DNA of 64,000 nt from Phycisphaerales bacterium (GTDB lineage: Bacteria; Planctomycetota; Phycisphaerae; Phycisphaerales; UBA1924). Positions within the stretch are counted from its first letter, which is position 1. The number at the start of each line of letters is the position of its first letter. The notes beneath the pieces were generated by a model. The model was not told the DNA's origin. It searched no databases and saw nothing but the letters and a program-made list of their open reading frames with translations. Of the stretch, positions 1 through 64,000 are shown piece by piece. The stretch is from positions 2,035,992 through 2,099,991 of the forward strand of contig OZ245777.1 in the NCBI GenBank assembly GCA_965227775.1. The letters run 5' to 3'. The position numbers and the translations under genes were made by a program.

Positions 1-1048
1 CCCGGTCTCGCTCCACGCCCTCGCCCCGGTCGAAGGCGACTCCAAGGTTGTACATCGCACCCTGGTGGTGAAGCTCGGCCGCTCGGCGGTACCAAGACAC
101 GGCCTCGGCGTGGTCTTGCTCGACGCCTTCGCCGAAGTCGTACGCGATGCCAAGCTCGTACATGGCGTCGGGGTCGCCTCGATCAGCCGAGCGGCGGAAC
201 CACTCGACGGCGCGTGCCTCGTCTTCCTCCACACCCTCGCCGATCTTGTAGCAGTCGCCCAGGTTGAACATCGCTGCGGCGTGCCCAAGGTTGGAGGCCT
301 TGCGGTACCACACCGCCCCGGCCGCGTAGTCCTGCTCGACGCCCTCGCCCATGTCGTACATGATGCCAAGGCAGTACATGGCGTGGGCGTCGCCCAAGTT
401 GGCGGCCTTGCGATACCAACGAACGGCGGCCTTGTCGGCGAGTGGCACGCCCAACCCATCGTCGTACGAGAGGGCTAGGTTGACCATCTGATCCACGTCA
501 CCGGCGTGCGCGTCGGCGTATTCCTGGCGGACGACATCGCGAGATTCGGACTGCCAGAGGACGGCGTCGCGGCCGGTCATGGCCATGAGGCGCGCCGACA
601 ATTCGAGCGAGACCAGACGCTGCGCCCGTGTGTCGGCATCGACTTCGGGCTCGCCTGACGGCTGGGCCATGCGGGTGAGCATGGCGGCGGCGAGGGGCGC
701 AAGTTCCTCGTTCTTCGCGTGCACCACCGCCCAGCCGGCCGCCTGCCACAGCTCGGAGGCGGCCGCGTCAGGCCACGACAAATCGCCCAGGTGCGGGCGG
801 AGCTGCGCGAGGATGGCCGAAGCGCGGCGGACGCGTTCGGCTCGGTCTTCCAACCTGCCGATCTCTTCGAGCGCCGCCGAGGCGCGACGCACCATTGCGT
901 CGACCTCGGGGGGCGGGGCGGTGCGCGACTCTTGCTTCGTCGGCGGTGCAGCTTCGGGAGCTTCCGGCCGTTCAGATTGCGCAACCGCGAGCGACGCGTG
1001 GCCAAACAGCATCAAAGCCGTCGTCCAAACCAGAGATCGCGAGCGCAT
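1..1048 (-). CDS. Secreted Sel1/SLR repeat protein (3' end runs off the left edge of the window)
   Basis: Absent from the ORF track because there is no stop inside the window. Manual minus-strand translation from ATG at 1048-1046 (AAGGGAGGGG upstream) gives the signal peptide MRSRSLVWTTALMLFGHASLAVAQ. At least 4 Sel1 units follow, e.g. AVRWYRKAANLGDAHAMYCLGIMYDMGEGVEQD and AVEWFRRSADRGDPDAMYELGIAYDFGEGVEQD. I checked the frame codon by codon and it stays open to position 1. The listed + ORF 65..478 is its antisense shadow. Confidence 0.85.
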   Translation of the reverse strand, partial: MRSRSLVWTTALMLFGHASLAVAQSERPEAPEAAPPTKQESRTAPPPEVDAMVRRASAALEEIGRLEDRAERVRRASAILAQLRPHLGDLSWPDAAASELWQAAGWAVVHAKNEELAPLAAAMLTRMAQPSGEPEVDADTRAQRLVSLELSARLMAMTGRDAVLWQSESRDVVRQEYADAHAGDVDQMVNLALSYDDGLGVPLADKAAVRWYRKAANLGDAHAMYCLGIMYDMGEGVEQDYAAGAVWYRKASNLGHAAAMFNLGDCYKIGEGVEEDEARAVEWFRRSADRGDPDAMYELGIAYDFGEGVEQDHAEAVSWYRRAAELHHQGAMYNLGVAFDRGEGVERDR

Positions 1049-1075
1049 GCTGTGCCCCTCCCTTTCCGTCGATTC

Positions 1076-1945
1076 TTACTTGCCCTTGTTGAAGAACTTC
1101 TCAATGGCCGCCTTGCCCGCCTCTTCGTGGCGCAACCGCACGAGGTGGTCGCGCTCACACTGCAGCGAGGCTTGCCAGCCGTTCTCGAGGCCGGCGCGCA
1201 CGGCGTCGGCGACGGCGTGTGCCGGGCCCGATTCACCGAGTTCGCCCGCAACCGTCTCGAGCGTTTGTCGCACGGGCTCGGGCGTGCGGCCGATCCACTT
1301 CAGCGGCGCGCCGTCCCGCGTTGGCGCGGGGCCTTGGCCGCGGATCCAGTCGGCGGCCAGCTGTCGCAGGCCGCTCGCCTCCTGGGCGATGAGATCGAAC
1401 ATGCCCGCGTCGGCGGCGTCGGGGTAGGGCATCGGCGTGCCGGCAGCGGTGAGCTGGATCGCCTTCGCGGCGTCGATGCGTGCGGGCAGAAGGTTCGTGC
1501 CGCCCCATCCGGGGCAGATGGCCAGCCCGGCCTCGGGCAGGCCTACGGGGTAGGGCTTCGCGCCGGGCGCGCCGATCAGCCCGTCGCAGTGCATGGCCAG
1601 CTCGAGCCCGCCGCCCAGCGCAGCGCCGTTGATCGCGGCGGCGGTCCACACGGGCATCTGGTGGAACCTCGCGAAGACCGACGCTCCAAACTCGAGGTAC
1701 GCGTGCAAATCGGCATCGGAGAGATCGCGCACGGCCTTGAGATCAGCCCCCGCCACGAACACCTTCTCCGAAGCACTGGCAAGCACGACGCCCGCGACGC
1801 CGTCGAGGTCGAGGCCGGAGAGCGTGGCATCGAGGGCCTCGAGCAACGGGCGGTCGAGCACGACGACAGGGGCGTCCTGTGTGAGCTCGACGACGAGGAT
1901 CGGTGTGCCGCGGTCGTCGGTGTGGACGGGCAGTAGGGTGGTCAT
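1076..1945 (-). CDS. Enoyl-CoA hydratase/isomerase (crotonase) family protein
   Basis: ORF 1076..2134 trimmed to the ATG at 1945 (MTTLLPVH, GGAGG upstream). Crotonase-like motifs KVFVAGADLK and AAINGAALGGGLELAMHCD. Lies 27 bp upstream of the Sel1 gene on the same strand. Confidence 0.8.
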   Translation of the reverse strand: MTTLLPVHTDDRGTPILVVELTQDAPVVVLDRPLLEALDATLSGLDLDGVAGVVLASASEKVFVAGADLKAVRDLSDADLHAYLEFGASVFARFHQMPVWTAAAINGAALGGGLELAMHCDGLIGAPGAKPYPVGLPEAGLAICPGWGGTNLLPARIDAAKAIQLTAAGTPMPYPDAADAGMFDLIAQEASGLRQLAADWIRGQGPAPTRDGAPLKWIGRTPEPVRQTLETVAGELGESGPAHAVADAVRAGLENGWQASLQCERDHLVRLRHEEAGKAAIEKFFNKGK

Positions 1946-2041
1946 GGAAGGGCCTCCGCAGGGGGAAAGAGTGCGGAGCGAGTCTAAGCCCGGGCAAGCG
2001 CGCAGGCTTGAAACGCCCATGCTCACTGTCCAGCATTCCGC

Positions 2042-2332
2042 ATGGACCGACCACCCGAGTCGATCGACGGAGCGCGCGTCGTCCGCTGGACGCGCATCGA
2101 TGGCCGGCACCGTTTCACAGGCGCATGTGCACACATCGTCGGCGGCTCAACCCAGGGGCCCGCAGCCGGGCTAGCGATCTGCCAGTATGAAGCTGAGTCG
2201 GCGTACTACCTGTTTGGTTGCTATGAAGAGTGGAACTCGGTGACGGATACCTATCACGACACGCTCCAGGATGCGATGGGCCAGGCAGAGTTCGAGTACG
2301 AAGGCGTGACCGAGACGTGGATGGCCGCGTAG
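2042..2332 (+). CDS. Small hypothetical protein
   Basis: 96-aa ORF. The C-terminal half (LAICQYEAESAYYLFGCYEEWNSVTDTYHDTLQDAMGQAEFEYEGVTETWMAA) has non-GC-biased, protein-like composition in a locally lower-GC patch. Start uncertain. Confidence 0.45.
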   Translation: MDRPPESIDGARVVRWTRIDGRHRFTGACAHIVGGSTQGPAAGLAICQYEAESAYYLFGCYEEWNSVTDTYHDTLQDAMGQAEFEYEGVTETWMAA

Positions 2333-2353
2333 GCGCCGGTCGCGCTTCACACG

Positions 2354-2378
2354 AAAAAACCCGGGCTCACACCCGGGC
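2354..2378 (-). terminator. Rho-independent terminator downstream of the OmpA-like gene
   Basis: The minus strand reads CCCGGG-TGTGAG-CCCGGG followed by TTTTTT (A-run 2354-2359 on the + strand). Located 26 nt after the stop at 2404. Confidence 0.7.
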
Positions 2379-2403
2379 TTGCGAGTTCTAGGACACCAAT
2401 CGT

Positions 2404-3285
2404 TTACTTATCGATCGGGCCACGGCCGCTCGTGCCGCGGGCGTCGTCGATGGGAGCATCGATCGTGCTGGGCACGGAGACGAATCCGCTGCTGCCGGTT
2501 CCGGTGCTTTGGCGGATAAAGATCTCCACGCGGCGGTTCTGCGGCGTGCCACCCGTCGAACTGTTGGGCACGAGCGGGCGATGCTCGCCCCAGCCGCTGG
2601 CCTGGATCTGGCTCGCTGGCAGGCCCATGTTCACGAGCTGGCGTCGCACCGAGATGGCGCGGTGAGCGCTCAGGTGCATGTTGGTCGGGTGGCGCTGCGC
2701 CGTGCTCGGGCTGATGCGCTCGCTGTCGGTGTGGCCGATGATCTCGAGCTCGTAGCCGGTGGCTTCCGGGGCCTTGAGGATCTCGGCCAGGTCGCCCAGG
2801 CTCTGCTGGCCTTCTGCGGTCACGGCATCGCTGCCGCTGGCGAACGTCAGATCGCTGCTGAACCGCAGCATGCCACGATCCGGGTCATACACGATGCGGC
2901 CGGCGTACTTGCGGGCCAGGTCGCGCAGGGCCTGGTCGGTGCGGCGGTCGAGGCCCATGAGGGCCACGCTGTCGACCTGCTCGCCGAGCTCTCGGAGCCG
3001 ACGCTCCATCTCGGTCAGGTTGTCCTGGGCGCCCGCGAGGGCCTGGTTAGCCTGCGCGGCAGCGGCCTCTGCCTGCTGACGTAGGCGGCGCTCGTTGGCG
3101 AGCTGGCCGTCATAGCTGCCGCTCTGCTGCTCAAGCTGGGCCAGCTGGTCGCGCAGGAGGCGGTTGTCACGCTCGGCCGCGTCGAAGCGGCTCTGGCTCA
3201 CGCAGCCGCCGAGGGTTGAAAGGGCGATGCTGCCCAGGGTGAGCAGGGCGAGCGAACGGGTGATGGTCTTCGAACTGCCGGTCAT
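2404..3285 (-). CDS. OmpA/MotB-family lipoprotein with N-terminal coiled coil
   Basis: ORF 2404..3417 trimmed to the ATG at 3285 (GGAGGA upstream). Lipobox LSTLGGC. Gln/Leu-rich coiled coil. C-terminal OmpA-like domain (FASGSDAVTAEGQQSLGDLAEIL ... IIGHTDSE ... NMHLSAHRAISVRRQLV ... NRRVEIFI). Confidence 0.85.
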   Translation of the reverse strand: MTGSSKTITRSLALLTLGSIALSTLGGCVSQSRFDAAERDNRLLRDQLAQLEQQSGSYDGQLANERRLRQQAEAAAAQANQALAGAQDNLTEMERRLRELGEQVDSVALMGLDRRTDQALRDLARKYAGRIVYDPDRGMLRFSSDLTFASGSDAVTAEGQQSLGDLAEILKAPEATGYELEIIGHTDSERISPSTAQRHPTNMHLSAHRAISVRRQLVNMGLPASQIQASGWGEHRPLVPNSSTGGTPQNRRVEIFIRQSTGTGSSGFVSVPSTIDAPIDDARGTSGRGPIDK

Positions 3286-3415
3286 CTGGATCCTCCGTGC
3301 TTGTACCGGCCGTGTGGCCCGGTCGATCGGTCCCGCGTCGCGGCGGGTGCGTGCCCGGTCCATTCCGGGCGATTGCGTGCGTGGGCGATGCGCGCCGTTC
3401 GTACTATCGGAGTGC

Positions 3416-4765
3416 ATGCACGAAGCCCATCACACAAGCGACGACGCAGACGCGAAGCGTGGTTCCTCCACCGACCCCGCGAAAACTGCGCAATCACGAT
3501 ATGCCGCCTCGGGTGAGTCCGGGCGTGTTTTCTCGGTGCGATGCGCAGGAATTGCCGACGCTCGCGGCACGGTGCGCGCAAGCGACAGCCTGCTCGTACA
3601 AACGACAGGCACGCGGGCCCGGCGCGTGCTGGCCATTGGGACCCGAGCCGATGTTCGTGCCCACCCGGCGTGGGCTTCGGCCGAGCATCTCGACCTGCCC
3701 GATCGAATCCTCGCCCCAGCCCTGGTCAACGCCCACGCCCATCTCGACCTCACGCACATCGGTCCCCAGCCGATGGGCGAGGGGGGCTTCGCTGCGTGGA
3801 TCGACATGGTGCGCCGCGGGCGGCTCGCGGACGAAGGGGCGATCGCCGCCAGCGTGCTCCAGGGTGTCGACTTGCTGCTCAGGGGCGGCACGGTTGCTGT
3901 GGGAGACATCGCCGGATCGGTGAACGGGGCACCCTCGATCGCACCCGCCCGCGTGCTGGATGAGGCCGAGATGTCAGGTGTCTCATTTCTCGAGTTCTTC
4001 GGGCTATCCGTGGACGGTTCACCCGGGGTCGATGCCGCGTTGGAGCGAGCCGCCGGCGTTCAACCAGACACGGTCCAACTGGGACTGAGCCCGCACGCAC
4101 CCTACTCAGTCTCGCTAGGCGGATATGCCCGGGCACGCGAGGCCGGGCTCCCGATCTGCACCCACCTCGCCGAAAGCCTGTCGGAGCGCGCGATGATCGC
4201 CGAGGCGACTGGGCCCATCCGCCACTTCCTCGAGGGTCTCGGGCAGTGGACCCCCGAGATCGCCGCCCAATTCGGCTCGGGCAAGAGCCCTGTCGAGTTC
4301 ACCGCACCCGTGCTCGATGGGGCCTTGACCGTCCACTTGAACGACCTGGACGACGCCGACATCGACTGTCTTGCCCGCATCGGGGCCCGCGCCGCGTATT
4401 GCCCCAGGGCATCGACGTACTTTGGCGCGCCCGAGGCGTTCGGGGCGCACCGCTACCAAGAGCTCCTGCGAGCGGGCGTTCCCGTGGCGCTGGGGACCGA
4501 TTCGGTGATCAACCTACCTTCCACAGATGTCGCGGACCGCGGCATTTGCGTTCTCGATGAGGCGCGATTGCTCCTCGAACGCGACGGCGCTGACTCATCT
4601 GACATACTCGAAATGCTGTACCGCCATGCTCCAATGGTGCTGGGCTTGCCTGAGCAGGTGTTGCAAGCGGAGTCCGAGGTGCTGGGGCTCATTGCGGTCA
4701 CGTGCGGTTCGGGTGAAGCCGGACTTGGGTTGGTGGCATCCCTGGGCCCAATCGCGTTCCTGTAG
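3416..4765 (+). CDS. Amidohydrolase-superfamily protein (metal-dependent deaminase/chlorohydrolase-like)
   Basis: ORF 3164..4765. The first ATG not overlapping the divergent OmpA gene is 3416. Metal-binding HxH motif (LVNAHAHLDLTH), THLAES, TVHLNDL and the GTDS tail typical of the amidohydrolase_1 fold. The start is approximate. Confidence 0.75.
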   Translation: MHEAHHTSDDADAKRGSSTDPAKTAQSRYAASGESGRVFSVRCAGIADARGTVRASDSLLVQTTGTRARRVLAIGTRADVRAHPAWASAEHLDLPDRILAPALVNAHAHLDLTHIGPQPMGEGGFAAWIDMVRRGRLADEGAIAASVLQGVDLLLRGGTVAVGDIAGSVNGAPSIAPARVLDEAEMSGVSFLEFFGLSVDGSPGVDAALERAAGVQPDTVQLGLSPHAPYSVSLGGYARAREAGLPICTHLAESLSERAMIAEATGPIRHFLEGLGQWTPEIAAQFGSGKSPVEFTAPVLDGALTVHLNDLDDADIDCLARIGARAAYCPRASTYFGAPEAFGAHRYQELLRAGVPVALGTDSVINLPSTDVADRGICVLDEARLLLERDGADSSDILEMLYRHAPMVLGLPEQVLQAESEVLGLIAVTCGSGEAGLGLVASLGPIAFL

Positions 4766-4840
4766 CGGGAGAGTTTTTCCGGCTTCGCAGGAATGATCCC
4801 GGGGTCTCGAACCTACCATCCGACGGGCCCAGGAGTCGCA

Positions 4841-7363
4841 ATGAGTCGCAAATGGCAGCAGGTCAAGCGATGGGACGACGAGCACCTGACAGGAGTGCTG
4901 ACGCCCGTTCGTCTAGTGCTGCGGCTCTTCAGCAGCGTGCTGTTCGGCGTGGGCTTGCTGGTGATTGTCGCGATCTACGGTGCGCTGGCGAGCCTCCCGG
5001 TTGGGCTGCTGGTCGATGGCCTGACGTGGGCGGTCTACGGGCTCACGCTGATTCTCGCGATGGCGCTCCTTGCTGCGCCGCTCATGGTGGGCACGAGGCT
5101 CGCCACGCGTGGTAGCGAACGCGGGTGGCGGTTCTTCTTTATGCTCTCGGCGCTGCTTGTCGGCTCCGGCATCGCGATGGTGGGGTGGTACCACCTCGCG
5201 TGGCCGATGCTCAGATACGAGCCGGCGACCGGCGAGGGCTTCCGCGTGCTCGGCTCGGTTTCGGACCAGTACGCCGACGTGACGGTGCGCCGCCTGCCGT
5301 TCTTCGAGATGACCGAGCTTGAGTTCTACTCGTGGTGGCCGCTGCGGGTGGTGCTCGTGCTCTTCGTGCTGACGATGATCGTGAGCACGGTGCGGCGCAT
5401 CGCCTTCAACTTGCCAAACCTCGGCGTGCTGACGGTTCACACGGGCATCATCCTGCTCGGGCTTGGCAGCATCTACTACGGTTCGATGAAGCTCGAGGGT
5501 GATGTGCTGCTTCTCGCGGGCCCGACCGGTCGCGATGGCATGCCGTCCGATGGGCCGCCGCAGGCTGGGTTCTACGACCGGGGCCAGGTCGCGCTCTGGG
5601 TCAGCCAGGGCCGCGGTTGGGACCAGCGCTTGCTCAGCGGGGTACCGCGGTACAACGCGTACGACCTTCGCGCGGGTCTTGGCGAGAGTGCGCTCGAAAC
5701 CGCGGAGGTCATCCGGCCGCTCGAGGTGCCGGATCGCACGCTGGATGTTGCCGTGCCGCAGACACTCACCGGCGTAAGCGATCCCGACGTGGGATTGCGC
5801 ATCATTGGCTACGCGCCGTATGCCGATGCACGCACGGACTGGACGCCCGCGGCTGCAATTGATGCCGACGCCAATCCGGTGCACTTCGTCGAATTCTTCA
5901 GCGACGTGACGCCTGAGGGCGAGCTGGTCCCGAGCGATCGCCCGCTGTTCCGCTTCTACTTCGTACCCAATCTTCCGCGGCTGCGAGTGTCGCAGCTGCC
6001 GTTCATCGCGATCGAGTATCGCAAGGGCCTCGATGAGCAAACCTGGAGAGAAGTGACCGCCCCCGCGCCGTCGGCCGCTCGCCATGCGCTAGCCATCACC
6101 ATGCCGGGCGAGCAGACGCCGACGATCGTTCCGGTGACTGAAGGGTTGGCCTTCGAGTGGGGCGGGCTTGGCTTCGAGGTCGAGCAGCTGCTGCCCGAGC
6201 CGCCGTTCCCGATCATCACGCCGGGCTTTGAGGAATCGACCAGTAGCGTTGCGATCGTCAAGATCACCAGTAACGACGACGAGATCACGCGTTGGGTCTA
6301 CAGCCGCTTCCCCGAGATCAGCCAGGACCTGCGTGAAGGAGAGCGGGAAGGGGATCAAGCCGACGGTCGCCCGAATCGTGAGAATGCCGACGACACGCTG
6401 GTCCGCGTGCGATACCTCGACCTCACGGGGCTGCACGTCATCTTCGACGACCGCGGCGATGGGCGCACTCGGGTGGCGATCCGCCAGCCGGGCAACACGG
6501 TGCGCGTGCTCGAAGACGCACCAATCGGCGAGCGATTCGAGATCGTCCAAGGCCTGGGCTTGCGACGGAGTGAGTCGTGGCCGCACGCGGTGGAGGTCGA
6601 GCGGCCGATCCCGGTGCCCGAGATCGATCGAGAGGGAGAATTTATTGGCACGCACGATCGGGCGATGGTGGCCGTCGAGGTCTCGCTGGGCGACTGGTCC
6701 CGAGTCGTGTGGCTGCCGTTCATGAAGTACCTGAACGTCGGTCAGGAGGAAGCGACGCGCCTCGAGTTGCCCGACGGACGAAGCATCCGGCTGGCTTTCG
6801 CGCGTGCTCGACGTTCGCTGCCGGGATTCCAGATCCGCATGGTCGGTTTCGAGATGGTTGCGTACGACCACCGAGGCGCCCCGCGCGACTACCGGTCGAC
6901 TATCCACGTGGAGCCAAGCGGGACGAATCAGTGGTTCGAGCCGTACACCCGCAAGACCCAATTGAATGCGCCCCTTCGCGCGCCGTTCGTATGGAGTGAC
7001 GAGCGTGGCATTGTTGCCAACGTGCTGGGATTCGTCGGGTCTCGGCTCGATCCGGCACAGTTCAAGTTCGCCCAGGCTGGGTGGGACGCCCAGGGCTGGG
7101 AGCGCACGCAGGCGCTGGCAGACGAGGGCGTGATTCCCGAGCCCTACGCCCAGTTCACGATCCTGCACGTGGGCAACAACCCAGGCATCCACGTGATTGC
7201 GCTCGGTGGTGTCTTGATGGGGGTCGGCGTGCCTTGGGCGTTCTATGTCAAGCCGTGGATGCTCAAGCGTCGCAAGGAGAAGCTGGCCGCCGAGCACGCG
7301 GCGCGCCGCCGTGAGAAGATTGAGCCGACGTTGGAGACGTCGCTGCAGAAGGAGACGGCATGA
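4841..7363 (+). CDS. Cytochrome c biogenesis protein ResB/Ccs1 family (System II)
   Basis: ATG at 4841 with AGGAG 5 nt upstream. N-terminal TM helices, a ResB-like segment (EFYSWWPLRVVLVLFVLTMIVSTVRR), a large periplasmic domain and a C-terminal TM helix. ATGA overlap with the downstream CcsA gene. Confidence 0.75.
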   Translation: MSRKWQQVKRWDDEHLTGVLTPVRLVLRLFSSVLFGVGLLVIVAIYGALASLPVGLLVDGLTWAVYGLTLILAMALLAAPLMVGTRLATRGSERGWRFFFMLSALLVGSGIAMVGWYHLAWPMLRYEPATGEGFRVLGSVSDQYADVTVRRLPFFEMTELEFYSWWPLRVVLVLFVLTMIVSTVRRIAFNLPNLGVLTVHTGIILLGLGSIYYGSMKLEGDVLLLAGPTGRDGMPSDGPPQAGFYDRGQVALWVSQGRGWDQRLLSGVPRYNAYDLRAGLGESALETAEVIRPLEVPDRTLDVAVPQTLTGVSDPDVGLRIIGYAPYADARTDWTPAAAIDADANPVHFVEFFSDVTPEGELVPSDRPLFRFYFVPNLPRLRVSQLPFIAIEYRKGLDEQTWREVTAPAPSAARHALAITMPGEQTPTIVPVTEGLAFEWGGLGFEVEQLLPEPPFPIITPGFEESTSSVAIVKITSNDDEITRWVYSRFPEISQDLREGEREGDQADGRPNRENADDTLVRVRYLDLTGLHVIFDDRGDGRTRVAIRQPGNTVRVLEDAPIGERFEIVQGLGLRRSESWPHAVEVERPIPVPEIDREGEFIGTHDRAMVAVEVSLGDWSRVVWLPFMKYLNVGQEEATRLELPDGRSIRLAFARARRSLPGFQIRMVGFEMVAYDHRGAPRDYRSTIHVEPSGTNQWFEPYTRKTQLNAPLRAPFVWSDERGIVANVLGFVGSRLDPAQFKFAQAGWDAQGWERTQALADEGVIPEPYAQFTILHVGNNPGIHVIALGGVLMGVGVPWAFYVKPWMLKRRKEKLAAEHAARRREKIEPTLETSLQKETA

Positions 7364-9153
7364 CCCGCGTGGTCCTGGCAATCTTGGTTACGCTGCTCGT
7401 CACGTGCTCGGCCCTTGGGCAACTCGAGCCCGCGGGCAACCAGCATCCCGAGGCGAGCGCGGATGTCGATGCGCATGGCCACGATGCGCCGTTTGGTCAG
7501 CCGCTGAGCATCCGTCAACGCGTCGACCGGACGCCGGAGGAAAAGGCCGCGTTCGCATCGGCGGTCAACCTCGGACCGCTCCGCGTGACGGCTGTGTTCC
7601 ACAACGGCCGCGTCAAGATCCTCGACACGCTCGCGCTGGAGATGATGCGAACGCTGACCGGTCGCGAGCGGTTCGAGGACCTCGTGCTGGCCGATGGCGC
7701 AACACCGCTGTCTGCCGGGGAGGATCGGTACGCTCTTGCCGATCCTGAGCGATTCGACAAGGCACGGTTCGACCCGCTGTTCGTGCTGCTCGATCTTTCG
7801 ATCGATCCCGTGCACTACGCGGACAGGCCCCTGATCGCGATCGACTACCTTCCGGTACGCGAGTACTTTCTCGACGCGGCATTCCCAAACGACCCCGACC
7901 GCCGCGACCTGTGGCTGCGAATGACACGCGTCAGCCCGATCATGGTGGAAACGCTCGCCCAGCCGATCTTCGAGCGTTACGGGCACCTTGAGCCAGTGCG
8001 TCGGTCGTTGGGCGAGGCCGACAACGCCCTTCGCGTGGCGGCCGGGGCTGGGGCGATGCTCCGTGTGGTCGCCCCAGAGACCAACGAGCAGCAGTGGGTG
8101 CACATCGAGGACCTGCCCGAGAGCCATCCGGCCCGTGTCGCGGCGATGGAGCTTGGTCGTGCGTGGCGCGATCTTGACGCGGACGCCGCCAATGCCGCCA
8201 TCGCCGATCTTTCGCGCGAGCTTGCTGCGATCAATCCGCAGACGCACCCGGTGAGTCGCGCGCGGATGGAGCTGGCGTACAACAACGGCGACTTCTTCGA
8301 CATCGGCATGTGGGCCTATGGCCTGAGCTTCCTCGCGCTCGTGCTGGCGTTCGGCACCGGGCGACGCTGGCTCATCGGTGCGGGCGTGGGCCTCCTGGTC
8401 GGCGCTGTGCTGCTGCACGCGATCGGATTCACGCTGCGGTGCCTTGTGGCCGAGCGGTTCGCGATCCAGAATCAGTTCGAGTCAATGGTGGGATTGAGCC
8501 TGTTCGCGGCGGTCGTGGCCGTCGGGCTCATGCTCGTGAAGCGGCAGTGGCTGTTCGGCGCGGCGGCGGCGGGCGTTGGCTTCCTTGTGCTCATCGCGGC
8601 GACGCAGACGGCGATCCCCGGTCAAACGATCGGCCGCGAGGCGGCCATCCTGAACACGAGCGTGCTCCTGAAGTACCACGTGACCATCGTGCTGGTGAGC
8701 TACGGGCTCATTACGGTGGGCTTCCTGTGCAGTGTGTTCTACCTGCTCGTGTCGCTCATGAGCCGGCGTCAGTCAGCGCGCGAGGCGGTGGCGGTCGCAC
8801 TCCACGGCGAGGCATCGGTCGCGAAGGACACGACGCTCGCGCGCACGCTCGACGACCTGGACAAGGCGCAGATGACCGCGCTGCAGCTTGCCTTCTGGAC
8901 GCTCGGCGTTGGCATTCTGCTCGGCGCGTGGTGGGCCGATCACTCGTGGGGCCGCTGGTGGGCGTGGGACCCGAAGGAGACGTGGGCCCTCATTACGTGG
9001 ATCGTGTACCTCATCGTGATCCACGTCCGGCTGATCATGGGGCAGGGCAAGGCGCTGCTCACGGCGTGGCTGAGCGTGGCTGGCTTCGGCATCATGCTGT
9101 GGACGTACTTCGGCGTCAACCTGCTGCTGGCGGGGCTGCACGCGTACGCATGA
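7360..9153 (+). CDS. ccsA: Cytochrome c-type biogenesis protein CcsA/ResC with an N-terminal extension of about 300 aa
   Basis: Trp-rich haem-handling motif WGRWWAWDPKETWALITWIVY. Multi-pass membrane C-terminal half. Signal peptide and soluble N-terminal extension. Translationally coupled (ATGA) to the ResB-like gene. Confidence 0.85.
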   Translation: MTRVVLAILVTLLVTCSALGQLEPAGNQHPEASADVDAHGHDAPFGQPLSIRQRVDRTPEEKAAFASAVNLGPLRVTAVFHNGRVKILDTLALEMMRTLTGRERFEDLVLADGATPLSAGEDRYALADPERFDKARFDPLFVLLDLSIDPVHYADRPLIAIDYLPVREYFLDAAFPNDPDRRDLWLRMTRVSPIMVETLAQPIFERYGHLEPVRRSLGEADNALRVAAGAGAMLRVVAPETNEQQWVHIEDLPESHPARVAAMELGRAWRDLDADAANAAIADLSRELAAINPQTHPVSRARMELAYNNGDFFDIGMWAYGLSFLALVLAFGTGRRWLIGAGVGLLVGAVLLHAIGFTLRCLVAERFAIQNQFESMVGLSLFAAVVAVGLMLVKRQWLFGAAAAGVGFLVLIAATQTAIPGQTIGREAAILNTSVLLKYHVTIVLVSYGLITVGFLCSVFYLLVSLMSRRQSAREAVAVALHGEASVAKDTTLARTLDDLDKAQMTALQLAFWTLGVGILLGAWWADHSWGRWWAWDPKETWALITWIVYLIVIHVRLIMGQGKALLTAWLSVAGFGIMLWTYFGVNLLLAGLHAYA

Positions 9154-9163
9154 GTCTGATCGC

Positions 9164-9547
9164 TCAGCGAGTGCCAAGCACCACGCGGCCGACGACCAGA
9201 TCCCGATTGATCACGATCGGGCCGGTACCGTTGCGGCTGATCGTGAGCGTGCGCACGCCGGGGTCGAACGACTCGACGCGTCCGAGCCAGACAACGCCCG
9301 AAGCCTGGTGGTAGGCGATGATCTGCCCGGGCTTGTATCGCGAGCCCAGCTTGTAGACGAGGACGCGGCTATCGCGTGGGATCTCGGGCTCGATGGCGCC
9401 GGTCGGCACGACGTACACCTGTGCGACGGAGCTGCGAACGCCGATGGTGAGCAGCAGCGCGATGGCGACGCCCCAGCCGGCCCGCTGGAAGCGGCGGGGC
9501 CAGCGGCTGGCGCGTGAGTGCGCCGTGTGTGCGACTTGCGATGGCAT
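9164..9547 (-). CDS. Signal peptidase I (S26)-like membrane protein lacking the Ser/Lys dyad
   Basis: ORF trimmed to the ATG at 9547 (AAGGA upstream). One TM helix. By eye, YVVPTGAIEPEIPRDSRVLVYKL...GQIIAY...VWLGRVESFDPG aligns to SPase I boxes (YVVDGDSMYPTL ... GDIVV ... YVKRIIGLPGD). Ser is replaced by Ala and the Lys position is not conserved. Confidence 0.55.
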   Translation of the reverse strand: MPSQVAHTAHSRASRWPRRFQRAGWGVAIALLLTIGVRSSVAQVYVVPTGAIEPEIPRDSRVLVYKLGSRYKPGQIIAYHQASGVVWLGRVESFDPGVRTLTISRNGTGPIVINRDLVVGRVVLGTR

Positions 9548-9665
9548 GGCGACATCCTTTCCGAGGACGCCCGTCCCCACGGGTGTGTATCGGAAGTACG
9601 GGTCGCTGGACTCCGAGGTTCAGCGCCCCTGGCTGTCACGAGCTTGCTCGCCCGGCGGAAGTGCG

Positions 9666-12600
9666 TCAGAGCTCGGGGGCGAAGCCGCGCCGCATGGTGT
9701 TCTCGCAACTCGCGCGGGGCTCGACGAACTGGAGCAGGTAGTCGACGCCGCCGGCCTTGCTGCCCACGCCCGACATGCCGAAGCCGCCGAAAGGCTGGCG
9801 GGCAACGAGGGCGCCGGTGATGCCCCGGTTGATGTAGAGGTTGCCCACGCGGAATTCGCGCTTGGCCTTCTCGATGTGCGTGGGCTTGCGGGTGAAGACG
9901 CCGCCGGTGAGCTTGTAGGGGTGGTCGTTGGCGATCTTCAGGGCCTCGTCGTAAGTCCTGGCGTGCATGATGGCGAGCACGGGGCCGAAGACTTCCTGGC
10001 GGGCGAGCGTCTTGTCGGGCGTGACGCCGCTGAAGATGTGGGGGGAGACGTAGGGCTTGCCGACGGACTGCTCGAGGCCTTCGGGGGCCTGCATTGCGAG
10101 TTCGAGGGTGAGGCCTTCGTTCTTTGCCGTGTCGATGTGCCGGCGCATGTTGCTGGCGGCTTCTTCGTCGATGACCGGGCCGACGTCTGTGCCGGGCCTG
10201 GTCGGGTCGCCGACGACCAGCGAGTTGGTGCTGGCGACGAGGCGGCGGATGAAGGTCTGCGTGTGCTCGCCCTGCGGCCCCTGCGGATCCACGATGATGC
10301 AACGGCTGCACGCGCTGCACTTCTGGCCCTGGAAGCCGAACGAACTCAGGCGAACGCCGAGCACGGCCTCGTCCAGGTCGGCGCTGCTGTCGACGATGAT
10401 GGCGTTCTTGCCGCCCATCTCGCAGACGACCTTCTTGACGTGCTGCTGCTCCTCGGGCGTGACGCCGGCGGCCTTGATGATGTCCAGGCCCACGGCCTTG
10501 CTGCCGGTGAAGCACAGCAGCGAGACGCGTGGGTCGCGGACGAGGGCGGCGCCGGTCGTTTCGCCGGGGGCGGGGCAGAAGTGGATGGCGTCGCCATGCG
10601 CGCTGCCGAACTCAGCCTCGAGGGCTTGCTTCAGGATGTCGAAGCAGACCATGGCGATGGCGGGCGTCTGCTCGGCGGGCTTCAGGATCACCGTGTTGCC
10701 CGTGACGAGCGCGGCGGTGGTCATGCCGCAGGCGATGGCCAGGGGGAAGTTCCACGGGCTGATCACCACGGCGACGCCGCGGGGTTGGTACCAGGTCTCG
10801 TCGAGCTCGCCGATGAAGCGGCCGAGGCGGTGGCGATCGAACAGCGCGACGGCCTGGCGGGCGTAGTACTCGCAGAAGTCGATGGCCTCGGCCACGTCGG
10901 CGTCGGCGTTGCGCCAGTCCTTGCCATTCTCCTTGATGATGATGCCGGAGAGTTCGTCGCGGCGCTCGCGCATGGCCTTGGCGGCGCGCACGAGCACGGC
11001 GGCGCGCTTGCGCGGGTCGGCGTCGCGCCAGGCGGGGAAGGCACGCTCGGCCTTGGCGACCATCTCGGATGCCTGCTCGGGCGTGCGGTCGTTGGCGACG
11101 GTGGGGACGCTGGAAGCCTGCACGGCCTTGGCGAAGCGCTCGCGGACGTCCTCGCGTGAGAAATCGCGCAGCGGCTCGGTGGTGAAGGCCTTGCCGTCGC
11201 CGACGCCCGAGTCGGCTTCGCTCAGGTGGTGGCGTTCGGCAGCCATCTTGTAAAGGTCGTCGATGGCGGTCGGGTCGCCCGGACGCGGCGCGGGTCGGGC
11301 GAGCAGCACCGCTTCATCGGCCTCGTCGAGGAAGCCGGCCTTGAGCCAGCTCTCGTTGCTCGTGTTCTCCAGCAGGCGGCGGACGAGGTAGGCCATGCCG
11401 GGGATCATCTCGCCGACGGGCACGTACTCGCGGATGCGCAGGCCCATGTCGCTCGAGGCGTGCTTGAGCTGGTCGGCCATGCCGTGGAGCATCTGGAGCT
11501 CGATGGCGGTGCGCGGCAGGCCCTTGGAATCGCTATAGGCCAGCGCGGCGGCGATGGACCGGACGTTGTGCGAGCCGAGCGCGAGCTTGACGCCGCCCGA
11601 GCCGCTGTCCAGGTGCGTGGGGCCCATGCCGCTGGCCTCGGGGGCGACGGGGCAGTGGTCGAGGAACACACGGCACATGTCCTCGAAGCACTTGTCGGTC
11701 TGCCACTTGGCATTCCAGACCGGGCAGGGCCAGCCCTCCTGCTCGGCGTGGATCGTCTCGCTGTCCCAGTAGGCACCCTTGACCAGCCGCACCGTGACGA
11801 TGCGGCCGGTGCGCTGGGCCCACTCGCTGACGCGCTGCGCATCGGCGATGCCGCTCTTGAGGTACGCCTGCATGGCCAGGCCGGCGTGGAAATCGACCGC
11901 CTCGCAGCACCTGAAGAACAGCTCGAGCGTGAGGTCCTTCAGCGCGAAGTGCTCCATGTCGAAGTTGACGAACACGCCCTTGTCGCGGGCGCGTTCCAGA
12001 ATGGGCACGATCCTCGTCATCAGGTCGTTGATGGCGCCGGCGGTGTCGATGGGGTCGCACTTGGCGCTCAGGCTGCTGATCTTGATCGAGACGTTGGTGC
12101 GCGGGATGCCGCCCAGGTGGTCGCGCTCCAGCCGATCGTTCTTCTTCCAGCCGCTTACGTCTTCGGGCAGATTTTCGACGAGGTCCAGGTACTTGGCCTT
12201 GTACGCGTCGGCCTCCTCGTCGCTCACGCAAGCCTCGCCCAGCAGGTCGACGCTGAAGGCGATGCCGTCGTTCCAGAGCTTCTTGAGCCCCGGCAGCGCG
12301 CTCAGCGCATCGGTGCCAGCGATGAACTTCTTGCCCATGCCCTCGATCTGGCCGGAGATCGTCTTGGTCATCAGGCCCTTGGCGAGGCTGCCGGCCTTGA
12401 GGCCCAGGTCCATGCCGGGGGGCATGGTGACGTGGTCCTGGTCGAGGTAGTCGACCAGGTGCTCGTGCACCATGTCGCTGGTCGTCAGCACGGGGAAGGT
12501 ATCGACGAAGCGGAACATCTCGACCTTGAAGCCATGATCGCGCATGGACCAGTCCATGAGCTTGTCGCTGTAGAAGCTCTTACTGAGCAGCCCGGCCTTG

Positions 12601-12764
12601 TGCTTGCGCGCACGGCCGAGCATGTCCGAGCCGATGCCGGTGATGGCCGGGTCGATCGGATCGCCGGCGGCCCCATTGTCGGGCGTCGGGTAGCCGTTCG
12701 CGGCGGGCGGTCGGGCGGCGTGGGGCGTGATAGGTCGTGCTTGCTTGCGGCTGAAGATGGCCAT
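9666..12764 (-). CDS. putA: Bifunctional proline dehydrogenase / L-glutamate gamma-semialdehyde dehydrogenase
   Basis: About 1030-aa ORF. The N-terminal half is proline dehydrogenase-like (MDWSMRDHGFKVEMFRFVDTFP). The C-terminal half is an aldehyde dehydrogenase (EMGGKNAIIVD, FGFQGQKCSACSR). Start is either 12764 (MAIFSRK) or 12818. Confidence 0.9.
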   Translation of the reverse strand: MAIFSRKQARPITPHAARPPAANGYPTPDNGAAGDPIDPAITGIGSDMLGRARKHKAGLLSKSFYSDKLMDWSMRDHGFKVEMFRFVDTFPVLTTSDMVHEHLVDYLDQDHVTMPPGMDLGLKAGSLAKGLMTKTISGQIEGMGKKFIAGTDALSALPGLKKLWNDGIAFSVDLLGEACVSDEEADAYKAKYLDLVENLPEDVSGWKKNDRLERDHLGGIPRTNVSIKISSLSAKCDPIDTAGAINDLMTRIVPILERARDKGVFVNFDMEHFALKDLTLELFFRCCEAVDFHAGLAMQAYLKSGIADAQRVSEWAQRTGRIVTVRLVKGAYWDSETIHAEQEGWPCPVWNAKWQTDKCFEDMCRVFLDHCPVAPEASGMGPTHLDSGSGGVKLALGSHNVRSIAAALAYSDSKGLPRTAIELQMLHGMADQLKHASSDMGLRIREYVPVGEMIPGMAYLVRRLLENTSNESWLKAGFLDEADEAVLLARPAPRPGDPTAIDDLYKMAAERHHLSEADSGVGDGKAFTTEPLRDFSREDVRERFAKAVQASSVPTVANDRTPEQASEMVAKAERAFPAWRDADPRKRAAVLVRAAKAMRERRDELSGIIIKENGKDWRNADADVAEAIDFCEYYARQAVALFDRHRLGRFIGELDETWYQPRGVAVVISPWNFPLAIACGMTTAALVTGNTVILKPAEQTPAIAMVCFDILKQALEAEFGSAHGDAIHFCPAPGETTGAALVRDPRVSLLCFTGSKAVGLDIIKAAGVTPEEQQHVKKVVCEMGGKNAIIVDSSADLDEAVLGVRLSSFGFQGQKCSACSRCIIVDPQGPQGEHTQTFIRRLVASTNSLVVGDPTRPGTDVGPVIDEEAASNMRRHIDTAKNEGLTLELAMQAPEGLEQSVGKPYVSPHIFSGVTPDKTLARQEVFGPVLAIMHARTYDEALKIANDHPYKLTGGVFTRKPTHIEKAKREFRVGNLYINRGITGALVARQPFGGFGMSGVGSKAGGVDYLLQFVEPRASCENTMRRGFAPEL

Positions 12765-12914
12765 GGAGGGTCGGTTCCTCGCGGAGAACGGCGTGCGGGA
12801 TGGCCACGGCGCGAGCATCGCGGAGGCCTCTCAGATTGTACGGGCTCGCCCATCGGGTCACGTGGCTCGGCGACGCATGCGGTGGGAGCGCCCGCCAAGC
12901 CATAGCATCGACCC

Positions 12915-13922
12915 GTGCCATCTTCTCGCGAACAAGACCAGCCTGCCGGTGGCAGCCCAGCCGTGCTGACCATTGGGGTTTTCGATGGCGTGCACTCGGG
13001 TCACCGGGCACTCATAGAGCGGGCGCGGGGGCTGGCTGAAGGCTACTTGGGGGGCGCGAGCGTGCTGGCCATGGCGTTCGATCCCCCGCCGAAGGCGATG
13101 CTCGCGCCTGGGAGCGAGCCGCCGCGGTTGACCACGTTCGAGCAGCGAGCCGATCTGCTACTGGAAGCTGGGGCCGACGAAGTGATGCGGCTGGAGCCCA
13201 CCGTGGAGTTGTTGGGCTTGACGCCCGAGCGCTTCGTGGACGAGGTGCTGCTGCCGCTACGTCCCTTGGCTGTGGTTGAGGGGCCGGATTTCCGCTTTGG
13301 CGCGAAGCGGGCGGGTGATGTGGCGACGCTGGGTGAACTCGGTCAGTCGCGGGGGTTCGCCGTCCACGTCGTAGAGCCCGTTGAAGTCTCACTGAACGAC
13401 CAGGCAGTTGTCGCGGCCAGCAGCAGCCGCGTGCGGTGGTTTCTGGAGCAGGGCCGTGTCGCCGATGCGGGGCGGGTGCTAGGGCGTGCGTACGAGCTGG
13501 CGGGAGAAGTAGTGCGCGGCGACCAGCGCGGGCGGACGATCGGCTTCCCGACGGCGAACGTATGCAGCGAGCAAATGGCGCCCGGCGAGGGCGTGTACGC
13601 GTGCGTAGCGACGCTGGATGATGGGCGTTCCATTCCTTGCGCCGTCAACGTCGGCGAGCGCCCGACCTTCGAAGGCACGGAGCTCCGCGTCGAAGCCCAC
13701 CTGATCGGCTACAAACGAAGCAACGATGAGCCCGAGTATGGCTGGCCTCTGCGGATCGCGTTCGTGTCGCGACTGCGCGATCAGGTCCGCTTCGACGGGG
13801 TCGATACACTGACGGCGCAGTTGTCACGCGACGTGCTGCGCGCCAATGCACTCTTGTCAACGACCGTGCCTTCGTGGGCCTCGGCCACGGCCGATCCAGT
13901 TAGTCAGGAAGAGAGCTTATGA
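12915..13922 (+). CDS. ribF: Bifunctional riboflavin kinase / FAD synthetase
   Basis: GTG start. Motifs IGVFDGVHSGH, GPDFRFG and RGDQRGRTIGFPTANV. Confidence 0.9.
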   Translation: MPSSREQDQPAGGSPAVLTIGVFDGVHSGHRALIERARGLAEGYLGGASVLAMAFDPPPKAMLAPGSEPPRLTTFEQRADLLLEAGADEVMRLEPTVELLGLTPERFVDEVLLPLRPLAVVEGPDFRFGAKRAGDVATLGELGQSRGFAVHVVEPVEVSLNDQAVVAASSSRVRWFLEQGRVADAGRVLGRAYELAGEVVRGDQRGRTIGFPTANVCSEQMAPGEGVYACVATLDDGRSIPCAVNVGERPTFEGTELRVEAHLIGYKRSNDEPEYGWPLRIAFVSRLRDQVRFDGVDTLTAQLSRDVLRANALLSTTVPSWASATADPVSQEESL

Positions 13923-14965
13923 GCAGTGCTACGGAGAGCCCCGCCTACGAGTCGACGGTGACGCCCAGCGATCTGGCCGAGTGGGTCCGCGGGGCGGGCC
14001 GGCTGCTCGTGATCTGCCACACGCGGCCCGACGGCGATGCGGTCGGCAGCACGCTGGCGATCGCGCGGGCGGCGAAGACAGCCGGCGTCGACGTGCAACT
14101 TGCCTATGCCGGTGAACTTCCGCCGTGGATGGACGAGATTCTGCAGGACGCGAGCTGGGTGCACCTCGATGCGGGGGACCCGCCGGCGCCATTCGACAAG
14201 TGCCTGGTGTGCGATACCGGTGCGTGGAGCCAGCTCGAGCCGTACAAGCCGTGGATCGCGGGCAAGGCGGACCATGTGGCGGTACTCGACCACCATCGCA
14301 GCGGCTCGCCGGACGTGGCCGAGGCGCGGCTGATCGATAGCGATGCCGCGGCGGCGTGCGAGATGGGCGCCGAGATCTGCACGCTGCTGCTGGGCATCGA
14401 GAACGCCTCCAAACTGCCGCTGGATATCGCCGAGCCGCTGATGCTCGGGCTTGGCACGGATACGGGCTGGTTCCGCCATCCGAGCGTGACGCCGCACGTG
14501 CTCCGGCTTGCGGCGGACCTGGTGCAGGCGGGGGCCGAGCACCCCAAGCTCGTGAAGATGACGATGCTCAGCGACCCAATCCAGCGCCTGAAGCTGATGT
14601 CCAAGGCGCTCGGCTCGTTGAGCCTGCACGAAGACCTGGGTGTTGCTGTTGTGAAGGTCTCCGCAGAAGACATCACGAGCATCGGCGCGAGCGTGGGCAT
14701 GACCAGTGGTTTTGCCGACCCGGCGCTGGCCGTCAAGAGCGTGCACGTGGCGATCGTGCTGGTGGAACTGCCGCCCGAGGGCGACGGCACGAAGAAGGTC
14801 AAGATCAGCATGCGCAGCAAGGTGGACGGGCCCGATGTTGCCCAATTGGCCGGCGCGTTCGGCGGCGGCGGGCACATCCGAGCTGCGGGCGCTCGGAGCG
14901 AGCTGTCGCTCGACGAGACTGAGGCGAAGCTGCTCGAGTTGATCGCTCAGAGTCAGCAGGCATGA
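13919..14965 (+). CDS. nrnA: DHH-family phosphoesterase (oligoribonuclease/pAp phosphatase NrnA-like)
   Basis: Motifs ICHTRPDGDAVGS, VLDHH and GGGGHIRAAGA (DHHA1). ATGA overlap with ribF. Confidence 0.85.
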   Translation: MSSATESPAYESTVTPSDLAEWVRGAGRLLVICHTRPDGDAVGSTLAIARAAKTAGVDVQLAYAGELPPWMDEILQDASWVHLDAGDPPAPFDKCLVCDTGAWSQLEPYKPWIAGKADHVAVLDHHRSGSPDVAEARLIDSDAAAACEMGAEICTLLLGIENASKLPLDIAEPLMLGLGTDTGWFRHPSVTPHVLRLAADLVQAGAEHPKLVKMTMLSDPIQRLKLMSKALGSLSLHEDLGVAVVKVSAEDITSIGASVGMTSGFADPALAVKSVHVAIVLVELPPEGDGTKKVKISMRSKVDGPDVAQLAGAFGGGGHIRAAGARSELSLDETEAKLLELIAQSQQA

Positions 14966-15759
14966 GCGAGCGCGGCCCGCAGAAAGCCAAGCCCGGGCCG
15001 CCCCGCTGGCAAGACGTCGCGGGCGACCCAAAAGTCCGTCCGGGCAAGCGCCCGCCGATGCGGCCCATGACGACCACGCTCTGGGCCTATCCAAGTCAGC
15101 ACTACGACGGCGCCAAGACCGTCCAGGGCGACAAGACGTACACGGGCGGCACGCCGAGCTGGGTGATCTGGCAGCTGCTGGATCGATACACGCGTGAGGG
15201 CGACGTCGTGCTCGATCCGATGTGCGGCGGCGGGACGATGCTGGACGTCTGTGCCGACATGGGGCGCAATGGCATTGGCTACGACCTCGTGCCGAGCCGG
15301 CCCGACATCAAGCAGGCCGACGCGCGCGAGCTGCCGTTGAAGAACGGGTCGGCCGACTTCGTGTTCCTTGACCCGCCCTACTCGACGCACATCGACTACA
15401 GCAATCACCCGGACTGCATCGGCAAGCTCGACTCGAGCGAGGCGGCGTACTACGAGGCGATGGCGGGGGTGTTTGACGACGTGTACCGCGTCTTGCGAGA
15501 CCGTCGCTACATGGCGGTCTACATCAGCGATAGCTGGCGCAAGCAGAAGGGCGTGGCCGGAGGGAACTTCATGCCCATCGGCTTCGAACTGTTCGCGATG
15601 CTGCGGGAGAATTTCCGCCCTATCGATATCGTGTGCGTCGTGCGGCGAAACTCCAAGCTACGGCAGGGCAACCGCCACATGGCCGCGGCAAAAGACAACT
15701 TCTTCATCCGTGGGTTCAACTACCTCTTAATCTTCAAGAAGGAAGCCGAGCGGCGCTGA
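14962..15759 (+). CDS. SAM-dependent DPPY-motif methyltransferase (DNA N6/N4 or RNA target unresolved)
   Basis: SAM-binding motif VVLDPMCGGGT precedes the catalytic motif FVFLDPPYS. ATGA overlap with nrnA. No adjacent endonuclease gene. Confidence 0.7.
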   Translation: MSERGPQKAKPGPPRWQDVAGDPKVRPGKRPPMRPMTTTLWAYPSQHYDGAKTVQGDKTYTGGTPSWVIWQLLDRYTREGDVVLDPMCGGGTMLDVCADMGRNGIGYDLVPSRPDIKQADARELPLKNGSADFVFLDPPYSTHIDYSNHPDCIGKLDSSEAAYYEAMAGVFDDVYRVLRDRRYMAVYISDSWRKQKGVAGGNFMPIGFELFAMLRENFRPIDIVCVVRRNSKLRQGNRHMAAAKDNFFIRGFNYLLIFKKEAERR

Positions 15760-15807
15760 CGGGCGAGGCGGACGCCCGACTTGTGCCACTCCCGGCTAGC
15801 ATCGCTC

Positions 15808-17307
15808 ATGAAGCGAGCCGCCCTCGTACTGCTGTCGTGCCTGCTCCCCATGTCGGCCTGCGCCCAGACGGGTGAGAGGGCCGAACCCCAGCCGACCGTG
15901 CCGCCCGGAGTGTCGCCGCTTGACCGGTATACCGCCGAGCGAGACGACTCGTTTGCGTGGAAGGTCGTCAGGTCCTACGCGGGCCGCCAAGGCCGGGAGA
16001 ACCTCACGGGGTTTGCGATCGACCTGACCAGCCAGACCTGGCGCGGCGAGGGCGAGGTCGACTTCCCGCAATGGACACACATGATGCAGGTGGTCGTGCC
16101 GGACGAGGTGAAGCACGACACCGCGCTCATGCTGGTGGGTGGTGGGCAGCGGCAGGACGGACCTCCGAACCGTTTGCAGGAAGAACTCTGGGTCATCGCG
16201 AACGCGACGGGGACGATCGTCGCCGCCGTACCGAACGTGCCCAATCAGCCGCTGTCGCTACCCGAGCCCAATGGAACGCTCGGTGCTGCTCGCTTCGAGG
16301 ACGATCTCCTTGCCGAGAGTTGGATGGTCGCTAAGCGCACCGGCGACGAGGGGTGGATCATCCATCAGGCGATGGTCGAGTCGGTTGTCGCGGCGATGGA
16401 CGCGGTGCAGGCCTTTGCCAAGACCGAAGAAGCTGGCGGGCACGAGGTCGGCGGCTTTGTCGTCTCGGGTGGAAGCAAGCGCGGCTGGACAACATGGCTG
16501 ACGGCGGCGGTCGACGATCGCGTGCGCGGCATCATCCCTATGGTCATCGATACGCTGAATCTGCCGGCAACCATGCGCCATCACTATGGCGCGTACGGCT
16601 TCTTTGCGCCGGCCATCGGCGACTACGCCGGGCGGAACCTGATGCAGCAACTCGACACGCCCTTTGGCGAAGAGCTGCGACGCATCGTCGATCCGTACCT
16701 GTTCCGCGACCGGCTGGACATGCCCAAGTTCGTGCTGAACACCAGCGGCGACGAGTACTTCCTGCCCGACACGCCGCGGTACTGGATCGACGACCTGCCG
16801 GGCACGACGAAGCTTCGCATCGTGCAGAACTGGGATCACGCGATCGACCAGAGTGCCGACGCGATCTTCTCTGCCATCGGTTTCTACGAGGCTATCTTGA
16901 ATGAAGTGGAGCTGCCCGCTCTGCGCATCGAGGTAATCGAGGAGACCGACGAAGCGATCGAGTGGGTATTGCGCGTAGAGATCCCCGACGAGCGGGTCAC
17001 ACTCCGCCGGCTCACGATGTGGCAGGCGACCAACCCAAATGCGCGCGACTTCCGCCAAGAAGTCGTCGGCAAGCCGTTCAAGATGCGCGTGCTCCAGCCG
17101 CAGGAAGAGGGCGAGCACGAGGGGGCGTACCACCTGCGAATCGAGAAGCCCGAAGCCGGCTACACGGCTTTCATCGTCGAGGATCGCTACGACGTCGCAG
17201 GCCAGGGCCTACCGCTGGTGTTCACGACGCAGATGCAAGTGATCCCCGATGTGCTGGAGCACACCTTCGAGTTGCCCAGTGGCGAGACCGAGGTGGAGTC
17301 GCCGTGA
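15808..17307 (+). CDS. PhoPQ-activated pathogenicity-related (PqaA-type) family lipoprotein
   Basis: ATG at 15808 gives MKRAALVLLSCLLPMSAC (lipobox). I recognise the segments LTSQTWRGEGEVDFPQWTHMMQVVVP and VSGGSKRGWTTWLTAAVDDRV as this alpha/beta-hydrolase-like family. Confidence 0.7.
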   Translation: MKRAALVLLSCLLPMSACAQTGERAEPQPTVPPGVSPLDRYTAERDDSFAWKVVRSYAGRQGRENLTGFAIDLTSQTWRGEGEVDFPQWTHMMQVVVPDEVKHDTALMLVGGGQRQDGPPNRLQEELWVIANATGTIVAAVPNVPNQPLSLPEPNGTLGAARFEDDLLAESWMVAKRTGDEGWIIHQAMVESVVAAMDAVQAFAKTEEAGGHEVGGFVVSGGSKRGWTTWLTAAVDDRVRGIIPMVIDTLNLPATMRHHYGAYGFFAPAIGDYAGRNLMQQLDTPFGEELRRIVDPYLFRDRLDMPKFVLNTSGDEYFLPDTPRYWIDDLPGTTKLRIVQNWDHAIDQSADAIFSAIGFYEAILNEVELPALRIEVIEETDEAIEWVLRVEIPDERVTLRRLTMWQATNPNARDFRQEVVGKPFKMRVLQPQEEGEHEGAYHLRIEKPEAGYTAFIVEDRYDVAGQGLPLVFTTQMQVIPDVLEHTFELPSGETEVESP

Positions 17308-17990
17308 GCGATCGGCAGGGCCGGGTGCCTCGCTCCCTGTCACAGGAGCTCACGGCACGGCTGGAGCGCGAGCTCGATGAAGGCGAGCGACTGATCTGGG
17401 TGAGCCAGCCCGATGCGCGGCGGCTGGTCCGCCAGCAGTGGCCGCTGGCGATCGCCTTCTCGAGCGTGTTCTTGGGTTTCGCGGTCTTCACCGGCTGGGC
17501 AACGATCGATTCCCTGCTGACGATTCGCGAAGCAACTGACGCCGCTGAGCGATCAACACGCGAGGTGCGTGAGGCAAAGGGCGTGCTCTGGACCTCGCTT
17601 ATTGCCACAATGGTCTTCTCACTGCCAATGGCGTGGTCCGTGTTGTTCGAGCCATCACGCATCGGGCGTGTCGCGCGTAACACGGTGTATGCGATCACGC
17701 CTGCGAGAGCGATCGTCCTCCATATCGGCAGGCGGAAGATCACCGAGCGCGACTATCGGGCGGACGAGCTCGTCCACCTCTTGCGTCGTGAACGGCGGGA
17801 CGGCTCGGGCGACCTGCTGTTTGAGGCGGCCCGAGGAGGTGTTCCTCGATCGAAGTCGGCGGGTGGTGCGCACGGGTTCTTTGCGATCTCGGATGTGCTC
17901 GACGTCGAGAAGCTGCTCCGACGCCAGTTCGGTCAGAGTGGTATGAGCCCGTCGTCGACGGGCGAGTCCCCGCAAGAAAAGGAAAAGTGA
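17304..17990 (+). CDS. Membrane protein, bacterial PH-domain-like (YdbS/YdbT-like)
   Basis: GTG at 17304 overlaps the upstream stop (GTGA). Two TM helices flanked by [10 protein letters not shown] and a C-terminal soluble region. In frame within listed ORF 16962..17990. Confidence 0.55.
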
Positions 17991-18376
17991 TGCAACTCGG
18001 TGCGTTCTCGGTCAGCCTTGCCGTCAAGGACCTCGCGGCGTCCAAGGCGTTCTATGCGAAGCTTGGATTCACACCCATCGGCGGCGACGAGGCCCACAAC
18101 TACTTGATCCTGCGCAACGGTGAGGCGACCATCGGCCTCTTCCAGGGCATGTTCGACACGAACATCCTGACCTTCAACCCCGGTTGGGCGAGCAGTGGCG
18201 AGCATCCGGAGTCGTTTACCGATGTGCGTGCGTTGCAGGAGCAGCTTAAGGCCGACGGCATCGAACTTATTGAGCAGGCTGACGAGTCAGGCGATGGTGT
18301 GGCGCATCTGACGATGGTCGACCCCGATGGCAATCCGATCCTCATCGACCAGCACGTGCCGAAGCCCAAGGGCTGA
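17990..18376 (+). CDS. VOC/glyoxalase-family protein
   Basis: [27 protein letters not shown]... is typical of the glyoxalase/bleomycin-resistance fold. AGGA lies 6 nt upstream of the ATG at 17990 (the alternative GTG at 17987 has only 3 nt spacing). Overlaps the upstream stop. Confidence 0.8.
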
Positions 18377-18379
18377 GGG

Positions 18380-18547
18380 TCACTCACACCCGGCGTCGAA
18401 CGCGTTCTGGAAGGCCAGGAAATCGAAGATGGTGAGCTCGCCGTCGCCGTCGAAGTCGGCTGCGGGGTCGCCGTCCTGGAACAGGTTCTGGAAGGCGAGG
18501 AAGTCGAAGATGGTGAGCTGACCGTCGCCATCGATGTCTGGAGCGCA
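18380..18547 (-). repeat. Dockerin-like C-terminal module, copy A (double)
   Basis: CAPDIDGDGQLTIFDFLAFQNLFQDGDPAADFDGDGELTIFDFLAFQNAFDAGCE followed by the stop. Confidence 0.9.
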
Positions 18548-19672
18548 CGCGATGGGGATGAGCAGGAACGCATGCCCGAGCGAGCCGTCGCGCACGCCGG
18601 TGCCGACGATCCATCCGTTCTCGTTGATGTGATCGGCCCGTTGCAGTCGTTCCCAGCCGAGCAAGGCCGCGTCTGGCACGAGGTCGAAGAGCGAGTAGAA
18701 CTCGCCGCCGGCGCCATCGGGCAAGACGAACGCCTGGATGCCGACGAACGGGGGCGTTGCCAGATCGGACCACCAGCCGACGATGGTGCCGTCTTCGGTG
18801 ATCGAGCGTGCGACGCCCTGGGGCCGAACGAACAGGCCATCGAGCACATGGATCGGCTCGTAGCCCGAGCCGGTGTCTTGCCAGAGCGTCGCGTACTCGG
18901 GCTGGCTGATGTTGAATTGCGCCTCGCCGACGATCAGCCCGGCGCTGTTGGCGTCGTGCGCCCGGCTCGTCACGCCGGTGAGCGACGGATGGTCGTGCAG
19001 ATTGGTTAGCACGCCGGCATCCCAAGCGAATGCCTTGTCCTGCCCCGTACTGCGGTAGCCAACAACCAGGTCGTTGTCCGTCATCGCGAGCGGGCGGTCG
19101 AGTTCGCCGAGGTCTGTAAGCGCGACTCCATCCTCGAGCAGCCAGCCGCGAAAGTCGAGCCCGCCAGAACCGCTGGGCTCACGGCCCCATCCAAACAGAG
19201 TGCCCGTGTTGTTCGAACCGCGCACGCTTGCGAGTTGGTACGGTGGCGGGGCGGCGAGCAAGTCGGAGATGGCCTGTGGGTTGCCGTCGTCGTTCCATCG
19301 CACGGCAATCGGGTCTTGGATGATTCGTATGGGCCCGGGACCGCCCTCGAAGGTGATGCGATCGGACGTTCCGAGCGGACGGCGCTGGGCATCCATGGCC
19401 CAGGCCTCGCTGGCGTTGTCGTCGCCGCGAAGCAGCGGCAGTACCTCGACGATCGAGCCCTCGCTGGTCCAACGCAGTGCGACGGGCTTGCCCTCGACCG
19501 GTTCGAAGCCGATGCCCACGACCACGCCCTCTTCGCTCACGAAGGTGGCATCCACGACGAACAGGCCGAGCGGGTCTCGGGTGACGTCGGTGAGATCGAT
19601 GATGCGATAGCTGGGTTGGGCTGTCGCGGCGGTCGCCGTGAGAAGTGCTGCAATCAAGGCTGGGTTGGTCAT
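18380..19672 (-). CDS. Secreted HAF-type repeat protein with C-terminal GC-terminated double dockerin-like module
   Basis: Signal peptide MTNPALIAALLTATAATAQP with AGGAGAA RBS. HAF-like repeats (QDKAFAWDAGVLTNL, SRAHDANSAGLIVGEA, LGHAFLLIP). The tail is the shared module (see repeat feature 18380..18547). Confidence 0.85.
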   Translation of the reverse strand: MTNPALIAALLTATAATAQPSYRIIDLTDVTRDPLGLFVVDATFVSEEGVVVGIGFEPVEGKPVALRWTSEGSIVEVLPLLRGDDNASEAWAMDAQRRPLGTSDRITFEGGPGPIRIIQDPIAVRWNDDGNPQAISDLLAAPPPYQLASVRGSNNTGTLFGWGREPSGSGGLDFRGWLLEDGVALTDLGELDRPLAMTDNDLVVGYRSTGQDKAFAWDAGVLTNLHDHPSLTGVTSRAHDANSAGLIVGEAQFNISQPEYATLWQDTGSGYEPIHVLDGLFVRPQGVARSITEDGTIVGWWSDLATPPFVGIQAFVLPDGAGGEFYSLFDLVPDAALLGWERLQRADHINENGWIVGTGVRDGSLGHAFLLIPIACAPDIDGDGQLTIFDFLAFQNLFQDGDPAADFDGDGELTIFDFLAFQNAFDAGCE

Positions 19673-19690
19673 GGCGGTTCTCCTACCGAT

Positions 19691-19858
19691 CTATTCGCAG
19701 CCGGCGTCGAAGGCGTTCTGGAAAGCAAGAAAGTCGAAGAGGGTGAGTTGGCCATCTCCGTCGAAGTCGGCTCGCGGATCACCGATCCAGAATGCATCGT
19801 GAAACCGAATGTAGTCGAACACGTTGAGCTCTCCATCCCCGTCGAAGTCCGCTCGGCA
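19691..19858 (-). repeat. Dockerin-like C-terminal module, copy B (double)
   Basis: CRADFDGDGELNVFDYIRFHDAFWIGDPRADFDGDGQLTLFDFLAFQNAFDAGCE followed by the stop. Confidence 0.9.
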
Positions 19859-22033
19859 GGGTGGTGCACATCGATTCAGGAGCACCTGAAGCGAGGGAAC
19901 GCGTGTGTCGGCTACTGCGATGTCGGTTTGTCCGTCAAGATTTACATCTGCGAGCGTGAAGTTGGCGATCGTCTCGCCCGTTCGAAGGACCGGGCTCACG
20001 AAGAATCGCCGACCTCCAAGGTGCGTGAGTACTTGCACTCCTCCTGAGACATTGGCGACGACATCTGGGATGCCGTCCGCCGTCACGTCGCCAATCTCGA
20101 TTCCTGTCGCCGCACGGCCGATGTCGACCTGCTGCCGATCGCCCACACTGCCCAGGCCATCACCCGGCCAGTAGATGATCGCGCCGTTGAGTCCATCTCC
20201 AACGACGACGTCCTCGTTGCCATCCGAATCGAAGTCGACGATGCCGATGATCCCGCTGTTGAAGCCGATGGGGAGCACGCGCTGGGGAACCAACCGGCGG
20301 TTGTCCAGCTCGAAGATTGCCACCAGCCGACTCGGGAGGGTCGTGCTTACGCCAATCTCCAGCCGACCATCACCGTTGAGGTCACCAGCGGCCATCGCCG
20401 ACGAACGATCGGCAACATCGAGAACGAGCCGGTCGTCGAAGCGACCGGTCCCGTCGTTGTACGCCACCAGCAGCCGATCTCGCTCCAGCAGCACGATCGC
20501 ATCGGGGTCACCATCGGCGTCGGCGTCGAGCAGCTCAAACGTGGCTTCGCGAGAGTCAATGTCCCACTCGGCGATCGAGCGGAGACCGCCTGGTCCTTCG
20601 TTGATGATCGTCTCCAAGCCCCCGCCCTGCTTTGTGAGTGCCACCGCGTCGAGGTCGCCGTCCAAGTCAACGTCCGCAAGCCGCAGCTGCCTCACCGCGC
20701 CGCGGAGCGAGACGGACTGGACATGCACCGGCCCGGTCGCGGTCTGCCGGAGCACGTCGAGGCGTGGTCTCGCGTTCACGGACACGAGCAGGTCTGCAAG
20801 GCCGTCTCCATCCAGGTCGCCCGCGTCGATGTCGAAGAGGCCCCACGGTTCCACGACTGCGGTTGCTAGTTGTTGAGGCAGAGGGAACGAACCCAGTCCA
20901 TCGTTCACCAGCACGGTGACGTCGAAGCCCCGCGAGTTCGGAACCGCGAGGTCGATCGCGCCGTCAGAGTTCATATCGGCCGAAACGATCTGGATGGGCT
21001 CCCGGCCCACCGGCAGGACTGTCGGCGTGCCCAAGCGGCCACCGCCCATGCTATCCAGCACGGCAACGAATCCGCCGTTTTGGTCGACAACCGCCACGTC
21101 CGCGTCGCCGTCACGGTCGAAGTCGCCGACCGCAACAGCGCCAAGCTCGCCACCCGCGGGCGCGCATTGGGCCTCGCCAAACACGCCGCCGGTGTTCAGG
21201 CGCGTGCACACCAGGCCGACGATCAACTCGGTCCAGACGAGGTCGGGGTCGCCATCGCCGTCGACGTCTCCCAGAGCGACGCCGGTGGGAAACAGGCCGG
21301 TCGGATACAGGTCCGGCTCGCCGAAGTCTCCGGTCCCGTCATTGAAGTGGACCTGGAGTCGCGGCTCGGCGAATCCGCGGCTGGAAACAACGAGGTCCGG
21401 ATCGCCGTCGCCGTCCAAATCGCTCCATGCGATCGCCTCGGCGAACGACGCGACCAGCACCGAAGAAGTGAGCTGGAAAGATCCGGAGCCGTCGTTACGC
21501 AAGAGCCGCACGCCGCTGCTTGCTCGAACGGCCAGATCGATGTCGCCGTCGCCGTCCATGTCTTCCGGACTCAGTTCGTTCGGCAGTACGCCCGAACTCG
21601 ACGTGATCGGCTCGGCGAAGCTCCCTGCTCCGTCACCCAAGAGCACATCGACTGTCGACCCGAGCGTGCTGCCATAGGCAATGTCGAGCGCTCCATCGCC
21701 GTTGAAATCGGCGGCAACCACGCACTGCAGGCGTCGCAGATCCGGCAACTCGATGGTTCGAGATTCGAACCACCCGCCCTCTCGAGCTATCGAGAGCGTG
21801 ATGTCGTTGCTGACAACGTTGGCAACCGCGAGGTCCGCTCGCCCATCCCCATTGAAATCACCCACAGCAACGCAGCTGGGGCGTTCTTCGGCAGGAAGAT
21901 CCCACGGTGCGGCAAACGGCTGCTTGCAACGGGCATCGTGCGGGCCGGTTTGGGCAACAGCGTCGGCAGCTGGTCCCAGCGGTGCGAGACCGATAGCGAT
22001 GGCCCAAACGGCGGATCGATCCCGTCGTGACAT
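19691..22033 (-). CDS. Secreted FG-GAP/VCBS repeat protein (about 14 repeats) with C-terminal GC-terminated double dockerin-like module
   Basis: Signal peptide with GGGAGG RBS. Fourteen Ca-loop repeats of the type DFNGDGRADLAV, DLDGDGDPDLVV and DFDSDGNEDVVVGD. Shared C-terminal module. Confidence 0.9.
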   Translation of the reverse strand: MSRRDRSAVWAIAIGLAPLGPAADAVAQTGPHDARCKQPFAAPWDLPAEERPSCVAVGDFNGDGRADLAVANVVSNDITLSIAREGGWFESRTIELPDLRRLQCVVAADFNGDGALDIAYGSTLGSTVDVLLGDGAGSFAEPITSSSGVLPNELSPEDMDGDGDIDLAVRASSGVRLLRNDGSGSFQLTSSVLVASFAEAIAWSDLDGDGDPDLVVSSRGFAEPRLQVHFNDGTGDFGEPDLYPTGLFPTGVALGDVDGDGDPDLVWTELIVGLVCTRLNTGGVFGEAQCAPAGGELGAVAVGDFDRDGDADVAVVDQNGGFVAVLDSMGGGRLGTPTVLPVGREPIQIVSADMNSDGAIDLAVPNSRGFDVTVLVNDGLGSFPLPQQLATAVVEPWGLFDIDAGDLDGDGLADLLVSVNARPRLDVLRQTATGPVHVQSVSLRGAVRQLRLADVDLDGDLDAVALTKQGGGLETIINEGPGGLRSIAEWDIDSREATFELLDADADGDPDAIVLLERDRLLVAYNDGTGRFDDRLVLDVADRSSAMAAGDLNGDGRLEIGVSTTLPSRLVAIFELDNRRLVPQRVLPIGFNSGIIGIVDFDSDGNEDVVVGDGLNGAIIYWPGDGLGSVGDRQQVDIGRAATGIEIGDVTADGIPDVVANVSGGVQVLTHLGGRRFFVSPVLRTGETIANFTLADVNLDGQTDIAVADTRVPSLQVLLNRCAPPCRADFDGDGELNVFDYIRFHDAFWIGDPRADFDGDGQLTLFDFLAFQNAFDAGCE

Positions 22034-22084
22034 AGCGCCTCCCTGCTGGCAGGACGATAGCTCGCCGAGCCAGGCGCCAGCCCG

Positions 22085-22171
22085 TTATGGGCAGCCGGCG
22101 TCGAAGGCGCTCTGGAACGCCAGGAAGTCGAAGATGGTCAGCGAGCCGTCGCCGTCGAAGTCGGCCTGGCA
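22085..22171 (-). repeat. Dockerin-like C-terminal module, copy C (single)
   Basis: CQADFDGDGSLTIFDFLAFQSAFDAGCP followed by the stop. Confidence 0.9.
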
Positions 22172-23503
22172 GGCGTGGGTGAACTCCAGAATTGCGTCTC
22201 CGCCTGCCACGCCGTCGCGATCGCCATCGATTTGCTCGCCAGTTACCGTGCTGCGGATCGCATCCGACAGCGTCGCGGTATAGGTATCGCCGTCGAGCGG
22301 CTCGCCCAGTCCGATGAGCATGAATTGGCTGCCCGAACCCGACGCGTCAAAGGCGACCGGTTCGCCGGCAATGTTGGTGATGGTCACGTTTGCGTCCGTG
22401 AACTCGACCGGTTCGTTGAAGATCACGCGCAGGCTAGCCACGGGGTCACCGGTCAGGATCGAGCCCCCGGGCACCGACGGGCTCGTCTCCACAACGACGG
22501 GGCCCGGCTCGCTCCCAGACTCGCGGATGAGCCAGATGCCGTTCTGGTCGGAAACGTACATCGACGCGCCGTCGGGGCTGATCGATAGTGCCTCGATCTC
22601 GATGAACCCGGTCGCCCACGCTCGATACGTTCCATCGGGGTCGAAGGCCTGAACCTGCCCGGTCACCGAGTCGACGACGTATGCCTGGTCACCGAACACG
22701 CCCGCGCCGGTCATGTCCACGTCGTTCAGATTGCGAATGCTGCACGGCTGGAGGTCGCCGATGAGCCGGTAGGTACCGCCGACCGTCACGCCGTTGAGCT
22801 CGTACATGCCGCTCAGATTGTCGTTGTTGCAGTCACGGTCTGCAAGGAGCAGGCCGCCGCCGTACGAGCCCGAGAGGTCGCGCGCCAGCCCTGCGACGTC
22901 GGTATCGGTGCGACCCGCCGGCAGGGACGAGTCCGAGCGAACGATTCTTGCATAGCTCGCGTCCATCGTGGCGAGCGTCGTCATGCCATCCGAGGCGTCG
23001 CCGTCGAGTAGCACCATGCCGAACGGATCGGTCGACCCACCGTCGAGGTACTCGAAGTCGTAATTCAGCCCGGGGCCGGTCGTCCAGCGCGTCTGCACCT
23101 GCGCATCGGGGTCCACAGAGAGCATCCTGGATACGCCGCGAGGGCCTGCGACGATGTCGAGGATGCACACGTGGATGTTGCCGTCGATGAGGCCGTCCGC
23201 GTCGAGGCGGATCCGACGCACCGAGTCGAACGGCGATTGGTCGCTGACGGCGATCGTGCGAATCACGCCGGTCGGTTCGATGAGCCGCACGGTCAGAAAC
23301 CCCGAGGGCGACACGATCGCCGAGAGCACACCCTCACCAAAGCGCGGATCATCGATGGCCTCGAGCTTCGCTCGCACGCCGTCCAGCAGCGGTGCGACCC
23401 GCCGGACGGTGAACCCATCGGGCACCTCCGGCTGCGCCAATGCGGCGACGGGGGCAAGAGCGGTCGACAGAGTGGCTGCGACGAACATCTGGCGTGCGAG
23501 CAT
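22085..23503 (-). CDS. Secreted beta-propeller-like plus Ig-like domain protein with C-terminal single dockerin-like module
   Basis: Signal peptide MLARQMFVAATLSTALAPVAALAQP with GAGGAGA RBS. Ig-like segment (SLRVIFNEPVEFTDANVTITNIAGEPVAF). The tail is one copy of the module. Confidence 0.8.
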   Translation of the reverse strand: MLARQMFVAATLSTALAPVAALAQPEVPDGFTVRRVAPLLDGVRAKLEAIDDPRFGEGVLSAIVSPSGFLTVRLIEPTGVIRTIAVSDQSPFDSVRRIRLDADGLIDGNIHVCILDIVAGPRGVSRMLSVDPDAQVQTRWTTGPGLNYDFEYLDGGSTDPFGMVLLDGDASDGMTTLATMDASYARIVRSDSSLPAGRTDTDVAGLARDLSGSYGGGLLLADRDCNNDNLSGMYELNGVTVGGTYRLIGDLQPCSIRNLNDVDMTGAGVFGDQAYVVDSVTGQVQAFDPDGTYRAWATGFIEIEALSISPDGASMYVSDQNGIWLIRESGSEPGPVVVETSPSVPGGSILTGDPVASLRVIFNEPVEFTDANVTITNIAGEPVAFDASGSGSQFMLIGLGEPLDGDTYTATLSDAIRSTVTGEQIDGDRDGVAGGDAILEFTHACQADFDGDGSLTIFDFLAFQSAFDAGCP

Positions 23504-23605
23504 CTCGGGTCTCCTCTCGGCACAGGATACAGGAAGCCGGTCGACAACGCAAGGTGAATGCGGGCGCGGGAGGCCGGCGGGGTGAGAGTGCGGGTGGGTT
23601 GCGTG

Positions 23606-23773
23606 CTACGGGCAGCCGGCGTCGAAGGCGTTCTGGAACGCAAGGAAGTCGAAGATCGTGAACGAGCCATCGCCGTCGAAGTCGGCGCGGGGGTCCATCA
23701 AGTCGAACAGGTTCTGGAACGCGAGGAAGTCGAAGATGGTGAGCTCGCCGTCGCCGTCGAGATCGGCTCGGCA
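23606..23773 (-). repeat. Dockerin-like C-terminal module, copy D (double)
   Basis: CRADLDGDGELTIFDFLAFQNLFDLMDPRADFDGDGSFTIFDFLAFQNAFDAGCP followed by the stop. Confidence 0.9.
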
Positions 23774-25537
23774 CGTTTCGCCCCGGCCATAGACGATGTA
23801 TGCGGCCCCGGTGAAGTCGAACGGCGTGACCGCAACTCCGGGTGCGCCGACAAGGACATCGCTGCGCCCGTCGCCGTTGACGTCGCCACCGCCCGCAACG
23901 CCCATGCGCAGGCGGTGCCCCGTACCGGGTGCGTCGAGATATGCCCCCTCACCAGCGATCGCCAGATCGTCGGGTTCCAGAACCGCATCGAATGTCCCGA
24001 TCGCCGGCACGTCTCGGCCCATCAGCAGGAACGCATCGCTGACGCCGGGCATGGCGACGAGCACGTCGTCGATACCATCGCCCGTCACATCTCCCGCAGC
24101 GCCGAGCGATTGCCCGGCCATCGCGTTGGACGTCGGCCCAACCAGCACGAAGCCGTCGGTTCCGTCGAGATCGTCCAGCGCGACCGAAGCCGAGAAGGGC
24201 GAGCCTGCCGGGCGACCGAACACCATGTACGTCCGCCCGTGGTCGTTGCCCGGGAAGGAATAGGACCCGTAGCGCGTGTGCGAAGCGCCGGGCGCACCGA
24301 GCGCGATGTCGTCGATGCCGTCGCCGTTGATGTCGCCTGCGCAGGCGAGCGCACCGCCCAGGCGGGCATCGATGTTGTCGATGTTCAGGGCGAAGCCCGC
24401 CGTGCCGTCGAGCTCTGCCAGGAGGACCTCAGCGGGGAAGGGATCGCTCGAGTCGCGACCGAACAGCACGTACGCCCGGCCGCCGTACACCGTGTAGCAA
24501 TAGCCATAGCCGCCGTAGCAGTACTGCTGGGAGTTGGCTCGCGGGGCGCCGATCAGCACGTCGTCGATGCCGTCGCCGTTGATGTCGCCGGCCCCGGCAA
24601 CCGTGCGACCCGCCTCGTTGAACCAGTCCTCGCCCGACGCCTTGAACCCCTGGCCGGGCGCGAGCGCATCGAGTGCGACGTCGGCGGGGAAGCCGCCCGC
24701 GCGACCAAAGAGGATGTAGACGGCCCCCCGGCCACCAATGGGCGGATCGCCCAGGTCGTTGGGAGCGCCGAGGGCGAGATCGTCCACGCCATCGCCGTTC
24801 ACGTCGCCCACGCCTGCGAGGCTGTTTCCGACGAGTGCACAGCTGGTGCCCGTGCCGATCGGCGTGCACACGTCGGCGATGCGGAAGCCGTCGGCGCCGT
24901 CGAGATCCTCAACGACCACGCGCGCGGGGAAGGGCGTGCTGCCGCCCGCGACGTTGCGGCCGAAGATGACCGCGGCGCGACCCTCGCCGAAGGACGAGTA
25001 CTGGGCGGCGCCGCTGTCGCCGACGACCAGGTCGTCCACACCGTCGCCGTTCAGGTCGCCCGCTGCCGCGACGGCGTAGCCCATCGGCCGGTCGCGGTTC
25101 GATGAGCCGATGCGAAATCCGTCGCCGCCGTCGAGGGCGGCCAGGTCGAGGCCGGCCGGCACGCCGCCCGCTCGGCCGAACACCACGTACGCCTCGCCGC
25201 CCACGCGCATCCTGCGATAGCCCTCGCTGGCCATCGCCCCGATGACGACGTCGTCCAGCCCATCGCCGTTGATGTCGCCCACGATCGCGGCCGAGAATCC
25301 GAGCTTCTCGAACGATCGCAACCCGCGTGCGAACGCGCCCAGCGTGCCATCGCCCCCGCTGGCGGGCTGGAGCGATTCGAGATCGAGCCTCTCGGGGAAC
25401 GCGTCGGCCAGGGGGTCACCCTGGGCAAGGGCGCTCCCGGCGACGGCCAGCAGCGCGAGGGTGGCGGTGACGGGAGTGATGGCGGTGATAGGGGTGGTGG
25501 GGGTGGTGGGGGTGGAGCGAACGGGCGCGTGGGGCAT
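23606..25537 (-). CDS. Secreted 7x FG-GAP (integrin-alpha-like propeller) protein with C-terminal double dockerin-like module
   Basis: ORF 23606..25684 trimmed to the ATG at 25537 (AAGGAG 7 nt upstream). Thr/Pro-rich leader and signal peptide. Seven repeats (DINGDGLDDVVIGA, DLNGDGVDDLVVGD, DVNGDGVDDLALGAP and others). Shared C-terminal module. Confidence 0.88.
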   Translation of the reverse strand: MPHAPVRSTPTTPTTPITAITPVTATLALLAVAGSALAQGDPLADAFPERLDLESLQPASGGDGTLGAFARGLRSFEKLGFSAAIVGDINGDGLDDVVIGAMASEGYRRMRVGGEAYVVFGRAGGVPAGLDLAALDGGDGFRIGSSNRDRPMGYAVAAAGDLNGDGVDDLVVGDSGAAQYSSFGEGRAAVIFGRNVAGGSTPFPARVVVEDLDGADGFRIADVCTPIGTGTSCALVGNSLAGVGDVNGDGVDDLALGAPNDLGDPPIGGRGAVYILFGRAGGFPADVALDALAPGQGFKASGEDWFNEAGRTVAGAGDINGDGIDDVLIGAPRANSQQYCYGGYGYCYTVYGGRAYVLFGRDSSDPFPAEVLLAELDGTAGFALNIDNIDARLGGALACAGDINGDGIDDIALGAPGASHTRYGSYSFPGNDHGRTYMVFGRPAGSPFSASVALDDLDGTDGFVLVGPTSNAMAGQSLGAAGDVTGDGIDDVLVAMPGVSDAFLLMGRDVPAIGTFDAVLEPDDLAIAGEGAYLDAPGTGHRLRMGVAGGGDVNGDGRSDVLVGAPGVAVTPFDFTGAAYIVYGRGETCRADLDGDGELTIFDFLAFQNLFDLMDPRADFDGDGSFTIFDFLAFQNAFDAGCP

Positions 25538-25557
25538 GGCGGGCTCCTTCGGAGCCC

Positions 25558-25586
25558 AGCATACCACAAATCCTCTGTTGATCCAA
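25558..25586 (-). promoter_or_regulatory. Candidate sigma70-like promoter for gene 23606..25537
   Basis: The minus strand reads TTGGAT-17 nt-TATGCT, preceded by TGg (extended -10). Just downstream, GGGCTCC-GAA-GGAGCCC can form a hairpin that includes the AAGGAG RBS. Promoter rules for this lineage are not established. Confidence 0.3.
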
Positions 25587-25601
25587 GGCGATTCGGGGCC
25601 G

Positions 25602-25682
25602 CTACGGGCAGCCGGCGTCGAAGGCGTTCTGGAAAGCAAGAAAGTCGAAGATGGTGAATTTGCCGTCGCCGAGCGTACGAGC
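25602..25682 (-). pseudogene. Orphan remnant of a dockerin-like module (3' gene fragment only)
   Basis: Minus-strand translation gives ARTLGDGKFTIFDFLAFQNAFDAGCP followed by the stop. An in-frame TGA lies only 43 codons upstream (25734-25736), and the open frame runs through the terminator hairpin. No passenger domain, signal peptide or RBS. Confidence 0.7.
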
Positions 25683-25690
25683 ACACACCA

Positions 25691-25725
25691 AGAGAAAACG
25701 GCGCGCCCGGAGTCGGTCGCGCCGT
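25691..25725 (-). terminator. Rho-independent terminator downstream of the PEP-CTERM gene
   Basis: Minus strand: ACGGCGCG-12 nt loop-CGCGCCGT followed by TTTTCTCTT. Begins 32 nt after the stop at 25757. Confidence 0.65.
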
Positions 25726-25756
25726 TGCCTTTCTCACCACTACCAGATGCTGGCCG

Positions 25757-26416
25757 CTACGAGCGGCGGCGCGTGCCGACGCCGACCAGCGTGATACCAG
25801 CCAGGGCGAGCATGCCGCTGCCCGGCAGCGGGATGACCACCGAGTCGGTCGGGTCGAAGTGGACCGTGTCGATCAGCACGCTGCCGCCGGGGCCGTTGAT
25901 CTCCACGCGGGCGATGCCCGAGACCGAGAAGGCGAAGAGCTGCCACGCCGTGCCAGCGCCGGAGCTGAGCGTGTCTCCGAGGTTGATCGTCTCCAGCAGC
26001 CCGCCGCCCGAGCCGAAGGCCGACATCGTCACGCCGTCGTCGGTTGTCAGCGCGAGCACGCTGAACGCGTCCCAGTTCGCGCCGACCGCCGACATCTCGA
26101 TGCCCGTAAACGTGTCGGCCGTACCGATGCGGTAGGCGTTCACGAGGCTGATGGCCCCATCGGCGCCGCCGGTTCCTGGCAGGATCACGTCGTGGTTCCA
26201 GCCCGAGGTGGTGCCGCCGAAGTCGATGCCGCTGGCAACGAACTGATTGTCGAGGCGCGTGGTGTCGGTGCCGTCCCAGGTCGTACCGCCGTAGATGCCG
26301 CTCTGGTCGAGCGACTCGAAGGTCAGCGTGACCGGGCCGGCCAGCGCGCCGGAGGCCACGACGACGGTCGCGAGCGTGGCAGAGGTGTTCTTGATGATCT
26401 TGGGTGTCTTGGTCAT
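25757..26416 (-). CDS. PEP-CTERM-type sorting-domain protein (secreted, unknown passenger)
   Basis: Signal peptide MTKTPKIIKNTSATLATVVVASGALAG with GGGAGA RBS. The C-terminus VVIPLPGSGMLALAGITLVGVGTRRRS has a Pro-containing motif, a TM helix and a basic tail, as in PEP-CTERM/exosortase substrates. Confidence 0.8.
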   Translation of the reverse strand: MTKTPKIIKNTSATLATVVVASGALAGPVTLTFESLDQSGIYGGTTWDGTDTTRLDNQFVASGIDFGGTTSGWNHDVILPGTGGADGAISLVNAYRIGTADTFTGIEMSAVGANWDAFSVLALTTDDGVTMSAFGSGGGLLETINLGDTLSSGAGTAWQLFAFSVSGIARVEINGPGGSVLIDTVHFDPTDSVVIPLPGSGMLALAGITLVGVGTRRRS

Positions 26417-26443
26417 GGTGTCATCTCCCGTGCCTGCGCACGC

Positions 26444-26611
26444 TTAGGGGCAGCCCGCCGAGAAATCGGTGCTGTATGCGAGGAAGTCGAAGAGGTTCCA
26501 GATCCCGTTGCCGTCCCAGTCGGCGATGGGGTCGCGATCGTTGAACAGGTTGAAGAACATCTGGAAATCGAAGATCGTCACATCCCCGTCCTCATCCAGG
26601 TCGACGTCGCA
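26444..26611 (-). repeat. Dockerin-like C-terminal module, copy F (double, diverged)
   Basis: CDVDLDEDGDVTIFDFQMFFNLFNDRDPIADWDGNGIWNLFDFLAYSTDFSAGCP followed by the stop. Confidence 0.85.
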
Positions 26612-28303
26612 GGGTGCCGAGCCACCGCGGCCGAACACCACGTAGCTCGAACCGGCACTCAAGCGACCACGGGGGTCTGCGAGGGTAGCTCCGATGACGA
26701 CATCGTCGATGCCGTCGCCGTTCACGTCGCCCGTGCCGGCTACGGAAAAGCCGCTGCGATCTCCTATCGTCACCCCGTCGAGGCGGAAGCCGTTGGTCCC
26801 GTCCAGGTCGTGCGACGGCAGCGCCGCGGGGAAGCCGCCCGACGACGGGGCGCGGCCAAATACCACGTAGCTCGAGCCCGTATCCCTTTGGCCGCCTGGG
26901 TCTGCTAGATACGCCCCGATGATGAGGTCATTGACGCCGTCGCCGTTGACATCGCCGGCAGAGGCGACCGCATGGCCGCTATTGCTGCTCGAAGCATTGG
27001 GGCCGTCGAAGCGGAAGCCGTTGGCGCCGTCCAGGTCGACCAGTTGCAGTGCCGCAGGGAAGCCGCCCGACGAGCCTTCGCGACCGAACACCACGTAGCT
27101 CGAGCCCGCATTTGACTGGCCGCGGGGGTCTGCATTGGGGGCCCCGATGATGACGTCGTCCACGCCGTCGCCGTTCACGTCGCCGGCCGAGGCGACAGAT
27201 CTGCCGCTCATGTCGGACGCGGCATCGCCGTCGAGGCGGAAGCCGTTGGTGCCGTCCAGGACGGCCAGGTCGAGCACCGCCGGCAAGCCGCCCGACGAGC
27301 CGTCGCGACCGAACACCACGTAGCTCGAACCGGCACTCGAGCGACCGCCGGGGCCTGCGACGGGGGCCCCGATGATGAGGTCGTCCACGCCGTCGCCGTT
27401 CACGTCGCCGGCCGAGGCGACAGATTCGCCGCTGTAGGTGGACGGCTCGGCGCCATCGAGGCGGAAGCCGTTGGTGCCGTCCAGGCCGGCGAGGTCGAGC
27501 ACCGCGGGGAAGCCGCTCGACGAGCCGTCGCGGCCGAACACCACGTAGCTCGCACCGGCACCCGTGCGACCGCCGGGGTCTGCGCGGGGCGCCCCGATGA
27601 TGACGTCGTCCACGCCGTCGCCGTTCACGTCGCCGGCCGAGGCGACAGAGTCGCCGGTGCGGTCATCACTCGCCGCCCCGTCGAGGCGGAATCCGTTGGT
27701 GCCGTCCAGCGCGGCGAGGTCGAGTGCCGCCGGGAAGCCGCCGGACGACATGTCGCGGCCGAACACCACGAAGCTCGAACCGGCACGAGGCCGCCCACTG
27801 GGGCTCCCGCGGTACGCGCCGATGATGACGTCGTCCACGCCGTCGCCATTGACATCGCCCGCACCGGCCACGGACAAGCCGCTACGTTCGCTGAATGTTG
27901 ACCCGTCGAGGCGGAAGCCGTTCGAGCCGTCCAGGCCGGCGAGGTCGAGTGCCGCCGGGAAGCCGCCGGACGACACGTCGCGGCCGAACACGACATAGCT
28001 CACGCCCGAGTCGCGTCGACCGGGGGCGTCCGCGAAGGGAGCCCCAATGACGACGTCGTCGATGCCGTCGCCGTTCACGTCGCCCACGACGGCCACGGAG
28101 GTACCGAACGAGTCAGCTACTGCCTGCCCGTCGAGTCGGAAGCCGGTGGTCCCGTCCAGGCTCGACAGCTCGAACACGGCGGGGAAGGGGTCGGTCAACT
28201 GGGCCAGGGCGACGCTCGGGCACGCCAGGCCAGCGAGCATCGCCAGGCCGACGGCACGCCGCGGGAGCGGCGCGGCCCAAAGGATCGGTGCGGGGTCAAT
28301 CAT
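26444..28303 (-). CDS. Secreted 7x FG-GAP propeller protein with a diverged C-terminal double dockerin-like module
   Basis: Signal peptide with GGAGAGAG RBS. Seven 75-aa repeats (FPAALDLAGLDGSNGFRLDG...AGDVNGDGVDDVIIGAP...SYVVFGRD). The tail is a diverged copy of the module. Confidence 0.9.
   Translation of the reverse strand: MIDPAPILWAAPLPRRAVGLAMLAGLACPSVALAQLTDPFPAVFELSSLDGTTGFRLDGQAVADSFGTSVAVVGDVNGDGIDDVVIGAPFADAPGRRDSGVSYVVFGRDVSSGGFPAALDLAGLDGSNGFRLDGSTFSERSGLSVAGAGDVNGDGVDDVIIGAYRGSPSGRPRAGSSFVVFGRDMSSGGFPAALDLAALDGTNGFRLDGAASDDRTGDSVASAGDVNGDGVDDVIIGAPRADPGGRTGAGASYVVFGRDGSSSGFPAVLDLAGLDGTNGFRLDGAEPSTYSGESVASAGDVNGDGVDDLIIGAPVAGPGGRSSAGSSYVVFGRDGSSGGLPAVLDLAVLDGTNGFRLDGDAASDMSGRSVASAGDVNGDGVDDVIIGAPNADPRGQSNAGSSYVVFGREGSSGGFPAALQLVDLDGANGFRFDGPNASSSNSGHAVASAGDVNGDGVNDLIIGAYLADPGGQRDTGSSYVVFGRAPSSGGFPAALPSHDLDGTNGFRLDGVTIGDRSGFSVAGTGDVNGDGIDDVVIGATLADPRGRLSAGSSYVVFGRGGSAPCDVDLDEDGDVTIFDFQMFFNLFNDRDPIADWDGNGIWNLFDFLAYSTDFSAGCP
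26612..28198 (-). repeat. Seven in-frame tandem repeats of 225 bp (75 aa, FG-GAP blades)
   Basis: The 59-nt core gccccgatgatgacgtcgtccacgccgtcgccgttcacgtcgccggccgaggcgacaga starts at 27141 and 27591 (identical) and at 27366 (1 mismatch). The spacing is exactly 225 bp. Confidence 0.9.
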
Positions 28304-29005
28304 GATCTCTCTCCACGAGGGCGGGCCGGCATGGGCCGCAGCGGGAGGCTACCGCGACACCCCTGGGATATCCATGACCCCTTGTCCAGAATCGCCGCGA
28401 GCGCGTGAAGCTGGGCGAACTGCTGGGGTGCGCTTGCTGAGGTGGGCTTGCTGCGGTGCGACTCTTGGGGCACGGGCGCGCTAGCAGGGCGATCGCGCAC
28501 CGCCATCGCGATCATCGGACCGACCCCGATGCCCCCGCGGGCAACGAACATGCTCCCGCGAGCGACGCCGGCGTGCTTCGTGTGCGATCCCGTGCGCGCA
28601 AGGCCCCTGCTCGTGCGCAGGGCGGGTGTTCTCGTATACACAGCAAGGCCCGCGGTGTACGCCGCGGCGGGCTTCGCGTGCACCGGAACCGTTCTCGTGT
28701 GCACGAGGAAGATTCTCGTTCTCCGTTACGCGGACCTTGCGGCCGTTCTCGGACGCATTGTGCGCACGTCCTGCGCACGTCGGTGAGCATTCCTTCGAAA
28801 TGTCATGCGTTGCGCCGGCGCGGCCGAGCCGCGCGCGAACAACGGCCGGGGACACTCTCCCGATTCTTGCAAATCGGACCAAAGTCGCGTTCCCGGACGC
28901 TCGATGACATGGTCGGTCGGGCGGCGCACGGTGCGCCGCCCGCGACACGGATGGGCCGGCGCGCACGACGCGCACCGGCGGACGAACCGACACAAGGATG
29001 GAATC

Positions 29006-29680
29006 ATGTCGATCACACCGCAGAAGCTGTTGCAACGCCTCGAGTTCTACGAGCAGCGCGCCCCCGGCTGGGTCACCAACGCGTCAACGATCGGCCTGAC
29101 GACCGAGCAGGCCACGCAGCTGCAGAACCTGGTCACCGGCACACGCACCGCGTACGACGACGCGCAGGCGGCACGCAACGCCGCCAAGAGCGCGACCGTC
29201 ACCCAGGACGCCGCCTTCGACGCCATGGACACGTTCGGCGCCCAGATGATCAAGATCATCCGCGCCTTCGGCCTGGCGACCGATGACCCGAGCGTGTTCG
29301 CGACGGCGCAGATCCCCGAGCCCAAGCAGCCCGAGCCGCGGGCGCCCGTCAACCCCAGCAACGTGACGTTCGACCTGGTCGAGAACGGGGCCCTCGAAGT
29401 TCGCTGGGACGGCCTGACCATCCCCGGCACGACCTACCTCGTCGATCGCCAGACGTGGAGCGGCACCGGCCAGCCGACGGGCTTCGCCCGCATCGCCACC
29501 GTGAGCGAGCGGCGCTTCGTCGACACCAACATCCCGACCGGCACCGCGACGGCGACGTACCGCGTGAGCGCGCTCAAGGGCGGCCAGCAGACCGCCGGCG
29601 CGCAGAGCACGGCCCACTTCGTGTTCGTGGGCAACGGGCAGGGCCAGCTCGTGACCGCGCCCGAGAGCGACGCGGCGTGA
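29006..29680 (+). CDS. Hypothetical protein with C-terminal fibronectin-III-like domain
   Basis: ATG at 29006 with AAGGA 7 nt upstream (inside listed ORF 28805..29680). Helical N-terminal half. The C-terminal segment VTFDLVENGALEVRWDGLTIPGTTYLVDRQ...ATYRVSALKG looks like FN3. No signal peptide seen. Confidence 0.6.
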   Translation: MSITPQKLLQRLEFYEQRAPGWVTNASTIGLTTEQATQLQNLVTGTRTAYDDAQAARNAAKSATVTQDAAFDAMDTFGAQMIKIIRAFGLATDDPSVFATAQIPEPKQPEPRAPVNPSNVTFDLVENGALEVRWDGLTIPGTTYLVDRQTWSGTGQPTGFARIATVSERRFVDTNIPTGTATATYRVSALKGGQQTAGAQSTAHFVFVGNGQGQLVTAPESDAA

Positions 29681-29732
29681 GCTGAATCTGGAGTTGGGAG
29701 TGACTCGAGTCGGCCGTTCGCCGACGGTCGAC

Positions 29733-29776
29733 GCCCCGGCGGAGCGCCCCTGAGGACAGGGTCGCTGCGCCGGGGC
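29733..29776 (+). terminator. Candidate terminator hairpin between convergent genes
   Basis: GCCCCGGCG ... CGCCGGGGC (9-bp stem with inner pairing) followed by TTGCTCTAT. Lies between the FN3 gene stop (29680) and the glyA stop (29941). Confidence 0.4.
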
Positions 29777-29940
29777 TTGCTCTATAGAGATGTTCTTTGG
29801 CGCTCGCGGACTCGCTTGCGGGCTTCGCCCGGGCCCTTGCGGGCCGCGCCTCCGCATGCGCTCTTCGCTCGGAGACTCGCTCGGCGGATGCTGCGGCGTT
29901 GGGACGCGGGGCGTCTACGGGCGCGGCTTCTGGGCCCGCC

Positions 29941-31257
29941 TCAGCCGTGTCCGGGCAGCGGGAACCCGCCGCAGAGCTGCCGCACCTCGTCGCGCACCGC
30001 CGACGCCTCGGCGTCGAGCTCGGCCTCGCCCTTCAGCCCCGCGCTCAGCACGCGGTCGATGAAGCCGGCGATCTGTTGCATCTCGGCCTCGCCGAAGCCG
30101 CGGGTCGTCACGGCGGCGGCGCCAAGCCGGATGCCGCTGGTGACCTTCGGCGGGCGGGGGTCCCGCGGCACGCCGTTCTTGTTGCAGATCAGGCCGGCCT
30201 GCTCGAGCCAGACCTCGGCGTTGGCGCCAGTCAACTCGGCGTCCTTCGTGCGCAGATCGACCAGCATGAGGTGGTTGTCGGTGCCGCCGCTGGTGATGCG
30301 GTAGCCGTGCTCGACGAGCGCTGCGGCGAGCGCCTTGGCGTTGGCGACGACCTGCCGCACGTAGGCCCTGAACTCGGGCTTGAGCGCCTCGCCGAACGCG
30401 ACGGCCTTGGCGGCGACGATGTGCATGAGCGGGCCGCCCTGCATGCCGGGGAAGACGGCGCGGTTGAGCTTCTTGATCATGTCCTCGTCGTTGGTCATGA
30501 TCAGCCCGCCGCGCGGGCCGCGCAGCGTCTTGTGCGTGGTGGTCGTGACCAGGTGCGCGTGCGGGAACGGCGAGGGGTGCGCCCCGCCGGCGACGAGCCC
30601 GGCGATGTGCGCGATGTCGGCGAAGAGCAGCGCGCCGACCTCGTCGGCGATGGCGCGGAAGCGTTCGAAGTCGATCACGCGCGGGTAGGCCGAGTAGCCG
30701 CACATCAGGATCTTGGGCTTGTGCTCGCGGCAGACCTCGGCGACCTTGTCGTAGTCGATCTGCTCGAACTGCGGGTGGCTCTCGTCATAGTGCAGCGGGT
30801 AGTGCACGGGGTTGAACCACTTGCCGCTCATGTTGACCTTCAGGCCATGGCTGAGATGCCCGCCGTCGGCGAGCACCAAGGACGCGAAGGTCTCGCCGGG
30901 CTTCAGCAGCGCGAGGAACGCGGCGGCGTTGGCCTGCGCGCCCGAGTGGGGCTGCACGTTGGCGTAGTTGCAGCCGAAGAGTTCCTTGGCGCGGTCGATG
31001 GCCAGCTGCTCGACGGCGTCGTGGTGCACGCAGCCGCCGTAGTAGCGGGCGCTCGGATAGCCCTCGGCGTACTTGTTGGTCATGCACGAGCCCGCGGCCG
31101 CCATGACCGCCGGCGAGGCGTGATTCTCGCTGGCGATCAGCTCGATGGTGGTGGCCTGACGCTCGGCCTCGGCGTCGATGATCGCGGCGACGTCGGGGTC
31201 CTGGCCGCGGATGAGGTCAACACCGGAGTCGTGCACGGAATGCTGGGCTGTGGTCAT
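29941..31257 (-). CDS. glyA: Serine hydroxymethyltransferase
   Basis: 438 aa. Motifs [30 protein letters not shown] and [14 protein letters not shown] (PLP-binding lysine). Confidence 0.95.
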
Positions 31258-31294
31258 GCGTCCAGTATAGGTTTGGGGGCTCTACAGTGGCTCC

Positions 31295-32782
31295 ATGGGC
31301 GACCACGCCGGGACCATCCCTGAGCACCACCGTGAGACCCGGCACGAGGTCCGCAACTGGATCGGTGGCGCAGCCCGCGAGGCCTCGGCGGCGATCGACA
31401 ACATCGATCCTGCGACCGGCCAGGCGATCGGCTCCGTGCCCGATTCGTCGCCGGCCGACGTCGACGCTGCCGTGCACGCCGCGACCGGAGCGTTCGACGA
31501 GTGGGCCGGTCTCTCGGGCGAAGACCGCGGTGCCATGCTGCACGCCCTGGCCGACGCAGTCGAATCCGACCTCGACCGATTCGCCCACGCCGAGTGCGTG
31601 GACAGCGGCAAGCCGATCTCGGTCGCGCGTTCGATCGACATCCCGCGCTCCGTGCGCAACCTGCGGTTCTTCGCCGCCGCAGCGAGCCAGCACGCCAGCG
31701 AGAGCCACGACGTGCCTGCGCAGATGCTCGGGTACACGCTCCGCCAGCCCAAGGGCGTGGTGGGGGCCATCAGTCCGTGGAACCTGCCGCTGTACTTGCT
31801 CACCTGGAAGATCGCCCCCGCGCTCGCGGCGGGGTGCACGGTGGTCGCCAAGCCCAGCGAGCTGACGCCGACCACCGCGAGCATGCTGGGCGAGAAGGCC
31901 GCCGGCGTGCTGCCGCCGGGCGTGCTGAACATCGTGCATGGCCGCGGTGAGCCTGCGGGCGCCAGCCTCGTGACGCACCCGGGTGTGGCGGCCGTGACGT
32001 TCACCGGTTCGACCAAGGTTGGCCGCTGGATCGGCGAGACCTGCGGGCGAGACCTGAAGCCGTGCTCGCTCGAACTCGGCGGCAAAAACCCGTTCGTGGT
32101 GTTCGACGATGCGAACATCGCGCAGGTGTCGCAGCACATTGCCCGCGCTGCCTTCAGCAACCAGGGCCAGATCTGCCTGTGCGGATCCCGAGTGCTCGTG
32201 CAAGCGGGCGTGTACGACGCGATCGTCGACCGGTTGGTTACGGATGCTGGGGCGCTCGCGGCGGGAGATCCGCTCGATAATGACACGCGATTTGGTTCGC
32301 TCGTGAGCCACGACCATCGAGACAAGGTCGCCGGCTACGTAGAGCATGCCGTAGCCGATGGAGCCCGCGTGCTCGTCGGCGGTAGGGCGCCCGAGGCGCT
32401 CCCGGACCGTGTGCGAGACGGTGCGTTCTATCTTCCCACCGTCCTCGACGGCGTCCGCCAGGACTGCACGATCATCCAGGAAGAAGTCTTTGGCCCCGTG
32501 TGCACGGTGCAGAAGTTCGAGACCGAGGCCGAGGCAATCGCGCTAGCCAATGGCACGCCGTACGGTCTGGCCGCGAGCGTGTGGACGCAGGACCTGACGC
32601 GGGCCCATCGCGTAAGTGCGGCGCTCGAGAGCGGCATCGTGTGGGTGAATTGCTGGATGCTCCGCGACCTGCGTACCCCGTTCGGCGGCGTGAAGCAGAG
32701 CGGCGTGGGACGCGAGGGCGGATGGGAAGCCATGCGCTTCTTCACCGAGCCCAAGAGCGTGACGATCAACCTCGGGGAGTGA
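31295..32782 (+). CDS. NAD(P)-dependent aldehyde dehydrogenase, resembling 2-hydroxymuconic/2-aminomuconic semialdehyde dehydrogenases
   Basis: 495 aa. ALDH motifs ELGGKNPFVVFDDA and NQGQICLCGSR. The N-terminal NWIGG...IDNIDPATG and SIDIPRSVRNLRFFA resemble the XylG/AmnC-type subfamily; this is my recollection, not a search result. Confidence 0.8.
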   Translation: MGDHAGTIPEHHRETRHEVRNWIGGAAREASAAIDNIDPATGQAIGSVPDSSPADVDAAVHAATGAFDEWAGLSGEDRGAMLHALADAVESDLDRFAHAECVDSGKPISVARSIDIPRSVRNLRFFAAAASQHASESHDVPAQMLGYTLRQPKGVVGAISPWNLPLYLLTWKIAPALAAGCTVVAKPSELTPTTASMLGEKAAGVLPPGVLNIVHGRGEPAGASLVTHPGVAAVTFTGSTKVGRWIGETCGRDLKPCSLELGGKNPFVVFDDANIAQVSQHIARAAFSNQGQICLCGSRVLVQAGVYDAIVDRLVTDAGALAAGDPLDNDTRFGSLVSHDHRDKVAGYVEHAVADGARVLVGGRAPEALPDRVRDGAFYLPTVLDGVRQDCTIIQEEVFGPVCTVQKFETEAEAIALANGTPYGLAASVWTQDLTRAHRVSAALESGIVWVNCWMLRDLRTPFGGVKQSGVGREGGWEAMRFFTEPKSVTINLGE

Positions 32783-32785
32783 CTC

Positions 32786-33229
32786 TTGTCAGATCGAATC
32801 TCAACCGATGCAGCGCCCAAGCCCGTCGGCGCCTACCCGCACGCACGACGCGTCGGCGACCTGCTCTTCTGCTCGGGCGTCGGCCCGCGAAAGCCGGGTG
32901 AGAACACCGTGCCGGGTGTCACCCTCGACGATGCCGGCAATCTGGTTGACTACGACTTCGAGGCGCAATGCCGAGCGTGCTTCGAGAACGTGCGGACCGT
33001 GGTCGAGGCCGGTGGGGCCCGCTTCGAGGACGTCCTCGACGTTCAGGTGTACCTGACGGACATCCCGCGCGACTTTGCGGCCTTCAACGCGCTCTGGAAG
33101 GACTTCTTTGCGGGCGAGGGAAAACCCAACCCGTGCCGCACGACCATCGAGGTCAGCCGGCTGCCCAAGGGCGGAAACGCCCCGATCGCTGTGGAACTGA
33201 AGGTCGTCGCCCAGATTCGCGGCGGCTGA
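32786..33229 (+). CDS. RidA/YjgF/TdcF-family reactive-intermediate (enamine/imine) deaminase
   Basis: TTG start 6 nt after GGGGAG. PVGAYPHARRVGDLLFCSGVGP ... TTIEVSRLP are typical RidA-fold segments. Lies 3 nt downstream of the ALDH stop. Confidence 0.8.
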   Translation: MSDRISTDAAPKPVGAYPHARRVGDLLFCSGVGPRKPGENTVPGVTLDDAGNLVDYDFEAQCRACFENVRTVVEAGGARFEDVLDVQVYLTDIPRDFAAFNALWKDFFAGEGKPNPCRTTIEVSRLPKGGNAPIAVELKVVAQIRGG

Positions 33230-33333
33230 CGGTCGGCGAGGGCCGAAAACCTGAATAGAGCGCGCAAGGAACTGGTTTCAAGGCCGACCCAACGGTCAAT
33301 CGCGTTACAATTGCTCGAGAGGAGATCCGCCGT

Positions 33334-34143
33334 ATGCGTCGCACCCTGACCGCTGCCTGCCTGACTTCCCTTGTGGCTTCCACTGCCGTCGCCCAATCGA
33401 CCGCCACCTATCGCGTGACGTTCGATGCGACATGGTCGGAAGCAACGCACCCAGTCGATTTCCCGCGAGATCCGCACTTCTCGCCGCTCGTGGGCGCGAC
33501 CCATAGCGAGCCGGGCCTCATCTGGGAGGCCGGCCAGCTGGCAAGCCCGGGCATGGAGGTCATGGCTGAGACCGGTAGCACCTCGCTCCTGCTCTTCGAG
33601 ATTTCCCAGATGGCGACGGATGGCATGATCGGGACCGACATCGTCGGCGGGCCCATCCGCCTGAGCCCGGGCAGCGCCTCCGTGACCTTTGAGACCTCCA
33701 GTGAGTACTCGCTGCTCACCCTCGTGACGATGATCGCGCCGAGCCCAGATTGGTACGTCGGCACGCAGGGTCTGGACCTTCGTGACGACGGCCGCTGGCG
33801 CGAGAGCATCGTGTTCGAGCTGTGGCCCTATGACTCGGGCACCGACTCGGGCGTGACCTACACCTCGCCGAACCAGGACACGAACCCGGCAGAGCCGATC
33901 CGTCGCATCGCCGACGAGTTCCCCTTTACGGGCACACCCTCCCTGGGCACGTACACGATCGAACTCTTGAGCGTCGAGTGCGTCGCCGAGCTCGATGGTG
34001 ACGGCGTCCTGACCATCTTCGACTTCCTCGAGTTCTCCAACCTGTTCGATGCAGGCGATCTGCGTGCCGACCTCGACGGAGACGGCTCTCTGACCATCTT
34101 CGACTTCCTCGCGTATCAGGACGCGTTCGCCGACGGCTGCTGA
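33334..34143 (+). CDS. Secreted spondin_N-like domain protein with C-terminal double dockerin-like module
   Basis: Signal peptide with GAGAGGAGA RBS. TYRVTFDATWSEATHPVDFPRDPHFSPLVGATH ... IAPSPDWYVG is recognisable as a spondin N-terminal-type domain. The tail is the shared module, ending in DGC then the stop. Confidence 0.8.
   Translation: MRRTLTAACLTSLVASTAVAQSTATYRVTFDATWSEATHPVDFPRDPHFSPLVGATHSEPGLIWEAGQLASPGMEVMAETGSTSLLLFEISQMATDGMIGTDIVGGPIRLSPGSASVTFETSSEYSLLTLVTMIAPSPDWYVGTQGLDLRDDGRWRESIVFELWPYDSGTDSGVTYTSPNQDTNPAEPIRRIADEFPFTGTPSLGTYTIELLSVECVAELDGDGVLTIFDFLEFSNLFDAGDLRADLDGDGSLTIFDFLAYQDAFADGC
33979..34143 (+). repeat. Dockerin-like C-terminal module, copy G (double)
   Basis: CVAELDGDGVLTIFDFLEFSNLFDAGDLRADLDGDGSLTIFDFLAYQDAFADGC followed by the stop. 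Confidence 0.9.
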
Positions 34144-34185
34144 CGCGCTCGGGCCGGGCCGGGGGAAGCGCGTCTACCCTCGGCC

Positions 34186-35607
34186 ATGCCCGTCCCGACC
34201 TCAAGCTCGACAAGCCAGATCACCCTTTCACTCGACACGACCCGCTGCCTGAGCGCGGCCGTGCACGATCACGGACTCGACCCTGACGTGCTCGCGGCCG
34301 ACGGGCCGGCGTCACACGCCGCGACTGTGCTGACACAACGGCTCGAAGCCTCTCGCGGCACAAGGTGGGAGCGGTGGCGCTTGTTGACCGAGGGGGCCAT
34401 GCGCGACGAGCACGTCGAGGCCGTCAACGCAATCGCCAAGAAATACGAGGGGCAGCTCGACAACGTCGTGGTACTCGGCATCGGCGGCAGTGCCCTGGGC
34501 AACATCGCCCTGCAGAGCGCGCTCAACCCACTCACGCATAACCTCTCGCGCGATCGAACGCACCCGCGGCTGTTCGTGCTCGACAATGCCGACCCGGTGC
34601 TGTTCCACCAGACGATCTCGTTCATCACGAGCGAAGATCCCAAGTTCGAACGCACGCTGTTCGTCGTCATCAGCAAGAGCGGTGAGACCGCCGAGACAGC
34701 GGCCCAGTTCCTCATCGTGCGCGACATGCTGCAGAAGGCGCGCGGCGATGGCCATGCAGACAGGTTGATCGCCGTCACCGATCCCGAAAAAGGCACGATG
34801 CGGCGCCTGTGCGATGCTGCGGGCTACGAGACGCTACCGGTACCCGAAGGCGTTGGGGGCCGTTTCAGCGCGCTCAGCCCGGTTGGTCTGATCTCGTGCG
34901 CCCTTTGCGGCATCGATATCGATGGCTTGCTCGATGGTGCCGCCGCGATGGAGCGGGCGTGCCGACGAGAAGACCTGCATGTGAACCCCGCCGCGATGCT
35001 CGCGACGGTGCTCGTCGAGCTGGGCCAGCGGCAGGGCAAGACGGTGCACGTCATGATGCCCTACGCCAACCAGCTCTACCTGATGGCCGACTGGTGGCGG
35101 CAGCTCTGGGCCGAGAGCCTCGGCAAGGTCGTCAAGGGCGTGCAGGGCATCACGCATGCCGGCTTCACGCCTGTAAAGGCCCTGGGCGCGACCGACCAGC
35201 ACAGCCAGGTGCAGCTCTACCGCGAGGGGCCCAACGACAAGGTCGTCATCTTCCTCGAGGTCGAGAATTTCGCGCACGAGGCGCCCATTCCAGCTGGCTT
35301 GGGCGAAGAAGCGCTGGCGTACCTCGAGGGTTCGAGCCTCGCGAATCTCCTTAGCGCCGAGAAGAAGGCCACCGAGTTCGCGCTCACCGAGAGCCGTCGG
35401 CCGAATCTCACGATCCGATTCCCCGAAGTCACGCCACATGCGATCGGCGAGTTCATGATGCTCTGGCAGATGGCAACAGCGTACGCGGGCCTCATGCTGG
35501 GCGTCGATGCGTACGACCAGCCGGCCGTGGAGCTTGGCAAGAAGGCGACATTTGCGTTGATGGGCAAGCAGGGGTTCGAGGAACTGCGGGGGAGGATGGG
35601 GAGCTAG
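34186..35607 (+). CDS. pgi: Glucose-6-phosphate isomerase
   Basis: 473 aa. SIS-domain motifs VVVLGIGGSALG and FVVISKSGETAET. C-terminal PGI-like region. Confidence 0.85.
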   Translation: MPVPTSSSTSQITLSLDTTRCLSAAVHDHGLDPDVLAADGPASHAATVLTQRLEASRGTRWERWRLLTEGAMRDEHVEAVNAIAKKYEGQLDNVVVLGIGGSALGNIALQSALNPLTHNLSRDRTHPRLFVLDNADPVLFHQTISFITSEDPKFERTLFVVISKSGETAETAAQFLIVRDMLQKARGDGHADRLIAVTDPEKGTMRRLCDAAGYETLPVPEGVGGRFSALSPVGLISCALCGIDIDGLLDGAAAMERACRREDLHVNPAAMLATVLVELGQRQGKTVHVMMPYANQLYLMADWWRQLWAESLGKVVKGVQGITHAGFTPVKALGATDQHSQVQLYREGPNDKVVIFLEVENFAHEAPIPAGLGEEALAYLEGSSLANLLSAEKKATEFALTESRRPNLTIRFPEVTPHAIGEFMMLWQMATAYAGLMLGVDAYDQPAVELGKKATFALMGKQGFEELRGRMGS

Positions 35608-35615
35608 CGTGTGGC

Positions 35616-36113
35616 ATGGCTCGCACGCATCGAGGATCCATATCCGGAGTGTTTGAGGATGACAGAGGACATCCCGCTGGCCTTATTGATTGGTCCGCGG
35701 CCGCAAGATATGGAGTTGTTTCCTCGTGGCGAGAGAGATTCGTCGCAATCGCATTCCTCTCTGGGATTCTCGGCTATCTTCCGTTCATTGTCGTTACGTT
35801 CACCAATCCCGCAGGTAAGCTTCATCCAACAGTGAAAGCCAGCATGGTGGTTGGGACCTTGTGCTTCATCGCGAGTGCTCCCATTCTGGTGCGGTGGCGT
35901 CATGAACTGCGCAGTGGATCACAGAAGCAGGCGCGAAAGCAAGCGCGAAGGCAGGATCGACAAGTCGTTCATGGCATGCTCGCTCAAGGTCGATGCCCGT
36001 CGTGTACCTACACCTTGAACGGCCTCGCCTCCGAACCAGACAACTGCATCCAATGCCCCGAGTGCGGCGCCGCGTGGAAGGCCGAACGTGTGGGCAAGCG
36101 AGCACGGTCGTAG
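35616..36113 (+). CDS. Hypothetical membrane protein with C-terminal zinc-ribbon
   Basis: Two predicted TM helices. CPSCTYTLNGLASEPDNCIQCPECGAAW is a CxxC...CxxC ribbon. Lies in a locally low-GC patch. Competes with overlapping ORF 35611..35835, which I judge less protein-like. Confidence 0.55.
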   Translation: MARTHRGSISGVFEDDRGHPAGLIDWSAAARYGVVSSWRERFVAIAFLSGILGYLPFIVVTFTNPAGKLHPTVKASMVVGTLCFIASAPILVRWRHELRSGSQKQARKQARRQDRQVVHGMLAQGRCPSCTYTLNGLASEPDNCIQCPECGAAWKAERVGKRARS

Positions 36114-36121
36114 ACTACGCC

Positions 36122-36478
36122 ATGTCCACCCACACCCTCCACACCCTCGCCGATCTGCCAATCGACCAGCCCATGCCGCGCATCGACCGCCAGCGGATCA
36201 TCGGCCAGCGGATGATGATCAGCGCCATCACGCTGCACGCTGGCTTCGAGGTCGCCAGCCACAGCCACGAGAATGAGCAGATGGTGGTCATGCTCGAGGG
36301 AAGCGCCGAATTCACGATCGGTGAGGGGAAATCCGCCGAGGCGGTTGTAGTCGAGGCCGGGCAGGTGCTGGTGTTGCCGCCGCACCTGCCGCACGGCTGC
36401 AAGGTGGCCGAGGGCTGCCGGTTGCTGGACTTGTTCAGCCCGGTGAGCGAGAAGACGGGCGTGGACGCCCACGACTAG
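36122..36478 (+). CDS. Cupin-domain protein
   Basis: ATG at 36122 inside listed ORF 35993..36478. Cupin motifs HSHENEQMVVMLEG and VLVLPPHLPHG. Confidence 0.75.
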   Translation: MSTHTLHTLADLPIDQPMPRIDRQRIIGQRMMISAITLHAGFEVASHSHENEQMVVMLEGSAEFTIGEGKSAEAVVVEAGQVLVLPPHLPHGCKVAEGCRLLDLFSPVSEKTGVDAHD

Positions 36479-36536
36479 TCCGCTGCGGAATCGCGGTGGC
36501 ACGGGTAGGGGCGCTCGCGCATCCCTATCCTGAGAT

Positions 36537-39389
36537 ATGACCACGCTCGCTCATCGCGTCATCCGCCCGTGCGCCGTTTTGCTTTCGTTCGCGGCGGCCG
36601 CTTCCGTTTCGGCCCAACAGATCGACCGCGACCAGTTGCTGCCCGAAGACCCTCGTCTCGTCCGCGGCACGCTCGAGAATGGGCTTGAGTACTTCATCGT
36701 GCCCAACGCCGAGCCGCCCGAGCGCGTCGAGCTCTGGCTGCACGTGCACTCGGGCTCGCTGAACGAAGAGGACGACCAGCGCGGCCTAGCCCACTTCCTT
36801 GAGCACCTGGCCTTTGCGGGCAGCACCAACTTCCCGCCCGGCACGGTGCGCCCCTTCTTCGAGAATCTGGGCCTTTCCTTCGGTCGCCACCAGAACGCCG
36901 TGACGGGCTTCGACCGCACGGGCTACACGATCAGCCTGCCAAACGCCGAGCCCGAGTCGATCGATGCCGGCTTGCTGTTCCTCAGCGACGTGGCGAACAA
37001 CCTGCTGCTGCCCGAGAGCGGCATCGAGCAGGAGCGCAAGATCATCCTCGAAGAACGCCGCGCGAGCCTCTCGCCGCAGCAGCGCGTGCTCTACGACCTC
37101 ATCGAGCGCATCGCGCCCGAGAGCGGGTTCGGCCAGCGCATCCCGATCGGCACCGAAGAGGTGCTGACGACCGCCGGCCTCGAGCCCATCAAGCGGTACT
37201 ACGACACCTGGTACGTGCCCAGCAACATGACGCTTCTCCTCGTCGGGGACATCATGCCGCAAGACGTAACCGGGAGGATCGAGGCCTTGTTTGGGCAGGG
37301 CGAGTTCGTTCCTCGCCCCGAACCACGCGATGCCGGAATCGTGGCCACGCGGGGTCGCAGCGCGATCATCGCCAGCGACCCCGAGGAAACCCGCGAAGAG
37401 GTCGCGATCAACTTTATCGACGTTCCTGGCGGCCCCACGACCACGCTTGGTCAGTACCGCGATGATCTCGTGCGATCGCTCGCAACCGCCATGATGAACG
37501 ACCGCCTGGGCGAGGGCGTGCAGGACGGCGAACTCAGCATGCTCGGCGGCAGCGTCAGCACGGGCGACTTTGCCGGCGCCATCCAGTGGACGCAGGCAAC
37601 CGGTCGCAGCGAGAACGGCCGGTGGAAGGAAGTCCTCCGAGAGATGGGCCGTGAGGTCCGCCGTGCGACCATCCATGGGTTTACCGAGCCCGAGCTGGAG
37701 GACGCCAAGCGTCGGCTGCTGTCCAGCGCCGAGCGAGCCGTTGAAGGCGAGGCAACGAGGCCCAGCCGCATCCTGCGAGGCGCCGTCGTCGACTCGATCG
37801 CGAGCGGCGAGCCCTTCATGAGCGTCGCACAGCAGCTGGAGTTGCTGCGCGAGCTGCTGCCCGGCGTCACGCTCCAGGAGACCAACGCCGAATTCCGCGA
37901 GGTCTTCGCGTTCGAGGACGCGGTGTTCACGCTCCAGACGCGCGAGGACGAGAACACGCCCACCGAGTCCGAGCTGCTGGCCGCCGGCGAAGCGGCACTG
38001 AGCGCCGAGCCCGACGCCTATCGGGCACAGGCTCGCGCCGAGAGGCTTTTGGATCAGACGCCCACCCCCGGCGGAATCGCCGAGAAGGCGGTTCACCAGG
38101 ACTCCGGCGTCACGAGCCTGTGGCTCGACAACGGCGTACGCGTGCACATCAAGCGAATGACCGAGCGCCAGGGCGAGGTGCTTGGCTCCATCCACGTCTT
38201 CGGCGGGCTCGTGCACGAGACCGAGGACACGCGGGGCCTGACCGATGCCGCGACCACCGCGCTCGCGCGCGCTGCGGGTGGCGGGCTCAGTTCGACACAG
38301 ATCGATGACCTGACGACCGGTTGGAAGGCTCGTGTCCGTGGCGGTTCGGATGCGGACAGCATCTTCGTGAACTTCAGCACGACCCCCGGCGAGATCGAGA
38401 ACGCCCTTACGCTCGCGCACCTGCTGCTGACCGACCCGATGGTTGAGGATGCGGCCATCGAGCAGTGGCGCCGCGGTCAGCTGCGCACGCTCCAGATGCT
38501 CGACACCATGCCACAGGGCGCGGCGCTCAAGGCCGTCATCGAGGCGATGTACCCGGCGGACGACTCGCGCCCCAGCTTGACGCCCAGACACCGCATCGAG
38601 GCAATCGATACGCAGACCTCGCAGGCGTGGCTCGACGAACAGCTGACGGGGCCGATGGAGGTTGCGATCGTCGGCGACCTTGACGTCGACGCGACCATCG
38701 AACTCGTCCGAACGTACCTCGGCTCGCTGGAGTCGCGGCCGCGCGTATCGGATCGCACCAACTGGGAGGTGCGGCAGATGGAACGGCCCCAGGGCCCCAT
38801 CGAGCTGGTCAAGCGCCCGGCGGTCTCGACCCCGCAGGCCTATGTCGTCGCCGGCTACTACGGGGCCGATCAGTGGGACACGCGCGACGTGCGGGCTCTG
38901 CGGTTGGCCGCCCGCGTGCTCAACAGCCGGATGATCGATCGCATCCGCGAAGAGCTCGGCTATGCGTATAGCCCCAGCGTCTCGCACCGGACTGCTCGGA
39001 CCTGGCCGGGCTTTGGCCTGCTCAGTGTCCAGACTACCACGGACCCCGCGACCGCCGACCAGCTCGCCAACGAGGTCCGCTCGATGTTCGAGGCGTTCGC
39101 AACCGACGGTCCGACCGACGAGGAGTTGGCGATCGCGGTCGAGCAACTCCGCAACGTCCACGACGAGACGGTGCGCAACCCGGCCGCCTGGCTCCGTGAG
39201 CTGCGGACGCTCGACTATCTCGGCGGCTCGCTCGACGAGATGGCGAAGGAGCGCGACGCCCTGGGTAGCTTTACGCCCACCGAGCTGCGTGACGTGTTCG
39301 CAAAGTACGCCGTGGAGGACGGCCGCATGCGGATCATCGTGCGGCCAGCCGAGGCTCCAGATTCATCCGATGGTGATGGCGGCGGCTGA
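36537..39389 (+). CDS. M16-family (pitrilysin/insulinase-like) zinc peptidase, double-length, secreted
   Basis: Signal peptide. Inverted zinc motif HFLEHLAF (HxxEH). 950 aa, consistent with two M16 active/inactive domain pairs. Confidence 0.88.
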   Translation: MTTLAHRVIRPCAVLLSFAAAASVSAQQIDRDQLLPEDPRLVRGTLENGLEYFIVPNAEPPERVELWLHVHSGSLNEEDDQRGLAHFLEHLAFAGSTNFPPGTVRPFFENLGLSFGRHQNAVTGFDRTGYTISLPNAEPESIDAGLLFLSDVANNLLLPESGIEQERKIILEERRASLSPQQRVLYDLIERIAPESGFGQRIPIGTEEVLTTAGLEPIKRYYDTWYVPSNMTLLLVGDIMPQDVTGRIEALFGQGEFVPRPEPRDAGIVATRGRSAIIASDPEETREEVAINFIDVPGGPTTTLGQYRDDLVRSLATAMMNDRLGEGVQDGELSMLGGSVSTGDFAGAIQWTQATGRSENGRWKEVLREMGREVRRATIHGFTEPELEDAKRRLLSSAERAVEGEATRPSRILRGAVVDSIASGEPFMSVAQQLELLRELLPGVTLQETNAEFREVFAFEDAVFTLQTREDENTPTESELLAAGEAALSAEPDAYRAQARAERLLDQTPTPGGIAEKAVHQDSGVTSLWLDNGVRVHIKRMTERQGEVLGSIHVFGGLVHETEDTRGLTDAATTALARAAGGGLSSTQIDDLTTGWKARVRGGSDADSIFVNFSTTPGEIENALTLAHLLLTDPMVEDAAIEQWRRGQLRTLQMLDTMPQGAALKAVIEAMYPADDSRPSLTPRHRIEAIDTQTSQAWLDEQLTGPMEVAIVGDLDVDATIELVRTYLGSLESRPRVSDRTNWEVRQMERPQGPIELVKRPAVSTPQAYVVAGYYGADQWDTRDVRALRLAARVLNSRMIDRIREELGYAYSPSVSHRTARTWPGFGLLSVQTTTDPATADQLANEVRSMFEAFATDGPTDEELAIAVEQLRNVHDETVRNPAAWLRELRTLDYLGGSLDEMAKERDALGSFTPTELRDVFAKYAVEDGRMRIIVRPAEAPDSSDGDGGG

Positions 39390-39422
39390 CAGAGGGCGCT
39401 CTCGGGTGTACCTCAAACGCAA

Positions 39423-39482
39423 GCGGGCCCGCTTCACGCGGGCCCGCCGGCAGACGGTCACCCTCGGGCGTCGACGCCCGAG
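39423..39482. terminator. Two strong GC hairpins after the M16 peptidase gene
   Basis: GCGGGCCCGC-TTCAC-GCGGGCCCGC (39423-39447; 10-bp stem). CTCGGGCG-TCGA-CGCCCGAG (39463-39482; 8-bp stem). No clear U-tract, so a role as an intrinsic terminator is uncertain. Confidence 0.4.
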
Positions 39483-39595
39483 CAAGAGAGGGAGAACTGG
39501 TCACTCGTCTGGCGATCGTACGAGCGAGCCAAGCGATCCATCAACCGATTTCTAGAAATCTCGTTGCCGTCCAGGGCCAGCCTCAACCGCAGCCG

Positions 39596-39676
39596 AGAGG
39601 GAGAAGGGACTGCCGCCGCCCACCGGTCCGCTCGTGGAGAGACGCGACCGGTGGGCGAGCGAACAGTTCTCCCTCT
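39596..39676. other. 81-nt two-tier hairpin (candidate structured RNA or MITE-like element) in a convergent intergenic region
   Basis: The outer stem AGAGGGAGAA (39596-39605) pairs with TTCTCCCTCT (39667-39676). The inner 12-bp stem 39617-39628 pairs with 39646-39657 (core CCCACCGGTC/GACCGGTGGG). A third copy, AGAGGGAGAACTG at 39487-39499, is complementary to 39664-39676. Confidence 0.35.
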
Positions 39677-39819
39677 ATTGAGAACATAGCCCCGAATAGC
39701 GCAAGAAGTGCGCATAAGTACGTACGAAGATTGTGTTCAAAATAAGTAGAAGCCCGCGCCGTCGCCCATCCGTTGCGTCGCGGACCGGCGGCCCCACGCT
39801 CCCGAGATCCTCGTCGCGA

Positions 39820-39987
39820 CTACGGACACCCAGCGTCGAACTCGTTCTGGAACGCAAGGAAGTCGAAGAGCGTGAGGCTGCCGTCGCCGTCGAAGTCGGC
39901 GCGCGGGTCGCCGGTGTCGAACAGGTTCTGGAATGCCAGGAAGTCGAAGATGGTCAGGGCGCCATCACCGTCCAGGTCGGCCCGGCA
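39820..39987 (-). repeat. Dockerin-like C-terminal module, copy H (double)
   Basis: CRADLDGDGALTIFDFLAFQNLFDTGDPRADFDGDGSLTLFDFLAFQNEFDAGCP followed by the stop. Confidence 0.9.
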
Positions 39988-40728
39988 CGGCGAGATGATG
40001 GCCACGTCGAACACCCGCACGTCGTCGATCGTGCCGAGGAACTCATCGTTGGGCCCGGCTGTTGGGCTGCCGGTAAACCTGCCGCGACCTCCGATCGAGA
40101 GCTCGAAGTCATTCTGCGCCGTCGAGCCGAACCCGGCGGGAATGGGCTCGATGGCCTCGACGATGCCATCGACTGCGAGGAGGAGGAAGTCGCCCGAGCG
40201 TGCGGCCACGATCTCGTGGGGCTGCCCGTCGTTGACGGGTGTCACGCTGGCCAGGCCGACGCTCAGGGCGCCGTCGGCGGAGATGGCGAATATCACGGCG
40301 CCGTCGTCGCGCCGGACGGTCATGGCCCAGCCGTCTTCGCTTCCGAGTTTCTCCTTGTTGATGACAAATCGACCGCCGGGGGCGCCCGGCTCGCTGTTGT
40401 CGGTCACCACGACCGCCGCGACGGAGAAGTCGCCATCGGCCAAGTCGAACGCGTCCTCGTCGCCCAGGGGGCGGACCTGTTCGTCCGAGACACCGTCGAA
40501 GTTGACCGCGAAGCCGCCCATGAAGGGCGTGAAGGCGATGCCCGCGCCCAGGACGCCGTCATACGCCGTACCCAGCGTGCCGCTATTGGCCGTCGGGTTC
40601 GAGGCGTCGTCGAAGTCGTAGTGCAGGATGGGCTCGGGCGTCTGGGCGCTCGCGGCCGAGGCGAGTGCGAAGGCGGAGCATGCAAGTGCGGCGACGGCAT
40701 TCAGTTGGGCGGAGCGGGTGATGGACAT
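39820..40728 (-). CDS. Secreted LamG/concanavalin-A-like lectin-fold protein with C-terminal double dockerin-like module
   Basis: Signal peptide MSITRSAQLNAVAALACSAFALASAASAQ. LHYDFDD...NSGTLG...NFDGVSD...FSVAAVV...GTIDDVRVF is typical of the Laminin_G_3-type fold. Shared C-terminal module. Confidence 0.8.
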   Translation of the reverse strand: MSITRSAQLNAVAALACSAFALASAASAQTPEPILHYDFDDASNPTANSGTLGTAYDGVLGAGIAFTPFMGGFAVNFDGVSDEQVRPLGDEDAFDLADGDFSVAAVVVTDNSEPGAPGGRFVINKEKLGSEDGWAMTVRRDDGAVIFAISADGALSVGLASVTPVNDGQPHEIVAARSGDFLLLAVDGIVEAIEPIPAGFGSTAQNDFELSIGGRGRFTGSPTAGPNDEFLGTIDDVRVFDVAIISPCRADLDGDGALTIFDFLAFQNLFDTGDPRADFDGDGSLTLFDFLAFQNEFDAGCP

Positions 40729-40831
40729 CTTGGATCTCCTCTCAGCGACAGCATACCGGAACTCACCCTGCCACGCAAGCGCAAACCGGCCGGTTGGCCC
40801 GGTATCACTCCTAAGCCCTGCGTCTCGCGTG

Positions 40832-40920
40832 CTACGGGCAGCCGGCGGCCAACTCGTTCTCGAACGCGAGAACGTCGAAGATGGTCAGCCTTCCGTCGCG
40901 CCATCGAAGCCGGCCCGAAG
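40832..40920 (-). pseudogene. Decayed, frameshifted remnant of a dockerin-like module
   Basis: The tail of listed 60-aa ORF 40832..41014 reads RWRDGRLTIFDVLAFENELAAGCP followed by the stop. What is left of the Ca-loop (FDGATEG) is in another frame. 21 nt (gcgtgctacgggcagccggcg) are identical to the 3' end plus flank of gene 23606..25537. Confidence 0.55.
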
Positions 40921-41084
40921 TCCTTACTTGGCAGTCGGATACGGATCGAGCAAACAGGCCGAGATCGTTGGTCCGGGGCCCGCAAGAGCTGAACGTGTCT
41001 TTGGACTCCAGCAACTGAACCCGCTTCGTCCACGCGCGAAGGCAGCCTGAGATTCCGATTGACGAGTCTCTCGGCTACGAGCGG

Positions 41085-41426
41085 CTACGCGGCGACGTCT
41101 CGGCGGAGTCGCGCCAACTCGCTCGCGATCTCGCCGGTCGTGGGGAGAGGCAGAAGCTTCAATCCGACGGCGTGACCCAGCTCGGGCTTGTAGCTCACGC
41201 GGACCGTCTCGGCGAGAAACCACTTCGAATCGGGCTCGAAGTTGACCTCGACTATGAGCTGACGCCCCTCGTGGATCATGCTCTCGACAAACGCCCCCAT
41301 GCCAGACTGGCTGATGTCCGACACAACGCCGGGCACAGAGCGAGACACGTGGCCCGTCTCGTCCAGTTCGTGTACGGTGGCTTCAAACTTCACTTCGAAC
41401 CGCTCGCGAGCTCGCTGTTCCTGCAT
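41085..41426 (-). CDS. PilZ-domain (c-di-GMP-binding) protein
   Basis: 113 aa. RxxxR (RARER) near the N-terminus and DISQSGMG (DxSxxG), the canonical PilZ signature pair. Confidence 0.75.
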   Translation of the reverse strand: MQEQRARERFEVKFEATVHELDETGHVSRSVPGVVSDISQSGMGAFVESMIHEGRQLIVEVNFEPDSKWFLAETVRVSYKPELGHAVGLKLLPLPTTGEIASELARLRRDVAA

Positions 41427-41559
41427 CTACCACGTTAGTTCGAGATTCTGCGCTGGCCGTCGAAGTTCCAGTAGATGTTTTCCGCCTCCCCGATCTAGGG
41501 GGGATTGCTCGTTTGCGCGGCATGGACTGGATTGTCGGCAAGCACCCCGGTGTTTGTAG

Positions 41560-42498
41560 CTAGACGACGATGGGGTTGGGTGGTTCGTCGAACAGGCCTT
41601 GGCTCGCGCCCTCGTCGTAGAGCTTGGCGAGCGCTGCGCGGCCGGTCGCGCCCATGCTCGCCGTCAGCTCGCTGACGTACATCGAGAGGTAGCGGTCGAG
41701 GAGATCGTCGTCGTGCCACTCGGGACGCGTTTCGGCGTGGAGCTTCAGGTACGCTCGCGTGTCTTCGGGGTTGGCGCGGGCGTGGGCAACGCTCTGGCTG
41801 AGCAATCGGCTGACCTCGGCGATGGTGCCCGCGCCGTGCTCGGCGTCGAGCGCGGTGCGGACGACGTTGAGGCCGAGCGGCAGGGGGTGGCCGGTCTTGT
41901 CGATCCACCATGCGCCGAGATCGAGCAGCTTCTTGAGGCCCATGCGCTCGAAGGTCAGCTGCGCCTCGTGGATGAGCACGCCCGCGCCGACGCTTCCATC
42001 GAGCACGGCAGGCGCGATCTGCTGGAAGGGCATCTCAACGAGCTCGATGTCTTGGCGGGCATTACCGAGGACCATCTTGAGCACAAGCGCTGCGGTCGTG
42101 CGGGCGCCGGGGATGGCGATGGTCGGCTTCTGCGCGCGGACGCAGCCGTCGCAGTGCAGGGTCGAGTCTTCACGGGCAACGAGCTTGGGCCCGTATCCCT
42201 CGCCAAAGCTCGCGCCGCAGTCGGTGATGGCGTACAGGTCCGAGAGTGACGGCCACGCCGCAGCGCTGATGGCGGTGATGTCCAGCGGCTCGCTTCGTGC
42301 CGTCGCGTTCAGGCGTTCAACGTCTTCAGGCTTGGGCTCGAAGGCGAACCGCCCAGCATCGATGGCGGGGGGGCGAACCTGCTGACCTACGGGGTCGATA
42401 AAGCCGGTCAGCGGCCACCACATGGCCATGTCGTCGGCATCAGGCGAATGGGCGAGCGTGAGGGAAACCTGCTTGGTTCCAGTGGGCGGCTGGGTCAT
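41560..42498 (-). CDS. MqnA/MqnD/SBP-family (futalosine-pathway menaquinone biosynthesis-type) protein
   Basis: ORF trimmed to the ATG at 42498 (MTQPPTG). N-terminal LTLAHSPDADDMAMWWPL resembles the SPxxxD motif of the VitK2_biosynth (MqnA/MqnD) periplasmic-binding-like fold. Exact enzyme not assignable. Confidence 0.6.
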   Translation of the reverse strand: MTQPPTGTKQVSLTLAHSPDADDMAMWWPLTGFIDPVGQQVRPPAIDAGRFAFEPKPEDVERLNATARSEPLDITAISAAAWPSLSDLYAITDCGASFGEGYGPKLVAREDSTLHCDGCVRAQKPTIAIPGARTTAALVLKMVLGNARQDIELVEMPFQQIAPAVLDGSVGAGVLIHEAQLTFERMGLKKLLDLGAWWIDKTGHPLPLGLNVVRTALDAEHGAGTIAEVSRLLSQSVAHARANPEDTRAYLKLHAETRPEWHDDDLLDRYLSMYVSELTASMGATGRAALAKLYDEGASQGLFDEPPNPIVV

Positions 42499-42545
42499 GA
42501 TGAACGATAGTGCACCGGGAGTGCACGAAGACCGTACGATGGGGC

Positions 42546-43784
42546 ATGCGGCATTGGTACGGGCCCGGACCACGGAAGGGGCGGGAGGACACGCGCACGG
42601 ATGAAGCGCCGCGAGCCCGTGCGCGCCGGCTACCGCAGTGGGCATCGACGCTTGTTCGCCGTGCGAACGTGGTCGGGACCGCCATCGCGTCGCGTTTGCC
42701 GGTCGTTGAGTCTCGTGGGGCCCGTTCTGCAGTGTCGGTCGCGGTGTCCATCTGCGTGCACGCCGTCGTGCTGGGTGTTCTGGCGCTTGCCTTGCGCGGG
42801 GTAGCCCAGCACGGGGGCGGGTCGGTCATCAGCCTCGATCTGGGCGTTGACGTGGGTGAAGCCGAGCAATTCGCGCTTGCCCCCGCGCCGCGCGAGGACT
42901 CGACCGAATCCGAGTCGCCCGACGACCGGATCGAGCCAGACAAGCCAGAAACCAGCGAGGCCGAGCGCAGCGCGGCCACCGCAAGCCGACTGAGCGGCGC
43001 TCTGGAGCGAATCGCGGCGGCGCCCGTCCCACAGGCCGAGGCAGCGCCGCTCGACCGCGGCACCACGCCGGGCACGGCCGCGCCGCTGCTGGATCGCGGA
43101 ACGAGCGAGAATTCGCCGCTGGACGCCCTCCGAGAGAACGCCCAGGCTCCCGTACTCGATGGTGCAAGCTTTGCCGGTGTTTCGGCCAACCGTGCGTCGA
43201 GCGTGGTGTATGCCGTCGATGGCAGCGGGGCGATGATCACCAGCTTGCCCTTCGTGCTCGAAGAAGTACGTCGCTCGGTCTCATCACTCGCCGACGACCA
43301 GCGCTTCGCCGTCGTTCTCTTCGGGCGTCGTGCGGGCGATGAGGGGGGTGGCGTGCGTGCCTTCCCACCACAGGGGCTGCGCCGCGCGACGGCGGGCAGC
43401 AAGGCGGAGCTATTCCAATGGCTCGAGACTGTGCAGGCCCGCGGCGCAAGCAACCCGCTCGATGGGCTGCTCGCGGCGATCGACCGCGAACCCGAAGTCG
43501 TGTTCCTGTTGTCGCGGAGCATCCGCCGGACGGACGGCAGCGGCGGCGACCGCACGCGTGGCGGCGACTGGGGACCTGGCCGCGAGGCGATCCTCGCCGA
43601 ACTCGATCGTGCGAACCCGGTGCGCAAGAGCATCTTCGGCCCCGCGGCACGGCTGGTACAGGTCAAGTGCGTGCAGTTTCTCGAAGAAGATCCAACGGGC
43701 GTGATGCGCGCCATCGCGAGCGAGCATGGCGGCGGGCCGGGCTCGTACCGCTTGCTACCAGAATCGGAGCTTCGCCGGCGATGA
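42546..43784 (+). CDS. Membrane-anchored von Willebrand factor A (VWA) domain protein
   Basis: One TM helix (AVSVAVSICVHAVVLGVLALAL), an acidic/Pro-rich linker and a VWA-like core (VVYAVDGSGAM ... FAVVLFG ... VVFLLS). Start is uncertain: GTG at 42510 or ATG at 42546. Confidence 0.6.
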   Translation: MRHWYGPGPRKGREDTRTDEAPRARARRLPQWASTLVRRANVVGTAIASRLPVVESRGARSAVSVAVSICVHAVVLGVLALALRGVAQHGGGSVISLDLGVDVGEAEQFALAPAPREDSTESESPDDRIEPDKPETSEAERSAATASRLSGALERIAAAPVPQAEAAPLDRGTTPGTAAPLLDRGTSENSPLDALRENAQAPVLDGASFAGVSANRASSVVYAVDGSGAMITSLPFVLEEVRRSVSSLADDQRFAVVLFGRRAGDEGGGVRAFPPQGLRRATAGSKAELFQWLETVQARGASNPLDGLLAAIDREPEVVFLLSRSIRRTDGSGGDRTRGGDWGPGREAILAELDRANPVRKSIFGPAARLVQVKCVQFLEEDPTGVMRAIASEHGGGPGSYRLLPESELRRR

Positions 43785-45877
43785 TGCGTGCAAGCCTTGT
43801 GGTCCTACTGCTGTTCGTGTCGTCCGCCTACGCCCAGGACGCCGGTTCGCAGCGCGCCACGATGGTCGGACGGGTTGAAGCCGCCGTCGCCGAGGCCAAT
43901 CGCGATGGCATCGCCGCCAGCGAACGCATCGCGGCATTGGGTCGGGCGATCGAGGCACGATGGGCGCTCATGACGGCGTTGCCATCCGACTCGCACGCGC
44001 CGATCTGGATGCTCGACCAGGCGGCCGATGAACTCGCGCGTCTGACGCTCTCACTCGACGATGCGCGATTGGTGGTCGGTCTGCTTGGAACGCAAGAGCG
44101 GGCGAGCGTCGTGCGCGCCGCCGAGATCGCCTACGGGCTGGCCCGTCGTGCCGGAGAGGGAATCGAAGCCCGCTTCGAACAGCAGCGGGCCATCATCGAT
44201 GCCGGAGGCGAACTTGCACCCGGGGATCACACGCTCAATCGGCGGATGGCCGAGATTGAGTTGGCCGTGCGACGCCCCTTGCTGATGGGCCGTTCGGCTG
44301 CGCTCCGCATTGCCGGCGATGCCGACGACGCCGGACCCCAGGACGCGATTACGCAGCTCCAGGGTCTTCGGGTCGGCTCGGGTGATGCTGAGGCGATTCG
44401 CGATACGGCGCTCGCGATCGCGTTCGTACACCAGCCGGGCGGTAAGCAGCGGGCCATCGACACGCTTGCATCGGTGGTCTCAGCGCGCCCGATCCCCGCC
44501 GGCTCACGCACGCACGCCGAAGCCATGCTGTTGCGAACCCGGCTGGAGCGCCGACTCGAAGACCAGGTACGCGCGATCACTCAGGCCGGGTCGGTGCCGC
44601 CATTCGTCGATGACGTCGGACGAGTTGACCCAGCACTGCTTGTATTGGCCGTGGAAGCCCGAGCGCGCGTGTTGTCAGAGGCGGGTGAGCTCGAACAAGC
44701 CGCTCGCGCGTTGATCGAGCTCGAGGACCAGTCGGTGCTCGGTGGTTCGAGATCGCAGCGAGCGCGTCTCGCCGACGAGCGACTCTCGGCCCTCGCCCAA
44801 GCCAACAACGAGTGGACTGGCGTCGCCGGCGACGTGGTGCTCCGGGTGGCGCGGGCACTGGTCGCGCAGGACGTGCCCAGCCTGGACGAGCGTGCCATCC
44901 AAGTGTTGGACGGACTTCTTCAGCGATCTGACGACGATGGAGCGATTGCTGAGCTTGAACCCGCGGGAGAGCTGCTCGCACGCTTGCTGCTGGCAACCGC
45001 AGATCGAACCGACGAAGCCGAACTGGCGAGCGTGCGCCGCATCGAGGCCGTGCGGCTTATCGCGTCGTTGCTGCGGTCGCCCGAAGCCGACCTCACAGGC
45101 TTGTTGGGTGCCGGAGCGACACTCTCGCTTGGACCGGCTGGCAACGGATTGGAGATTGAGCAACGTCGGCGGTTGCTGTCGGCAGCGATCGAACGCCTGC
45201 CGACCGATCTTTCCGCCGACCGCTGGCGTCTCGGCCTGGCGGCCAGCTGGATGACGCCACCACAAGACTGGCCAACTGCGCTCAAGCTCGCAGAAGCGGC
45301 GATGCGAGGCGATGACCCCGCCACACGAGCCGACGCGATCGCGCTTGCCGGCGCGATTCACTCTTCCGTCGTCGAGGGCGCGGCTGACCGTGCGCCGTCG
45401 CTCGATGCACTCCAGGCGGCGCTGTTCTTCGCGCGGTCGCACCCTGGCGCCACCGAGATCGACCAGCAGGTGCTGGCAATGAAAGTTGCCTCGGCGTTGC
45501 TCGATCGCGGCCGACGCGAGGACGCTGTTGGTGTGCTCGACGCCGTGAACGGGGTGCCCGGTGTCGAGGCGATCATCCTCCGAGCTCGTGCGCAGGACGT
45601 GCTGGGGTCGAGCGAGGAGGCATTCGCTGCCTATCTCGCCGCGTCATCGTTGTTGCGACCGGAATCTGGTGATCAGTACTGGTTGGTGTGGACGCGGCTG
45701 CTGGAACTTCTCAGCCAGGAGCGGCGGGCTCGCGTCAATCAAGGCCAGGCTACGGGCGAGATGGAAGCTCGTATCCGCGGCTATCTCCTGAAGCTCCGTG
45801 CTGTCGACGCCGGGCTCGGAGGCCCGAAGTGGGCCAGCCGGCTCGGGCGGGTCGAGCGGACACTCGACTCCAAGTAG
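43781..45877 (+). CDS. Secreted all-helical (TPR-like) hypothetical protein
   Basis: The ATG at 43781 overlaps the upstream stop (ATGATG). Signal peptide MMRASLVVLLLFVSSAYAQ. Ala/Leu/Arg-rich helical composition for about 698 aa. Confidence 0.6.
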   Translation: MMRASLVVLLLFVSSAYAQDAGSQRATMVGRVEAAVAEANRDGIAASERIAALGRAIEARWALMTALPSDSHAPIWMLDQAADELARLTLSLDDARLVVGLLGTQERASVVRAAEIAYGLARRAGEGIEARFEQQRAIIDAGGELAPGDHTLNRRMAEIELAVRRPLLMGRSAALRIAGDADDAGPQDAITQLQGLRVGSGDAEAIRDTALAIAFVHQPGGKQRAIDTLASVVSARPIPAGSRTHAEAMLLRTRLERRLEDQVRAITQAGSVPPFVDDVGRVDPALLVLAVEARARVLSEAGELEQAARALIELEDQSVLGGSRSQRARLADERLSALAQANNEWTGVAGDVVLRVARALVAQDVPSLDERAIQVLDGLLQRSDDDGAIAELEPAGELLARLLLATADRTDEAELASVRRIEAVRLIASLLRSPEADLTGLLGAGATLSLGPAGNGLEIEQRRRLLSAAIERLPTDLSADRWRLGLAASWMTPPQDWPTALKLAEAAMRGDDPATRADAIALAGAIHSSVVEGAADRAPSLDALQAALFFARSHPGATEIDQQVLAMKVASALLDRGRREDAVGVLDAVNGVPGVEAIILRARAQDVLGSSEEAFAAYLAASSLLRPESGDQYWLVWTRLLELLSQERRARVNQGQATGEMEARIRGYLLKLRAVDAGLGGPKWASRLGRVERTLDSK

Positions 45878-45890
45878 TTGGCTCGGCTGA

Positions 45891-46370
45891 TCAGAGCTGA
45901 GCCTCGAGCCACGCCAGGTACTTGTCGGCATCCGCGTAGCCCTCGAGCATCGCCACCGGCTCGCCGTTCTCAAGCACGACCGTGCTCGGGAAGGCCCGGA
46001 CGCCAAGCTGCTGCAGCGTTGGCATCGCGAGTTGCGTGTCGGTGCCGTCGATCATGACGGGCTGACTGCGATTGGCTAGCAGCGACACGATGCGATCGTC
46101 GCTCAGCGTCGTGCGCTTGAGTTCCTGGCATGGCCCGCACCAATCGGCGGTGACAACCGCAACGACCGGGCGCTCACCCTCCAACGAAATTGCGGACAGA
46201 TCGGTCATGACGGGCATGAACTCAGGGGGAGGCGCGGGCGGACCGCCGCTGACGACCATGCGCGCAAGCAGCAGTCCAGCTGCGATAAGGATCGCAAACG
46301 AGAAAAAGAGGCCAGCCATACGTCCGCCAGACTTCGTCGGGCGTTGCGTCGTCGTATCGGCGGGATTCAT
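45891..46370 (-). CDS. Membrane-anchored thioredoxin-family protein
   Basis: ATG at 46370 (MNPADTT). One TM helix. WCGPC active-site motif (VTADWCGPCQELK). Confidence 0.8.
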   Translation of the reverse strand: MNPADTTTQRPTKSGGRMAGLFFSFAILIAAGLLLARMVVSGGPPAPPPEFMPVMTDLSAISLEGERPVVAVVTADWCGPCQELKRTTLSDDRIVSLLANRSQPVMIDGTDTQLAMPTLQQLGVRAFPSTVVLENGEPVAMLEGYADADKYLAWLEAQL

Positions 46371-46467
46371 GGCTGGTCCTTTCGCTTGGTGAGCAGAAAA
46401 TGAGGGCGGTCGAGATGAGACACAACCGAGGAAGACAGCGTGGTATTCACGCCTTGCCCAAGCCAAG

Positions 46468-47436
46468 TTATTGGATCAGCAGTGTTTCGGTCAGGTCGTT
46501 CAGCGTCACGACGCCCACCGGCTTGCCGTTCTGTGTGACGATCGCCAGGTCAGCATCGGCCGCCAGGATGCGGCGGATGCCGACGACGGACGGCGTGTCG
46601 GGTGAGACGAGCACCGCCGGCAGCAGGCGATCGGGCTCGGTGGGCTCACCGGCGAGCAGCGCGATCGCGGAGGCAACGCCAAGCACGCGACCATGGCCAT
46701 CGGTCACGGGCACCGTCGTCGCGGGCGTCGGGCCTAGTGCGCGACGGATGCGCTGGTGCGACCAGTCGGCGTGCACCTTCTGGGCCATCGACCACGAGAG
46801 CATCTCGTCGCCCACCCGGCCACGGCCGAGCGCGAGGGCCCGGTCGAGCAGCGTCGAGTGCTCGTCGCTCATGCCGCTGGGGCCGCCGGCTTCCTTCAGG
46901 ATATTGGCCATGCGTTGCCGGGCGTCGGACGAACCGCCAAGGCCCGCTCCGCCGATGAGTCTGGTCATGGCCTGCCCAGCGAGCATGACCAGCGGCACCA
47001 CCCCGAGCATCACGTAGAACACGCGAAGCCCCCGGAGGACCGGCGCGAAGAGGTAGGTCAGGCGGTCGGCACCCGTGCGGAAGAGCTCCTTGGGCAGCGA
47101 CTCGCCGAAGACGAGGATGATCGGCGTCACGACAATGGACTGCACGACGAGCGTGAGGATCGGCCCCATGCCCGCCGCGCCGAGCAGGGCAGAGACACCA
47201 AGCACGCCGATGTAGTTGCACACGTTATTGTGCACCAAGAGCGTCGAGAGCAGGCGATCGGTCCGGCGGATCTCGGTGCGGAGCATGAGCGCCGAGTGAT
47301 CGCCGCCCAGCGCCCGAGTCTCGAGCCCAAGGCGGCCGAGCGAGTACAGCCCCATCTCGAGCCCGCTCGCCAACGCCGAGCCCATGAGTCCGAGCAGCGC
47401 GACCAGCGACCAGAGGATGACCTCGCCGCTGCTCAC
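46468..47436 (-). CDS. CNNM/DUF21 plus CBS-pair membrane protein (no CorC_HlyC domain)
   Basis: GTG start overlapping the upstream stop (GTGA). DUF21-type TM region (LLSTLLVHNNVCNYIG) followed by a CBS-like region. 322 aa, so too short for the C-terminal CorC_HlyC domain. Confidence 0.7.
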   Translation of the reverse strand: MSSGEVILWSLVALLGLMGSALASGLEMGLYSLGRLGLETRALGGDHSALMLRTEIRRTDRLLSTLLVHNNVCNYIGVLGVSALLGAAGMGPILTLVVQSIVVTPIILVFGESLPKELFRTGADRLTYLFAPVLRGLRVFYVMLGVVPLVMLAGQAMTRLIGGAGLGGSSDARQRMANILKEAGGPSGMSDEHSTLLDRALALGRGRVGDEMLSWSMAQKVHADWSHQRIRRALGPTPATTVPVTDGHGRVLGVASAIALLAGEPTEPDRLLPAVLVSPDTPSVVGIRRILAADADLAIVTQNGKPVGVVTLNDLTETLLIQ

Positions 47437-48788
47437 TTGCCACCTCCCGCTGCGTCTGGCGCTTCGAGCGTTTGCGATGTCAGGCGGAGCAGCACGCGGT
47501 CGATCGTTCGTCCGGTGACGACCTCCACCTCGACGTGGACCGGCCCGAAGTCCACCTCGTCGCCACGCTCCGCGAGGCGGCCGAGCGACGCCATGACGGC
47601 GCCGGCGATTGTCACCGCCTCGGGTGGGAGATCGAAGTCCTGCACGCGGTGCTCGGTGAATAGTCGTGCGAGCTCGCCGACGGGCATCCGCCCCGGCACG
47701 CTCCAGCAGCCCAAGCCCACCATGATGATGCCATCAGCGCCGGTCTCGCCGTGCTCGATGGGCATGCCCACCAGGCCGCGCAAGAGGTCGGCAAAATCGA
47801 GCAGACCGGTGCTCTCGCCGTGCTCGTCGACGCACACCGCCGTTCGCGCCTTTCGTTCGCGGAGCTGGTTGAGCACGCGATCGAGCCGGGCGTTCTCGGG
47901 TACATAGATCGGCTTCTCGAGCATGGGCCGGCCGCGTGCGAGCGTTGACTTCACGTCGAGGATGCGCGTGATCGTTGCGCCCTTGTCGTCGAACACGGGC
48001 AGCCGGTGGGCGCCCGTGCGGTGAACGAACTGCACGAGATCACCGATGGGCATGTGGGGCGAGACCGATGGCAGGTCGAGCCTCGGTGTCATCGCCACTC
48101 TGGCGCGCACCTGGCTCAGGCCGACGACGCCCTCGAGCAACTCCTGCTCGTGATCATCAATCGTGCCACCGTGGGCGCCGGCTCTGATCAGAGTACGTAC
48201 GGCGGTCGCATCGTGCGGCGCGTCGATGGGTGCCATGTGGATGAGCCGGGAGAGCGGGGCAACGACGAGTGCGTCGATGGCCATCAGCAAGCCACCCAAG
48301 GCGAGGCTCACCGACATCAGCAGTGGGGCGGCGATGCGTGCCCAGCGCGTGCGGAAAGTGTCGGCTGTCAGCTTCGCCAGGATCTCGCCAAACAGGATGA
48401 TCGCGACGAGGGGCGTCACCGCCGCCAGAACGCCGAGCAACGGCGATCGCGTGGTCTGCAAGAGCAGGGCGGCCGCCGCGAAGTACAGCACGTTGACCAC
48501 CATGTTCAGCAGCAGAACGCAGATGAGCAGCCGCCTCGGCTTCGCGAGCAACTCATCGATCGTGCTTGCGGCTTTGGGTGCTTGGCGTCGCAGGGCGACG
48601 CGCTCTCCGTGCGTGAGGCCGAACATCGCGGTCTCGCTGCCAGACGCCGCCGCGGATGCGACGAGGAGGCCCGCCATCAGCACAATGAGGCCGATGGCGA
48701 GCCCGCCGCCACCTTCCGCGGCGAGTTCTGCTGCTCCGTTAAAGCCTTGGGCGAGCGGCTCGGTCGAAGTATCGGGCGTGGGCGTCAT
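47433..48788 (-). CDS. Hemolysin/CorC-family transporter (DUF21 + CBS pair + CorC_HlyC)
   Basis: 451 aa. SGSETAMFGL and LLICVLLLNMVVNVLY (DUF21), CBS-like middle, and a C-terminal transporter-associated domain (VTIAGAVMASLGRLAERGDEVDFGPVHVEV). Confidence 0.8.
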   Translation of the reverse strand: MTPTPDTSTEPLAQGFNGAAELAAEGGGGLAIGLIVLMAGLLVASAAASGSETAMFGLTHGERVALRRQAPKAASTIDELLAKPRRLLICVLLLNMVVNVLYFAAAALLLQTTRSPLLGVLAAVTPLVAIILFGEILAKLTADTFRTRWARIAAPLLMSVSLALGGLLMAIDALVVAPLSRLIHMAPIDAPHDATAVRTLIRAGAHGGTIDDHEQELLEGVVGLSQVRARVAMTPRLDLPSVSPHMPIGDLVQFVHRTGAHRLPVFDDKGATITRILDVKSTLARGRPMLEKPIYVPENARLDRVLNQLRERKARTAVCVDEHGESTGLLDFADLLRGLVGMPIEHGETGADGIIMVGLGCWSVPGRMPVGELARLFTEHRVQDFDLPPEAVTIAGAVMASLGRLAERGDEVDFGPVHVEVEVVTGRTIDRVLLRLTSQTLEAPDAAGGGK

Positions 48789-48806
48789 GGCTGGGCCTGG
48801 GACAAC

Positions 48807-49316
48807 TCAGGCGTCTGGCGCGTGCGCTGGCACGCCCACTTGCTCGAGCATCCGCTCGAAGTATCGCCACTGCTGCAGCACGCCGGCCGCCGCGCTGGCC
48901 TTCCCGTCCTCAAGTGGCTCATCGCCCGATCCGAGGAGATGGCCCAACTCACGAGCGAGGTCCGCACGCCGATCGGCCGCCCATTTGCGCCATCGCGTTA
49001 CGGCCGCCTCGTCTCCCGACGCCGTCGCCTCTTCGGCTTCTTGGCGAACCTCGAGGATCTCAGCCAAGAACTCGGGCGAGAGCGGCGGGGCCTTGGCCCC
49101 CGGCGCCCGGATTGCCATCACAGCGCGGGCCCGGAGCTCGGGGTCGAGCAGCGTCGTCCGCGCCTCGTTAAGCGTGGATGGGTCCGCCGAACCTTCTCCA
49201 GGGGCAAGATCGGGGTGAGACGAAGCAATGCGCTGGAGATACGCTTGTTCGATTTTTGATCGGTCGAGATCGAAGCTCACGGCCAATCCGAGGATGTCGA
49301 AGGCGCTGGGTGCCAT
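48807..49316 (-). CDS. hscB: J-domain co-chaperone, HscB-like
   Basis: MAPSAFDILGL... with an HPD motif (SSHPDL). The C-terminal helical domain shows HscB-like segments (FLAEILEVRQEAEE, LQQWRYFERMLEQV). No isc/suf genes are adjacent. Confidence 0.55.
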   Translation of the reverse strand: MAPSAFDILGLAVSFDLDRSKIEQAYLQRIASSHPDLAPGEGSADPSTLNEARTTLLDPELRARAVMAIRAPGAKAPPLSPEFLAEILEVRQEAEEATASGDEAAVTRWRKWAADRRADLARELGHLLGSGDEPLEDGKASAAAGVLQQWRYFERMLEQVGVPAHAPDA

Positions 49317-49433
49317 TGAGTGTTGACGATAGGCCGCCACGGAAAAGGGGTTGACCGGTCGGCCCGGATCGGCGAGTATGGTGTCGGCGGAGGGGCCGGC
49401 TTCGCGAGGGGCCGGTGCGAATGGAGGCTTGCC

Positions 49434-50138
49434 TTGCCATCACAACACGTCGGGATCGTGGCCGTGAGCCCCGAAGGCGCCGCCCTCACGTATCGCCAAT
49501 TCAACCGACACGCAACCCAGATGACCCTCCCGGACAATCGCCCCAGCGTCACGATGCACGGCGAACCGTTCGACCAGTACCTCCGGGCGATCGGTGATCA
49601 GGACTGGGAAAGCGTGGGCTCGCTGCTGCGACGCTCGGCCGAGTGCCTGGCAGCCGCCGGAGCCCAGTTCTGCCTGACGCCGGACCACGTTGTTCAGCAC
49701 GCCGTCCAGATGGCCGAAACGGGCTGCCCGATTCCCTGGTTGACCATGGCCCAGCTCTTGGCCGACCAGGTGGGCCAGGACGGCCGCCAAAGCGTCGGAA
49801 TCCTGGGTACTCGCCTGGTGACCAACGGTTCGGCCTACCAGACGCACTTGGGCCTCCGGGGGGTGAAGGTGATGACCCCAAGCCCTGAGGAGGTCGACGA
49901 GGTCGACTCGATCATCTTCCAGGAGCTTGTACTCGGAGAGACCCGCGAGGCCTCCCGCCAGCGGCTGGGCGAGATCATCGGGAGGCTCGCCGATCGGGGC
50001 GCCGAGGCCATCGTGATGGGCTCCAGCGAGGTCCCGCTGCTGCTCTCGAGCGCGAATTGCCCGCTTCCGCTCTATGACCCGGGCGAGATCCAGGTGGTCA
50101 CGGCGGTCAAGATGGCTGTCGGGCCGGCGGCGGCATGA
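49434..50138 (+). CDS. Asp/Glu/hydantoin racemase-family protein
   Basis: TTG at 49434 with GGAGG 6 nt upstream (in frame within ORF 49320..50138). HVGIVAVSPEGAAL, ILGTR and AIVMGSSEVPLLL resemble aspartate racemase. The second catalytic motif reads GSSE rather than GCTE. Confidence 0.6.
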   Translation: MPSQHVGIVAVSPEGAALTYRQFNRHATQMTLPDNRPSVTMHGEPFDQYLRAIGDQDWESVGSLLRRSAECLAAAGAQFCLTPDHVVQHAVQMAETGCPIPWLTMAQLLADQVGQDGRQSVGILGTRLVTNGSAYQTHLGLRGVKVMTPSPEEVDEVDSIIFQELVLGETREASRQRLGEIIGRLADRGAEAIVMGSSEVPLLLSSANCPLPLYDPGEIQVVTAVKMAVGPAAA

Positions 50139-50564
50139 TGCGGACGGGGGCCGTACATCGGCCGCCGGAGACGACCGATCCGATCGTCCGAGAGCCAGTT
50201 ATCGAAAGCCCCCGGATTGCAACCCAAGGCGATCCGGAGGCGAATACATGCGAGCCGAGCGCTCGGAGTCGCGAAAAAGGGCTGGACAAGTGGGGGTGCC
50301 CGCTGGTATCCTGACTCCGAGCAGATCCGCGTGCAAGGCGGGAGCCGTCGACAGGCGGTATCCTTCGCCGACCGAGGACGTACACGGTCGAGCGCAGGCC
50401 CTGCATCCCGCCCCACGTGAGCGTGCCGGTGCACAACGCATCGGTGGACAAGCAGGCCACCTGACCGACCAGCCCTTGGGCAGGATGGCGACCGCACCAA
50501 CCCTCCCACGGGTCCCACGAGCAAACCAGCCGGCCAGACGCCGATCCATACCTGGAGCATCATC

Positions 50565-53500
50565 ATGAGTGGCCAACGTACCGGTTCGCCCCGCCACGCC
50601 AAGTCCCCATTCGGCCTTGGCCGCCTCCGCTCGCTGTATCGCTCGGCCGGCAAGGCCCTGGGAGAGCCGCGTGCGACCGAACCCGAGGGGACGGGGCAGA
50701 TCCTCGAGCAGCTCGAGTCGCGAATCTTGCTCGGCGGCGATCACCCGAGCTTTGAGTTGCCGCTGACGCCCACCTCGGGCACCGAGATCGTGCTCGACGG
50801 CGTGACCGGCGAGGGCACCGTCGACGGCGAGATCGAAGACATCACGATGAGCCTGGCGGACGACCTGTTCCGCTTCGATGCTCCGCAGACCGACTTCGTC
50901 ACCGTGTGGGCCGACACCATCAACGTGGTTGGCGGCTCCGCGCTCGATTCGCGCGTCGAGATCTACGACATCGACGGAGCGCTCGTGGCCCAGGGGTCCT
51001 CGCAGGGCGAGCTCTCCGATGGCCTCTTCTCCGACGGCTGGGCGGGCTTCCTGGCCGAGGGCGGCGAGACCTACTTCATCCGCGTGCTGAGCGACGTGGA
51101 CAACGCGGGTCAGATGACGACCGGCGAGTACACGGTGCGCGTCGATGCGATCACGAATACCGACCTGGTCATCGAAACCGACCCCATGCCGACGCCCCCG
51201 GCCCGCTTCGGTGCCGGCTTTGCCAGCGGGTCGATCACGCTGGTCGGCGACGACGTCGTCTACCGCGTCGAGGCGGGCAGCGACGACGCGTTCAACTCGC
51301 TGGCGACCTTCTACGCCGCCCTGCCTGCAATGCTCCCGTCGGACCTTGACACCCGCGTCGACGTGTACGACGAGCAGGGCCGGTTCCTGACCGGCGACAG
51401 CGACACGGGCCGACTGCTCACCGGCTTCGACATTGTGGAGTCGGCGGCCGACGCCGTGTTCTTTGTCCGCGTCCGCAGCGACCGCTTCGACGCGGGCGAT
51501 ACGCGTTCGACCGGCGCGTACCAGATCAACGCAGAGATGGCCGCCGCCGAAATCGACATCGATCCGGTCATCCGTCGCGGCCAGACGACCGACGCCATCG
51601 CCAGCGCCTTCGACACCAGGATCTACCGGTTCACCACACAGGGCTCGGGTCTGAGCTTCGTTGGCGCAATCGGCACGGGCCTTGTGCCATTGCCCGAGCC
51701 GGCCGTCCGGCTGTACGACAGCAACGCGGATCTCGATGGGTTCAGCGACCTTGCCGGCATCGCCGACCTGCAGATCCAGCTCGAGGGCAACACCGAGTAC
51801 TTCGTGGTCGTCGAGACCTTCGATAACCCGCCCGGTGGCCAGTATGACCTGCTCATCGAGAGCAACCACACGTTCTTGCCGAACCAGGAGATCGATGATC
51901 ACGTCGATCGTCTTGAGGGCAACGACCCTGACGGCGAGCCGATCGAGTTCAGCCCGACCGAGGGGTACACCAACCCCGACCAGTTCGACTTCGTCCGCCG
52001 CCAGTTTGAGTTGGCGACACCGCTGCGCTTCAGCGATCCGTTCTTGTACACCCGTACGTTCGTCGACCCGAACGGCATGTTCCCCGACGTGGTCAACCCA
52101 GTCGCGGACCGCTCGTACGTGCAGCAGGCGCTGGGAACGGGCCGCATCCACAGCTTCGGCGATACCGATCTGTTCCAGTTCACCGTGCCGCTCGACATGC
52201 TGGGTGACTACGCCGGCGACAACGACGACGTGGGCGACGCCCTCTTCGCCGGTGGCCAGGGTGACTTCATCATCAAGGGCACCGACAACGACACCGGCGG
52301 CCCGATCACCCGGAGCTTCCTGGGCGTCTGGGATGCGCAGGATTGGTGGCCGGTGCGCGCTGGCGTTGACATGGAAATCTACGCGATGGAGTCGTGGACG
52401 TACGACCCAGACGCTGACGTTGGTGGCACTGCCCTCATCCTGGGCGGCGAGTTCCAGTTCGCCGACTTCCAAGCGGCGCCGTTTGTCGCGGCGTACGCGT
52501 ATGACCCGACGCCGGGCGTCGAGGAGTTCGTGCTCACGCCGCTCGCCGGCGGCCTAGACGGAGCCGTGTACGACTTCGGCGTATTCGATCTGGACCCCGA
52601 CGACGACATCGAGAGCCAGCTCATCGTGGCAGGCGAGTTCACGGGCGGCATCCGCTCGTACACCGTCCAGCCCGGCGACTTCATCTCCGCCGGTGTGTTC
52701 GCTCCGCTGCCGATCGCGACCTTTGCGTCCGAGTACTACGCGATCGAGGTGTTCGATCCGGCTGATCCGGAAATGGGCGATGAGAACCCCGAGAGTCTCT
52801 GGTTCGGCGGAACCGGCTGGCTTGAGGAACTGATCGTCGACGACATGGGGCCGCGAGCCGGTGCGTTCTTCGAGATCGAGCAAGGCGCGGGTGATGGTGT
52901 CGTCCTCGACCTGAAGTCGTTCGAGATCCCGCCACCCCCCGTGGGCATGGGCGAAGCAACGGAAGGCCTTGTGGTCGGCGGCACCTTCGACGGCGTCGAG
53001 GGCTTCGCCGTCAGCAACGTGTTCTTCATCGAGGGCGATGCGGGCGCAATGGCGCCGGGTGCATTCATCCTCGACGACATGGGCGGCGGCGTGAACGACA
53101 CCGTCCGCGCGCTCGAGGCGTGGGATCGTGACGGCTCGGGCACCGATCTCTTCGATGAGATCATCGTCGGCGGCGACTTCACCGCCACGGCAGGCGGCCA
53201 GCCCCTGAACTTCATCGGTTCCTACGCGGGTGCATGGGCATCACTGGGCTCCGCGCTGCCCGCCGGCGGACCGGTCGACTTCAACGCACCGGTGCACAGC
53301 CTCAACGTCTTCATCGACGGCGAGTTTGGCGTCGGCACGGCGCCGTTCGCCGAGAACCCGGTTCTGTACGCCGGTGGTGAGTTCACTGTCGCCGATGGCA
53401 GCCCCATCGGCCGCATCGGGGGCCTGACCTTCGACACCACGCTCCTTGTGTGGACGTGGACGCCGCTCGGCTTCGGCTCGACCGATACCGTTTTCGCGCT

Positions 53501-56500
53501 CGAGAACTTCAACGACGAGGTTCCGAACCTGTGGGATCGCGACGACCGTCCCGGTACCCGGATGTCGCTGGTGCTGAGCCCCGATTTCTTGCCCGGCGCA
53601 CAGACCTTCGTCAACGTTTACGACTCTTCGTTCCGCCTGATCTACTCCAACGACACGATCGCGCCGCCATTCCCCGACCCTGCAGGCGCCTTCGATCCGT
53701 CGATCCAGACGCCGCAGTTCGGTGCGGACGGTCTGGTCATCGACATCGGCGACGGCCAGGAGTCGCAGTTCTGGGCCGGCGAGACCTACTACCTCGAGAT
53801 CAGCTCGGTCGGCGGCAATGGACGATACAGCTTCTCGCTGACCACCGACGCGTTCCCACCCGACATCGATGGTGACGGCACATTCGACGATGTGATCAGC
53901 CAGTACTTCGAGCCGGGCGGTGCCGACTTGGTCCGCGCAGAGTTCGACGCGGCTCCCGAGATCGTGCTGGGTTCGACGACGTCCGGCGACGGCCGCAACT
54001 TCCTTGGTCTGCCCAACGCGGCATTCCAAGTGCGCCAGTACGACGTGTCGCCGAGCGGCTTCCTGGTCACCCAATACCAGGAGCTGGGTGTCATCGAGCG
54101 AATCGAAGACTTCGACATCTACTTCTTCCGCGCGCCAGACAACGGCATGACCGAGATCCGCCTGGCGACGCAGCAGATCACCGATGAATTCGTCGAGGAC
54201 ATCCTCGATCTCAACGTCTTCCCGCCGGCACTCGATCGCCGAATCGAGAACAAGACCTACGACAGCCCGCTGGATGGCAAGATCCGCGTGTTCAACAACG
54301 ACTTGCAGCTCCTGGCGACCAACAACGACAACGAGGGCTTCTCTGGCGTCCGCCAGCAGCAGCCAATCGGTACGCTCGATCTTGATGGCGACACCCTGTA
54401 CGGCCTCGGTGACACCGAGATCGACGGCCGCATCTTCAACAACGTCGACCCCCGCGTTGTGGTGCCCACCGTGCGCGGTGAGGTCTACTTCATCGTGGTC
54501 GAGAGTGGCCAGCTCGAGAGCTTCGAGACAAACCCCGATCTGGTCGATTGGCGTCGCGCCATCGGTTCGTACGAGCTGCTCATCAACAGCTCGCCCAACC
54601 TCGAATTCGCCGACGATCACCAGGACTTCAGCGCGACGTTCTTCGACTTCTACACGTACGACACCCCGCTGGCCGTGGACGACATGGGCCAGGGCGAGAT
54701 TCGCGGCGAGATCCGCACCCGCTCGGGCGGCGTAGACGACAACGACGGCTTCTTCGCCTACGCCGTGGGCACGGGCGATATCACCGTCACGGTCGGCGCC
54801 GATGTGCCCACCGAGTTCCAGCCGCGCGTCACGATCTACGACAGCCAAGGCAACATCCGCGTGAGCCCGACCACGGCCACCCAGGAGGCCCCCGCTGAGG
54901 TGACCTTCTTCGCCAACAAGGGCGATCGGTACATCATCCGCGTTGACGCGAACGTTGGCCAGCAGGGTGGCTACACCGTCGAGGTCGATGGCGCGCCGGC
55001 CGGCGATGACTTCGCCGACTCGCACCGCCCGATCGATGCGACCGAGATCGAGATTCTCGACTTCCAGGGCCTCGGCCAGATCTCCGGTCTGATCGACAAC
55101 CCCGGCGATACCGACATCTTCCGCTTCTCGACGCCGGGCTACGACGAGCTGACCATCGATGTGCAGTCGACCAGCTTCGGCTTCGATCCGCTCTTCCGCG
55201 TGTTCGAGGTCAGCGAGGACCCGGCCGGCAACCAGATCTTCCTGCAAATCGCGTTCAACGACAACATCAACCCCGGCACGGTCAACGCTCGTGCGACGTT
55301 CCCGATTACCGGTGCCGATCGCACGTCGGGCGCCACGATGCGCACCTACAACGACTATTACATCGTCGTCGAGGGTGCAGACCCGCAGGCTTCGACCGGC
55401 TCGTACGACCTGTTGATTACCGCGACGCCGACCGACGACCACGCCGACGAGGACGAGTTCCCATTCGCCTCGCCGCTCCCCGTCCTGCCGGCTACCGGCC
55501 AGGGTGAGCGTTCGGGTGTCATCGAGGACAGCAACGACACCGACCTATTCGTCTTCACCGCTCCCGGTGGCGGCGAGGCCCTCCTGTCGGTCGTCAGCAA
55601 CGAGATGAGCACATTGCGGCCCACCATCCGCGTGTTCGACTCGGAGTTCAACCCCGTCATCAACCTGACGACGGGCACCGACGCCACCGTTACGGGCCCC
55701 GACGCCCTGTTCTCGGCGGCGAGCTTCCGCTTCGACGTAACACGTCAGGCCCAGTACTACGTGCTCATCGGCAGCGACGGCACCGGTGCGGTCACGACCG
55801 ACACGGGTTCCTATTCGCTCAACGCGACCACACCGACGGCCGACGAGACGCCCAACGAGGGTGAGTTCGAGATCGCCCGCGAGATCGCCCTTTCGACCGA
55901 GACCGGCGATGGCGTCGCGTCCGGCATCATCGGCACGGTCAACGACACCGACCTCTTCTTCTTCGACACCATCGTCGATGCATCGCCCGCGCCGCAGCAG
56001 CACGTGGTTCGTGTCGATGCTTCGGGCGAGATGGTCACGCCGGTGCTGAGCGTGTTCGACTCCGGCACCAGCCTGCTCACGCAGATCATCGACGGTGGCA
56101 CGGGCGACCTCGCGCCGGAGGCCGGAATCATCGAGACAAACATCGTCGCGACGGGCATGCCCGGCGAGCGGTTCTTCCTCCTGGTCGAACTCGACGACAC
56201 GAGCATGTTCCCGACTGGCGCGTACGCCGTGACCATCGATGGCCCGATCCCCGACGTGGTGCCTACGCCGGGCGACGATCACGCCAACGAGGGCCAGTTC
56301 AGCCAGGCGACGGTCATCGAGCTCGATGAGCGGACCGGCAACGCCGAACTCACCGGTCGCATCGATCCTTCGCGGGACAGCGATCTCTTCCGCATCAACC
56401 CGCTCGATGGCGGCCGAACCTTTGTCCAGGTCGTGACGCCTTCCGGCAGCCTGCTCGATGTGGACCTTACCGTCTTCGAGGAGTTCGGTGGCGGCGGTAC

Positions 56501-58010
56501 CCCGGTACGGATCGCCAGGGACACGACCGGTTTCCAGGGCGTGGACGCCTCGGTCGAATTTGACATCGTCGGCGCCGGTACGCCGTACTACCTGCTCGTC
56601 AGCGGCCTGAACTCCGCGACCGGTGAGTACACGCTGCGTATCGACACCCAGCCCGAGACCTTCTTCCTGTATTACCCCGAGGGCTTCGTCAACGAGTCGA
56701 TCAGCGAGTTCGTCTCGATCAGCAACCCGAGCCAGAGCCAGTCGGTCAGCTACACGATCCGCTTGTTCTACGAGAACCCCGACCTCGACGACATGACGAT
56801 CGTCGAGAACGAGACACTCGCCCCGGGCAGCCGTGGTGGCGTGACCATCGCCGAGCGGGGCAACTTCGTCCTGCCAGGCGTCGCTGTCAACGAGCCGTAC
56901 TCGATCGTGATCGAGTCGGACGGCCAGCTTGGTGCGACGCTCTCGCACTACGACTTCGAGGGTGCCGTGGGCGAGGCCTTCACCCCAGTGACCAGCGAGA
57001 CGTGGGCCTTCGGCCGCCTCGAGCGGAGCCCGGGTCAGGTCGAGTCCTTCGTCGTCTTCTTTAACCCCAACGACCACGACGTCGTCGTGACGCTCAGCGC
57101 GTTCGTTGGCACGACCGAGGTGCAGATCCAGCAGACCGTCGAGGCCAGCAGCCGCGGCGGCTGGGAACTCAGCGGCCTCGGACAGCTGCCCATCGGCGTC
57201 TTCGGCGCCACGCTCACCAGCGAGCCGGTCGATGGCTCCATCACCGACAGCATGGGCATCGTGGCGGCTCTCAGCCAGTACGATCTGGTTAACGGCGAGG
57301 CGTTCGGCGTGCTCGGCGATCCGTCGGGTGGTGCGACCTTCAACGTTGTGCCGACCTTCACTTCGGGCTCGGAGGTCACGGCTGAACTCGTGCTCTTCAA
57401 CCCAGGTGATGCGGCTACCTCGGTCACGATCACCAGCGATTACATCACCGCGCCCCTGCCCAACGTGCAGGTGACGCGTGAGATCGGTGCGGGTCAGACC
57501 GTCGTCCTTCGAGCGGCCGACCTCAGCCTCGCGGGCGATGTGGCCGCAGGCCTGACCATCGAGTCAACCCTGCCGCTGGCGGGTGTCGCGCTCGAGCGTC
57601 AGAATGGCGATGCGAACGCGATCGCTACACAGAACACGGCCGCCTCGACGTGGTTCTTCGGCGATGCCTTCCTCAACAGCGAGGAAGCCGGCCTGACCTA
57701 CTTCGAGACGCTCAGCTTCTTCAACCCCACCAGCGAGTCGATCGCGATCGAGATTACGCTCTTCTTCAACGATGGCACCACCGCCAACACGGTCCGCCAG
57801 GTTGGCGCGGGCAGCTTCAACAACCTTCGCTTGGACACCTTCGCCCCGATCATCGATCGCCAGATGCTCAACTTCTTCTCGATCCAGTTGAGCTCGAACC
57901 TGCCGCTCATCGCGTCGCTGACGCACTACGACCTGGTCCTCGACGGTGGCTGGACCAACGCCGGTGCGCCTCTCGGCCTGACCAACCCGCTCGATCGCAT
58001 CATCACCTGA
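50565..58010 (+). CDS. Giant (2481 aa) multi-domain extracellular protein: N-terminal LExLExRxLL motif, at least 9 PPC-like modules, a central propeller-like region and 4 C-terminal repeats
   Basis: ATG with GGAG 7 nt upstream. LEQLESRILLGG at aa 47-58. Repeated D-x-D-(L/I)-F-x-F modules, each ending with a Y-x-(L/V)-x-I signature (DTDLFQFTVP, DFDIYFFRAPDNG, DTDIFRFSTPGYDE, DTDLFVFTAPGGG, DSDLFRINPLDGG; GSYDLLITATPTDDHADE, GEYTLRIDTQPE). (V/A)GGxF motifs at aa 600-950. Four repeats of about 110 aa from nt 56654 (FVSISNPS, FVVFFNPN, LVLFNPGD, LSFFNPTS). Confidence 0.85.
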   Translation: MSGQRTGSPRHAKSPFGLGRLRSLYRSAGKALGEPRATEPEGTGQILEQLESRILLGGDHPSFELPLTPTSGTEIVLDGVTGEGTVDGEIEDITMSLADDLFRFDAPQTDFVTVWADTINVVGGSALDSRVEIYDIDGALVAQGSSQGELSDGLFSDGWAGFLAEGGETYFIRVLSDVDNAGQMTTGEYTVRVDAITNTDLVIETDPMPTPPARFGAGFASGSITLVGDDVVYRVEAGSDDAFNSLATFYAALPAMLPSDLDTRVDVYDEQGRFLTGDSDTGRLLTGFDIVESAADAVFFVRVRSDRFDAGDTRSTGAYQINAEMAAAEIDIDPVIRRGQTTDAIASAFDTRIYRFTTQGSGLSFVGAIGTGLVPLPEPAVRLYDSNADLDGFSDLAGIADLQIQLEGNTEYFVVVETFDNPPGGQYDLLIESNHTFLPNQEIDDHVDRLEGNDPDGEPIEFSPTEGYTNPDQFDFVRRQFELATPLRFSDPFLYTRTFVDPNGMFPDVVNPVADRSYVQQALGTGRIHSFGDTDLFQFTVPLDMLGDYAGDNDDVGDALFAGGQGDFIIKGTDNDTGGPITRSFLGVWDAQDWWPVRAGVDMEIYAMESWTYDPDADVGGTALILGGEFQFADFQAAPFVAAYAYDPTPGVEEFVLTPLAGGLDGAVYDFGVFDLDPDDDIESQLIVAGEFTGGIRSYTVQPGDFISAGVFAPLPIATFASEYYAIEVFDPADPEMGDENPESLWFGGTGWLEELIVDDMGPRAGAFFEIEQGAGDGVVLDLKSFEIPPPPVGMGEATEGLVVGGTFDGVEGFAVSNVFFIEGDAGAMAPGAFILDDMGGGVNDTVRALEAWDRDGSGTDLFDEIIVGGDFTATAGGQPLNFIGSYAGAWASLGSALPAGGPVDFNAPVHSLNVFIDGEFGVGTAPFAENPVLYAGGEFTVADGSPIGRIGGLTFDTTLLVWTWTPLGFGSTDTVFALENFNDEVPNLWDRDDRPGTRMSLVLSPDFLPGAQTFVNVYDSSFRLIYSNDTIAPPFPDPAGAFDPSIQTPQFGADGLVIDIGDGQESQFWAGETYYLEISSVGGNGRYSFSLTTDAFPPDIDGDGTFDDVISQYFEPGGADLVRAEFDAAPEIVLGSTTSGDGRNFLGLPNAAFQVRQYDVSPSGFLVTQYQELGVIERIEDFDIYFFRAPDNGMTEIRLATQQITDEFVEDILDLNVFPPALDRRIENKTYDSPLDGKIRVFNNDLQLLATNNDNEGFSGVRQQQPIGTLDLDGDTLYGLGDTEIDGRIFNNVDPRVVVPTVRGEVYFIVVESGQLESFETNPDLVDWRRAIGSYELLINSSPNLEFADDHQDFSATFFDFYTYDTPLAVDDMGQGEIRGEIRTRSGGVDDNDGFFAYAVGTGDITVTVGADVPTEFQPRVTIYDSQGNIRVSPTTATQEAPAEVTFFANKGDRYIIRVDANVGQQGGYTVEVDGAPAGDDFADSHRPIDATEIEILDFQGLGQISGLIDNPGDTDIFRFSTPGYDELTIDVQSTSFGFDPLFRVFEVSEDPAGNQIFLQIAFNDNINPGTVNARATFPITGADRTSGATMRTYNDYYIVVEGADPQASTGSYDLLITATPTDDHADEDEFPFASPLPVLPATGQGERSGVIEDSNDTDLFVFTAPGGGEALLSVVSNEMSTLRPTIRVFDSEFNPVINLTTGTDATVTGPDALFSAASFRFDVTRQAQYYVLIGSDGTGAVTTDTGSYSLNATTPTADETPNEGEFEIAREIALSTETGDGVASGIIGTVNDTDLFFFDTIVDASPAPQQHVVRVDASGEMVTPVLSVFDSGTSLLTQIIDGGTGDLAPEAGIIETNIVATGMPGERFFLLVELDDTSMFPTGAYAVTIDGPIPDVVPTPGDDHANEGQFSQATVIELDERTGNAELTGRIDPSRDSDLFRINPLDGGRTFVQVVTPSGSLLDVDLTVFEEFGGGGTPVRIARDTTGFQGVDASVEFDIVGAGTPYYLLVSGLNSATGEYTLRIDTQPETFFLYYPEGFVNESISEFVSISNPSQSQSVSYTIRLFYENPDLDDMTIVENETLAPGSRGGVTIAERGNFVLPGVAVNEPYSIVIESDGQLGATLSHYDFEGAVGEAFTPVTSETWAFGRLERSPGQVESFVVFFNPNDHDVVVTLSAFVGTTEVQIQQTVEASSRGGWELSGLGQLPIGVFGATLTSEPVDGSITDSMGIVAALSQYDLVNGEAFGVLGDPSGGATFNVVPTFTSGSEVTAELVLFNPGDAATSVTITSDYITAPLPNVQVTREIGAGQTVVLRAADLSLAGDVAAGLTIESTLPLAGVALERQNGDANAIATQNTAASTWFFGDAFLNSEEAGLTYFETLSFFNPTSESIAIEITLFFNDGTTANTVRQVGAGSFNNLRLDTFAPIIDRQMLNFFSIQLSSNLPLIASLTHYDLVLDGGWTNAGAPLGLTNPLDRIIT

Positions 58011-58048
58011 TGCGGCCGACGCAGCGACGTGAAGCCGCATGAAAGATC

Positions 58049-58080
58049 AACGCCCCCGGGTTCGCTCGGGGGCGTTTTCC
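58049..58080. terminator. Bidirectional rho-independent terminator between the giant gene and the rhodanese-like gene
   Basis: AACGCCCCCG-GGTTCGCT-CGGGGGCGTT followed by TTCC on the + strand, with an A-rich 5' flank serving the convergent minus-strand gene. Confidence 0.7.
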
Positions 58081-58104
58081 TTGGCGGTGCGTAGTTGTGC
58101 CGAC

Positions 58105-58641
58105 TCAGGGTACAGGTCGGCGGACGTCACGCGGCGGCGACTTGGGCGCTTCGTTCTCGGGCTCGCCCGACGCGATCGGGAAGCCTGCGTCGGACCACTC
58201 GATGACGCCGCCGCCAAAGAGCCGGGCCTGGTCGTAGCCAATCACGAGCAGGCGCTTGGTCATCGCCCGGCCCGACAGCGCGCCCGGGCCATCTGCGTAC
58301 ACCACGATGTGCTCGAACTGGTTGACGTTGGGGTCCACGCGATCACGCTCTGCGAGGTCCGGCAGCGTTACGTGCAGTGCCCCGGGCAGGCGGGAGTCTT
58401 CAAAGGCGGCCCGTCGGCGGGGATCGATCAGCATGAGGAGAGGCTCGTCGGGATTCTCTTGCTGCTCGAGCCAGAGCAGCCGTAGTTCCGTCAGGGAGAT
58501 GTTCTTGATGTCCGCGTCCGTGATGCCCGAATTGCACCCGCCTACGCACGCAGACACGAGCGCGAGCCCGACAACGAGGCGACGGGCTGAGCTGGATCGG
58601 CCGTCATAGCGGGTGAAGACTCTTCGGCCAGTTCGGGGCAT
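58105..58641 (-). CDS. Rhodanese-homology-domain lipoprotein (active-site Cys absent)
   Basis: ATG at 58641. Lipobox LVSACVGGC. Rhodanese-like LIDPRRRAAFEDSRLPGALHV and GGGVIEW. The active-loop position reads VVYADGPG (Ala where the catalytic Cys is expected). Confidence 0.65.
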   Translation of the reverse strand: MPRTGRRVFTRYDGRSSSARRLVVGLALVSACVGGCNSGITDADIKNISLTELRLLWLEQQENPDEPLLMLIDPRRRAAFEDSRLPGALHVTLPDLAERDRVDPNVNQFEHIVVYADGPGALSGRAMTKRLLVIGYDQARLFGGGVIEWSDAGFPIASGEPENEAPKSPPRDVRRPVP

Positions 58642-58706
58642 CCTGTATCCTTGCCTTCGCTTTCCGCGACGATGGGAAATATCGTCCGGGGCAGACACGT
58701 TATGCG

Positions 58707-59663
58707 GTGATCATCCGTGCGGGACAGCCGTGGGAGGTGCGCTTGCTCAGAGAGACCGCCATCGTCGTCGCAGCAGCCGCCCTGGCATGTGTCAGCCGGT
58801 CCGCCCAAGCCCAGGACGCCAGCGACGTGTCCGAGGCCTCCCTCATCGCTGAGTCAGTTCAGGTGGCCCCTGGTACCACCGTGCTGTTGGGGCTCCACTT
58901 CGAGCTCGCGGACGGCTGGCACATCTACTGGAATGGTCGCAACGACACAGGCTTTGCGCCCGAGGTCGACTGGGCGCTTCCCGAGGGCGTCGCGGTCGGC
59001 CCGCTCTTGTGGCCGGCTCCAGAGCGATACATCTCGCCCGGCGACATCCTCGATCACGTGTACGAGGGCAACCCGACCATTCTGGTGCCCGTCACCATCT
59101 CAGCGGACGCAGCGCCCGGCTCCACGCTCTCGATCTCCGGCGAAGCCGAGTGGCTGGTGTGCAAGGAACTCTGTCTGCCCGGCTTCGGCCCGATCTCTAT
59201 CGATCTGACAGTGGGCGAGGCATCGACAACGCGGGCAGCACCCCTTTCCCGCGCTTCGGACATTGGCGAGGCCGCAACGCGATTGCCCGAGCCAGTAGCT
59301 GCTGCGACGCAGCCCGAATCGTTCACGGTGGCATGGACGGCGGAAGCCGTCACCGTTCGAGCTGCCGGGTCGAGGTCGGTGGAGTTCTATCCGGCACTGT
59401 CCTCAACGCCACTTGCGAACACGCTTGCAGACGCGCAGGCCAAGGGCGACACGATGCGCCTCCGCCTCGCCTCCGAGTCTCGCGGCATGCAGACCAATGA
59501 CGAGCGGCGGCTCGTAGGCGTGCTCGCGATTGAGTCTGCCTCTGGCGTGAAGAACTGGTACCAAATCGACTCGGGGCCGGACGGCTTTCGTACCCCGGAA
59601 AACTCAGAGCTGGTTTCACGTGTCCGCCAGCGCGTTGGCAACCCTGCCGACGACGGCGGCTGA
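58707..59663 (+). CDS. DsbD/DsbC N-terminal-domain-like (thiol:disulfide interchange) periplasmic protein
   Basis: GTG start and signal peptide. ELADGWHIYWNGRNDTGFAPEVDW ... EAEWLVCKELCLPG matches the DsbD-alpha-like domain pattern (H-x-Y-W ... C-x-x-x-C). Confidence 0.65.
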   Translation: MIIRAGQPWEVRLLRETAIVVAAAALACVSRSAQAQDASDVSEASLIAESVQVAPGTTVLLGLHFELADGWHIYWNGRNDTGFAPEVDWALPEGVAVGPLLWPAPERYISPGDILDHVYEGNPTILVPVTISADAAPGSTLSISGEAEWLVCKELCLPGFGPISIDLTVGEASTTRAAPLSRASDIGEAATRLPEPVAAATQPESFTVAWTAEAVTVRAAGSRSVEFYPALSSTPLANTLADAQAKGDTMRLRLASESRGMQTNDERRLVGVLAIESASGVKNWYQIDSGPDGFRTPENSELVSRVRQRVGNPADDGG

Positions 59664-59718
59664 AGACTCATCCTGCATTCACGGTCGCAAGAGCGGCCAC
59701 TAGGAAAGGAGCCCTTCC

Positions 59719-60390
59719 ATGGGTTGGTTCAAACGAAACGGCATGGCAATGGTCGGTACGGTCGCGGCGATGACGGCGGCAACGAGCCTGTCGGTGGCGC
59801 TCGCCGGCCAGAACGGCAACATGAACGGGCAGATGGCCAGCCAGGGCGTGACCGCTGGCGAGAAGGCCCCGATGTTCACCCTCAAGGACACCGAGGGCAA
59901 GGAGCACAGCCTTAAGGACGTGTTGGCCAAGGACAGCACGAAGGCCGTGGTCATCGAGTGGTTCAACCCCGACTGCCCCTTTGTCAAGAAGCACCACGAC
60001 AACGCGACCACCATGACCGACCTGGCCAAGAACCACAAGAACGACGGCGTCGTGTGGATGGCCATCAACTCGGGCGCCGAAGGCAAGCAGGGGGCCGGCA
60101 TCGATCGCAACAAGAAGGCGATCGAGCAGTACAGCATCAACTACCCCGTGCTGATGGACATGGATGGCAAGGTTGGCAAGGCCTACGGCGCGAAGCGCAC
60201 GCCCGAGATGTATGTCATCGCCAAGGACGGCACGATCGTCTATCACGGGGCGATCGATAGCGACCGAAGCCCGCGCAACATGGGCGAGATCAACTACGTC
60301 GCAGACGCGCTGAAGGCCCACCTGGCCGGCGAGACCGTCGCCACCCAGCGGACGCAGGCCTACGGCTGCTCGGTGAAGTACAGCAACTGA
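59719..60390 (+). CDS. Redoxin/thioredoxin-fold protein (AhpC/TSA-like), secreted
   Basis: AAGGAG RBS and signal peptide. GEKAPMFTLKDTEGKEHSL ... VVIEWFNPDCPFVKK ... TPEMYVIAKDGTIVYHGAID is typical of the redoxin fold. Confidence 0.75.
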   Translation: MGWFKRNGMAMVGTVAAMTAATSLSVALAGQNGNMNGQMASQGVTAGEKAPMFTLKDTEGKEHSLKDVLAKDSTKAVVIEWFNPDCPFVKKHHDNATTMTDLAKNHKNDGVVWMAINSGAEGKQGAGIDRNKKAIEQYSINYPVLMDMDGKVGKAYGAKRTPEMYVIAKDGTIVYHGAIDSDRSPRNMGEINYVADALKAHLAGETVATQRTQAYGCSVKYSN

Positions 60391-60488
60391 TCGTTTCTGC
60401 TTGTGCCCTTCGCCCGGGCCGGCGTTGACGCGCCCGCCCGGGCTTTGCTACAGGCGGCCCCCGCCTGCGCCCGATCTACTATTCGGAC

Positions 60489-62576
60489 ATGGCCCAACTC
60501 CTCCCCATGCTCTCCACGCTGTTCGACCTGCTCCTCGTGGTTGTGGGCTTCGGGCTCATCATCGTCATCCACGAGCTCGGCCACTTTGTGGCGGCCCGTT
60601 GGGCCGGCATTCGCGTGTTTGCGTTCGCCGTGGGCTTCGGGCCGGCGCTGTTCAGCTACCGCAAGGGCATCGGCCTTCGTCGTGGCAGCAGCGAGCCCAC
60701 CTACAGGGCCATGCTGGCCGATCGAGGCCTGACCGTTCACGATGAGCCGCCAACGGACGTCAGCCCGACCGAGTATCGCCTGAATTGGCTGCCCTTCGGC
60801 GGCTACGTCAAGATGCTGGGCCAGGAAGATGCGAATCCTGGGGCCGTCAGCCATGCGCCCGATAGCTACCAGACGTGCCACCCCGCGAAGCGGCTCGTCG
60901 TCATCTCTGCGGGCGTCGTCGCGAACGTCGTGCTCGCAGCGTTCATCTTCATGTTCGTGTTCATGGTGGGCCTGAAGACCGAGCCGCCACGGCTGGGAGT
61001 GGTCGCGTCGAACGGGCCGGCCGCGGCCGCGGTTCCCGCCGATCCATCGATCGTGCCGGCGGGGCTCGCGTCGGGCGACACGGTGCTTCGGATCAACGGC
61101 CGTGAGGCGCGCAGCTTCAACGACCTCATGCTCGCAACCGCCATGGCAACACCCGGCAAGCCGCTCGACGTCCTCGTCCAGCGCGATGGCTTCGACGAGC
61201 CATTGCGGTTCGAGGTCCAGCCACGCAAGAGCGAACTGACGAATCTGCAGGACATCGGTGTCTCGCCTGCGCGCTCAACGGCGGTCTTCGACGACGGCGG
61301 CGATCGTGCATCCTTCGACCGGGTCATGGAGCAGATCGAGCTCGACGGCGTTTCCCCTGGTTCGACCCTCGCCTCGGTCGCGATCGAAGGCGAATCGCCT
61401 GAGTCGATCGAAGACTCGGGTGAGCTGGCCAGTGTCTTCGCAGCATCGGATGGCAGGGCTGTCGAGCTGGTCTTCGAGCAAGGCGACACATCCCACCGCG
61501 CCATACTGGAGCCTCGCCCGGTGTACCAAGAGGCCATGGTCAAGATGCCCTCCGGGGCCCAGTCGCCGCAGACGCACCTGCTCGGGCTTACCCCGGTCAT
61601 GACCGTGGCCGAGCTCGATGAGTCGGCGCGCGGTTACGAGCAGGGCCTCCGCACGGGTGATGTGTTCGCCCGCCTGGGCTCGGTGGAGTATCCCAGCATC
61701 ACCGCTGGTATCGCCGAGATCAAGCGGCGCGCGGGAGAAGACATCCCCATCGTCGTACTGCGCGATGGCAAGCAGGTCGAGCTCACCGCCAGTGTCCAAC
61801 GAGACGGGACCATCGGTTTCTTCCCGTCCCAAGACCTCGAATCGGCTCGCGTATCGCTCTCGCCAGCGTCGCTCAAGGCGCCGGCGGCGATCGATCGACC
61901 GGGCGTGCGCATCATCTCGATCGCCGGCCAGCCGGTCTCCAGCTTCGCCGACATCCGTGCGGCATTCATTGAGGCAACAACCACCGCGTTTTCAACGAAG
62001 ACCGAAGCGCAGGTCGACATCATCGTGCAACTGCCAGACGCTGAAGCCACCGAGCGGTCGCGCACGCTCTCGCTCTCGAGCGAGCAGGTCGACGAACTGC
62101 ACGGCCTGAGCTTCGGTCCGCCGCCCGGCCTTCTGAGCATCTTCCGACCCGCCGAATTCACGCTGAAGGCCGAGGGGCCGATCGACGCCATTGGCGTGGG
62201 GCTTGCCGAAACCCACCGCGTGATGATGATGACCTACCTCACGTTCGCCCGCCTTGTGCAGGGCAGCGTGAAGGTCGAGCACCTCAAGGGCCCCGTTGGT
62301 ATCGCCCACCTGGGGACGCGCGTGGCCGACCGCGGCATCATCTGGCTTCTCTTCTTCATGGCGCTCATCAGCGTGAACCTGGCGGTCGTCAACTTCCTGC
62401 CGTTGCCAATCGTCGACGGCGGACAGTTCCTGTTTATCCTGTTCGAGTGGGCCCGCGGCAAGCCGGTGCCCGAGGCCATCCAGAGCTTCGCGACTGTCGT
62501 GGGGCTGCTGTTGATCGGAGCGGCGTTCCTTCTCGTCACGTTCAACGACATCCGCAACGTCTTCACCGGGCTCTGA
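60489..62576 (+). CDS. rseP: RIP metalloprotease RseP (site-2 protease, M50) with expanded PDZ region
   Basis: HELGHFVAARWAG (HExxH) in TM1. Central PDZ-like repeats. C-terminal NLAVVNFLPLPIVDGG motif. Confidence 0.88.
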   Translation: MAQLLPMLSTLFDLLLVVVGFGLIIVIHELGHFVAARWAGIRVFAFAVGFGPALFSYRKGIGLRRGSSEPTYRAMLADRGLTVHDEPPTDVSPTEYRLNWLPFGGYVKMLGQEDANPGAVSHAPDSYQTCHPAKRLVVISAGVVANVVLAAFIFMFVFMVGLKTEPPRLGVVASNGPAAAAVPADPSIVPAGLASGDTVLRINGREARSFNDLMLATAMATPGKPLDVLVQRDGFDEPLRFEVQPRKSELTNLQDIGVSPARSTAVFDDGGDRASFDRVMEQIELDGVSPGSTLASVAIEGESPESIEDSGELASVFAASDGRAVELVFEQGDTSHRAILEPRPVYQEAMVKMPSGAQSPQTHLLGLTPVMTVAELDESARGYEQGLRTGDVFARLGSVEYPSITAGIAEIKRRAGEDIPIVVLRDGKQVELTASVQRDGTIGFFPSQDLESARVSLSPASLKAPAAIDRPGVRIISIAGQPVSSFADIRAAFIEATTTAFSTKTEAQVDIIVQLPDAEATERSRTLSLSSEQVDELHGLSFGPPPGLLSIFRPAEFTLKAEGPIDAIGVGLAETHRVMMMTYLTFARLVQGSVKVEHLKGPVGIAHLGTRVADRGIIWLLFFMALISVNLAVVNFLPLPIVDGGQFLFILFEWARGKPVPEAIQSFATVVGLLLIGAAFLLVTFNDIRNVFTGL

Positions 62577-62579
62577 TCG

Positions 62580-63506
62580 GTGGAGAACGTGCTCGGCCTT
62601 CTGCTCCTGCTCGCCGTCGGTGGTGCCTTGTATTGGCTGCTGCTGGTGTTCCTCACCGCCCGCACGCTGACGCACCCGCCCCGCCAGACCTACGCCAGCG
62701 CAGTCTCGCGCGGCCGTGCCGGCGACCCGAGCGAACTCGACGAGCCGCGCGAGTTTGAGGCATGGACGCTTCCAAGCCAAGGGCGCGATCTCTCCGTCTG
62801 GGATGTACGTGGGCGAAGTGCCGACGGCCCGATCGCCATCGTGACACACGGCTGGAGCAGCGGCAAGGTGCACGCGTTGCGACGCCTGCCGCTACTCTGC
62901 AGCTTGTGCTCGCGTGTCGTCTTCTGGGACATGCCCGGCCACGGCGAGAGCGGCGGGCGTTGCACTCTGGGCGTCCTGGAAACCAACGACCTGCTGGCAA
63001 TCATCGAACGCGTCGGCCATGGTCGTCCGATCGTGCTCTGCGGCTCATCGATGGGCTCAGGAGTCTCCATCGCTGCGGCGGCCCGGAGCGAGCACATCTC
63101 GCTCGTCATCGTCGAGGCGCCCTATCGCATGCCCATCACACCCGCCCGCAACGTCATGCGATTCCAGCGCTCGCCCGTGTGGCTGAACCTGAGTCCGGCG
63201 TTGGCATACGTGGGCTTGGCCGCCTGCGGCCGCTGGACTGGTCCGGGGCTGGTGCATGCAGGCGGGCCTGTGTTTGACCGAGCAAAACTGGCCGCCAAGC
63301 TCGCGTGCCCGCTGCTGGTCCTGCACGGCGACGAAGACCCGACGTGCCCGACCGTCGACGGCCGCGAGATCGCCGAAGCGTGTCCGAGCGGGCGATTTGT
63401 TGAGATTCCCGGCGGAACGCACCAAAACCTGTGGAAGGATGCCGACTGCCGTGCGATGATGGAACGTGAATACACGAACGCCATCAACGCCGTCGCCCGA
63501 TCCTGA
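62580..63506 (+). CDS. Alpha/beta hydrolase
   Basis: GTG start and N-terminal TM helix. Nucleophile elbow GSSMG. HG oxyanion-type motif (VTHGWSSG). C-terminal GGTHQNL (His). Confidence 0.75.
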   Translation: MENVLGLLLLLAVGGALYWLLLVFLTARTLTHPPRQTYASAVSRGRAGDPSELDEPREFEAWTLPSQGRDLSVWDVRGRSADGPIAIVTHGWSSGKVHALRRLPLLCSLCSRVVFWDMPGHGESGGRCTLGVLETNDLLAIIERVGHGRPIVLCGSSMGSGVSIAAAARSEHISLVIVEAPYRMPITPARNVMRFQRSPVWLNLSPALAYVGLAACGRWTGPGLVHAGGPVFDRAKLAAKLACPLLVLHGDEDPTCPTVDGREIAEACPSGRFVEIPGGTHQNLWKDADCRAMMEREYTNAINAVARS

Positions 63507-64000
63507 TCTGCTCCGCCGGCTCGTCGGCGTGCTCGATCTCACCACCCTCGAGGCAACCGACACAGCAGAACGCTTGCGCGACTTGTGCGCCAAGGGCCTC
63601 GACCCTCTCGGCGATGGATCGGCGACCGTCGGGGCCATCTGCGTCTATCCGACAATGGTGCCAGCGGCGGCCGAAGCATTGCAAGGCTCCGGCGTGGGCC
63701 TCGCGTCGGTCGCCGGCGCATTCCCGAGCGGAATGAGCCCGGTCTCGCTCCGTGTGGCCGAGGCAAGATGGGCAGTCGAGCATGGTGCCACCGAGATCGA
63801 CATGGTCATCAGTCGCGGCGAGTTCCTGGCCGGCAGATCGGACGCGGTGGTCGAAGAGGTTCGCGAGATCCGAGCCTCGATCGGTGATGCCGCCCTTAAG
63901 GTGATACTCGAAACCGGCGAGCTTGGCAGCGAGGAACGCATCCGTTCGGCGAGTGAGCTTGTTGTGCCGTTGCTTCGCGAGGGCGATTTCATCAAGACCA
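63466..64000 (+). CDS. deoC: Deoxyribose-phosphate aldolase (partial, runs off the right edge)
   Basis: Not in the ORF track. Manual translation gives LDLTTLEATDT...VGAICVYPTMVPAA...ATEIDMVISRGEFLAG...ALKVILETGELGSEE...GDFIKT, which is colinear with E. coli-type DeoC up to the catalytic FIKTSTGK region. The first possible start after the in-frame stop is GTG at 63466; the start is uncertain. Confidence 0.8.
   Translation, partial: MNTRTPSTPSPDPDLLRRLVGVLDLTTLEATDTAERLRDLCAKGLDPLGDGSATVGAICVYPTMVPAAAEALQGSGVGLASVAGAFPSGMSPVSLRVAEARWAVEHGATEIDMVISRGEFLAGRSDAVVEEVREIRASIGDAALKVILETGELGSEERIRSASELVVPLLREGDFIKT

Follow-up and report, generated by a model that had tools for sequence, protein, structure and literature searches.

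What is the C-terminal tail for that recurs at the ends of neighbouring, otherwise different exported proteins of a marine Phycisphaerales bacterium (Planctomycetota), and do the genes that carry it form a dedicated surface-display system, as a preliminary description of the locus had proposed? The locus consists of six co-directional genes on the minus strand, at positions 18380-28303 of the window, i.e. the whole 64,000-nucleotide stretch of DNA that was analysed. The open reading frames lie at 18380-19672, 19691-22033, 22085-23503, 23606-25684, 25757-26416 and 26444-28303, and the gaps between the genes are as small as described earlier (18, 51, 102, 219 and 27 bp, with gene 4 taken from a start at 25537). 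The true start of gene 4 is most likely this one (MPHAP...) and not the end of the reading frame at 25684: AAGGAG precedes the ATG at 25537, and the resulting 643-aa product occurs as an exact sequence in a public protein collection. A separate signal peptide and a strong ribosome-binding site for each gene were also found as reported, since all six N-termini are signal-peptide-like as judged by eye and an AGGAG/GGGAG-type motif lies ahead of all six starts. The features of the island are as follows.

18380..19672, minus strand: gene 1, 430 aa; signal peptide, HAF-repeat passenger, full GC-type dockerin module, end ...DAGCE
19691..22033, minus strand: gene 2, 780 aa; signal peptide, FG-GAP_3 array, full module, end ...DAGCE
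22085..23503, minus strand: gene 3, 472 aa; signal peptide, unclassified passenger, half module C-x25-C-P
23606..25537, minus strand: gene 4, 643 aa; signal peptide, FG-GAP propeller, full module, end ...DAGCP
25602..25670, minus strand: orphan relic of a module 3' end in the spacer between genes 5 and 4, six-frame read, GDGKFTIFDFLAFQNAFDAGCP-stop
25690..25729, minus strand: terminator-like hairpin and U-rich tract directly 3' of gene 5
25757..26416, minus strand: gene 5, 219 aa; signal peptide, unclassified passenger, PEP-CTERM-like tail, without dockerin module
26444..28303, minus strand: gene 6, 619 aa; signal peptide, 7 FG-GAP repeats, full module, end ...SAGCP

A 55-residue module of the pattern C-x52-C-[EP] forms the C-terminus of the products of genes 1, 2, 4 and 6; it contains two loops that read D-x-D-G-D-G-x-L-T-I-F-D. 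The tag is generally 54-55 residues long, its opening Cys stands three residues ahead of loop 1, its closing Cys is the last or second-to-last residue, and acidic residues occupy loop positions 1, 3, 5 and 12 in each repeat; all seven tags of the window end in GCE, GCP or GC-stop. This tail is NCBIfam NF041540 (dockerin_GC, 'GC-type dockerin domain-anchored protein'), hence a family already catalogued, as the preliminary description had suggested. Against this profile of 67 positions with a curated cut-off of 29 bits, genes 1, 2, 4 and 6 score 46.8, 39.0, 44.6 and 32.3 bits, gene 6 being the most divergent full module of the island, and the full modules of six window proteins pass the cut-off across the whole profile. 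Gene 3 reaches 19.2 bits, below the cut-off, on profile positions 34-67 alone. The claim that five of the six genes share a double EF-hand tail therefore holds for four of them, gene 3 having a single repeat; five genes do bear a GC module, and the PEP-CTERM-like tail of gene 5 had been overlooked. PGAP applies the NF041540 name to homologues in the Phycisphaerales MAGs JB039, JB059, JB060 and JB064. NF041540 is an annotation model, and no paper using its name was found in the literature searched, in agreement with the earlier remark that partner and function lack an experimental description.

When the tails were scanned against both collections, the full modules passed NF041540 and Pfam Dockerin_1 (PF00404; gathering score 22.9 bits) gave borderline results. 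The isolated module of gene 4 scored 24.0 bits, Dockerin_1 being its best Pfam family, and that of the laminin-G gene described below scored 22.3 bits; full-length gene 1 scored 19.5 bits, the other full-length proteins were not reported at E 0.01, and most full-length tagged proteins fall under the cut-off. By sequence, the nearest solved structures are EF-hand proteins as much as dockerins. The AlphaFold2 model of the module (pLDDT 86.9) has two long helices (residues 13-24 and 40-51) and no entering helix. In a Foldseek search of the PDB, dockerins take all of the first 13 ranks (TM 0.53-0.62, rmsd 2.2-4.1 Å), whereas EF-hand proteins reach a TM of only about 0.3; the Foldseek E-values of about 1-3 are non-significant, as expected for 55 residues, and the fold call is based on rank order and TM-scores. 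The full modules thus consist, as dockerins do, of two duplicated segments in which a 12-residue calcium loop is followed by a helix without an entering helix, and gene 3 has one such segment. The model and the two canonical calcium-loop motifs suggest that the tail is a discrete folded module of the dockerin type, as had been supposed, and that it would bind two Ca2+ ions.

The two cysteines were followed in 180 complete tags from 1.15 Mb of 8 related genomes and the window. Their span is exactly 53 in 153 tags; both are present in 165 and both absent in 4, and in the lone apparent exception the Cys is displaced by an insertion. Because the two are kept or lost together, a disulphide clasp is suggested, a result new to this study. 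The same Cys bracket surrounds internal tandem modules in unrelated low-GC bacteria; therefore the cysteines belong to the fold and not to a signal tied to the end of the chain. In dockerins, the two termini are known to be clasped together through the three residues that precede loop 1 (PMC3821032). Half modules account for 9 of the 180 tags (in gene 3 the Cys span is 26, with one calcium loop and helix between the two Cys), and one protein, P0137, has a three-repeat module. In such one-repeat and three-repeat modules the cysteines should lie at opposite ends of the fold, and intermolecular pairing fits them better than a clasp does.

The passengers assigned earlier were recovered in part. 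Gene 1 matches the HAF repeat TIGR02913 (28.4 bits, cut-off 22.65), gene 2 matches Pfam FG-GAP_3 in 12 stretches (E 1e-70), and genes 4 and 6, whose passengers are 42% identical, match Pfam FG-GAP in 6 and 7 stretches, respectively (E 1.5e-57 for gene 6). The reading of gene 3 as a propeller plus an Ig-like domain was not sustained: Pfam gave a sub-threshold SGL propeller match only, with none above the cut-off, and there was no relative among the solved structures of the PDB.

The notion of a dedicated system of six genes is not supported. Two more tagged genes lie 5 and 11.5 kb from the island, amid housekeeping genes, the second of them accompanied by another relic.

33334..34143, plus strand: tagged spondin gene, 269 aa; signal peptide, spondin domain, full module, end ...ADGC-stop
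39820..40728, minus strand: tagged laminin-G gene, 302 aa; signal peptide, laminin-G/concanavalin-like lectin domain, full module, end ...DAGCP
40832..40894, minus strand: second orphan module relic, just upstream of the laminin-G gene, GRLTIFDVLAFENELAAGCP-stop

The spondin gene (Spond_N E 1e-47) scores 44.4 bits on NF041540 and the laminin-G gene (Laminin_G_3 E 6e-10) 47.9 bits. The two relics are profile matches on open reading frames without a passenger, of 43 aa for the relic at 25602..25670 and of 80 aa for that at 40832..40894. The hairpin at 25690..25729 has a predicted RNA fold of -23.4 kcal/mol (z -2.39) followed by UUUUCUCUU; it is absent from the output of a consensus terminator scan. 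A single operon or self-contained gene system is contradicted by this terminator-like hairpin, which follows gene 5 together with a dead tag fragment, by gene content that differs in the syntenic L004 and in L049, which has a related tagged run, and by the dispersal of tagged genes over the genome. The island itself holds no machinery genes for tag use, as judged by an NCBIfam and Pfam profile search of its six products. We consider it one local tandem cluster within a family of Sec-exported proteins that is large and lineage-specific in marine Phycisphaerales.

That family is extensive. At least 487 copies of the tag occur in public Phycisphaerales genomes, tagged genes normally stand in co-directional runs of 2-7, and related genomes have different sets of tagged genes at apparently the same locus. 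The tag ends at most 6 residues from the stop in all 180 complete tags, with a GC or GC-x end in 175, and a search of all proteins, which returned 1,857 clusters at E <= 1e-10, placed it at the exact C-terminus in nearly all of the best 150 matches. The module sits on exported proteins, as had been claimed: a crude scripted test found a signal-peptide-like N-terminus in 141 of 158 tagged relatives. Matches to 28 Pfam families were obtained for 89 tagged proteins, the passengers being mostly beta-propellers (FG-GAP, HAF and Rax2 type) and lectin-like domains, with some proteases and esterases, and also adhesin types. In other bacteria, a protein that has a peptidoglycan-binding domain carries 3-4 such modules in tandem. 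Orthologues have 74-79% amino-acid identity for gene 1 in L004 and L049 and 84% for the laminin-G gene in L051, and the passengers of paralogous tagged proteins are unrelated or 30-45% identical, with tags about 56-86% identical. Identical residues of paralogous tags use the same codon in a fraction of 0.50-0.73, with 0.55 expected from codon usage alone; this speaks for old tags under long purifying selection at the protein level and against recent gene conversion, a result also new here. Both helices are Phe-rich (F-D-F-L-A-F-Q-N-x-F, every position more than 85% conserved), and exposed Q20, N21, Q47 and N48 are near-invariant across about 170 old paralogues.

The tail of gene 5, VIPLPGSG followed by a hydrophobic helix (17 hydrophobic residues) and RRRS, is not reported by the PEP-CTERM profile TIGR02595 (cut-off 16 bits) and gives weak sub-threshold matches to the tails of specific PEP-CTERM families (E 0.04-0.2). 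Seven similar IPAPAS...RRRR tails occur in related genomes, one of which (L016) passes TIGR02595 with 20 bits against 16. The PEP-CTERM-like tail on gene 5 makes it probable that the host genome encodes an exosortase-type route elsewhere. In one passenger family, the sequence '...EG.A.IRV' is continued at an identical junction by either 'IPAPAS + helix + RRRR' or 'CRAD...GC'; the members of a tandem pair in L015 differ likewise, and spondin domains are found with either tail type. Related passengers thus take a GC tag or a PEP-CTERM tail at one position, a further result new to this study, and because they carry one or the other, the two tails would appear to do the same job.

How far can known systems guide the interpretation? 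The full modules of the window are identical in kind to NF041540, the single-repeat tail of gene 3 being different. Type I dockerins (PF00404) likewise have two duplicated segments of about 22-27 residues, each with a calcium loop ending in Asp at position 12 and then a helix; they too are usually C-terminal on secreted proteins, form a one-to-many family in cellulosomes, and may have near-identical repeats, as in dual-binding-mode dockerins. They differ in that their clasp is non-covalent and not a Cys-Cys bracket, in that no cohesin was found here, and in that the Pfam scores are borderline (19.5-24 bits against 22.9). At loop positions 10-11 the GC tag has Ile-Phe, where the type I dockerins of Clostridium thermocellum have Ser-Thr, which contacts the cohesin. 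Natural single-repeat variants exist in both, and those of dockerins bind two per cohesin (PMC12270676). Cellulosome cargo is mainly carbohydrate-active enzymes, whereas the tag is carried by propellers, lectin-like domains and proteases, and its host differs in being a marine planctomycete lineage of aerobic type that has an outer membrane. In the same class, a 'Planctosome' has been proposed for freshwater Phycisphaerae, a non-cellulosomal cohesin-dockerin assembly of secreted proteins at the surface (Andrei et al. 2019, ISME J, PMC6461901). That model, itself hypothetical, draws on peptidase cargo and on a few Nemodlikiaceae proteins in which Pfam recognises cohesin and dockerin domains (PMC6461901), whereas here a GC-type variant occurs in hundreds of copies and no cohesin was found. 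PEP-CTERM/exosortase tails (TIGR02595; Haft et al. 2006, PMC1569441) are also one-to-many C-terminal tags of Sec-exported surface proteins, but have an entirely different architecture, in which a short motif is followed by a membrane helix and an Arg cluster, for processing by an exosortase, in place of a soluble folded and presumably Ca-binding domain.

From these results, we favour, with a probability of roughly 0.55, a shared docking tag that retains Sec-exported passengers at the cell envelope on a common receptor. A common partner would fit the identity of about 56-86% kept among paralogous tags whose passengers are unrelated or 30-45% identical. The exported tag would fold around two Ca2+ ions; its two Cys, to judge from the sequence pattern, would form a disulphide that joins both ends of the module, as a covalent version of the dockerin 'intramolecular clasp'; the two nearly identical Phe-rich helices would then bind one putative envelope receptor, with varied passengers at the surface, and single-repeat versions such as gene 3 might act in pairs. 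Since these bacteria have an outer membrane, tagged proteins could also stay in the periplasm. As noted earlier, no cohesin, sortase or exosortase turned up among about 36 window proteins scanned with Pfam, and no receptor was found; for the 89 tagged proteins, the 25 families listed out of 28 matched do not include Cohesin either.

That no cohesin was seen among these proteins would suit modules that pair with each other, their terminal Cys forming intermolecular disulphides in a Ca-dependent surface layer or matrix, a reading that also accommodates the one-repeat (9 of 180) and three-repeat (P0137) modules, which cannot close in the usual two-repeat way, the unusually Phe-rich conserved helices, and the tandem modules on peptidoglycan-binding proteins of other bacteria, which could recruit more modules. 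We nevertheless think it unlikely, as the exact two-repeat span of 153 tags fits an intramolecular clasp, the monomer is confidently modelled as a closed two-helix domain, and known dockerins, single-repeat ones included, bind cohesins and not each other (PMC12270676). The strictly C-terminal position, with Cys last or second-to-last in 175 of 180 tags, the alternation with PEP-CTERM-like tails and the one-to-many family typical of sorting signals could instead speak for a signal read by a secretion or processing machine, like T9SS C-terminal domains or PEP-CTERM tails; it would be needed for outer-membrane crossing or for covalent attachment via the terminal Cys, and may then be removed. Such a signal seems rather improbable to us: in other phyla the Cys-bracketed module is internal and tandem, so that neither fold nor Cys needs a free C-terminus, the tag lacks a hydrophobic helix or basic cluster, no processing-enzyme candidate recurs beside tagged genes in the 1.15 Mb, and the sole enriched neighbour, a small FN3 protein, lacks a signal peptide. 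A partnerless Ca2+-binding cap that aids folding or stability in seawater would agree with the canonical calcium loops, with sequence matches to calcium-binding proteins as good as those to dockerins, and with the lack of a partner found; it would not need the near-invariant exposed Gln and Asn residues, its exchange for a sorting tail at one and the same junction would be unexpected, and we consider it very improbable.

Going beyond the docking tag on a common receptor, we tentatively offer a wider proposal, possible rather than probable: GC-type dockerins may mark a surface-display system specific to marine Phycisphaerales, without a classical cohesin, that holds hundreds of propeller, lectin and hydrolase passengers per clade on an envelope receptor or on each other through a disulphide-locked calcium module interchangeable with PEP-CTERM tails. 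Single-repeat forms would act as disulphide-linked pairs, and the tagged genes would undergo turnover in variable islands where defence systems are acquired as well.

The enriched neighbour is represented in the window by one gene.

29006..29680, plus strand: divergent neighbour, 224 aa; without signal peptide, helical hairpin and FN3 domain

It has no Pfam match and a weak match to NF052641 'PQLLE family' (30 bits, cut-off 80); its AlphaFold2 model (pLDDT 84) gives FN3 matches in Foldseek. The family is multi-copy in Phycisphaerales and is enriched beside tagged genes, with 14 of 19 copies adjoining one against a 28% background (p = 4e-5), in varying relative orientation, which makes it a candidate associate only.

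The proteins encoded by genes 1, 2, 4 and 6 of the island end in a 55-residue module, hereafter the tag, of the pattern C-x2-[D-x-D-G-D-G-x-L-T-I-F-D-F-L-A-F-Q-N-x-F]-x5-A-[same repeat]-D-A-G-C-[E/P]-stop. The preliminary description had assigned a common module to five of the six genes; it is complete in the four named, while gene 3 has only a half module, a single repeat between two cysteines with a span of 26. Gene 5 is without the dockerin module, and its product terminates with VIPLPGSG, followed by 17 hydrophobic residues and then RRRS. Further tagged genes and orphan tag fragments were located by a six-frame scan of the window, and the features discussed here are listed below (the passenger is the variable part N-terminal to the tag).

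18380-19672 (-): gene 1, passenger of HAF repeats (TIGR02913, 28.4 bits, cut-off 22.65)
19691-22033 (-): gene 2, passenger with 12 FG-GAP_3 stretches
22085-23503 (-): gene 3, passenger unclassified (sub-threshold SGL match only; no relative found in the PDB)
23606-25537 (-): gene 4, passenger with 6 FG-GAP stretches
about 25602-25670 (-): orphan 3' fragment of a tag, with stop codon and no passenger, just upstream of an intact tagged gene
25757-26416 (-): gene 5, passenger unclassified (no Pfam family; no relative found in the PDB)
26444-28303 (-): gene 6, passenger with 7 FG-GAP stretches
29006-29680 (+): untagged 224-aa protein
33334-34143: further tagged gene outside the island, spondin-domain protein
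39820-40728: further tagged gene outside the island, laminin-G-like protein
40832-40894 (-): orphan 3' fragment of a tag, with stop codon and no passenger, just upstream of the laminin-G gene
50565-58010 (+): 2,481-aa protein

The family label mentioned in the preliminary description, 'GC-type dockerin domain-anchored protein', does exist, as NCBIfam NF041540, which scores 32-47 bits on the four full modules (cut-off 29) and 19 bits on the half module of gene 3. The island tags are members of this already catalogued family and, since it has a curated model, the finding is an ordinary one for annotation. No paper using 'GC-type dockerin' as a family name was found in the searchable literature; the closest proposal in print is the 'planctosome', an untested cohesin-dockerin assembly put forward for freshwater Phycisphaerae (PMC6461901).

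In both repeats of the tag, loop positions 1, 3, 5 and 12 are acidic, position 12 being Asp, not Glu, as in dockerins. AlphaFold2 models of seven window tails (pLDDT 86.9) contain two helices, residues 13-24 and 40-51, with none ahead of the loops. When compared with the PDB using Foldseek, 13 dockerin chains came out on top (TM 0.53-0.62, rmsd 2.2-4.1 Å; E-values not significant, the domain being tiny), 12 of them from cohesin-dockerin complexes, and EF-hand proteins ranked after them at a TM of about 0.3. The solved chains closest to the tag in sequence are those of Entamoeba calcium-binding proteins, of a Ruminococcus dockerin and of calmodulin. Membership of the Pfam dockerin family is borderline: against the Dockerin_1 cut-off of 22.9 bits, the isolated module of gene 4 scored 24.0, another module 22.3 and full-length gene 1 19.5. 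From the sequences and predicted models we conclude that the tail probably functions like a double calcium module of the dockerin type. Outside the cellulosome producers, records of dockerin-like modules that have no cohesin go back a long time, and what these modules do has yet to be explained.

Family rules were drawn from 1.15 Mb of related loci (L-numbers below) together with the window, in which the tag is found on 184 ORFs. It lies at most 6 residues from the end in all 180 that have a stop codon, GC or GC-x forming the C-terminal end in 175 of these; by a crude test, the N-terminus is signal-peptide-like in 141 of 158 tagged proteins. The passengers of 89 tagged proteins match 28 Pfam families: FG-GAP in 16, FG-GAP_3 in 15, Rax2 and DUF6087 in 8 each, DUF5122 in 5, the Lactonase propeller in 3, and Peptidase_S8 (subtilase), GSDH and Beta_helix in 2 each, with Peptidase_M43, Peptidase_S9, esterases and CBM96 among the one-off families. 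Passengers of the tag show a resemblance to animal matrix and adhesion proteins, namely integrin-alpha-like propellers, spondin and laminin-G. Tagged genes occur as 70 singles, 34 pairs, 6 triplets, 4 quadruplets and one run of 7, and 60 of 64 adjacent pairs are co-directional. Given these counts, the island is a typical, rather long run of tagged genes and not the dedicated system it had been taken for.

A scan of one genome per species gave more than 534 pattern matches and at least 487 confirmed copies in public Phycisphaerales genomes, the best 80 of which all come from eight metagenome-assembled genomes of Phycisphaerales/Phycisphaeraceae; fragments already named by NCBI as 'GC-type dockerin domain-anchored protein' were matched in Phycisphaerales JB039, JB059, JB060 and JB064. 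A search that read every protein of a library of 1.84 billion returned 1,857 clusters at E <= 1e-10, and nearly all of the best 150 matches end at the last or second-to-last residue of the protein. One clade has made a dockerin-like module its main C-terminal tag. The window itself is syntenic with the Phycisphaerae metagenome-assembled genome L004: nucleotide identity is 78-86% across glyA, a PhoPQ-related gene and the HAF gene.

The span between the two cysteines is exactly 53 in 153 of 180 tags, and 9 of the 180 are half modules. Of the full modules, 165 have both cysteines and 4 have neither; in the lone apparent exception a cysteine is displaced by an insertion. The first cysteine stands three residues before loop 1. 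In dockerins, the termini meet in an 'intramolecular clasp' between the three residues before loop 1 and the C-terminal residues, which stabilises the calcium-bound, cohesin-binding form (PMC3821032). Because the two cysteines are kept together or lost together, the sequences suggest that they form a disulphide, a covalent version of this clasp. A lipidation or cleavage site at the terminal cysteine is unlikely, since the same bracket surrounds internal tandem modules elsewhere: proteins of unrelated low-GC bacteria have three or four such modules in tandem (P0135, P0138, P0139 and P0170 of the library search, P0139 also having a peptidoglycan-binding domain at its C-terminus), and the bracket therefore belongs to the fold itself, independent of the chain end. 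Another library protein, P0137, has three repeats within one bracket. In modules of one or three repeats the cysteines should lie at opposite ends of the fold and may pair between chains; natural single-repeat dockerins bind cohesin two at a time (PMC12270676). A few modules (L005:7730-9205, L041:4035-5531, L047:4701-5732, L033:15370-17769 and L060:1791-2543) have two additional cysteines, one at position 3 of the loop and the other in the helix that follows (ADCDGDG...FDFLCFQ), which suggests a second disulphide.

In the related loci the tag alternates with another kind of C-terminus. Seven proteins have IPAPAS at their C-terminus, followed by a hydrophobic helix and RRRR, one of them passing the PEP-CTERM profile TIGR02595 (20 bits against 16), and the tail of gene 5 belongs to this PEP-CTERM-like class, weakly by profile. 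In a passenger family about 190 residues long, whose members are 31-43% identical between the two tag classes, what follows '...EG.A.IRV' is either an IPAPAS-type tail or 'CRAD...GC', and the junction falls at one alignment position in both. In L015, two tandem genes with 32% identical products (E 3e-15) code for different ends, one a PEP-CTERM-like tail and the other a dockerin tag, and spondin domains are found with either tail (loci of alternation: L057:18168-18932, L066:574-1254, L017:3310-4107, L026:126-869 and L015:5057-6517). This comparative evidence indicates that the two tails would serve the same end, the retention of exported proteins in the envelope.

Among the window paralogues, amino-acid identity of the tag is about 56-86%, and the passengers are unrelated or 30-45% identical. 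Gene conversion was rejected as the cause of tag similarity, since the codon is shared at 0.50-0.73 of the agreeing residues and 0.55 is expected from codon usage alone; such agreement indicates that the tag copies are old and held by selection on the protein. The polar helix residues Q20, N21, Q47 and N48 are near-invariant and both repeats have a Phe-rich face, as would fit a common binding partner; one rival account is that the tags bind each other in self-association. Strong purifying selection, the paired cysteines and the swap with PEP-CTERM tails would together fit one conserved job in envelope retention, to be weighed against the tag being an export signal or a plain stabiliser. The reading that we prefer, at odds slightly better than even (about 0.55), is that many exported passengers dock to one common, putative envelope receptor by a calcium-dependent, disulphide-stabilised interaction. 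Once found, this receptor would reveal how these abundant marine bacteria build their surface, and with the tag it could yield a small, disulphide-locked, calcium-switchable docking pair for protein engineering.

In line with the preliminary description, no cohesin, sortase or exosortase was found among the about 36 window proteins scanned with Pfam. The lack of an exosortase-type route holds for the window and cannot be extended to the genome, because PEP-CTERM-like tails occur here. Cohesin is also absent from the 25 listed of the 28 Pfam families matched by the tagged proteins. When the genes of all loci were clustered to find enriched untagged neighbours, a single one emerged, the unannotated, multi-copy Phycisphaerales family of the 224-aa protein, 14 of whose 19 copies directly adjoin a tagged gene (background 28%, p = 4e-5). 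It consists of a helical hairpin, a Pro-rich linker and an FN3 domain, has 18 paralogues in the related loci (for example, L004:6061-6765 and L035:6703-7722) and occurs only in the same clade as the tag; the window copy weakly matches NF052641 'PQLLE family', a name for which no paper was found in the searchable literature. As a receptor it was rejected: it has no signal peptide and no cohesin-like fold, stands in every orientation, and, where loci are centred on the family and not on a tag, has a CBASS operon and an nSTAND NTPase as neighbours. The family is more likely a marker of variable islands. The 2,481-aa protein, which by eye seems to contain many repeated domains, has an N-terminal 'LESRILL' motif, a weakly ASRT-like C-terminus and no evident signal peptide. 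It was rejected as a scaffold, having neither a cohesin match nor a tag, and domains related to its own are the passengers of 18 tagged proteins elsewhere.

Within the island, the six genes are co-directional on the minus strand, with gaps of 18, 51, 102, 219 and 27 bp. An AGGAG/GGGAG-type motif lies 6-9 bases upstream of every start, and by eye a basic segment, a hydrophobic run and an A-x-A-Q-like site can be made out in all six N-termini. Gene 4 most likely starts at 25537 and not at an upstream GTG, since AAGGAG sits before the ATG there and the 643-aa product is recorded by exact sequence in a public protein collection, as are 8 other window products looked up. A single operon is contradicted by what follows gene 5, namely a terminator-like hairpin (-23.4 kcal/mol) with a U-rich tract and, after these, a dead tag fragment. 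A consensus scan of the region gave one weak terminator-like site and no promoter-like site, fewer than in shuffled sequence, and neither Rfam families nor tRNAs were found in the window. Between gene 6 and the divergent gene of the FN3 family, about 700 bp (28304-29005) are without a convincing gene, an Rfam match or a sigma-70-like promoter.

The two orphan fragments look like the remains of replaced genes. In L079, from a complete Phycisphaera genome, two dead tag fragments (6487-6984 and 9293-9451) flank an nSTAND/LRR NTPase gene, and in L081 (809-10660), from another genome, a CBASS operon (SMODS, E2, patatin) separates three tagged genes in a run from an FN3 family gene. These arrangements indicate that tagged genes sit where genes get replaced, with the 3' ends of tags left behind, and from the gene order islands of surface proteins and of defence genes seem to occupy common hotspots.

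Elsewhere in the window, a DsbD N-terminal-domain protein adjoins an AhpC/TSA thioredoxin-like protein (58707-60390, +), and cytochrome c assembly genes of the ResB/CcsA type lie at 4793-9153 (+). These genes are envelope thiol-disulphide machinery, possibly relevant to a tag that would need a disulphide.

Follow-up and report, generated by a model that had tools for sequence, protein, structure and literature searches.

Clostridial type I dockerins (PF00404), such as those of C. thermocellum and C. cellulolyticum and the one in structure 2vn5, are built from duplicated loop–helix Ca2+ sites, with D or N at loop positions 1, 3 and 5, G at position 6 and D at position 12. Their helices lie antiparallel with two-fold symmetry, their termini are held together, and they are usually found at the C-terminus of secreted proteins. 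In all intact dockerin structures, a non-covalent clasp connects residues −3 to −1 ahead of the first loop to the C-terminus (PMC3821032, Slutzki et al. 2013), and when this clasp is broken, the Ca2+-bound fold becomes less stable and cohesin is bound more weakly (PMC3821032). A natural variation on this architecture is provided by the group-2 dockerins of R. flavefaciens, functional single-repeat dockerins which bind two per cohesin in opposite orientations while touching each other (PMC12270676, Duarte et al. 2025), and which are stated to be the only known functional natural truncations (PMC12270676). Within the planctomycetes, cohesin and dockerin proteins of Phycisphaerae (Nemodlikiaceae) led to the "planctosome" hypothesis, in which an assembly on the outer surface was proposed (PMC6461901, Andrei et al. 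2019). The family closest to the modules described here is NCBIfam NF041540, "dockerin_GC: GC-type dockerin domain-anchored protein", which has a curated cut-off of 29 bits; among the papers that we found, none mentions "GC-type dockerin" or NF041540.

Here, we examined a 64,000-nucleotide stretch of Phycisphaerales DNA with 66.5% GC (the window), in which six-frame pattern and HMM scans found seven intact modules, i.e., six with two units and one with a single unit. The module on which this report centres, at 23606..23773 on the minus strand, comprises the stop and the final 55 codons (CRADLDGDGELTIFDFLAFQNLFDLMDPRADFDGDGSFTIFDFLAFQNAFDAGCP, then stop) of ORF 23606..25684, whose true start is likely an ATG near 25537. 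It runs from a Cys at 23771-23773 to a Cys at 23612-23614, followed by Pro and the stop. All modules of the window, remnants included, lie at the ends of ORFs, and signal-peptide-like N-termini precede all seven intact ones. With a probability of about 0.7, we read these modules as GC-type dockerins in the sense of a Ca2+-ordered, disulfide-closed docking tag carried by secreted Phycisphaerales proteins.

Table 1. Modules, module remnants and the principal host gene in the window (coordinates in window positions; the stop is listed for two-unit modules).
Feature	Coordinates	Strand	Stop	Evidence
Two-unit GC-type dockerin module, C-terminus of FG-GAP repeat protein	23606..23773	-	23606	Translation; NF041540 44.9 bits; AF2 pLDDT 88
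Host gene: signal-peptide-like N-terminus (...LALLAVAGSALAQ), about six FG-GAP repeats, module	23606..25540	-		Pfam FG-GAP 9e-41
Two-unit module, end of gene 18380..19672, HAF-repeat-like passenger	18380..18547	-	18380	NF041540 46.8 bits
Two-unit module, end of gene 19691..22033, FG-GAP/VCBS propeller passenger	19691..19858	-	19691	NF041540 39.0 bits
Single-unit module (CQADFDGDGSLTIFDFLAFQSAFDAGCP, then stop), end of gene 22085..23503, beta-propeller + Ig-like passenger	22085..22171	-		NF041540 19.2 bits
Divergent two-unit module, end of FG-GAP gene 26444..28303	26444..26611	-	26444	NF041540 32.3 bits
Two-unit module, GC-stop end of Spondin_N protein 33334..34143	33979..34143	+	34143	NF041540 44.4 bits
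Two-unit module, end of LamG/ConA-like protein 39820..40728	39820..39987	-	39820	NF041540 47.9 bits
Decayed half-module (…LGDGKFTIFDFLAFQNAFDAGCP, then stop), 43-codon ORF without in-frame upstream gene	25602..25733	-		Six-frame scans
60-codon ORF with terminal decayed half-module (RWRDGRLTIFDVLAFENELAAGCP, then stop), loop Asp gone	40832..41014	-		Six-frame scans

The six two-unit modules match NF041540 at 32-48 bits (E 1e-7 to 1e-12), and homologs carry the NCBI name "GC-type dockerin domain-anchored protein". Judged by these profile matches, the module is the GC-type dockerin domain. Because the two-unit modules score above the cut-off, the family is one that has already been curated, and the window therefore contributes members to it rather than a separate kind. 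The agreement extends from the score to the Gly-Cys end, the Phycisphaerales host, the C-terminal place and the varied passengers, whereas the name does not imply the N-terminal, three-unit or internal tandem arrangements described below. The initial annotation had missed this named family. Pfam Dockerin_1 (PF00404) stays below its gathering threshold of 22.9, with 19.5 bits for the best window protein, no match for the other window proteins, 20.4 bits for a three-unit relative, and 0 of 98 relatives matching at 1e-4. Searched with a profile, 5.8 billion proteins yielded 168 short matches, many of them bearing the GC-type name and coming from Phycisphaerales MAGs; HMMER, run exhaustively against 1.84 billion cluster representatives, yielded 2,314 matches at E <= 1e-10. 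Scanning one genome per species located 79 loci, all in Phycisphaerales/Phycisphaeraceae MAGs and many per genome; the window and its orthologous genes at Phycisphaerales MAG loci share 76-79% nucleotide identity, which marks the window as coming from a further member of the order.

The initial annotation described one loop–helix string as being read in every copy. Of 13 units, 11 indeed carry the exact ligand pattern D1/D3/D5/G6/D12, and two have conservative substitutions in the loop (position 1 to E, position 5 to N), but the full string is exact in only 7 of 13, with the strongest deviations in the 26444 copy and in the first halves of the 19691 copy (DFDGDGELNVFDYIRFHDAF, a divergent first unit) and the 34143 copy. 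The string is a consensus, not a literal reading. The Cys contexts listed there (CRAD three times, CQAD, CAPD, CDVD and CVAE) correspond exactly to the seven intact modules. The first Cys, placed there 3-4 residues ahead of the loop, always stands exactly 3 residues ahead in the window modules (C-x-x-D/E), and the second is the last or penultimate residue in all seven, which end in GC, GCP or GCE and then stop.

Along the helix, the variable positions (2, 7, 15, 19 and 22) share one face, and F13, F16 and F20 line up as a stripe that could pack into the core. On a helical wheel, I10, F11, L14, Q17 and N18 would make up a second, near-invariant face, and these match the positions that contact cohesin in type I dockerins. 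While the overall plan is that of the clostridial type I dockerins, we note several differences. First, the GC-type module has a 27-residue period, a 6-7-residue linker and no middle helix. Second, its helix reads FDFLAFQNxF, whereas the clostridial one carries S/T and K/R recognition pairs. Third, its clasp is a putative disulfide, whereas stacking and salt-bridge contacts serve in the clostridial domain. Fourth, its passengers are not carbohydrate-active enzymes. The helix had been called quite unlike the clostridial one from the outset, and this holds, the helix and linker differences being those of the NF041540 family.

An AlphaFold2 model built from a 115-sequence alignment has a pLDDT of 88, rising above 90 from the first Cys onward, with helices only at residues 22-33 and 49-61, i.e., a loop–helix repeated twice without entering helices. 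In a Foldseek search, the only low-rmsd PDB matches were the dockerins 2y3n_B, 2ozn_B and 2vn5_D (2.3-2.8 Å over 51 columns), with E-values that are not significant, as expected for a 55-residue domain; the superposition on 2y3n_B gives TM 0.56/0.59 at an rmsd of 2.3 Å. Together with the NF041540 match, the repeated loop–helix and the exclusive low-rmsd fit to dockerins bear out the dockerin-like duplicated F-hand that had been suggested. The loops had also been called canonical EF-hand loops; the E helix that enters each loop of a canonical EF-hand has no counterpart in the AlphaFold2 model, where no helix precedes either loop. By sequence, the PDB matches are led by Entamoeba EF-hand proteins (E 9e-8), with a Ruminococcus dockerin behind (3e-4), and one could therefore regard the module as an ordinary EF-hand calcium sensor or buffer without docking. 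Canonical pairs, i.e., calmodulin-like proteins and Entamoeba CaBP1/2, do have the 12-residue loop pattern in common with the module. However, the module is predicted to lack E helices, has Asp rather than Glu at position 12 as dockerins do, is flanked by Cys and belongs to exported, extracellular proteins, and calmodulin-type chains superpose poorly on it, at 8-10 Å rmsd. A chance acidic low-complexity tail, the other non-docking reading, is excluded by the HMM E-values and by the 2,314 cluster representatives. We give these non-docking readings together almost no credence.

The initial annotation proposed that the two Cys staple the ends of the module together, and made their conservation in related genomes, along with that of the loop Asp residues, a test of the idea, which it passes. 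In 1.17 Mb of related DNA (79 loci; 195 ORFs with the module; units counted by a unit HMM), these residues are at least 95-100% kept in 172-174 modules. Both Cys fall in the exact columns in 172 of 174 evaluable two-unit modules, the other two having the first Cys one residue earlier, and 133 of 134 independent cluster representatives carry both. Successive units are spaced by 27 residues in 174 of 176 cases, and the Cys-to-Cys span of two-unit modules is 54 residues, i.e., 2 x 27. The register of the pair is informative, as the first Cys occupies the column of the Pro, and the last Cys that of the Asp, in the inter-unit linker FDAG-D-P-xAD. This Asp and Pro follow one another in the chain, so two-fold pseudo-symmetry of the kind known from dockerins (PMC12484212) would place the two Cys adjacent in space; read in this way, FDAG-C~C-RAD would mimic FDAG-D-P-RAD. 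The second Cys is placed two residues after helix 2, and the first lies at −2 relative to the Ala equivalent to G0, i.e., within the −3 to −1 segment of the published clasp.

The same span is found where the module is not C-terminal. Distant relatives from other metagenomes (44.5% GC in the one contig analysed) contain 3-4 internal tandem modules, each 54 residues from Cys to Cys, in which the offsets of the Cys to the loops are −4/+11 rather than −3/+12 and the sum is unchanged; two of these tandem proteins, P0121 and P0122, have no Cys in the whole protein beyond the module pairs. Six further modules begin the mature part of alpha/beta-hydrolases, right after the signal peptide, and keep both Cys. 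In the window, four of the seven proteins have no Cys besides the pair when the signal-like N-terminus is set aside (in that of gene 18380..19672, the module pair are the sole two Cys), and two have an odd number. Among 147 relatives, with signal peptides assigned by a crude heuristic, the Cys count is even in 99 (p = 3e-5) and exactly two in 42. A second pair of positions, loop position 2 and helix position 15, carries Cys in 8 units, always both and never singly among 344 units (p = 2e-16), which indicates that Cys in the GC-type domain come as bonded pairs.

The invariant span, the equivalence to the D-P linker, the retention in N-terminal and internal modules, the proteins with no other Cys and the position of the published clasp give the proposed staple strong, though indirect, support, and we infer with good confidence that the two module Cys are joined by a disulfide acting as a covalent clasp. 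The Cys could instead form intermolecular disulfides to a receptor or coordinate a metal. Their co-conservation would also be expected if both bonded a partner, and engineered cohesin–dockerin pairs can be locked by intermolecular disulfides, according to the reference list of PMC12484212. However, ring closure, unlike two independent attachment points, predicts a fixed span of 54 residues whose offsets compensate in distant lineages, the Cys map to adjacent linker residues, and each tandem internal module has exactly its own pair. We thus regard it as very improbable that the two Cys are not bonded to each other.

Under the preferred reading of a disulfide-closed docking tag, the module would mature as follows. 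After Sec export, two Ca2+ ions would order both loops, as the ligand pattern suggests, and the Phe-rich helices are predicted by AlphaFold2 to pack antiparallel. The Cys three residues ahead of loop 1 and the Cys after helix 2 would then oxidise, closing a 54-residue ring. Since the pair occupies the positions of the D-P linker, the disulfide would amount to a second "linker", which would make the module pseudo-circular and two-fold symmetric. It would represent a covalent version of the "intramolecular clasp" between the N- and C-termini of dockerins, in which the known pairs (Trp-Pro, Trp-Tyr, Glu-Arg and Tyr-Lys) are non-covalent.

Several features point to a docking role for the module, namely signal-peptide-like N-termini, diverse passengers, many paralogs per genome and a module conserved above its passengers. 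Between genomes, the module has 87-88% nucleotide identity as against 66-79% for the passengers. FG-GAP propellers are the commonest passengers (19 of 98 proteins), and others are Rax2-type propellers, beta-helices, LamG, spondin and lamin-tail domains, haem peroxidase, glucose/sorbosone dehydrogenase, CotH, M43 and S8 peptidases, esterases and hydrolases. Carbohydrate-active enzymes do not dominate, and the passengers are not cellulolytic. The modules have in common with the "planctosome" that non-cellulosomal secreted proteins of the same Planctomycetota class bear dockerins, whereas the evidence for the planctosome is Pfam-type cohesin and dockerin matches in a different genome family and does not extend to GC-type modules.

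We consider it somewhat better than an even chance that the conserved, partly hydrophobic face of both helices (I10, F11, L14, Q17 and N18) docks these unrelated passengers onto one shared, putative cell-surface receptor; a shared-receptor docking tag of this kind would possibly have a dual binding mode. Pfam Cohesin had no match among the proteins scanned in the window and from neighbouring genes of related loci, and clustering 911 non-module ORFs from the 79 loci yielded ABC-transporter ATPases and syntenic or generic families and no receptor candidate. A 2,481-residue protein encoded at 50565..58010 was considered as a scaffoldin and rejected, as a Pfam scan showed neither cohesin nor any other strong match; it resembles repeated pre-peptidase-type domains.

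A quite different role has to be weighed against docking, in which the module serves as a signal for sorting or secretion at the C-terminus, comparable to PEP-CTERM/exosortase, the T9SS C-terminal domain or GlyGly-CTERM, such that a dedicated machine attaches the protein to the envelope, perhaps modifying or cleaving it at the terminal Gly-Cys, and no reversible docking takes place. The place of the module fits this, as 168 of 174 related modules are C-terminal, with 0-4 residues trailing the Gly-Cys end, and many paralogs per genome with unrelated passengers are the usual signature of sorting tags. Gene 25757..26416, which has a PEP-CTERM-like tail, is followed directly 3' by the decayed GC half-module 25602..25733 in another frame, hinting at interchangeable tags. 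We set aside the PEP-CTERM assignment of this gene itself, since the tail match is weak (E 0.16) and the resemblance is by eye only. However, the six N-terminal modules retain both Cys, showing that the terminal GC does not serve as a motif for C-terminal processing, and together with the 3-4 internal tandem modules of the distant relatives they show that a free C-terminus is not required. In addition, the predicted Ca-binding domain is confidently folded without a transmembrane helix or basic tail, and no conserved processing enzyme is found among the neighbours of the 79 loci. A sorting signal therefore appears improbable to us.

The single-unit module of gene 22085..23503 had been taken to indicate that a half-module may be functional on its own. 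In its orthologs, the single unit is kept in 31 proteins at 43-71% identity; this conservation supports a functional half, although probably as a dimer, i.e., as a pair rather than truly alone. Both Cys are present in 27 of the 31, neither in three and one in a single protein (Fisher p = 9e-4), and the three that lost both share one tail type, so these losses may be a single event. Many of the 31 have no further Cys, and in some the Ca2+ loop is degenerate while the Cys are still present. AlphaFold2 models the window protein as a beta-propeller and an Ig-like domain, with a loop and helix at 457-468 and a tail pLDDT of about 76. In the sampled DNA, one unit with both flanking Cys (span 27) occurs in eleven full-length proteins, and one protein has three units with a Cys span of 81; besides the window module, the related loci hold 10 single-unit proteins. 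A second orthogroup is single-unit in four genomes (four orthologs). Single units score 17-19 bits, below the NF041540 cut-off, and NCBI names their carriers "hypothetical protein".

Within a two-unit module, each loop would begin beside the end of the other unit's helix. A lone unit would thus most plausibly pair with a second one through two reciprocal disulfides and rebuild the same fold; alternatively, a 27-residue ring might close within one chain. The R. flavefaciens group-2 dockerins are a precedent for 22085..22171 as natural, functional single-loop dockerins, whereas their sequences are unrelated to the Phycisphaerales single units, which are flanked by two Cys and could link covalently. 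If such covalent dimers do form, they would be the natural covalent counterpart of the mode in which two R. flavefaciens dockerins occupy one cohesin.

F-hand and EF-hand units are stable only as pairs, and for this reason one may ask whether the modules simply bind one another without a separate receptor, with Phe-rich helices and flanking Cys pairing units of different proteins, covalently or otherwise, into homo- or hetero-oligomers or a surface network in which single-unit proteins are obligate partners. Conserved single units with both Cys, the existence of a three-unit module, and a third orthogroup whose members alternate between one and two units by an exact in-register loss of 27 residues are in keeping with this, as are the contact between two single-repeat dockerins in the group-2 structure (PMC12270676) and the lack of any cohesin seen nearby. 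However, 93% of the modules hold a complete intramolecular pair at pLDDT >90 and leave no unit unsatisfied, and the outward-facing, conserved polar residues Q17 and N18 point to a specific heterologous partner, leading us to judge mutual binding unlikely. A broader extension of the docking reading, offered tentatively and more doubtful than not, is that the Cys-flanked 27-residue unit may be a "snap" element, which would close into a ring in two-unit modules and cross-link polypeptides in single-unit and perhaps three-unit modules, serving a large non-cellulosomal surface display of the Phycisphaerales, possibly with a non-cohesin receptor.

What may be new here is the ring closure, with Cys in place of the D-P junction, the unit number of one, two or three, the N-terminal and tandem-internal placement, and the unannotated single unit. 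The family is large, and its carriers are secreted proteins of many kinds in an order that has received little study. If the proposal is true, the disulfide-closed, Ca2+-dependent module of 54 residues would be smaller and more rigid than any dockerin known so far, which gives it appeal for protein engineering, and the single-unit form would add a second class to the natural single-repeat dockerins. Identifying the receptor would reveal how the surface of these planctomycete cells is organised. For annotation, seven genes of the window can be named GC-type dockerin proteins, one of which, with its orthologs, is missed by the curated model.

The likeness of the window copies to one another could suggest recent duplication or gene conversion. 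This source was rejected, as pairwise nucleotide identity among the copies (55-83%) is not above their amino-acid identity, which indicates that the likeness is kept by selection at the protein level. Both decayed half-modules were missing from the list of copies in the initial annotation. The module genes often lie in tandem, with five consecutive genes at 18380..28303 in the window and seven at the related locus L006.

In the single-unit orthogroup of the GC-type dockerin (NCBIfam NF041540), the Ca2+ loop is often swapped for a non-liganding sequence, e.g., ADPAEPYGLLDLSD or DIADDFGxxGxDGMVSFGDF, while the flanking cysteines remain. The inferred disulfide may stand in for Ca2+ in the degenerate-loop orthologs. 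Longer modules were also found: two related proteins, P0124 (L021:11577-12824) and P0125, carry three-unit modules spanning 81 residues from Cys to Cys, and P0125, with 120 residues, consists solely of a signal peptide and the three units, with extra Cys pairs. Four proteins from other metagenomes (P0121, P0122, P0123 and P0155, the last at L080:6001-7701) possess three to four internal tandem modules, each with a Cys-to-Cys distance of exactly 54 residues. The C-terminus of P0123 and P0155 is peptidoglycan-binding-like, and a neighbouring gene on L080, the only contig read among these tandem-module relatives (GC content 44.5%), encodes PG_binding_1. A further tandem relative, P0126, has no Cys and shows, by eye, a similar unit spacing.

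A second Cys pair occupies loop position 2 ('DCD') and helix position 15 ('FLCF'), and among 344 units the two residues always occur jointly (8/8). This strict co-occurrence marks a site on the unit's variable face where the two positions touch. The module is also found at the other end of the protein: in an alpha/beta-hydrolase subfamily (PETase/chlorophyllase-like), it lies at the mature N-terminus, directly behind the signal peptide, with both cysteines kept and approximately 640 residues downstream.

Within the window, five GC-dockerin genes and a PEP-CTERM-like gene lie in a row on one strand (18380..28303, −). An ortholog of the gene at 18380..19672 is present, with 77% nucleotide identity, in locus L006 (from an uncultured Phycisphaeraceae bin), which contains a GC-dockerin cluster of seven genes. 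The PEP-CTERM-like protein has no Pfam match, and HMM support for its tail is weak (E 0.16). Together with the adjoining half-module, i.e., one decayed loop–helix unit, this gene may record the swap of one C-terminal tag for another. The short ORF ending in a second half-module lies upstream of the LamG gene and probably represents what is left of a gene.

Modules, half-modules and associated genes (unprefixed positions, window; L, related loci; P, related proteins)
Feature	Location or entries	Strand	Remark
219-residue protein	25757..26416	−	PEP-CTERM-like tail VIPLPGSGMLALAGITLVGVGTRRRS* at end
Decayed GC half-module	25602..25733	−	out of frame, directly after gene 25757..26416
60-codon ORF	40832..41014	−	ends in degenerate half-module RWRDGRLTIFDVLAFENELAAGCP*; loop Asp residues lost
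N-terminal GC modules	L056:9911-12100, L056:12085-14340, L064:9758-12091, L064:12101-14299, L074:9773-12955, L016:3627-4274		
Second Cys pair	P0061, P0067, P0073, P0081, P0082, P0089, P0096, P0101, P0114; L041:2840-4588 and others		
Degenerate-loop orthologs of 22085..23503	P0275, P0277, P0281, P0283, P0285, P0286, P0288, P0291, P0294		

No evidence was found for a link between the GC modules and a 2,481-residue protein (50565..58010, +), which contains many repeats resembling pre-peptidase C-terminal-type domains (…DTDLFRF…YYLLV…GxYxL…). The motif LEQLESRILL lies at its N-terminus, and its sole Pfam match is weak, ASRT-like and C-terminal. A 291-residue protein (28805..29680, +) weakly matches the PQLLE family. 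In 7 of 80 sources, it recurs beside GC-dockerin genes with FG-GAP passengers; synteny, not a shared function, is the most likely reason.

Follow-up and report, generated by a model that had tools for sequence, protein, structure and literature searches.

A giant, conserved surface-type protein of marine Phycisphaerales bacteria pairs an N-terminal LEPR-XLL-type leader with a C-terminal tetrad of ASRAH domains

The 2481-aa protein encoded at positions 50565-58010 (forward strand) of the window, i.e., the whole stretch of 64,000 nucleotides that was analysed, is a real, conserved and surface-type protein of marine Phycisphaerales bacteria. The explanation that best fits all our results, and which we hold to be probably correct, is that it is a surface protein exported in a leader-directed, Sec-independent manner, for which a module containing a SecA_DEAD ATPase and an M50-HlyD fusion is the best candidate machine. 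A basic, disordered leader of about 57 residues, ending in a LExLExRxLL motif of the LEPR-XLL type, would replace a Sec or Tat signal, and the mature chain, very acidic and devoid of cysteine, is made of about ten jelly rolls, one probable DUF5122-type propeller and four tandem ASRAH domains. The protein is most likely a surface fibre or adhesin that binds glycans or matrix, as judged by analogy with stand-alone ASRAH homologues, which are homotetramers with predicted sugar-binding clefts.

The open reading frame, whose existence is confirmed, encodes a protein of 265 kDa with a pI of 4.05, no cysteine and only 7 lysines. The preliminary description had regarded it as a giant exoprotein without a Sec-like signal, and both the examination of the frame and the hydropathy bear this out. 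An earlier in-frame start hiding a signal peptide was sought, but none is possible, as ATG, GTG and TTG are all absent between the ATG of the ORF and an in-frame stop located about 144 nt upstream. This ATG and the GGAG Shine-Dalgarno sequence preceding it by 7 nt (50554-50557, forward strand) are invariant in nine orthologue loci. The Kyte-Doolittle mean over 12 residues peaks at only 0.67 within the first 70 residues, in agreement with the lack of a recognisable signal peptide; over the first 100 residues, it peaks at 0.94 at residue 75, inside the first folded module. The neighbouring dockerin proteins, in contrast, reach 1.7-2.3, with the exception of one ORF whose start is probably called too far upstream. 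A hydrophobic N-terminus is also missing from more than 50 orthologues. The protein has 98 full-length homologues, every one of them named "hypothetical", and its internal repeats are real, as indicated by self-comparison; neither GGxGxD nor RTX repeats were found in it.

The leader (aa 1-57; 50565-50735, forward strand) is basic (pI 10.2) and predicted to be disordered, the AlphaFold pLDDT being below 50 across aa 1-53. Within it, LYRSAGKALG is an instance of the conserved motif L-x-R-x-[AV]-G-[RK]-A, and LEQLESRILL spans aa 47-56 (nt 50703-50732), with GG-DHPSF coming right after. Both motifs are kept in orthologues: (F/L)xxLExLExRxLL is found in about 60 of them, at identities down to 29%, and (G/A)GDHPS mostly comes next. 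The LExLExRxLL motif is not new, as it was described as the "planctomycete export signal" (Studholme, 2004) and is catalogued as NCBIfam LEPR-XLL. PMC8567305, citing Studholme 2004, reports its proposal as an export signal and bears out the preliminary description: many large surface proteins of planctomycetes carry it, and their export route is not established. Proteomics of T. immobilis picked up 20 of the 52 proteins with the motif, among them most of the longest proteins of this species (PMC8567305).

The focal protein corresponds to the definition of LEPR-XLL proteins, being very large, devoid of a classical signal peptide and equipped with the motif near its N-terminus, and yet its score against the NF012209 model stays below the cut-off of 17 bits (13.3 bits for the N-terminal 80 aa, 13.5 in the genome search), whereas three paralogues exceed it with 21.9-24.5 bits. 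With PF07595 (Planc_extracel; cut-off 25.5 bits), the focal N-terminus gives no match at E <= 10, and no match in the genome exceeds 13.4 bits. The enrichment of the motif among large proteins is observed, LE.R.LL being present near the N-terminus of six ORFs of the genome, all of 811-3222 aa. The paralogues sharing the leader are of typical exoenzyme kind, namely an S8 subtilase, an M10-like protease, a cyclophilin and a cadherin protein, and the proteases among them display a pro-domain architecture.

At the other end of the protein, the four C-terminal repeats announced by the preliminary description are present, starting at aa 2031, 2145, 2259 and 2361. They had been considered impossible to assign to a family, and this proved incorrect, since prediction of their structure reveals the ASRT/TM1070 fold (ASRAH superfamily, PF07100; DUF5719-like). 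The tetrad of beta-sandwich domains (aa 2031-2481; 56655-58007, forward strand) is modelled as one compact unit (pLDDT 93.6, pTM 0.91), which Foldseek matches to 1nc7 (TM 0.78-0.79, prob 1.0) and 2ii9 (TM 0.72, prob 1.0). Its profile consistently finds 1nc7 (E 2.3e-9) and 2ii7 (E 6.6e-4) in the PDB. Against PF07100, whose cut-off is 25 bits, repeat 4 alone passes with 27.0 bits and the whole protein scores 24.2 bits, and many orthologues have a precomputed match to it. ASRAH domains are marked by an aromatic residue (Trp) where strand 1 begins and by an Asn where strand 2 ends (PMC2739507). In the tetrad, each of the four repeats has Asn-Pro, without variation across 54 orthologues (N24, N137, N249, N357), and the aromatic residue of strand 1 is Trp in repeats 2 and 4 and Phe in repeats 1 and 3. 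The end of the tetrad, HYDLxLxGGWxxxGAPLGLxNPL, is conserved. TM1070 is a tetramer, sugar binding has been predicted for the clefts, and the superfamily has extracellular families that occur as dyads or tetrads (PMC2739507). By analogy, the tetrad would constitute a carbohydrate-binding or cell-envelope-anchoring foot. No dockerin-like tail is present, as anticipated: dockerin_GC (NF041540) is not matched, and the NCBIfam scan of the protein gave nothing except a sub-threshold Por_Secre_tail.

Between these two ends, about ten PPC-like modules (at least nine had been predicted) were located, with starts at aa 98, 228, 349, ~1000, ~1182, 1349, 1480, 1623, 1759 and 1903. They are PPC-like at the level of the fold. 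Three N-terminal jelly rolls (aa ~60-440; 50742-51884, forward strand; pLDDT mostly 80-93) resemble the collagen-binding domains of clostridial collagenases, the top Foldseek match of the aa 1-1100 model being the s3a-s3b tandem of ColG (5iku, E 1.8e-9, prob 1.0). The score against the PF04151 profile stays below the cut-off (best match 13.3 vs. 25.9 bits, E 0.16, for module 1); matches to this profile do occur in the S8 paralogue and in several orthologues. Seven further modules (aa 996-2030; 53550-56654, forward strand), the last five of which open with a DDHA-type motif, are tied by self-BLAST to one another and to the N-terminal modules; their alignment gives a weak match to the ColH collagen-binding domain profile (E 0.068). 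The central region (aa 532-995; 52158-53549, forward strand) is modelled as all-beta with about 26 strands and is probably a propeller, as suspected, of the DUF5122 ("delta-60") type, since 14 of 52 orthologous central segments match PF17164 (best E 1.9e-10) and five match a Rax2 propeller. The focal region itself is sub-threshold against PF17164 (E 1.6), and no propeller appears among the top Foldseek matches of the multidomain model.

Two observations on the family are new. The C-terminal tetrad is almost always paired with the N-terminal leader: it is carried by just 364 representatives among 1.84 billion and, when the 100 representative tetrad proteins of full-length-like size are considered, 91 have the leader and 4 more a close variant of it. 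The three tetrad proteins of the focal genome all have it. Dockerin and LEPR/ASRAH combinations are unmixed in this genome. Furthermore, the giant gene occupies a shared syntenic slot, kept in all five orthologue loci examined, at identities from 87% down to 32%. The gene order is racemase, giant gene, rhodanese and DsbD_N, with an M50 protease and a hydrolase farther out, and an AhpC gene is present in four of the five loci. Around the focal gene lie a racemase, a rhodanese, DsbD_N, AhpC and RseP. The giant gene is probably a vertically inherited core gene of Phycisphaerales, encoding a cell-surface or extracellular protein.

As to the export machine, a module has been published as secretion-related, without substrates being given (Kamneva, 2015; PMC4452313). 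It comprises a GAF-HlyD adaptor, a fusion of an M50 intramembrane protease with HlyD, a further HlyD adaptor and a secondary SecA_DEAD ATPase, and the M50 domain may be what removes the leader. The focal genome contains three M50-HlyD fusions. SecA_DEAD genes come after two of these, and one copy of the module lies directly downstream of a LEPR cadherin gene. The fusion is present in 33 of 34 LEPR-positive genomes, compared with 104 of 401 overall, the single exception being 91% complete; this co-occurrence is a new observation. LEPR genes adjoin the module in at least seven other genomes, which belong to different families and one of which shows a co-directional run of HlyD, M50-HlyD, SecA_DEAD and a 5105-aa LEPR gene. 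As the module co-occurs with LEPR genes and is sometimes adjacent to them, it is a candidate exporter. An alternative, which we consider rather unlikely, is that the leader directs export via other machinery and that the module merely shares its lineage distribution. The focal gene indeed adjoins none of the three modules of its genome, about 35 of 40 M50-HlyD loci have no LEPR gene within ~9 kb, and testing adjacency locus by locus gives a weak result (Fisher p = 0.18; Poisson estimates 0.005-0.009). In addition, 71 module-positive genomes are without strong NF012209 match, and most of the co-occurrence arises from differences between families, which shared ancestry could explain. The near-constant presence of the module in LEPR-positive genomes, the repeated adjacency in different families and the resemblance of the M50 domain to RiPP leader peptidases argue against this alternative.

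The size, acidity, lack of cysteine and lack of an N-terminal signal could also evoke a classical type I substrate, exported C-terminus first via ABC/HlyD/TolC, the N-terminal motif then being a LapA-type retention or plug element. LEPR-XLL proteins with C-terminal RTX regions do exist in Proteobacteria (PMC10868602), four TolC-like genes are present in the genome, and the extreme C-terminus is conserved. This C-terminus is however a well-folded ASRAH domain rather than a disordered signal, none of the best ABC exporters has an adaptor beside it, and the HlyB/HlyD equivalogs are below cut-off in the genome (TIGR01846, best 358 vs. 726 bits; TIGR01843, 46.6 vs. 209 bits); together with the missing GGxGxD repeats, this makes type I export improbable. 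Even less credible, and in our opinion very improbable, is that the protein is not exported at all, being cytoplasmic or associated with an intracellular membrane, or that a mis-called start hides a signal peptide. The absence of a recognised signal would fit this possibility, but the upstream stop and the conserved start region leave no alternative start, the orthologues share the same kind of N-terminus, the collagen-binding-like, propeller and ASRAH domains combined with zero cysteine and a pI of 4 are of extracellular type, and proteases with pro-domains carry the same leader.

Coming back to leader-directed export through the module, one possible extension, which we put forward tentatively, is that the leader and the tetrad form opposite ends of a single pathway dedicated to surface display and involving SecA_DEAD, M50-HlyD and an envelope glycan. 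The SecA_DEAD ATPase would recognise the leader, and the M50-HlyD fusion would thread and cut it; the fusion, together with the remaining HlyD adaptors and a channel of TolC type, would span the envelope, after which the tetrad would attach the cargo to the envelope glycan. If true, such a pathway would amount to a protein secretion system that has not been characterised before and that uses a signal of its own, answering a question open since 2004. In Planctomycetes and several other phyla, some of the largest known bacterial proteins bear this leader in place of a signal peptide. The giant gene offers a clean case for study, being single-copy, in a constant slot (five loci) and with well-modelled domains. 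Two leads are testable: the leader is nearly always found with a tetrad of sugar-binding type, and it is found with an orphan module bearing a leader-peptidase-like domain.

The gap upstream of the gene, 426 nt long (50139-50564) as initially reported, had been described as containing a 9-bp stem and as possibly regulatory. The inverted repeat exists, 1-2 nt away from the span first given (arms 50262-50270 and 50313-50321, forward strand), but it is unlikely to form an RNA stem: the left arm precedes the -35 box of a conserved promoter, a T-to-C change in the closest orthologue breaks a pair without compensation, and another orthologue locus keeps only ~5 bp. The repeat instead brackets the promoter-like site, detected by consensus scan (50283-50312, forward strand; TGGACA, 18-nt spacer, TATCCT, upstream TG). 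This site is 87-100% identical across eight orthologue loci, compared with 34-74% for the DNA immediately upstream, and is recognisable in five of the six loci of a separate alignment. Judging from the sequence, transcription would start near 50319. The resulting 5'UTR of about 245 nt holds a conserved, covarying structured RNA (50328-50446, forward strand), restricted to a genus-level clade, and the region is probably regulatory, through this element and not the 9-bp stem. Its RNAalifold consensus, built on 10 loci, is a three-way junction followed by a 3' hairpin, with 41 base pairs. In the element, 94.9% of cells are paired, as opposed to 34-49% when the partners are slid, and 11 pairs show double changes, as opposed to 0-5 when slid, a value reached by 0 of 500 shuffles. 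It is also 75-96% identical to close orthologues, vs. 57-63% at third codon positions. No matching family was found in Rfam, and a covariance model, run on 61 genomes of the family, detected the element solely in this genus, at one copy per genome. Expression would start ~245 nt upstream, at the conserved promoter of sigma-70-like type, and run through the conserved structured leader RNA, which represents a separate, uncatalogued candidate regulator.

Among known systems, the focal protein resembles the proteins with the motif RRLxxExLExRxLLA (PF07595; NF012209) described by Studholme, Fuerst and Bateman (2004): a short motif of LExLExRxLL type follows a basic stretch at the N-terminus, the proteins are very large, of surface type and without hydrophobic signal, and the motif is enriched among the longest proteins of the genome. 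It differs from these motif models by a Ser in place of the expected Pro and by the missing RRL prefix, and its family adds LxRx[AV]G[RK]A and, after LL, GG/AG-DHPSF. Giant type I adhesins (LapA, MpIBP, SiiE) are likewise giant, acidic, built of repeats and without Sec signal, with terminal ligand-binding domains; unlike them, the focal protein has no RTX repeats, its C-terminus is folded rather than disordered, and its genome is without classical HlyB/HlyD. The GC-type dockerin proteins of the same window (NF041540) are exoproteins of the same organism and also combine a modular passenger with a C-terminal tag, but their signal peptides are classical, they contain cysteines and their tag is a dockerin tail, whereas the focal protein has the LEPR leader, no cysteine and the ASRAH tetrad. 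The three modules of the focal genome show the gene content published by Kamneva, Poudel and Ward (2015), whereas the link to the LEPR leader is drawn here from co-occurrence and adjacency. Finally, the tetrad has the same beta-sandwich as the ASRAH superfamily (ASRT, T. maritima TM1070, PF07100, DUF5719; De Souza, Iyer and Aravind, 2009; TM 0.72-0.79), with an aromatic residue likewise at the beginning of strand 1 and Asn-Pro likewise following strand 2, and a tetrad also occurs in the amidase-fused extracellular family. In contrast to the three families described in 2009, it is here a C-terminal tetrad on LEPR-leader proteins of Phycisphaerales, combined with many different passenger domains.

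The giant gene is an uninterrupted ORF of 2481 codons at window positions 50565-58010 (+). When its frame is read upstream, a stop codon is met about 144 nt 5' of the ATG, with no ATG, GTG or TTG in between, and the ATG, the codons that follow and a GGAG located 7 bases 5' are invariant across nine orthologue loci. A signal peptide hidden behind an earlier start is therefore excluded, and the absence of a normal signal peptide, as put forward in the preliminary description, is confirmed. The highest 12-residue hydropathy mean is 0.67 within the first 70 residues and 0.94 within the first 100, the latter at residue 75, which corresponds to the first folded module. The protein contains no cysteine, only 7 lysines and 391 acidic versus 108 basic residues, for a pI of 4.05. 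The dockerin-tailed neighbours that were checked have Sec-type, textbook signal peptides (highest KD mean 1.7-2.3), with one exception. These GC-dockerin proteins (window 18380-28303, 33334-34143 and 39820-40728) possess 2-8 cysteines and, all but one, classical signal peptides, whereas the focal protein has neither. The exception is ORF 23606-25684, whose first start codon probably sits too far upstream.

The N-terminal leader of the protein carries the motif LEQLESRILL at residues 47-56, which scores 13.3 bits with NCBIfam NF012209 ("LEPR-XLL domain"), below the 17-bit cut-off, and is not matched by Pfam PF07595. A strict LExLExRxLL regular expression retrieves the focal ORF alone, so that the shorter LE.R.LL core was required for a wider search. 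This core is found near the N-terminus of six large ORFs of the 3.33-Mb single-contig genome, three of them above the NF012209 cut-off, in agreement with the proposed enrichment of the motif among the large proteins of this genome. One LEPR-leader protein of 3222 aa, at G000:C1:1492611-1502279 (G000 being the focal genome), has no Pfam match at all. In about 60 orthologues from Phycisphaerales genomes, (F/L)xxLExLExRxLL is kept and is mostly followed by (G/A)GDHPS. A second motif, LxRx(A/V)G(R/K)A, is conserved some 20 residues N-terminal to LExLExRxLL, in the orthologues as well as in the focal leader (window 50565-50735). The remaining leader sequence is variable among orthologues, basic throughout and at no point hydrophobic, and AlphaFold gives a pLDDT below 50 to focal residues 1-53. 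In these leaders LL is usually followed by a small-residue-Gly pair (GG, AG, SG, DG or EG), which could be a processing site.

According to Studholme et al. (2004), RRLxxExLExRxLLA of R. baltica may be an export signal of a novel kind. The T. immobilis proteome study reports 52 motif genes, 20 of which had their products detected, and the motif on eight of the ten longest proteins (PMC8567305). Giant proteins that bear the motif are known from a Vibrio and from Chlorochromatium as well. The statement of the preliminary description that it recurs on very large planctomycete surface proteins was therefore correct; the N-terminal motif and the open question of its export route are both real and already known.

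Upstream of the gene, a 9-bp inverted repeat does exist (50262-50270 and 50313-50321), but its proposed role as a regulatory stem is not retained. It brackets a promoter-like site detected by promoter scan (50283-50312; TGGACA-18-TATCCT with an upstream TG), whose identity across eight orthologue loci is 87-100%, versus 34-74% for the DNA just upstream. As an RNA stem the repeat is rejected: its left arm would lie outside the inferred transcript, and in the closest orthologue the pairing is broken with no compensatory change. The upstream region is nevertheless probably regulatory in another form, as a different, conserved and structured leader RNA of 41 pairs is present at 50328-50446, downstream of the inferred transcription start. 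In this element, 94.9% of cells are paired, versus 34-49% in slid controls, and 11 pairs show double changes, versus 0-5 in slid controls, a level reached by none of 500 shuffles. Its identity among orthologues is 75-96%, compared to 57-63% at third codon positions. No Rfam family matches it. Besides the close orthologue loci used to build it, the covariance model finds one copy per genome and in this genus only, among 61 genomes of the family sampled; DNA and covariance-model searches of 60 other genera of the family gave no convincing copy. A match in one of these genomes (G041) was discarded, as it is weak and partial and has no adjoining LEPR ORF. Between the leader RNA and the Shine-Dalgarno sequence, the spacer (50449-50545) is rich in C and A and little conserved (identity of 48-78% in orthologues with 63-76% protein identity), in contrast to the conserved elements that flank it.

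The body of the protein is more difficult to assign by sequence. When the whole protein and 15 of its segments were scanned against Pfam and NCBIfam, almost no match exceeded the threshold. Self-BLAST of the uncut protein gave nothing either; once the protein was split into windows, links appeared that reveal one family of modules, of roughly 100-140 residues each, at both ends of the protein. The preliminary description had termed these modules PPC-like, which is valid at the level of the fold and not by HMM. PF04151 reaches only an E-value of 0.16 on them, whereas a model of residues 1-1100 that AlphaFold built from a 53-sequence alignment (mean pLDDT 82) finds as its best Foldseek match the tandem collagen-binding domains of ColG (E 1.8e-9), with CUB-type jelly rolls next; it is on these matches that the fold-level assignment is based. 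A DDHA-module profile searched against the PDB gave noise only, plus a weak ColH match. The central beta-propeller is likewise supported in part. Residues 532-995 are all-beta in the model, and the focal segment stays below threshold for the DUF5122 propeller repeat, whereas 14 of 52 orthologous central segments match this repeat (best E 1.9e-10) and 5 of 52 match the Rax2 propeller. A profile of the propeller region has no match in the PDB, and the Foldseek matches of the multidomain 1-1100 model are dominated by jelly rolls.

Full-length homologues (n=98) range from 1846 to 3006 residues; those with a name are all "hypothetical" and all from Phycisphaerales or Phycisphaerae MAGs, and the C-terminal region is present in 74 species-representative genomes. 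In all five loci compared, from 87% down to 32% protein identity, the giant gene has an Asp/Glu racemase gene on one side and a convergent rhodanese gene on the other, with an upstream gap of 361-427 nt every time. It belongs to a synteny block (window 49320-63506) conserved in Phycisphaerales over this 87-32% range and composed of racemase, giant gene, rhodanese (-), DsbD_N, AhpC/TSA, RseP-type M50 protease and alpha/beta hydrolase genes, the AhpC-type gene being found in four of the five loci and missing in L013. The giant gene is thus vertically inherited with its position kept, and is not an island gene. One orthologue locus (L040, QWIH01000010.1) carries the contig title 'MAG: Leptolyngbya sp. 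PLA1'; its giant gene is nearly identical to that of a Phycisphaerales MAG (L041), which makes mislabelling or mis-binning of a planctomycete contig probable.

As for the export route, the focal protein has no RTX nonapeptides, and the genome contains four TolC-like genes and no HlyB- or HlyD-type T1SS equivalog at cut-off; a classical T1SS substrate is accordingly rejected. The genome possesses three copies, all outside the window, of a conserved module published by Kamneva, Poudel and Ward (2015), who described it as secretion-related, with an unknown role (PMC4452313); each copy has a GAF/X-HlyD and an M50-HlyD gene, plus HlyD or SecA_DEAD. The first (G000:C1:3233015-3238289), composed of GAF-HlyD, M50-HlyD fusion and plain HlyD genes, is directly 3' of a gene for a 1344-residue LEPR-leader cadherin (3228651-3232685); both of the others (G000:C1:2576557-2582810 and 2754889-2760439) have a secondary SecA_DEAD gene after them. 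The M50 intramembrane metalloprotease part of the fusion is a relative of the RiPP leader peptidases, with a score for NF041824 of 154 bits that stays under the cut-off. Among 401 Planctomycetota genomes sampled, the fusion is present in 104 and a leader, called by NF012209 at E <= 0.001, in 34, of which 33 have the fusion (naive Fisher p = 1.6e-20); the remaining one is a MAG of 91% completeness, with a congener that does have it. This co-occurrence is mainly between families, and common descent could therefore be an alternative source of the signal. Physical proximity of leader genes to the module is at a suggestive level. No more than about 10 kb separates the two in G194, G176, G160, G068, G196, G410 and G363, and in G194 a co-directional run of HlyD, M50-HlyD and SecA_DEAD genes is followed by a leader gene of 5105 residues. 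Most module loci have no leader-gene neighbour; at the locus level, adjacency is seen in 4 of 40 module loci versus 1 of 40 control loci, which is not significant (Fisher p = 0.18), and Poisson estimates, on rough background rates, are 0.005-0.009.

The four C-terminal repeats, which begin at residues 2031, 2145, 2259 and 2361, had been considered unassignable; they are in fact ASRAH domains. PF07100 (ASRT) is passed by the last repeat alone (27 bits), and a 54-sequence repeat profile retrieves TM1070 (E 2.3e-9) and ASRT (E 6.6e-4) from the PDB. The tetrad is modelled by AlphaFold with a pLDDT of 93.6 and a pTM of 0.91, and in Foldseek all four repeats can be superposed on TM1070 (TM 0.78) and ASRT (TM 0.72). 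None of the four departs from the Asn-Pro that follows strand 2 and is a hallmark of this superfamily. The C-terminal region of an 811-aa LEPR-leader cyclophilin-type PPIase (G000:C1:182080-184515) resembles by eye divergent ASRAH repeats, and is not matched at E <= 0.01 by A1, a profile built in this analysis.

Searched against 1.84 billion representative proteins, the four-repeat profile retrieves 364 proteins only, of about 330 to 3000 residues, nearly all with three or four C-terminal copies. The leader motif is present within the first 200 residues of 91 out of 100 full-length-like representatives, with close variants in four more, and no classical signal peptide is found in the remainder. 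All three tetrad ORFs of the focal genome (the focal protein, an S8 subtilase and an M10-like protease) have the leader. The dockerin-tailed proteins of the window, by contrast, carry Sec-type signals, so that N-terminal signal and C-terminal tag match in type. This pairing suggests a functional role for the tetrad in the pathway served by the leader, where it could, for instance, act as an anchor. The coupling of leader and tetrad, together with the association of leader and module, are the parts worth pursuing. TM1070 is a tetramer whose clefts are predicted to bind sugars, and extracellular members of the ASRAH family occur as dyads or tetrads (De Souza, Iyer and Aravind, PMC2739507). Compared with the families described there, the single-chain tetrad of the focal protein fits the dyad/tetrad picture, with an architecture that is absent from their list.
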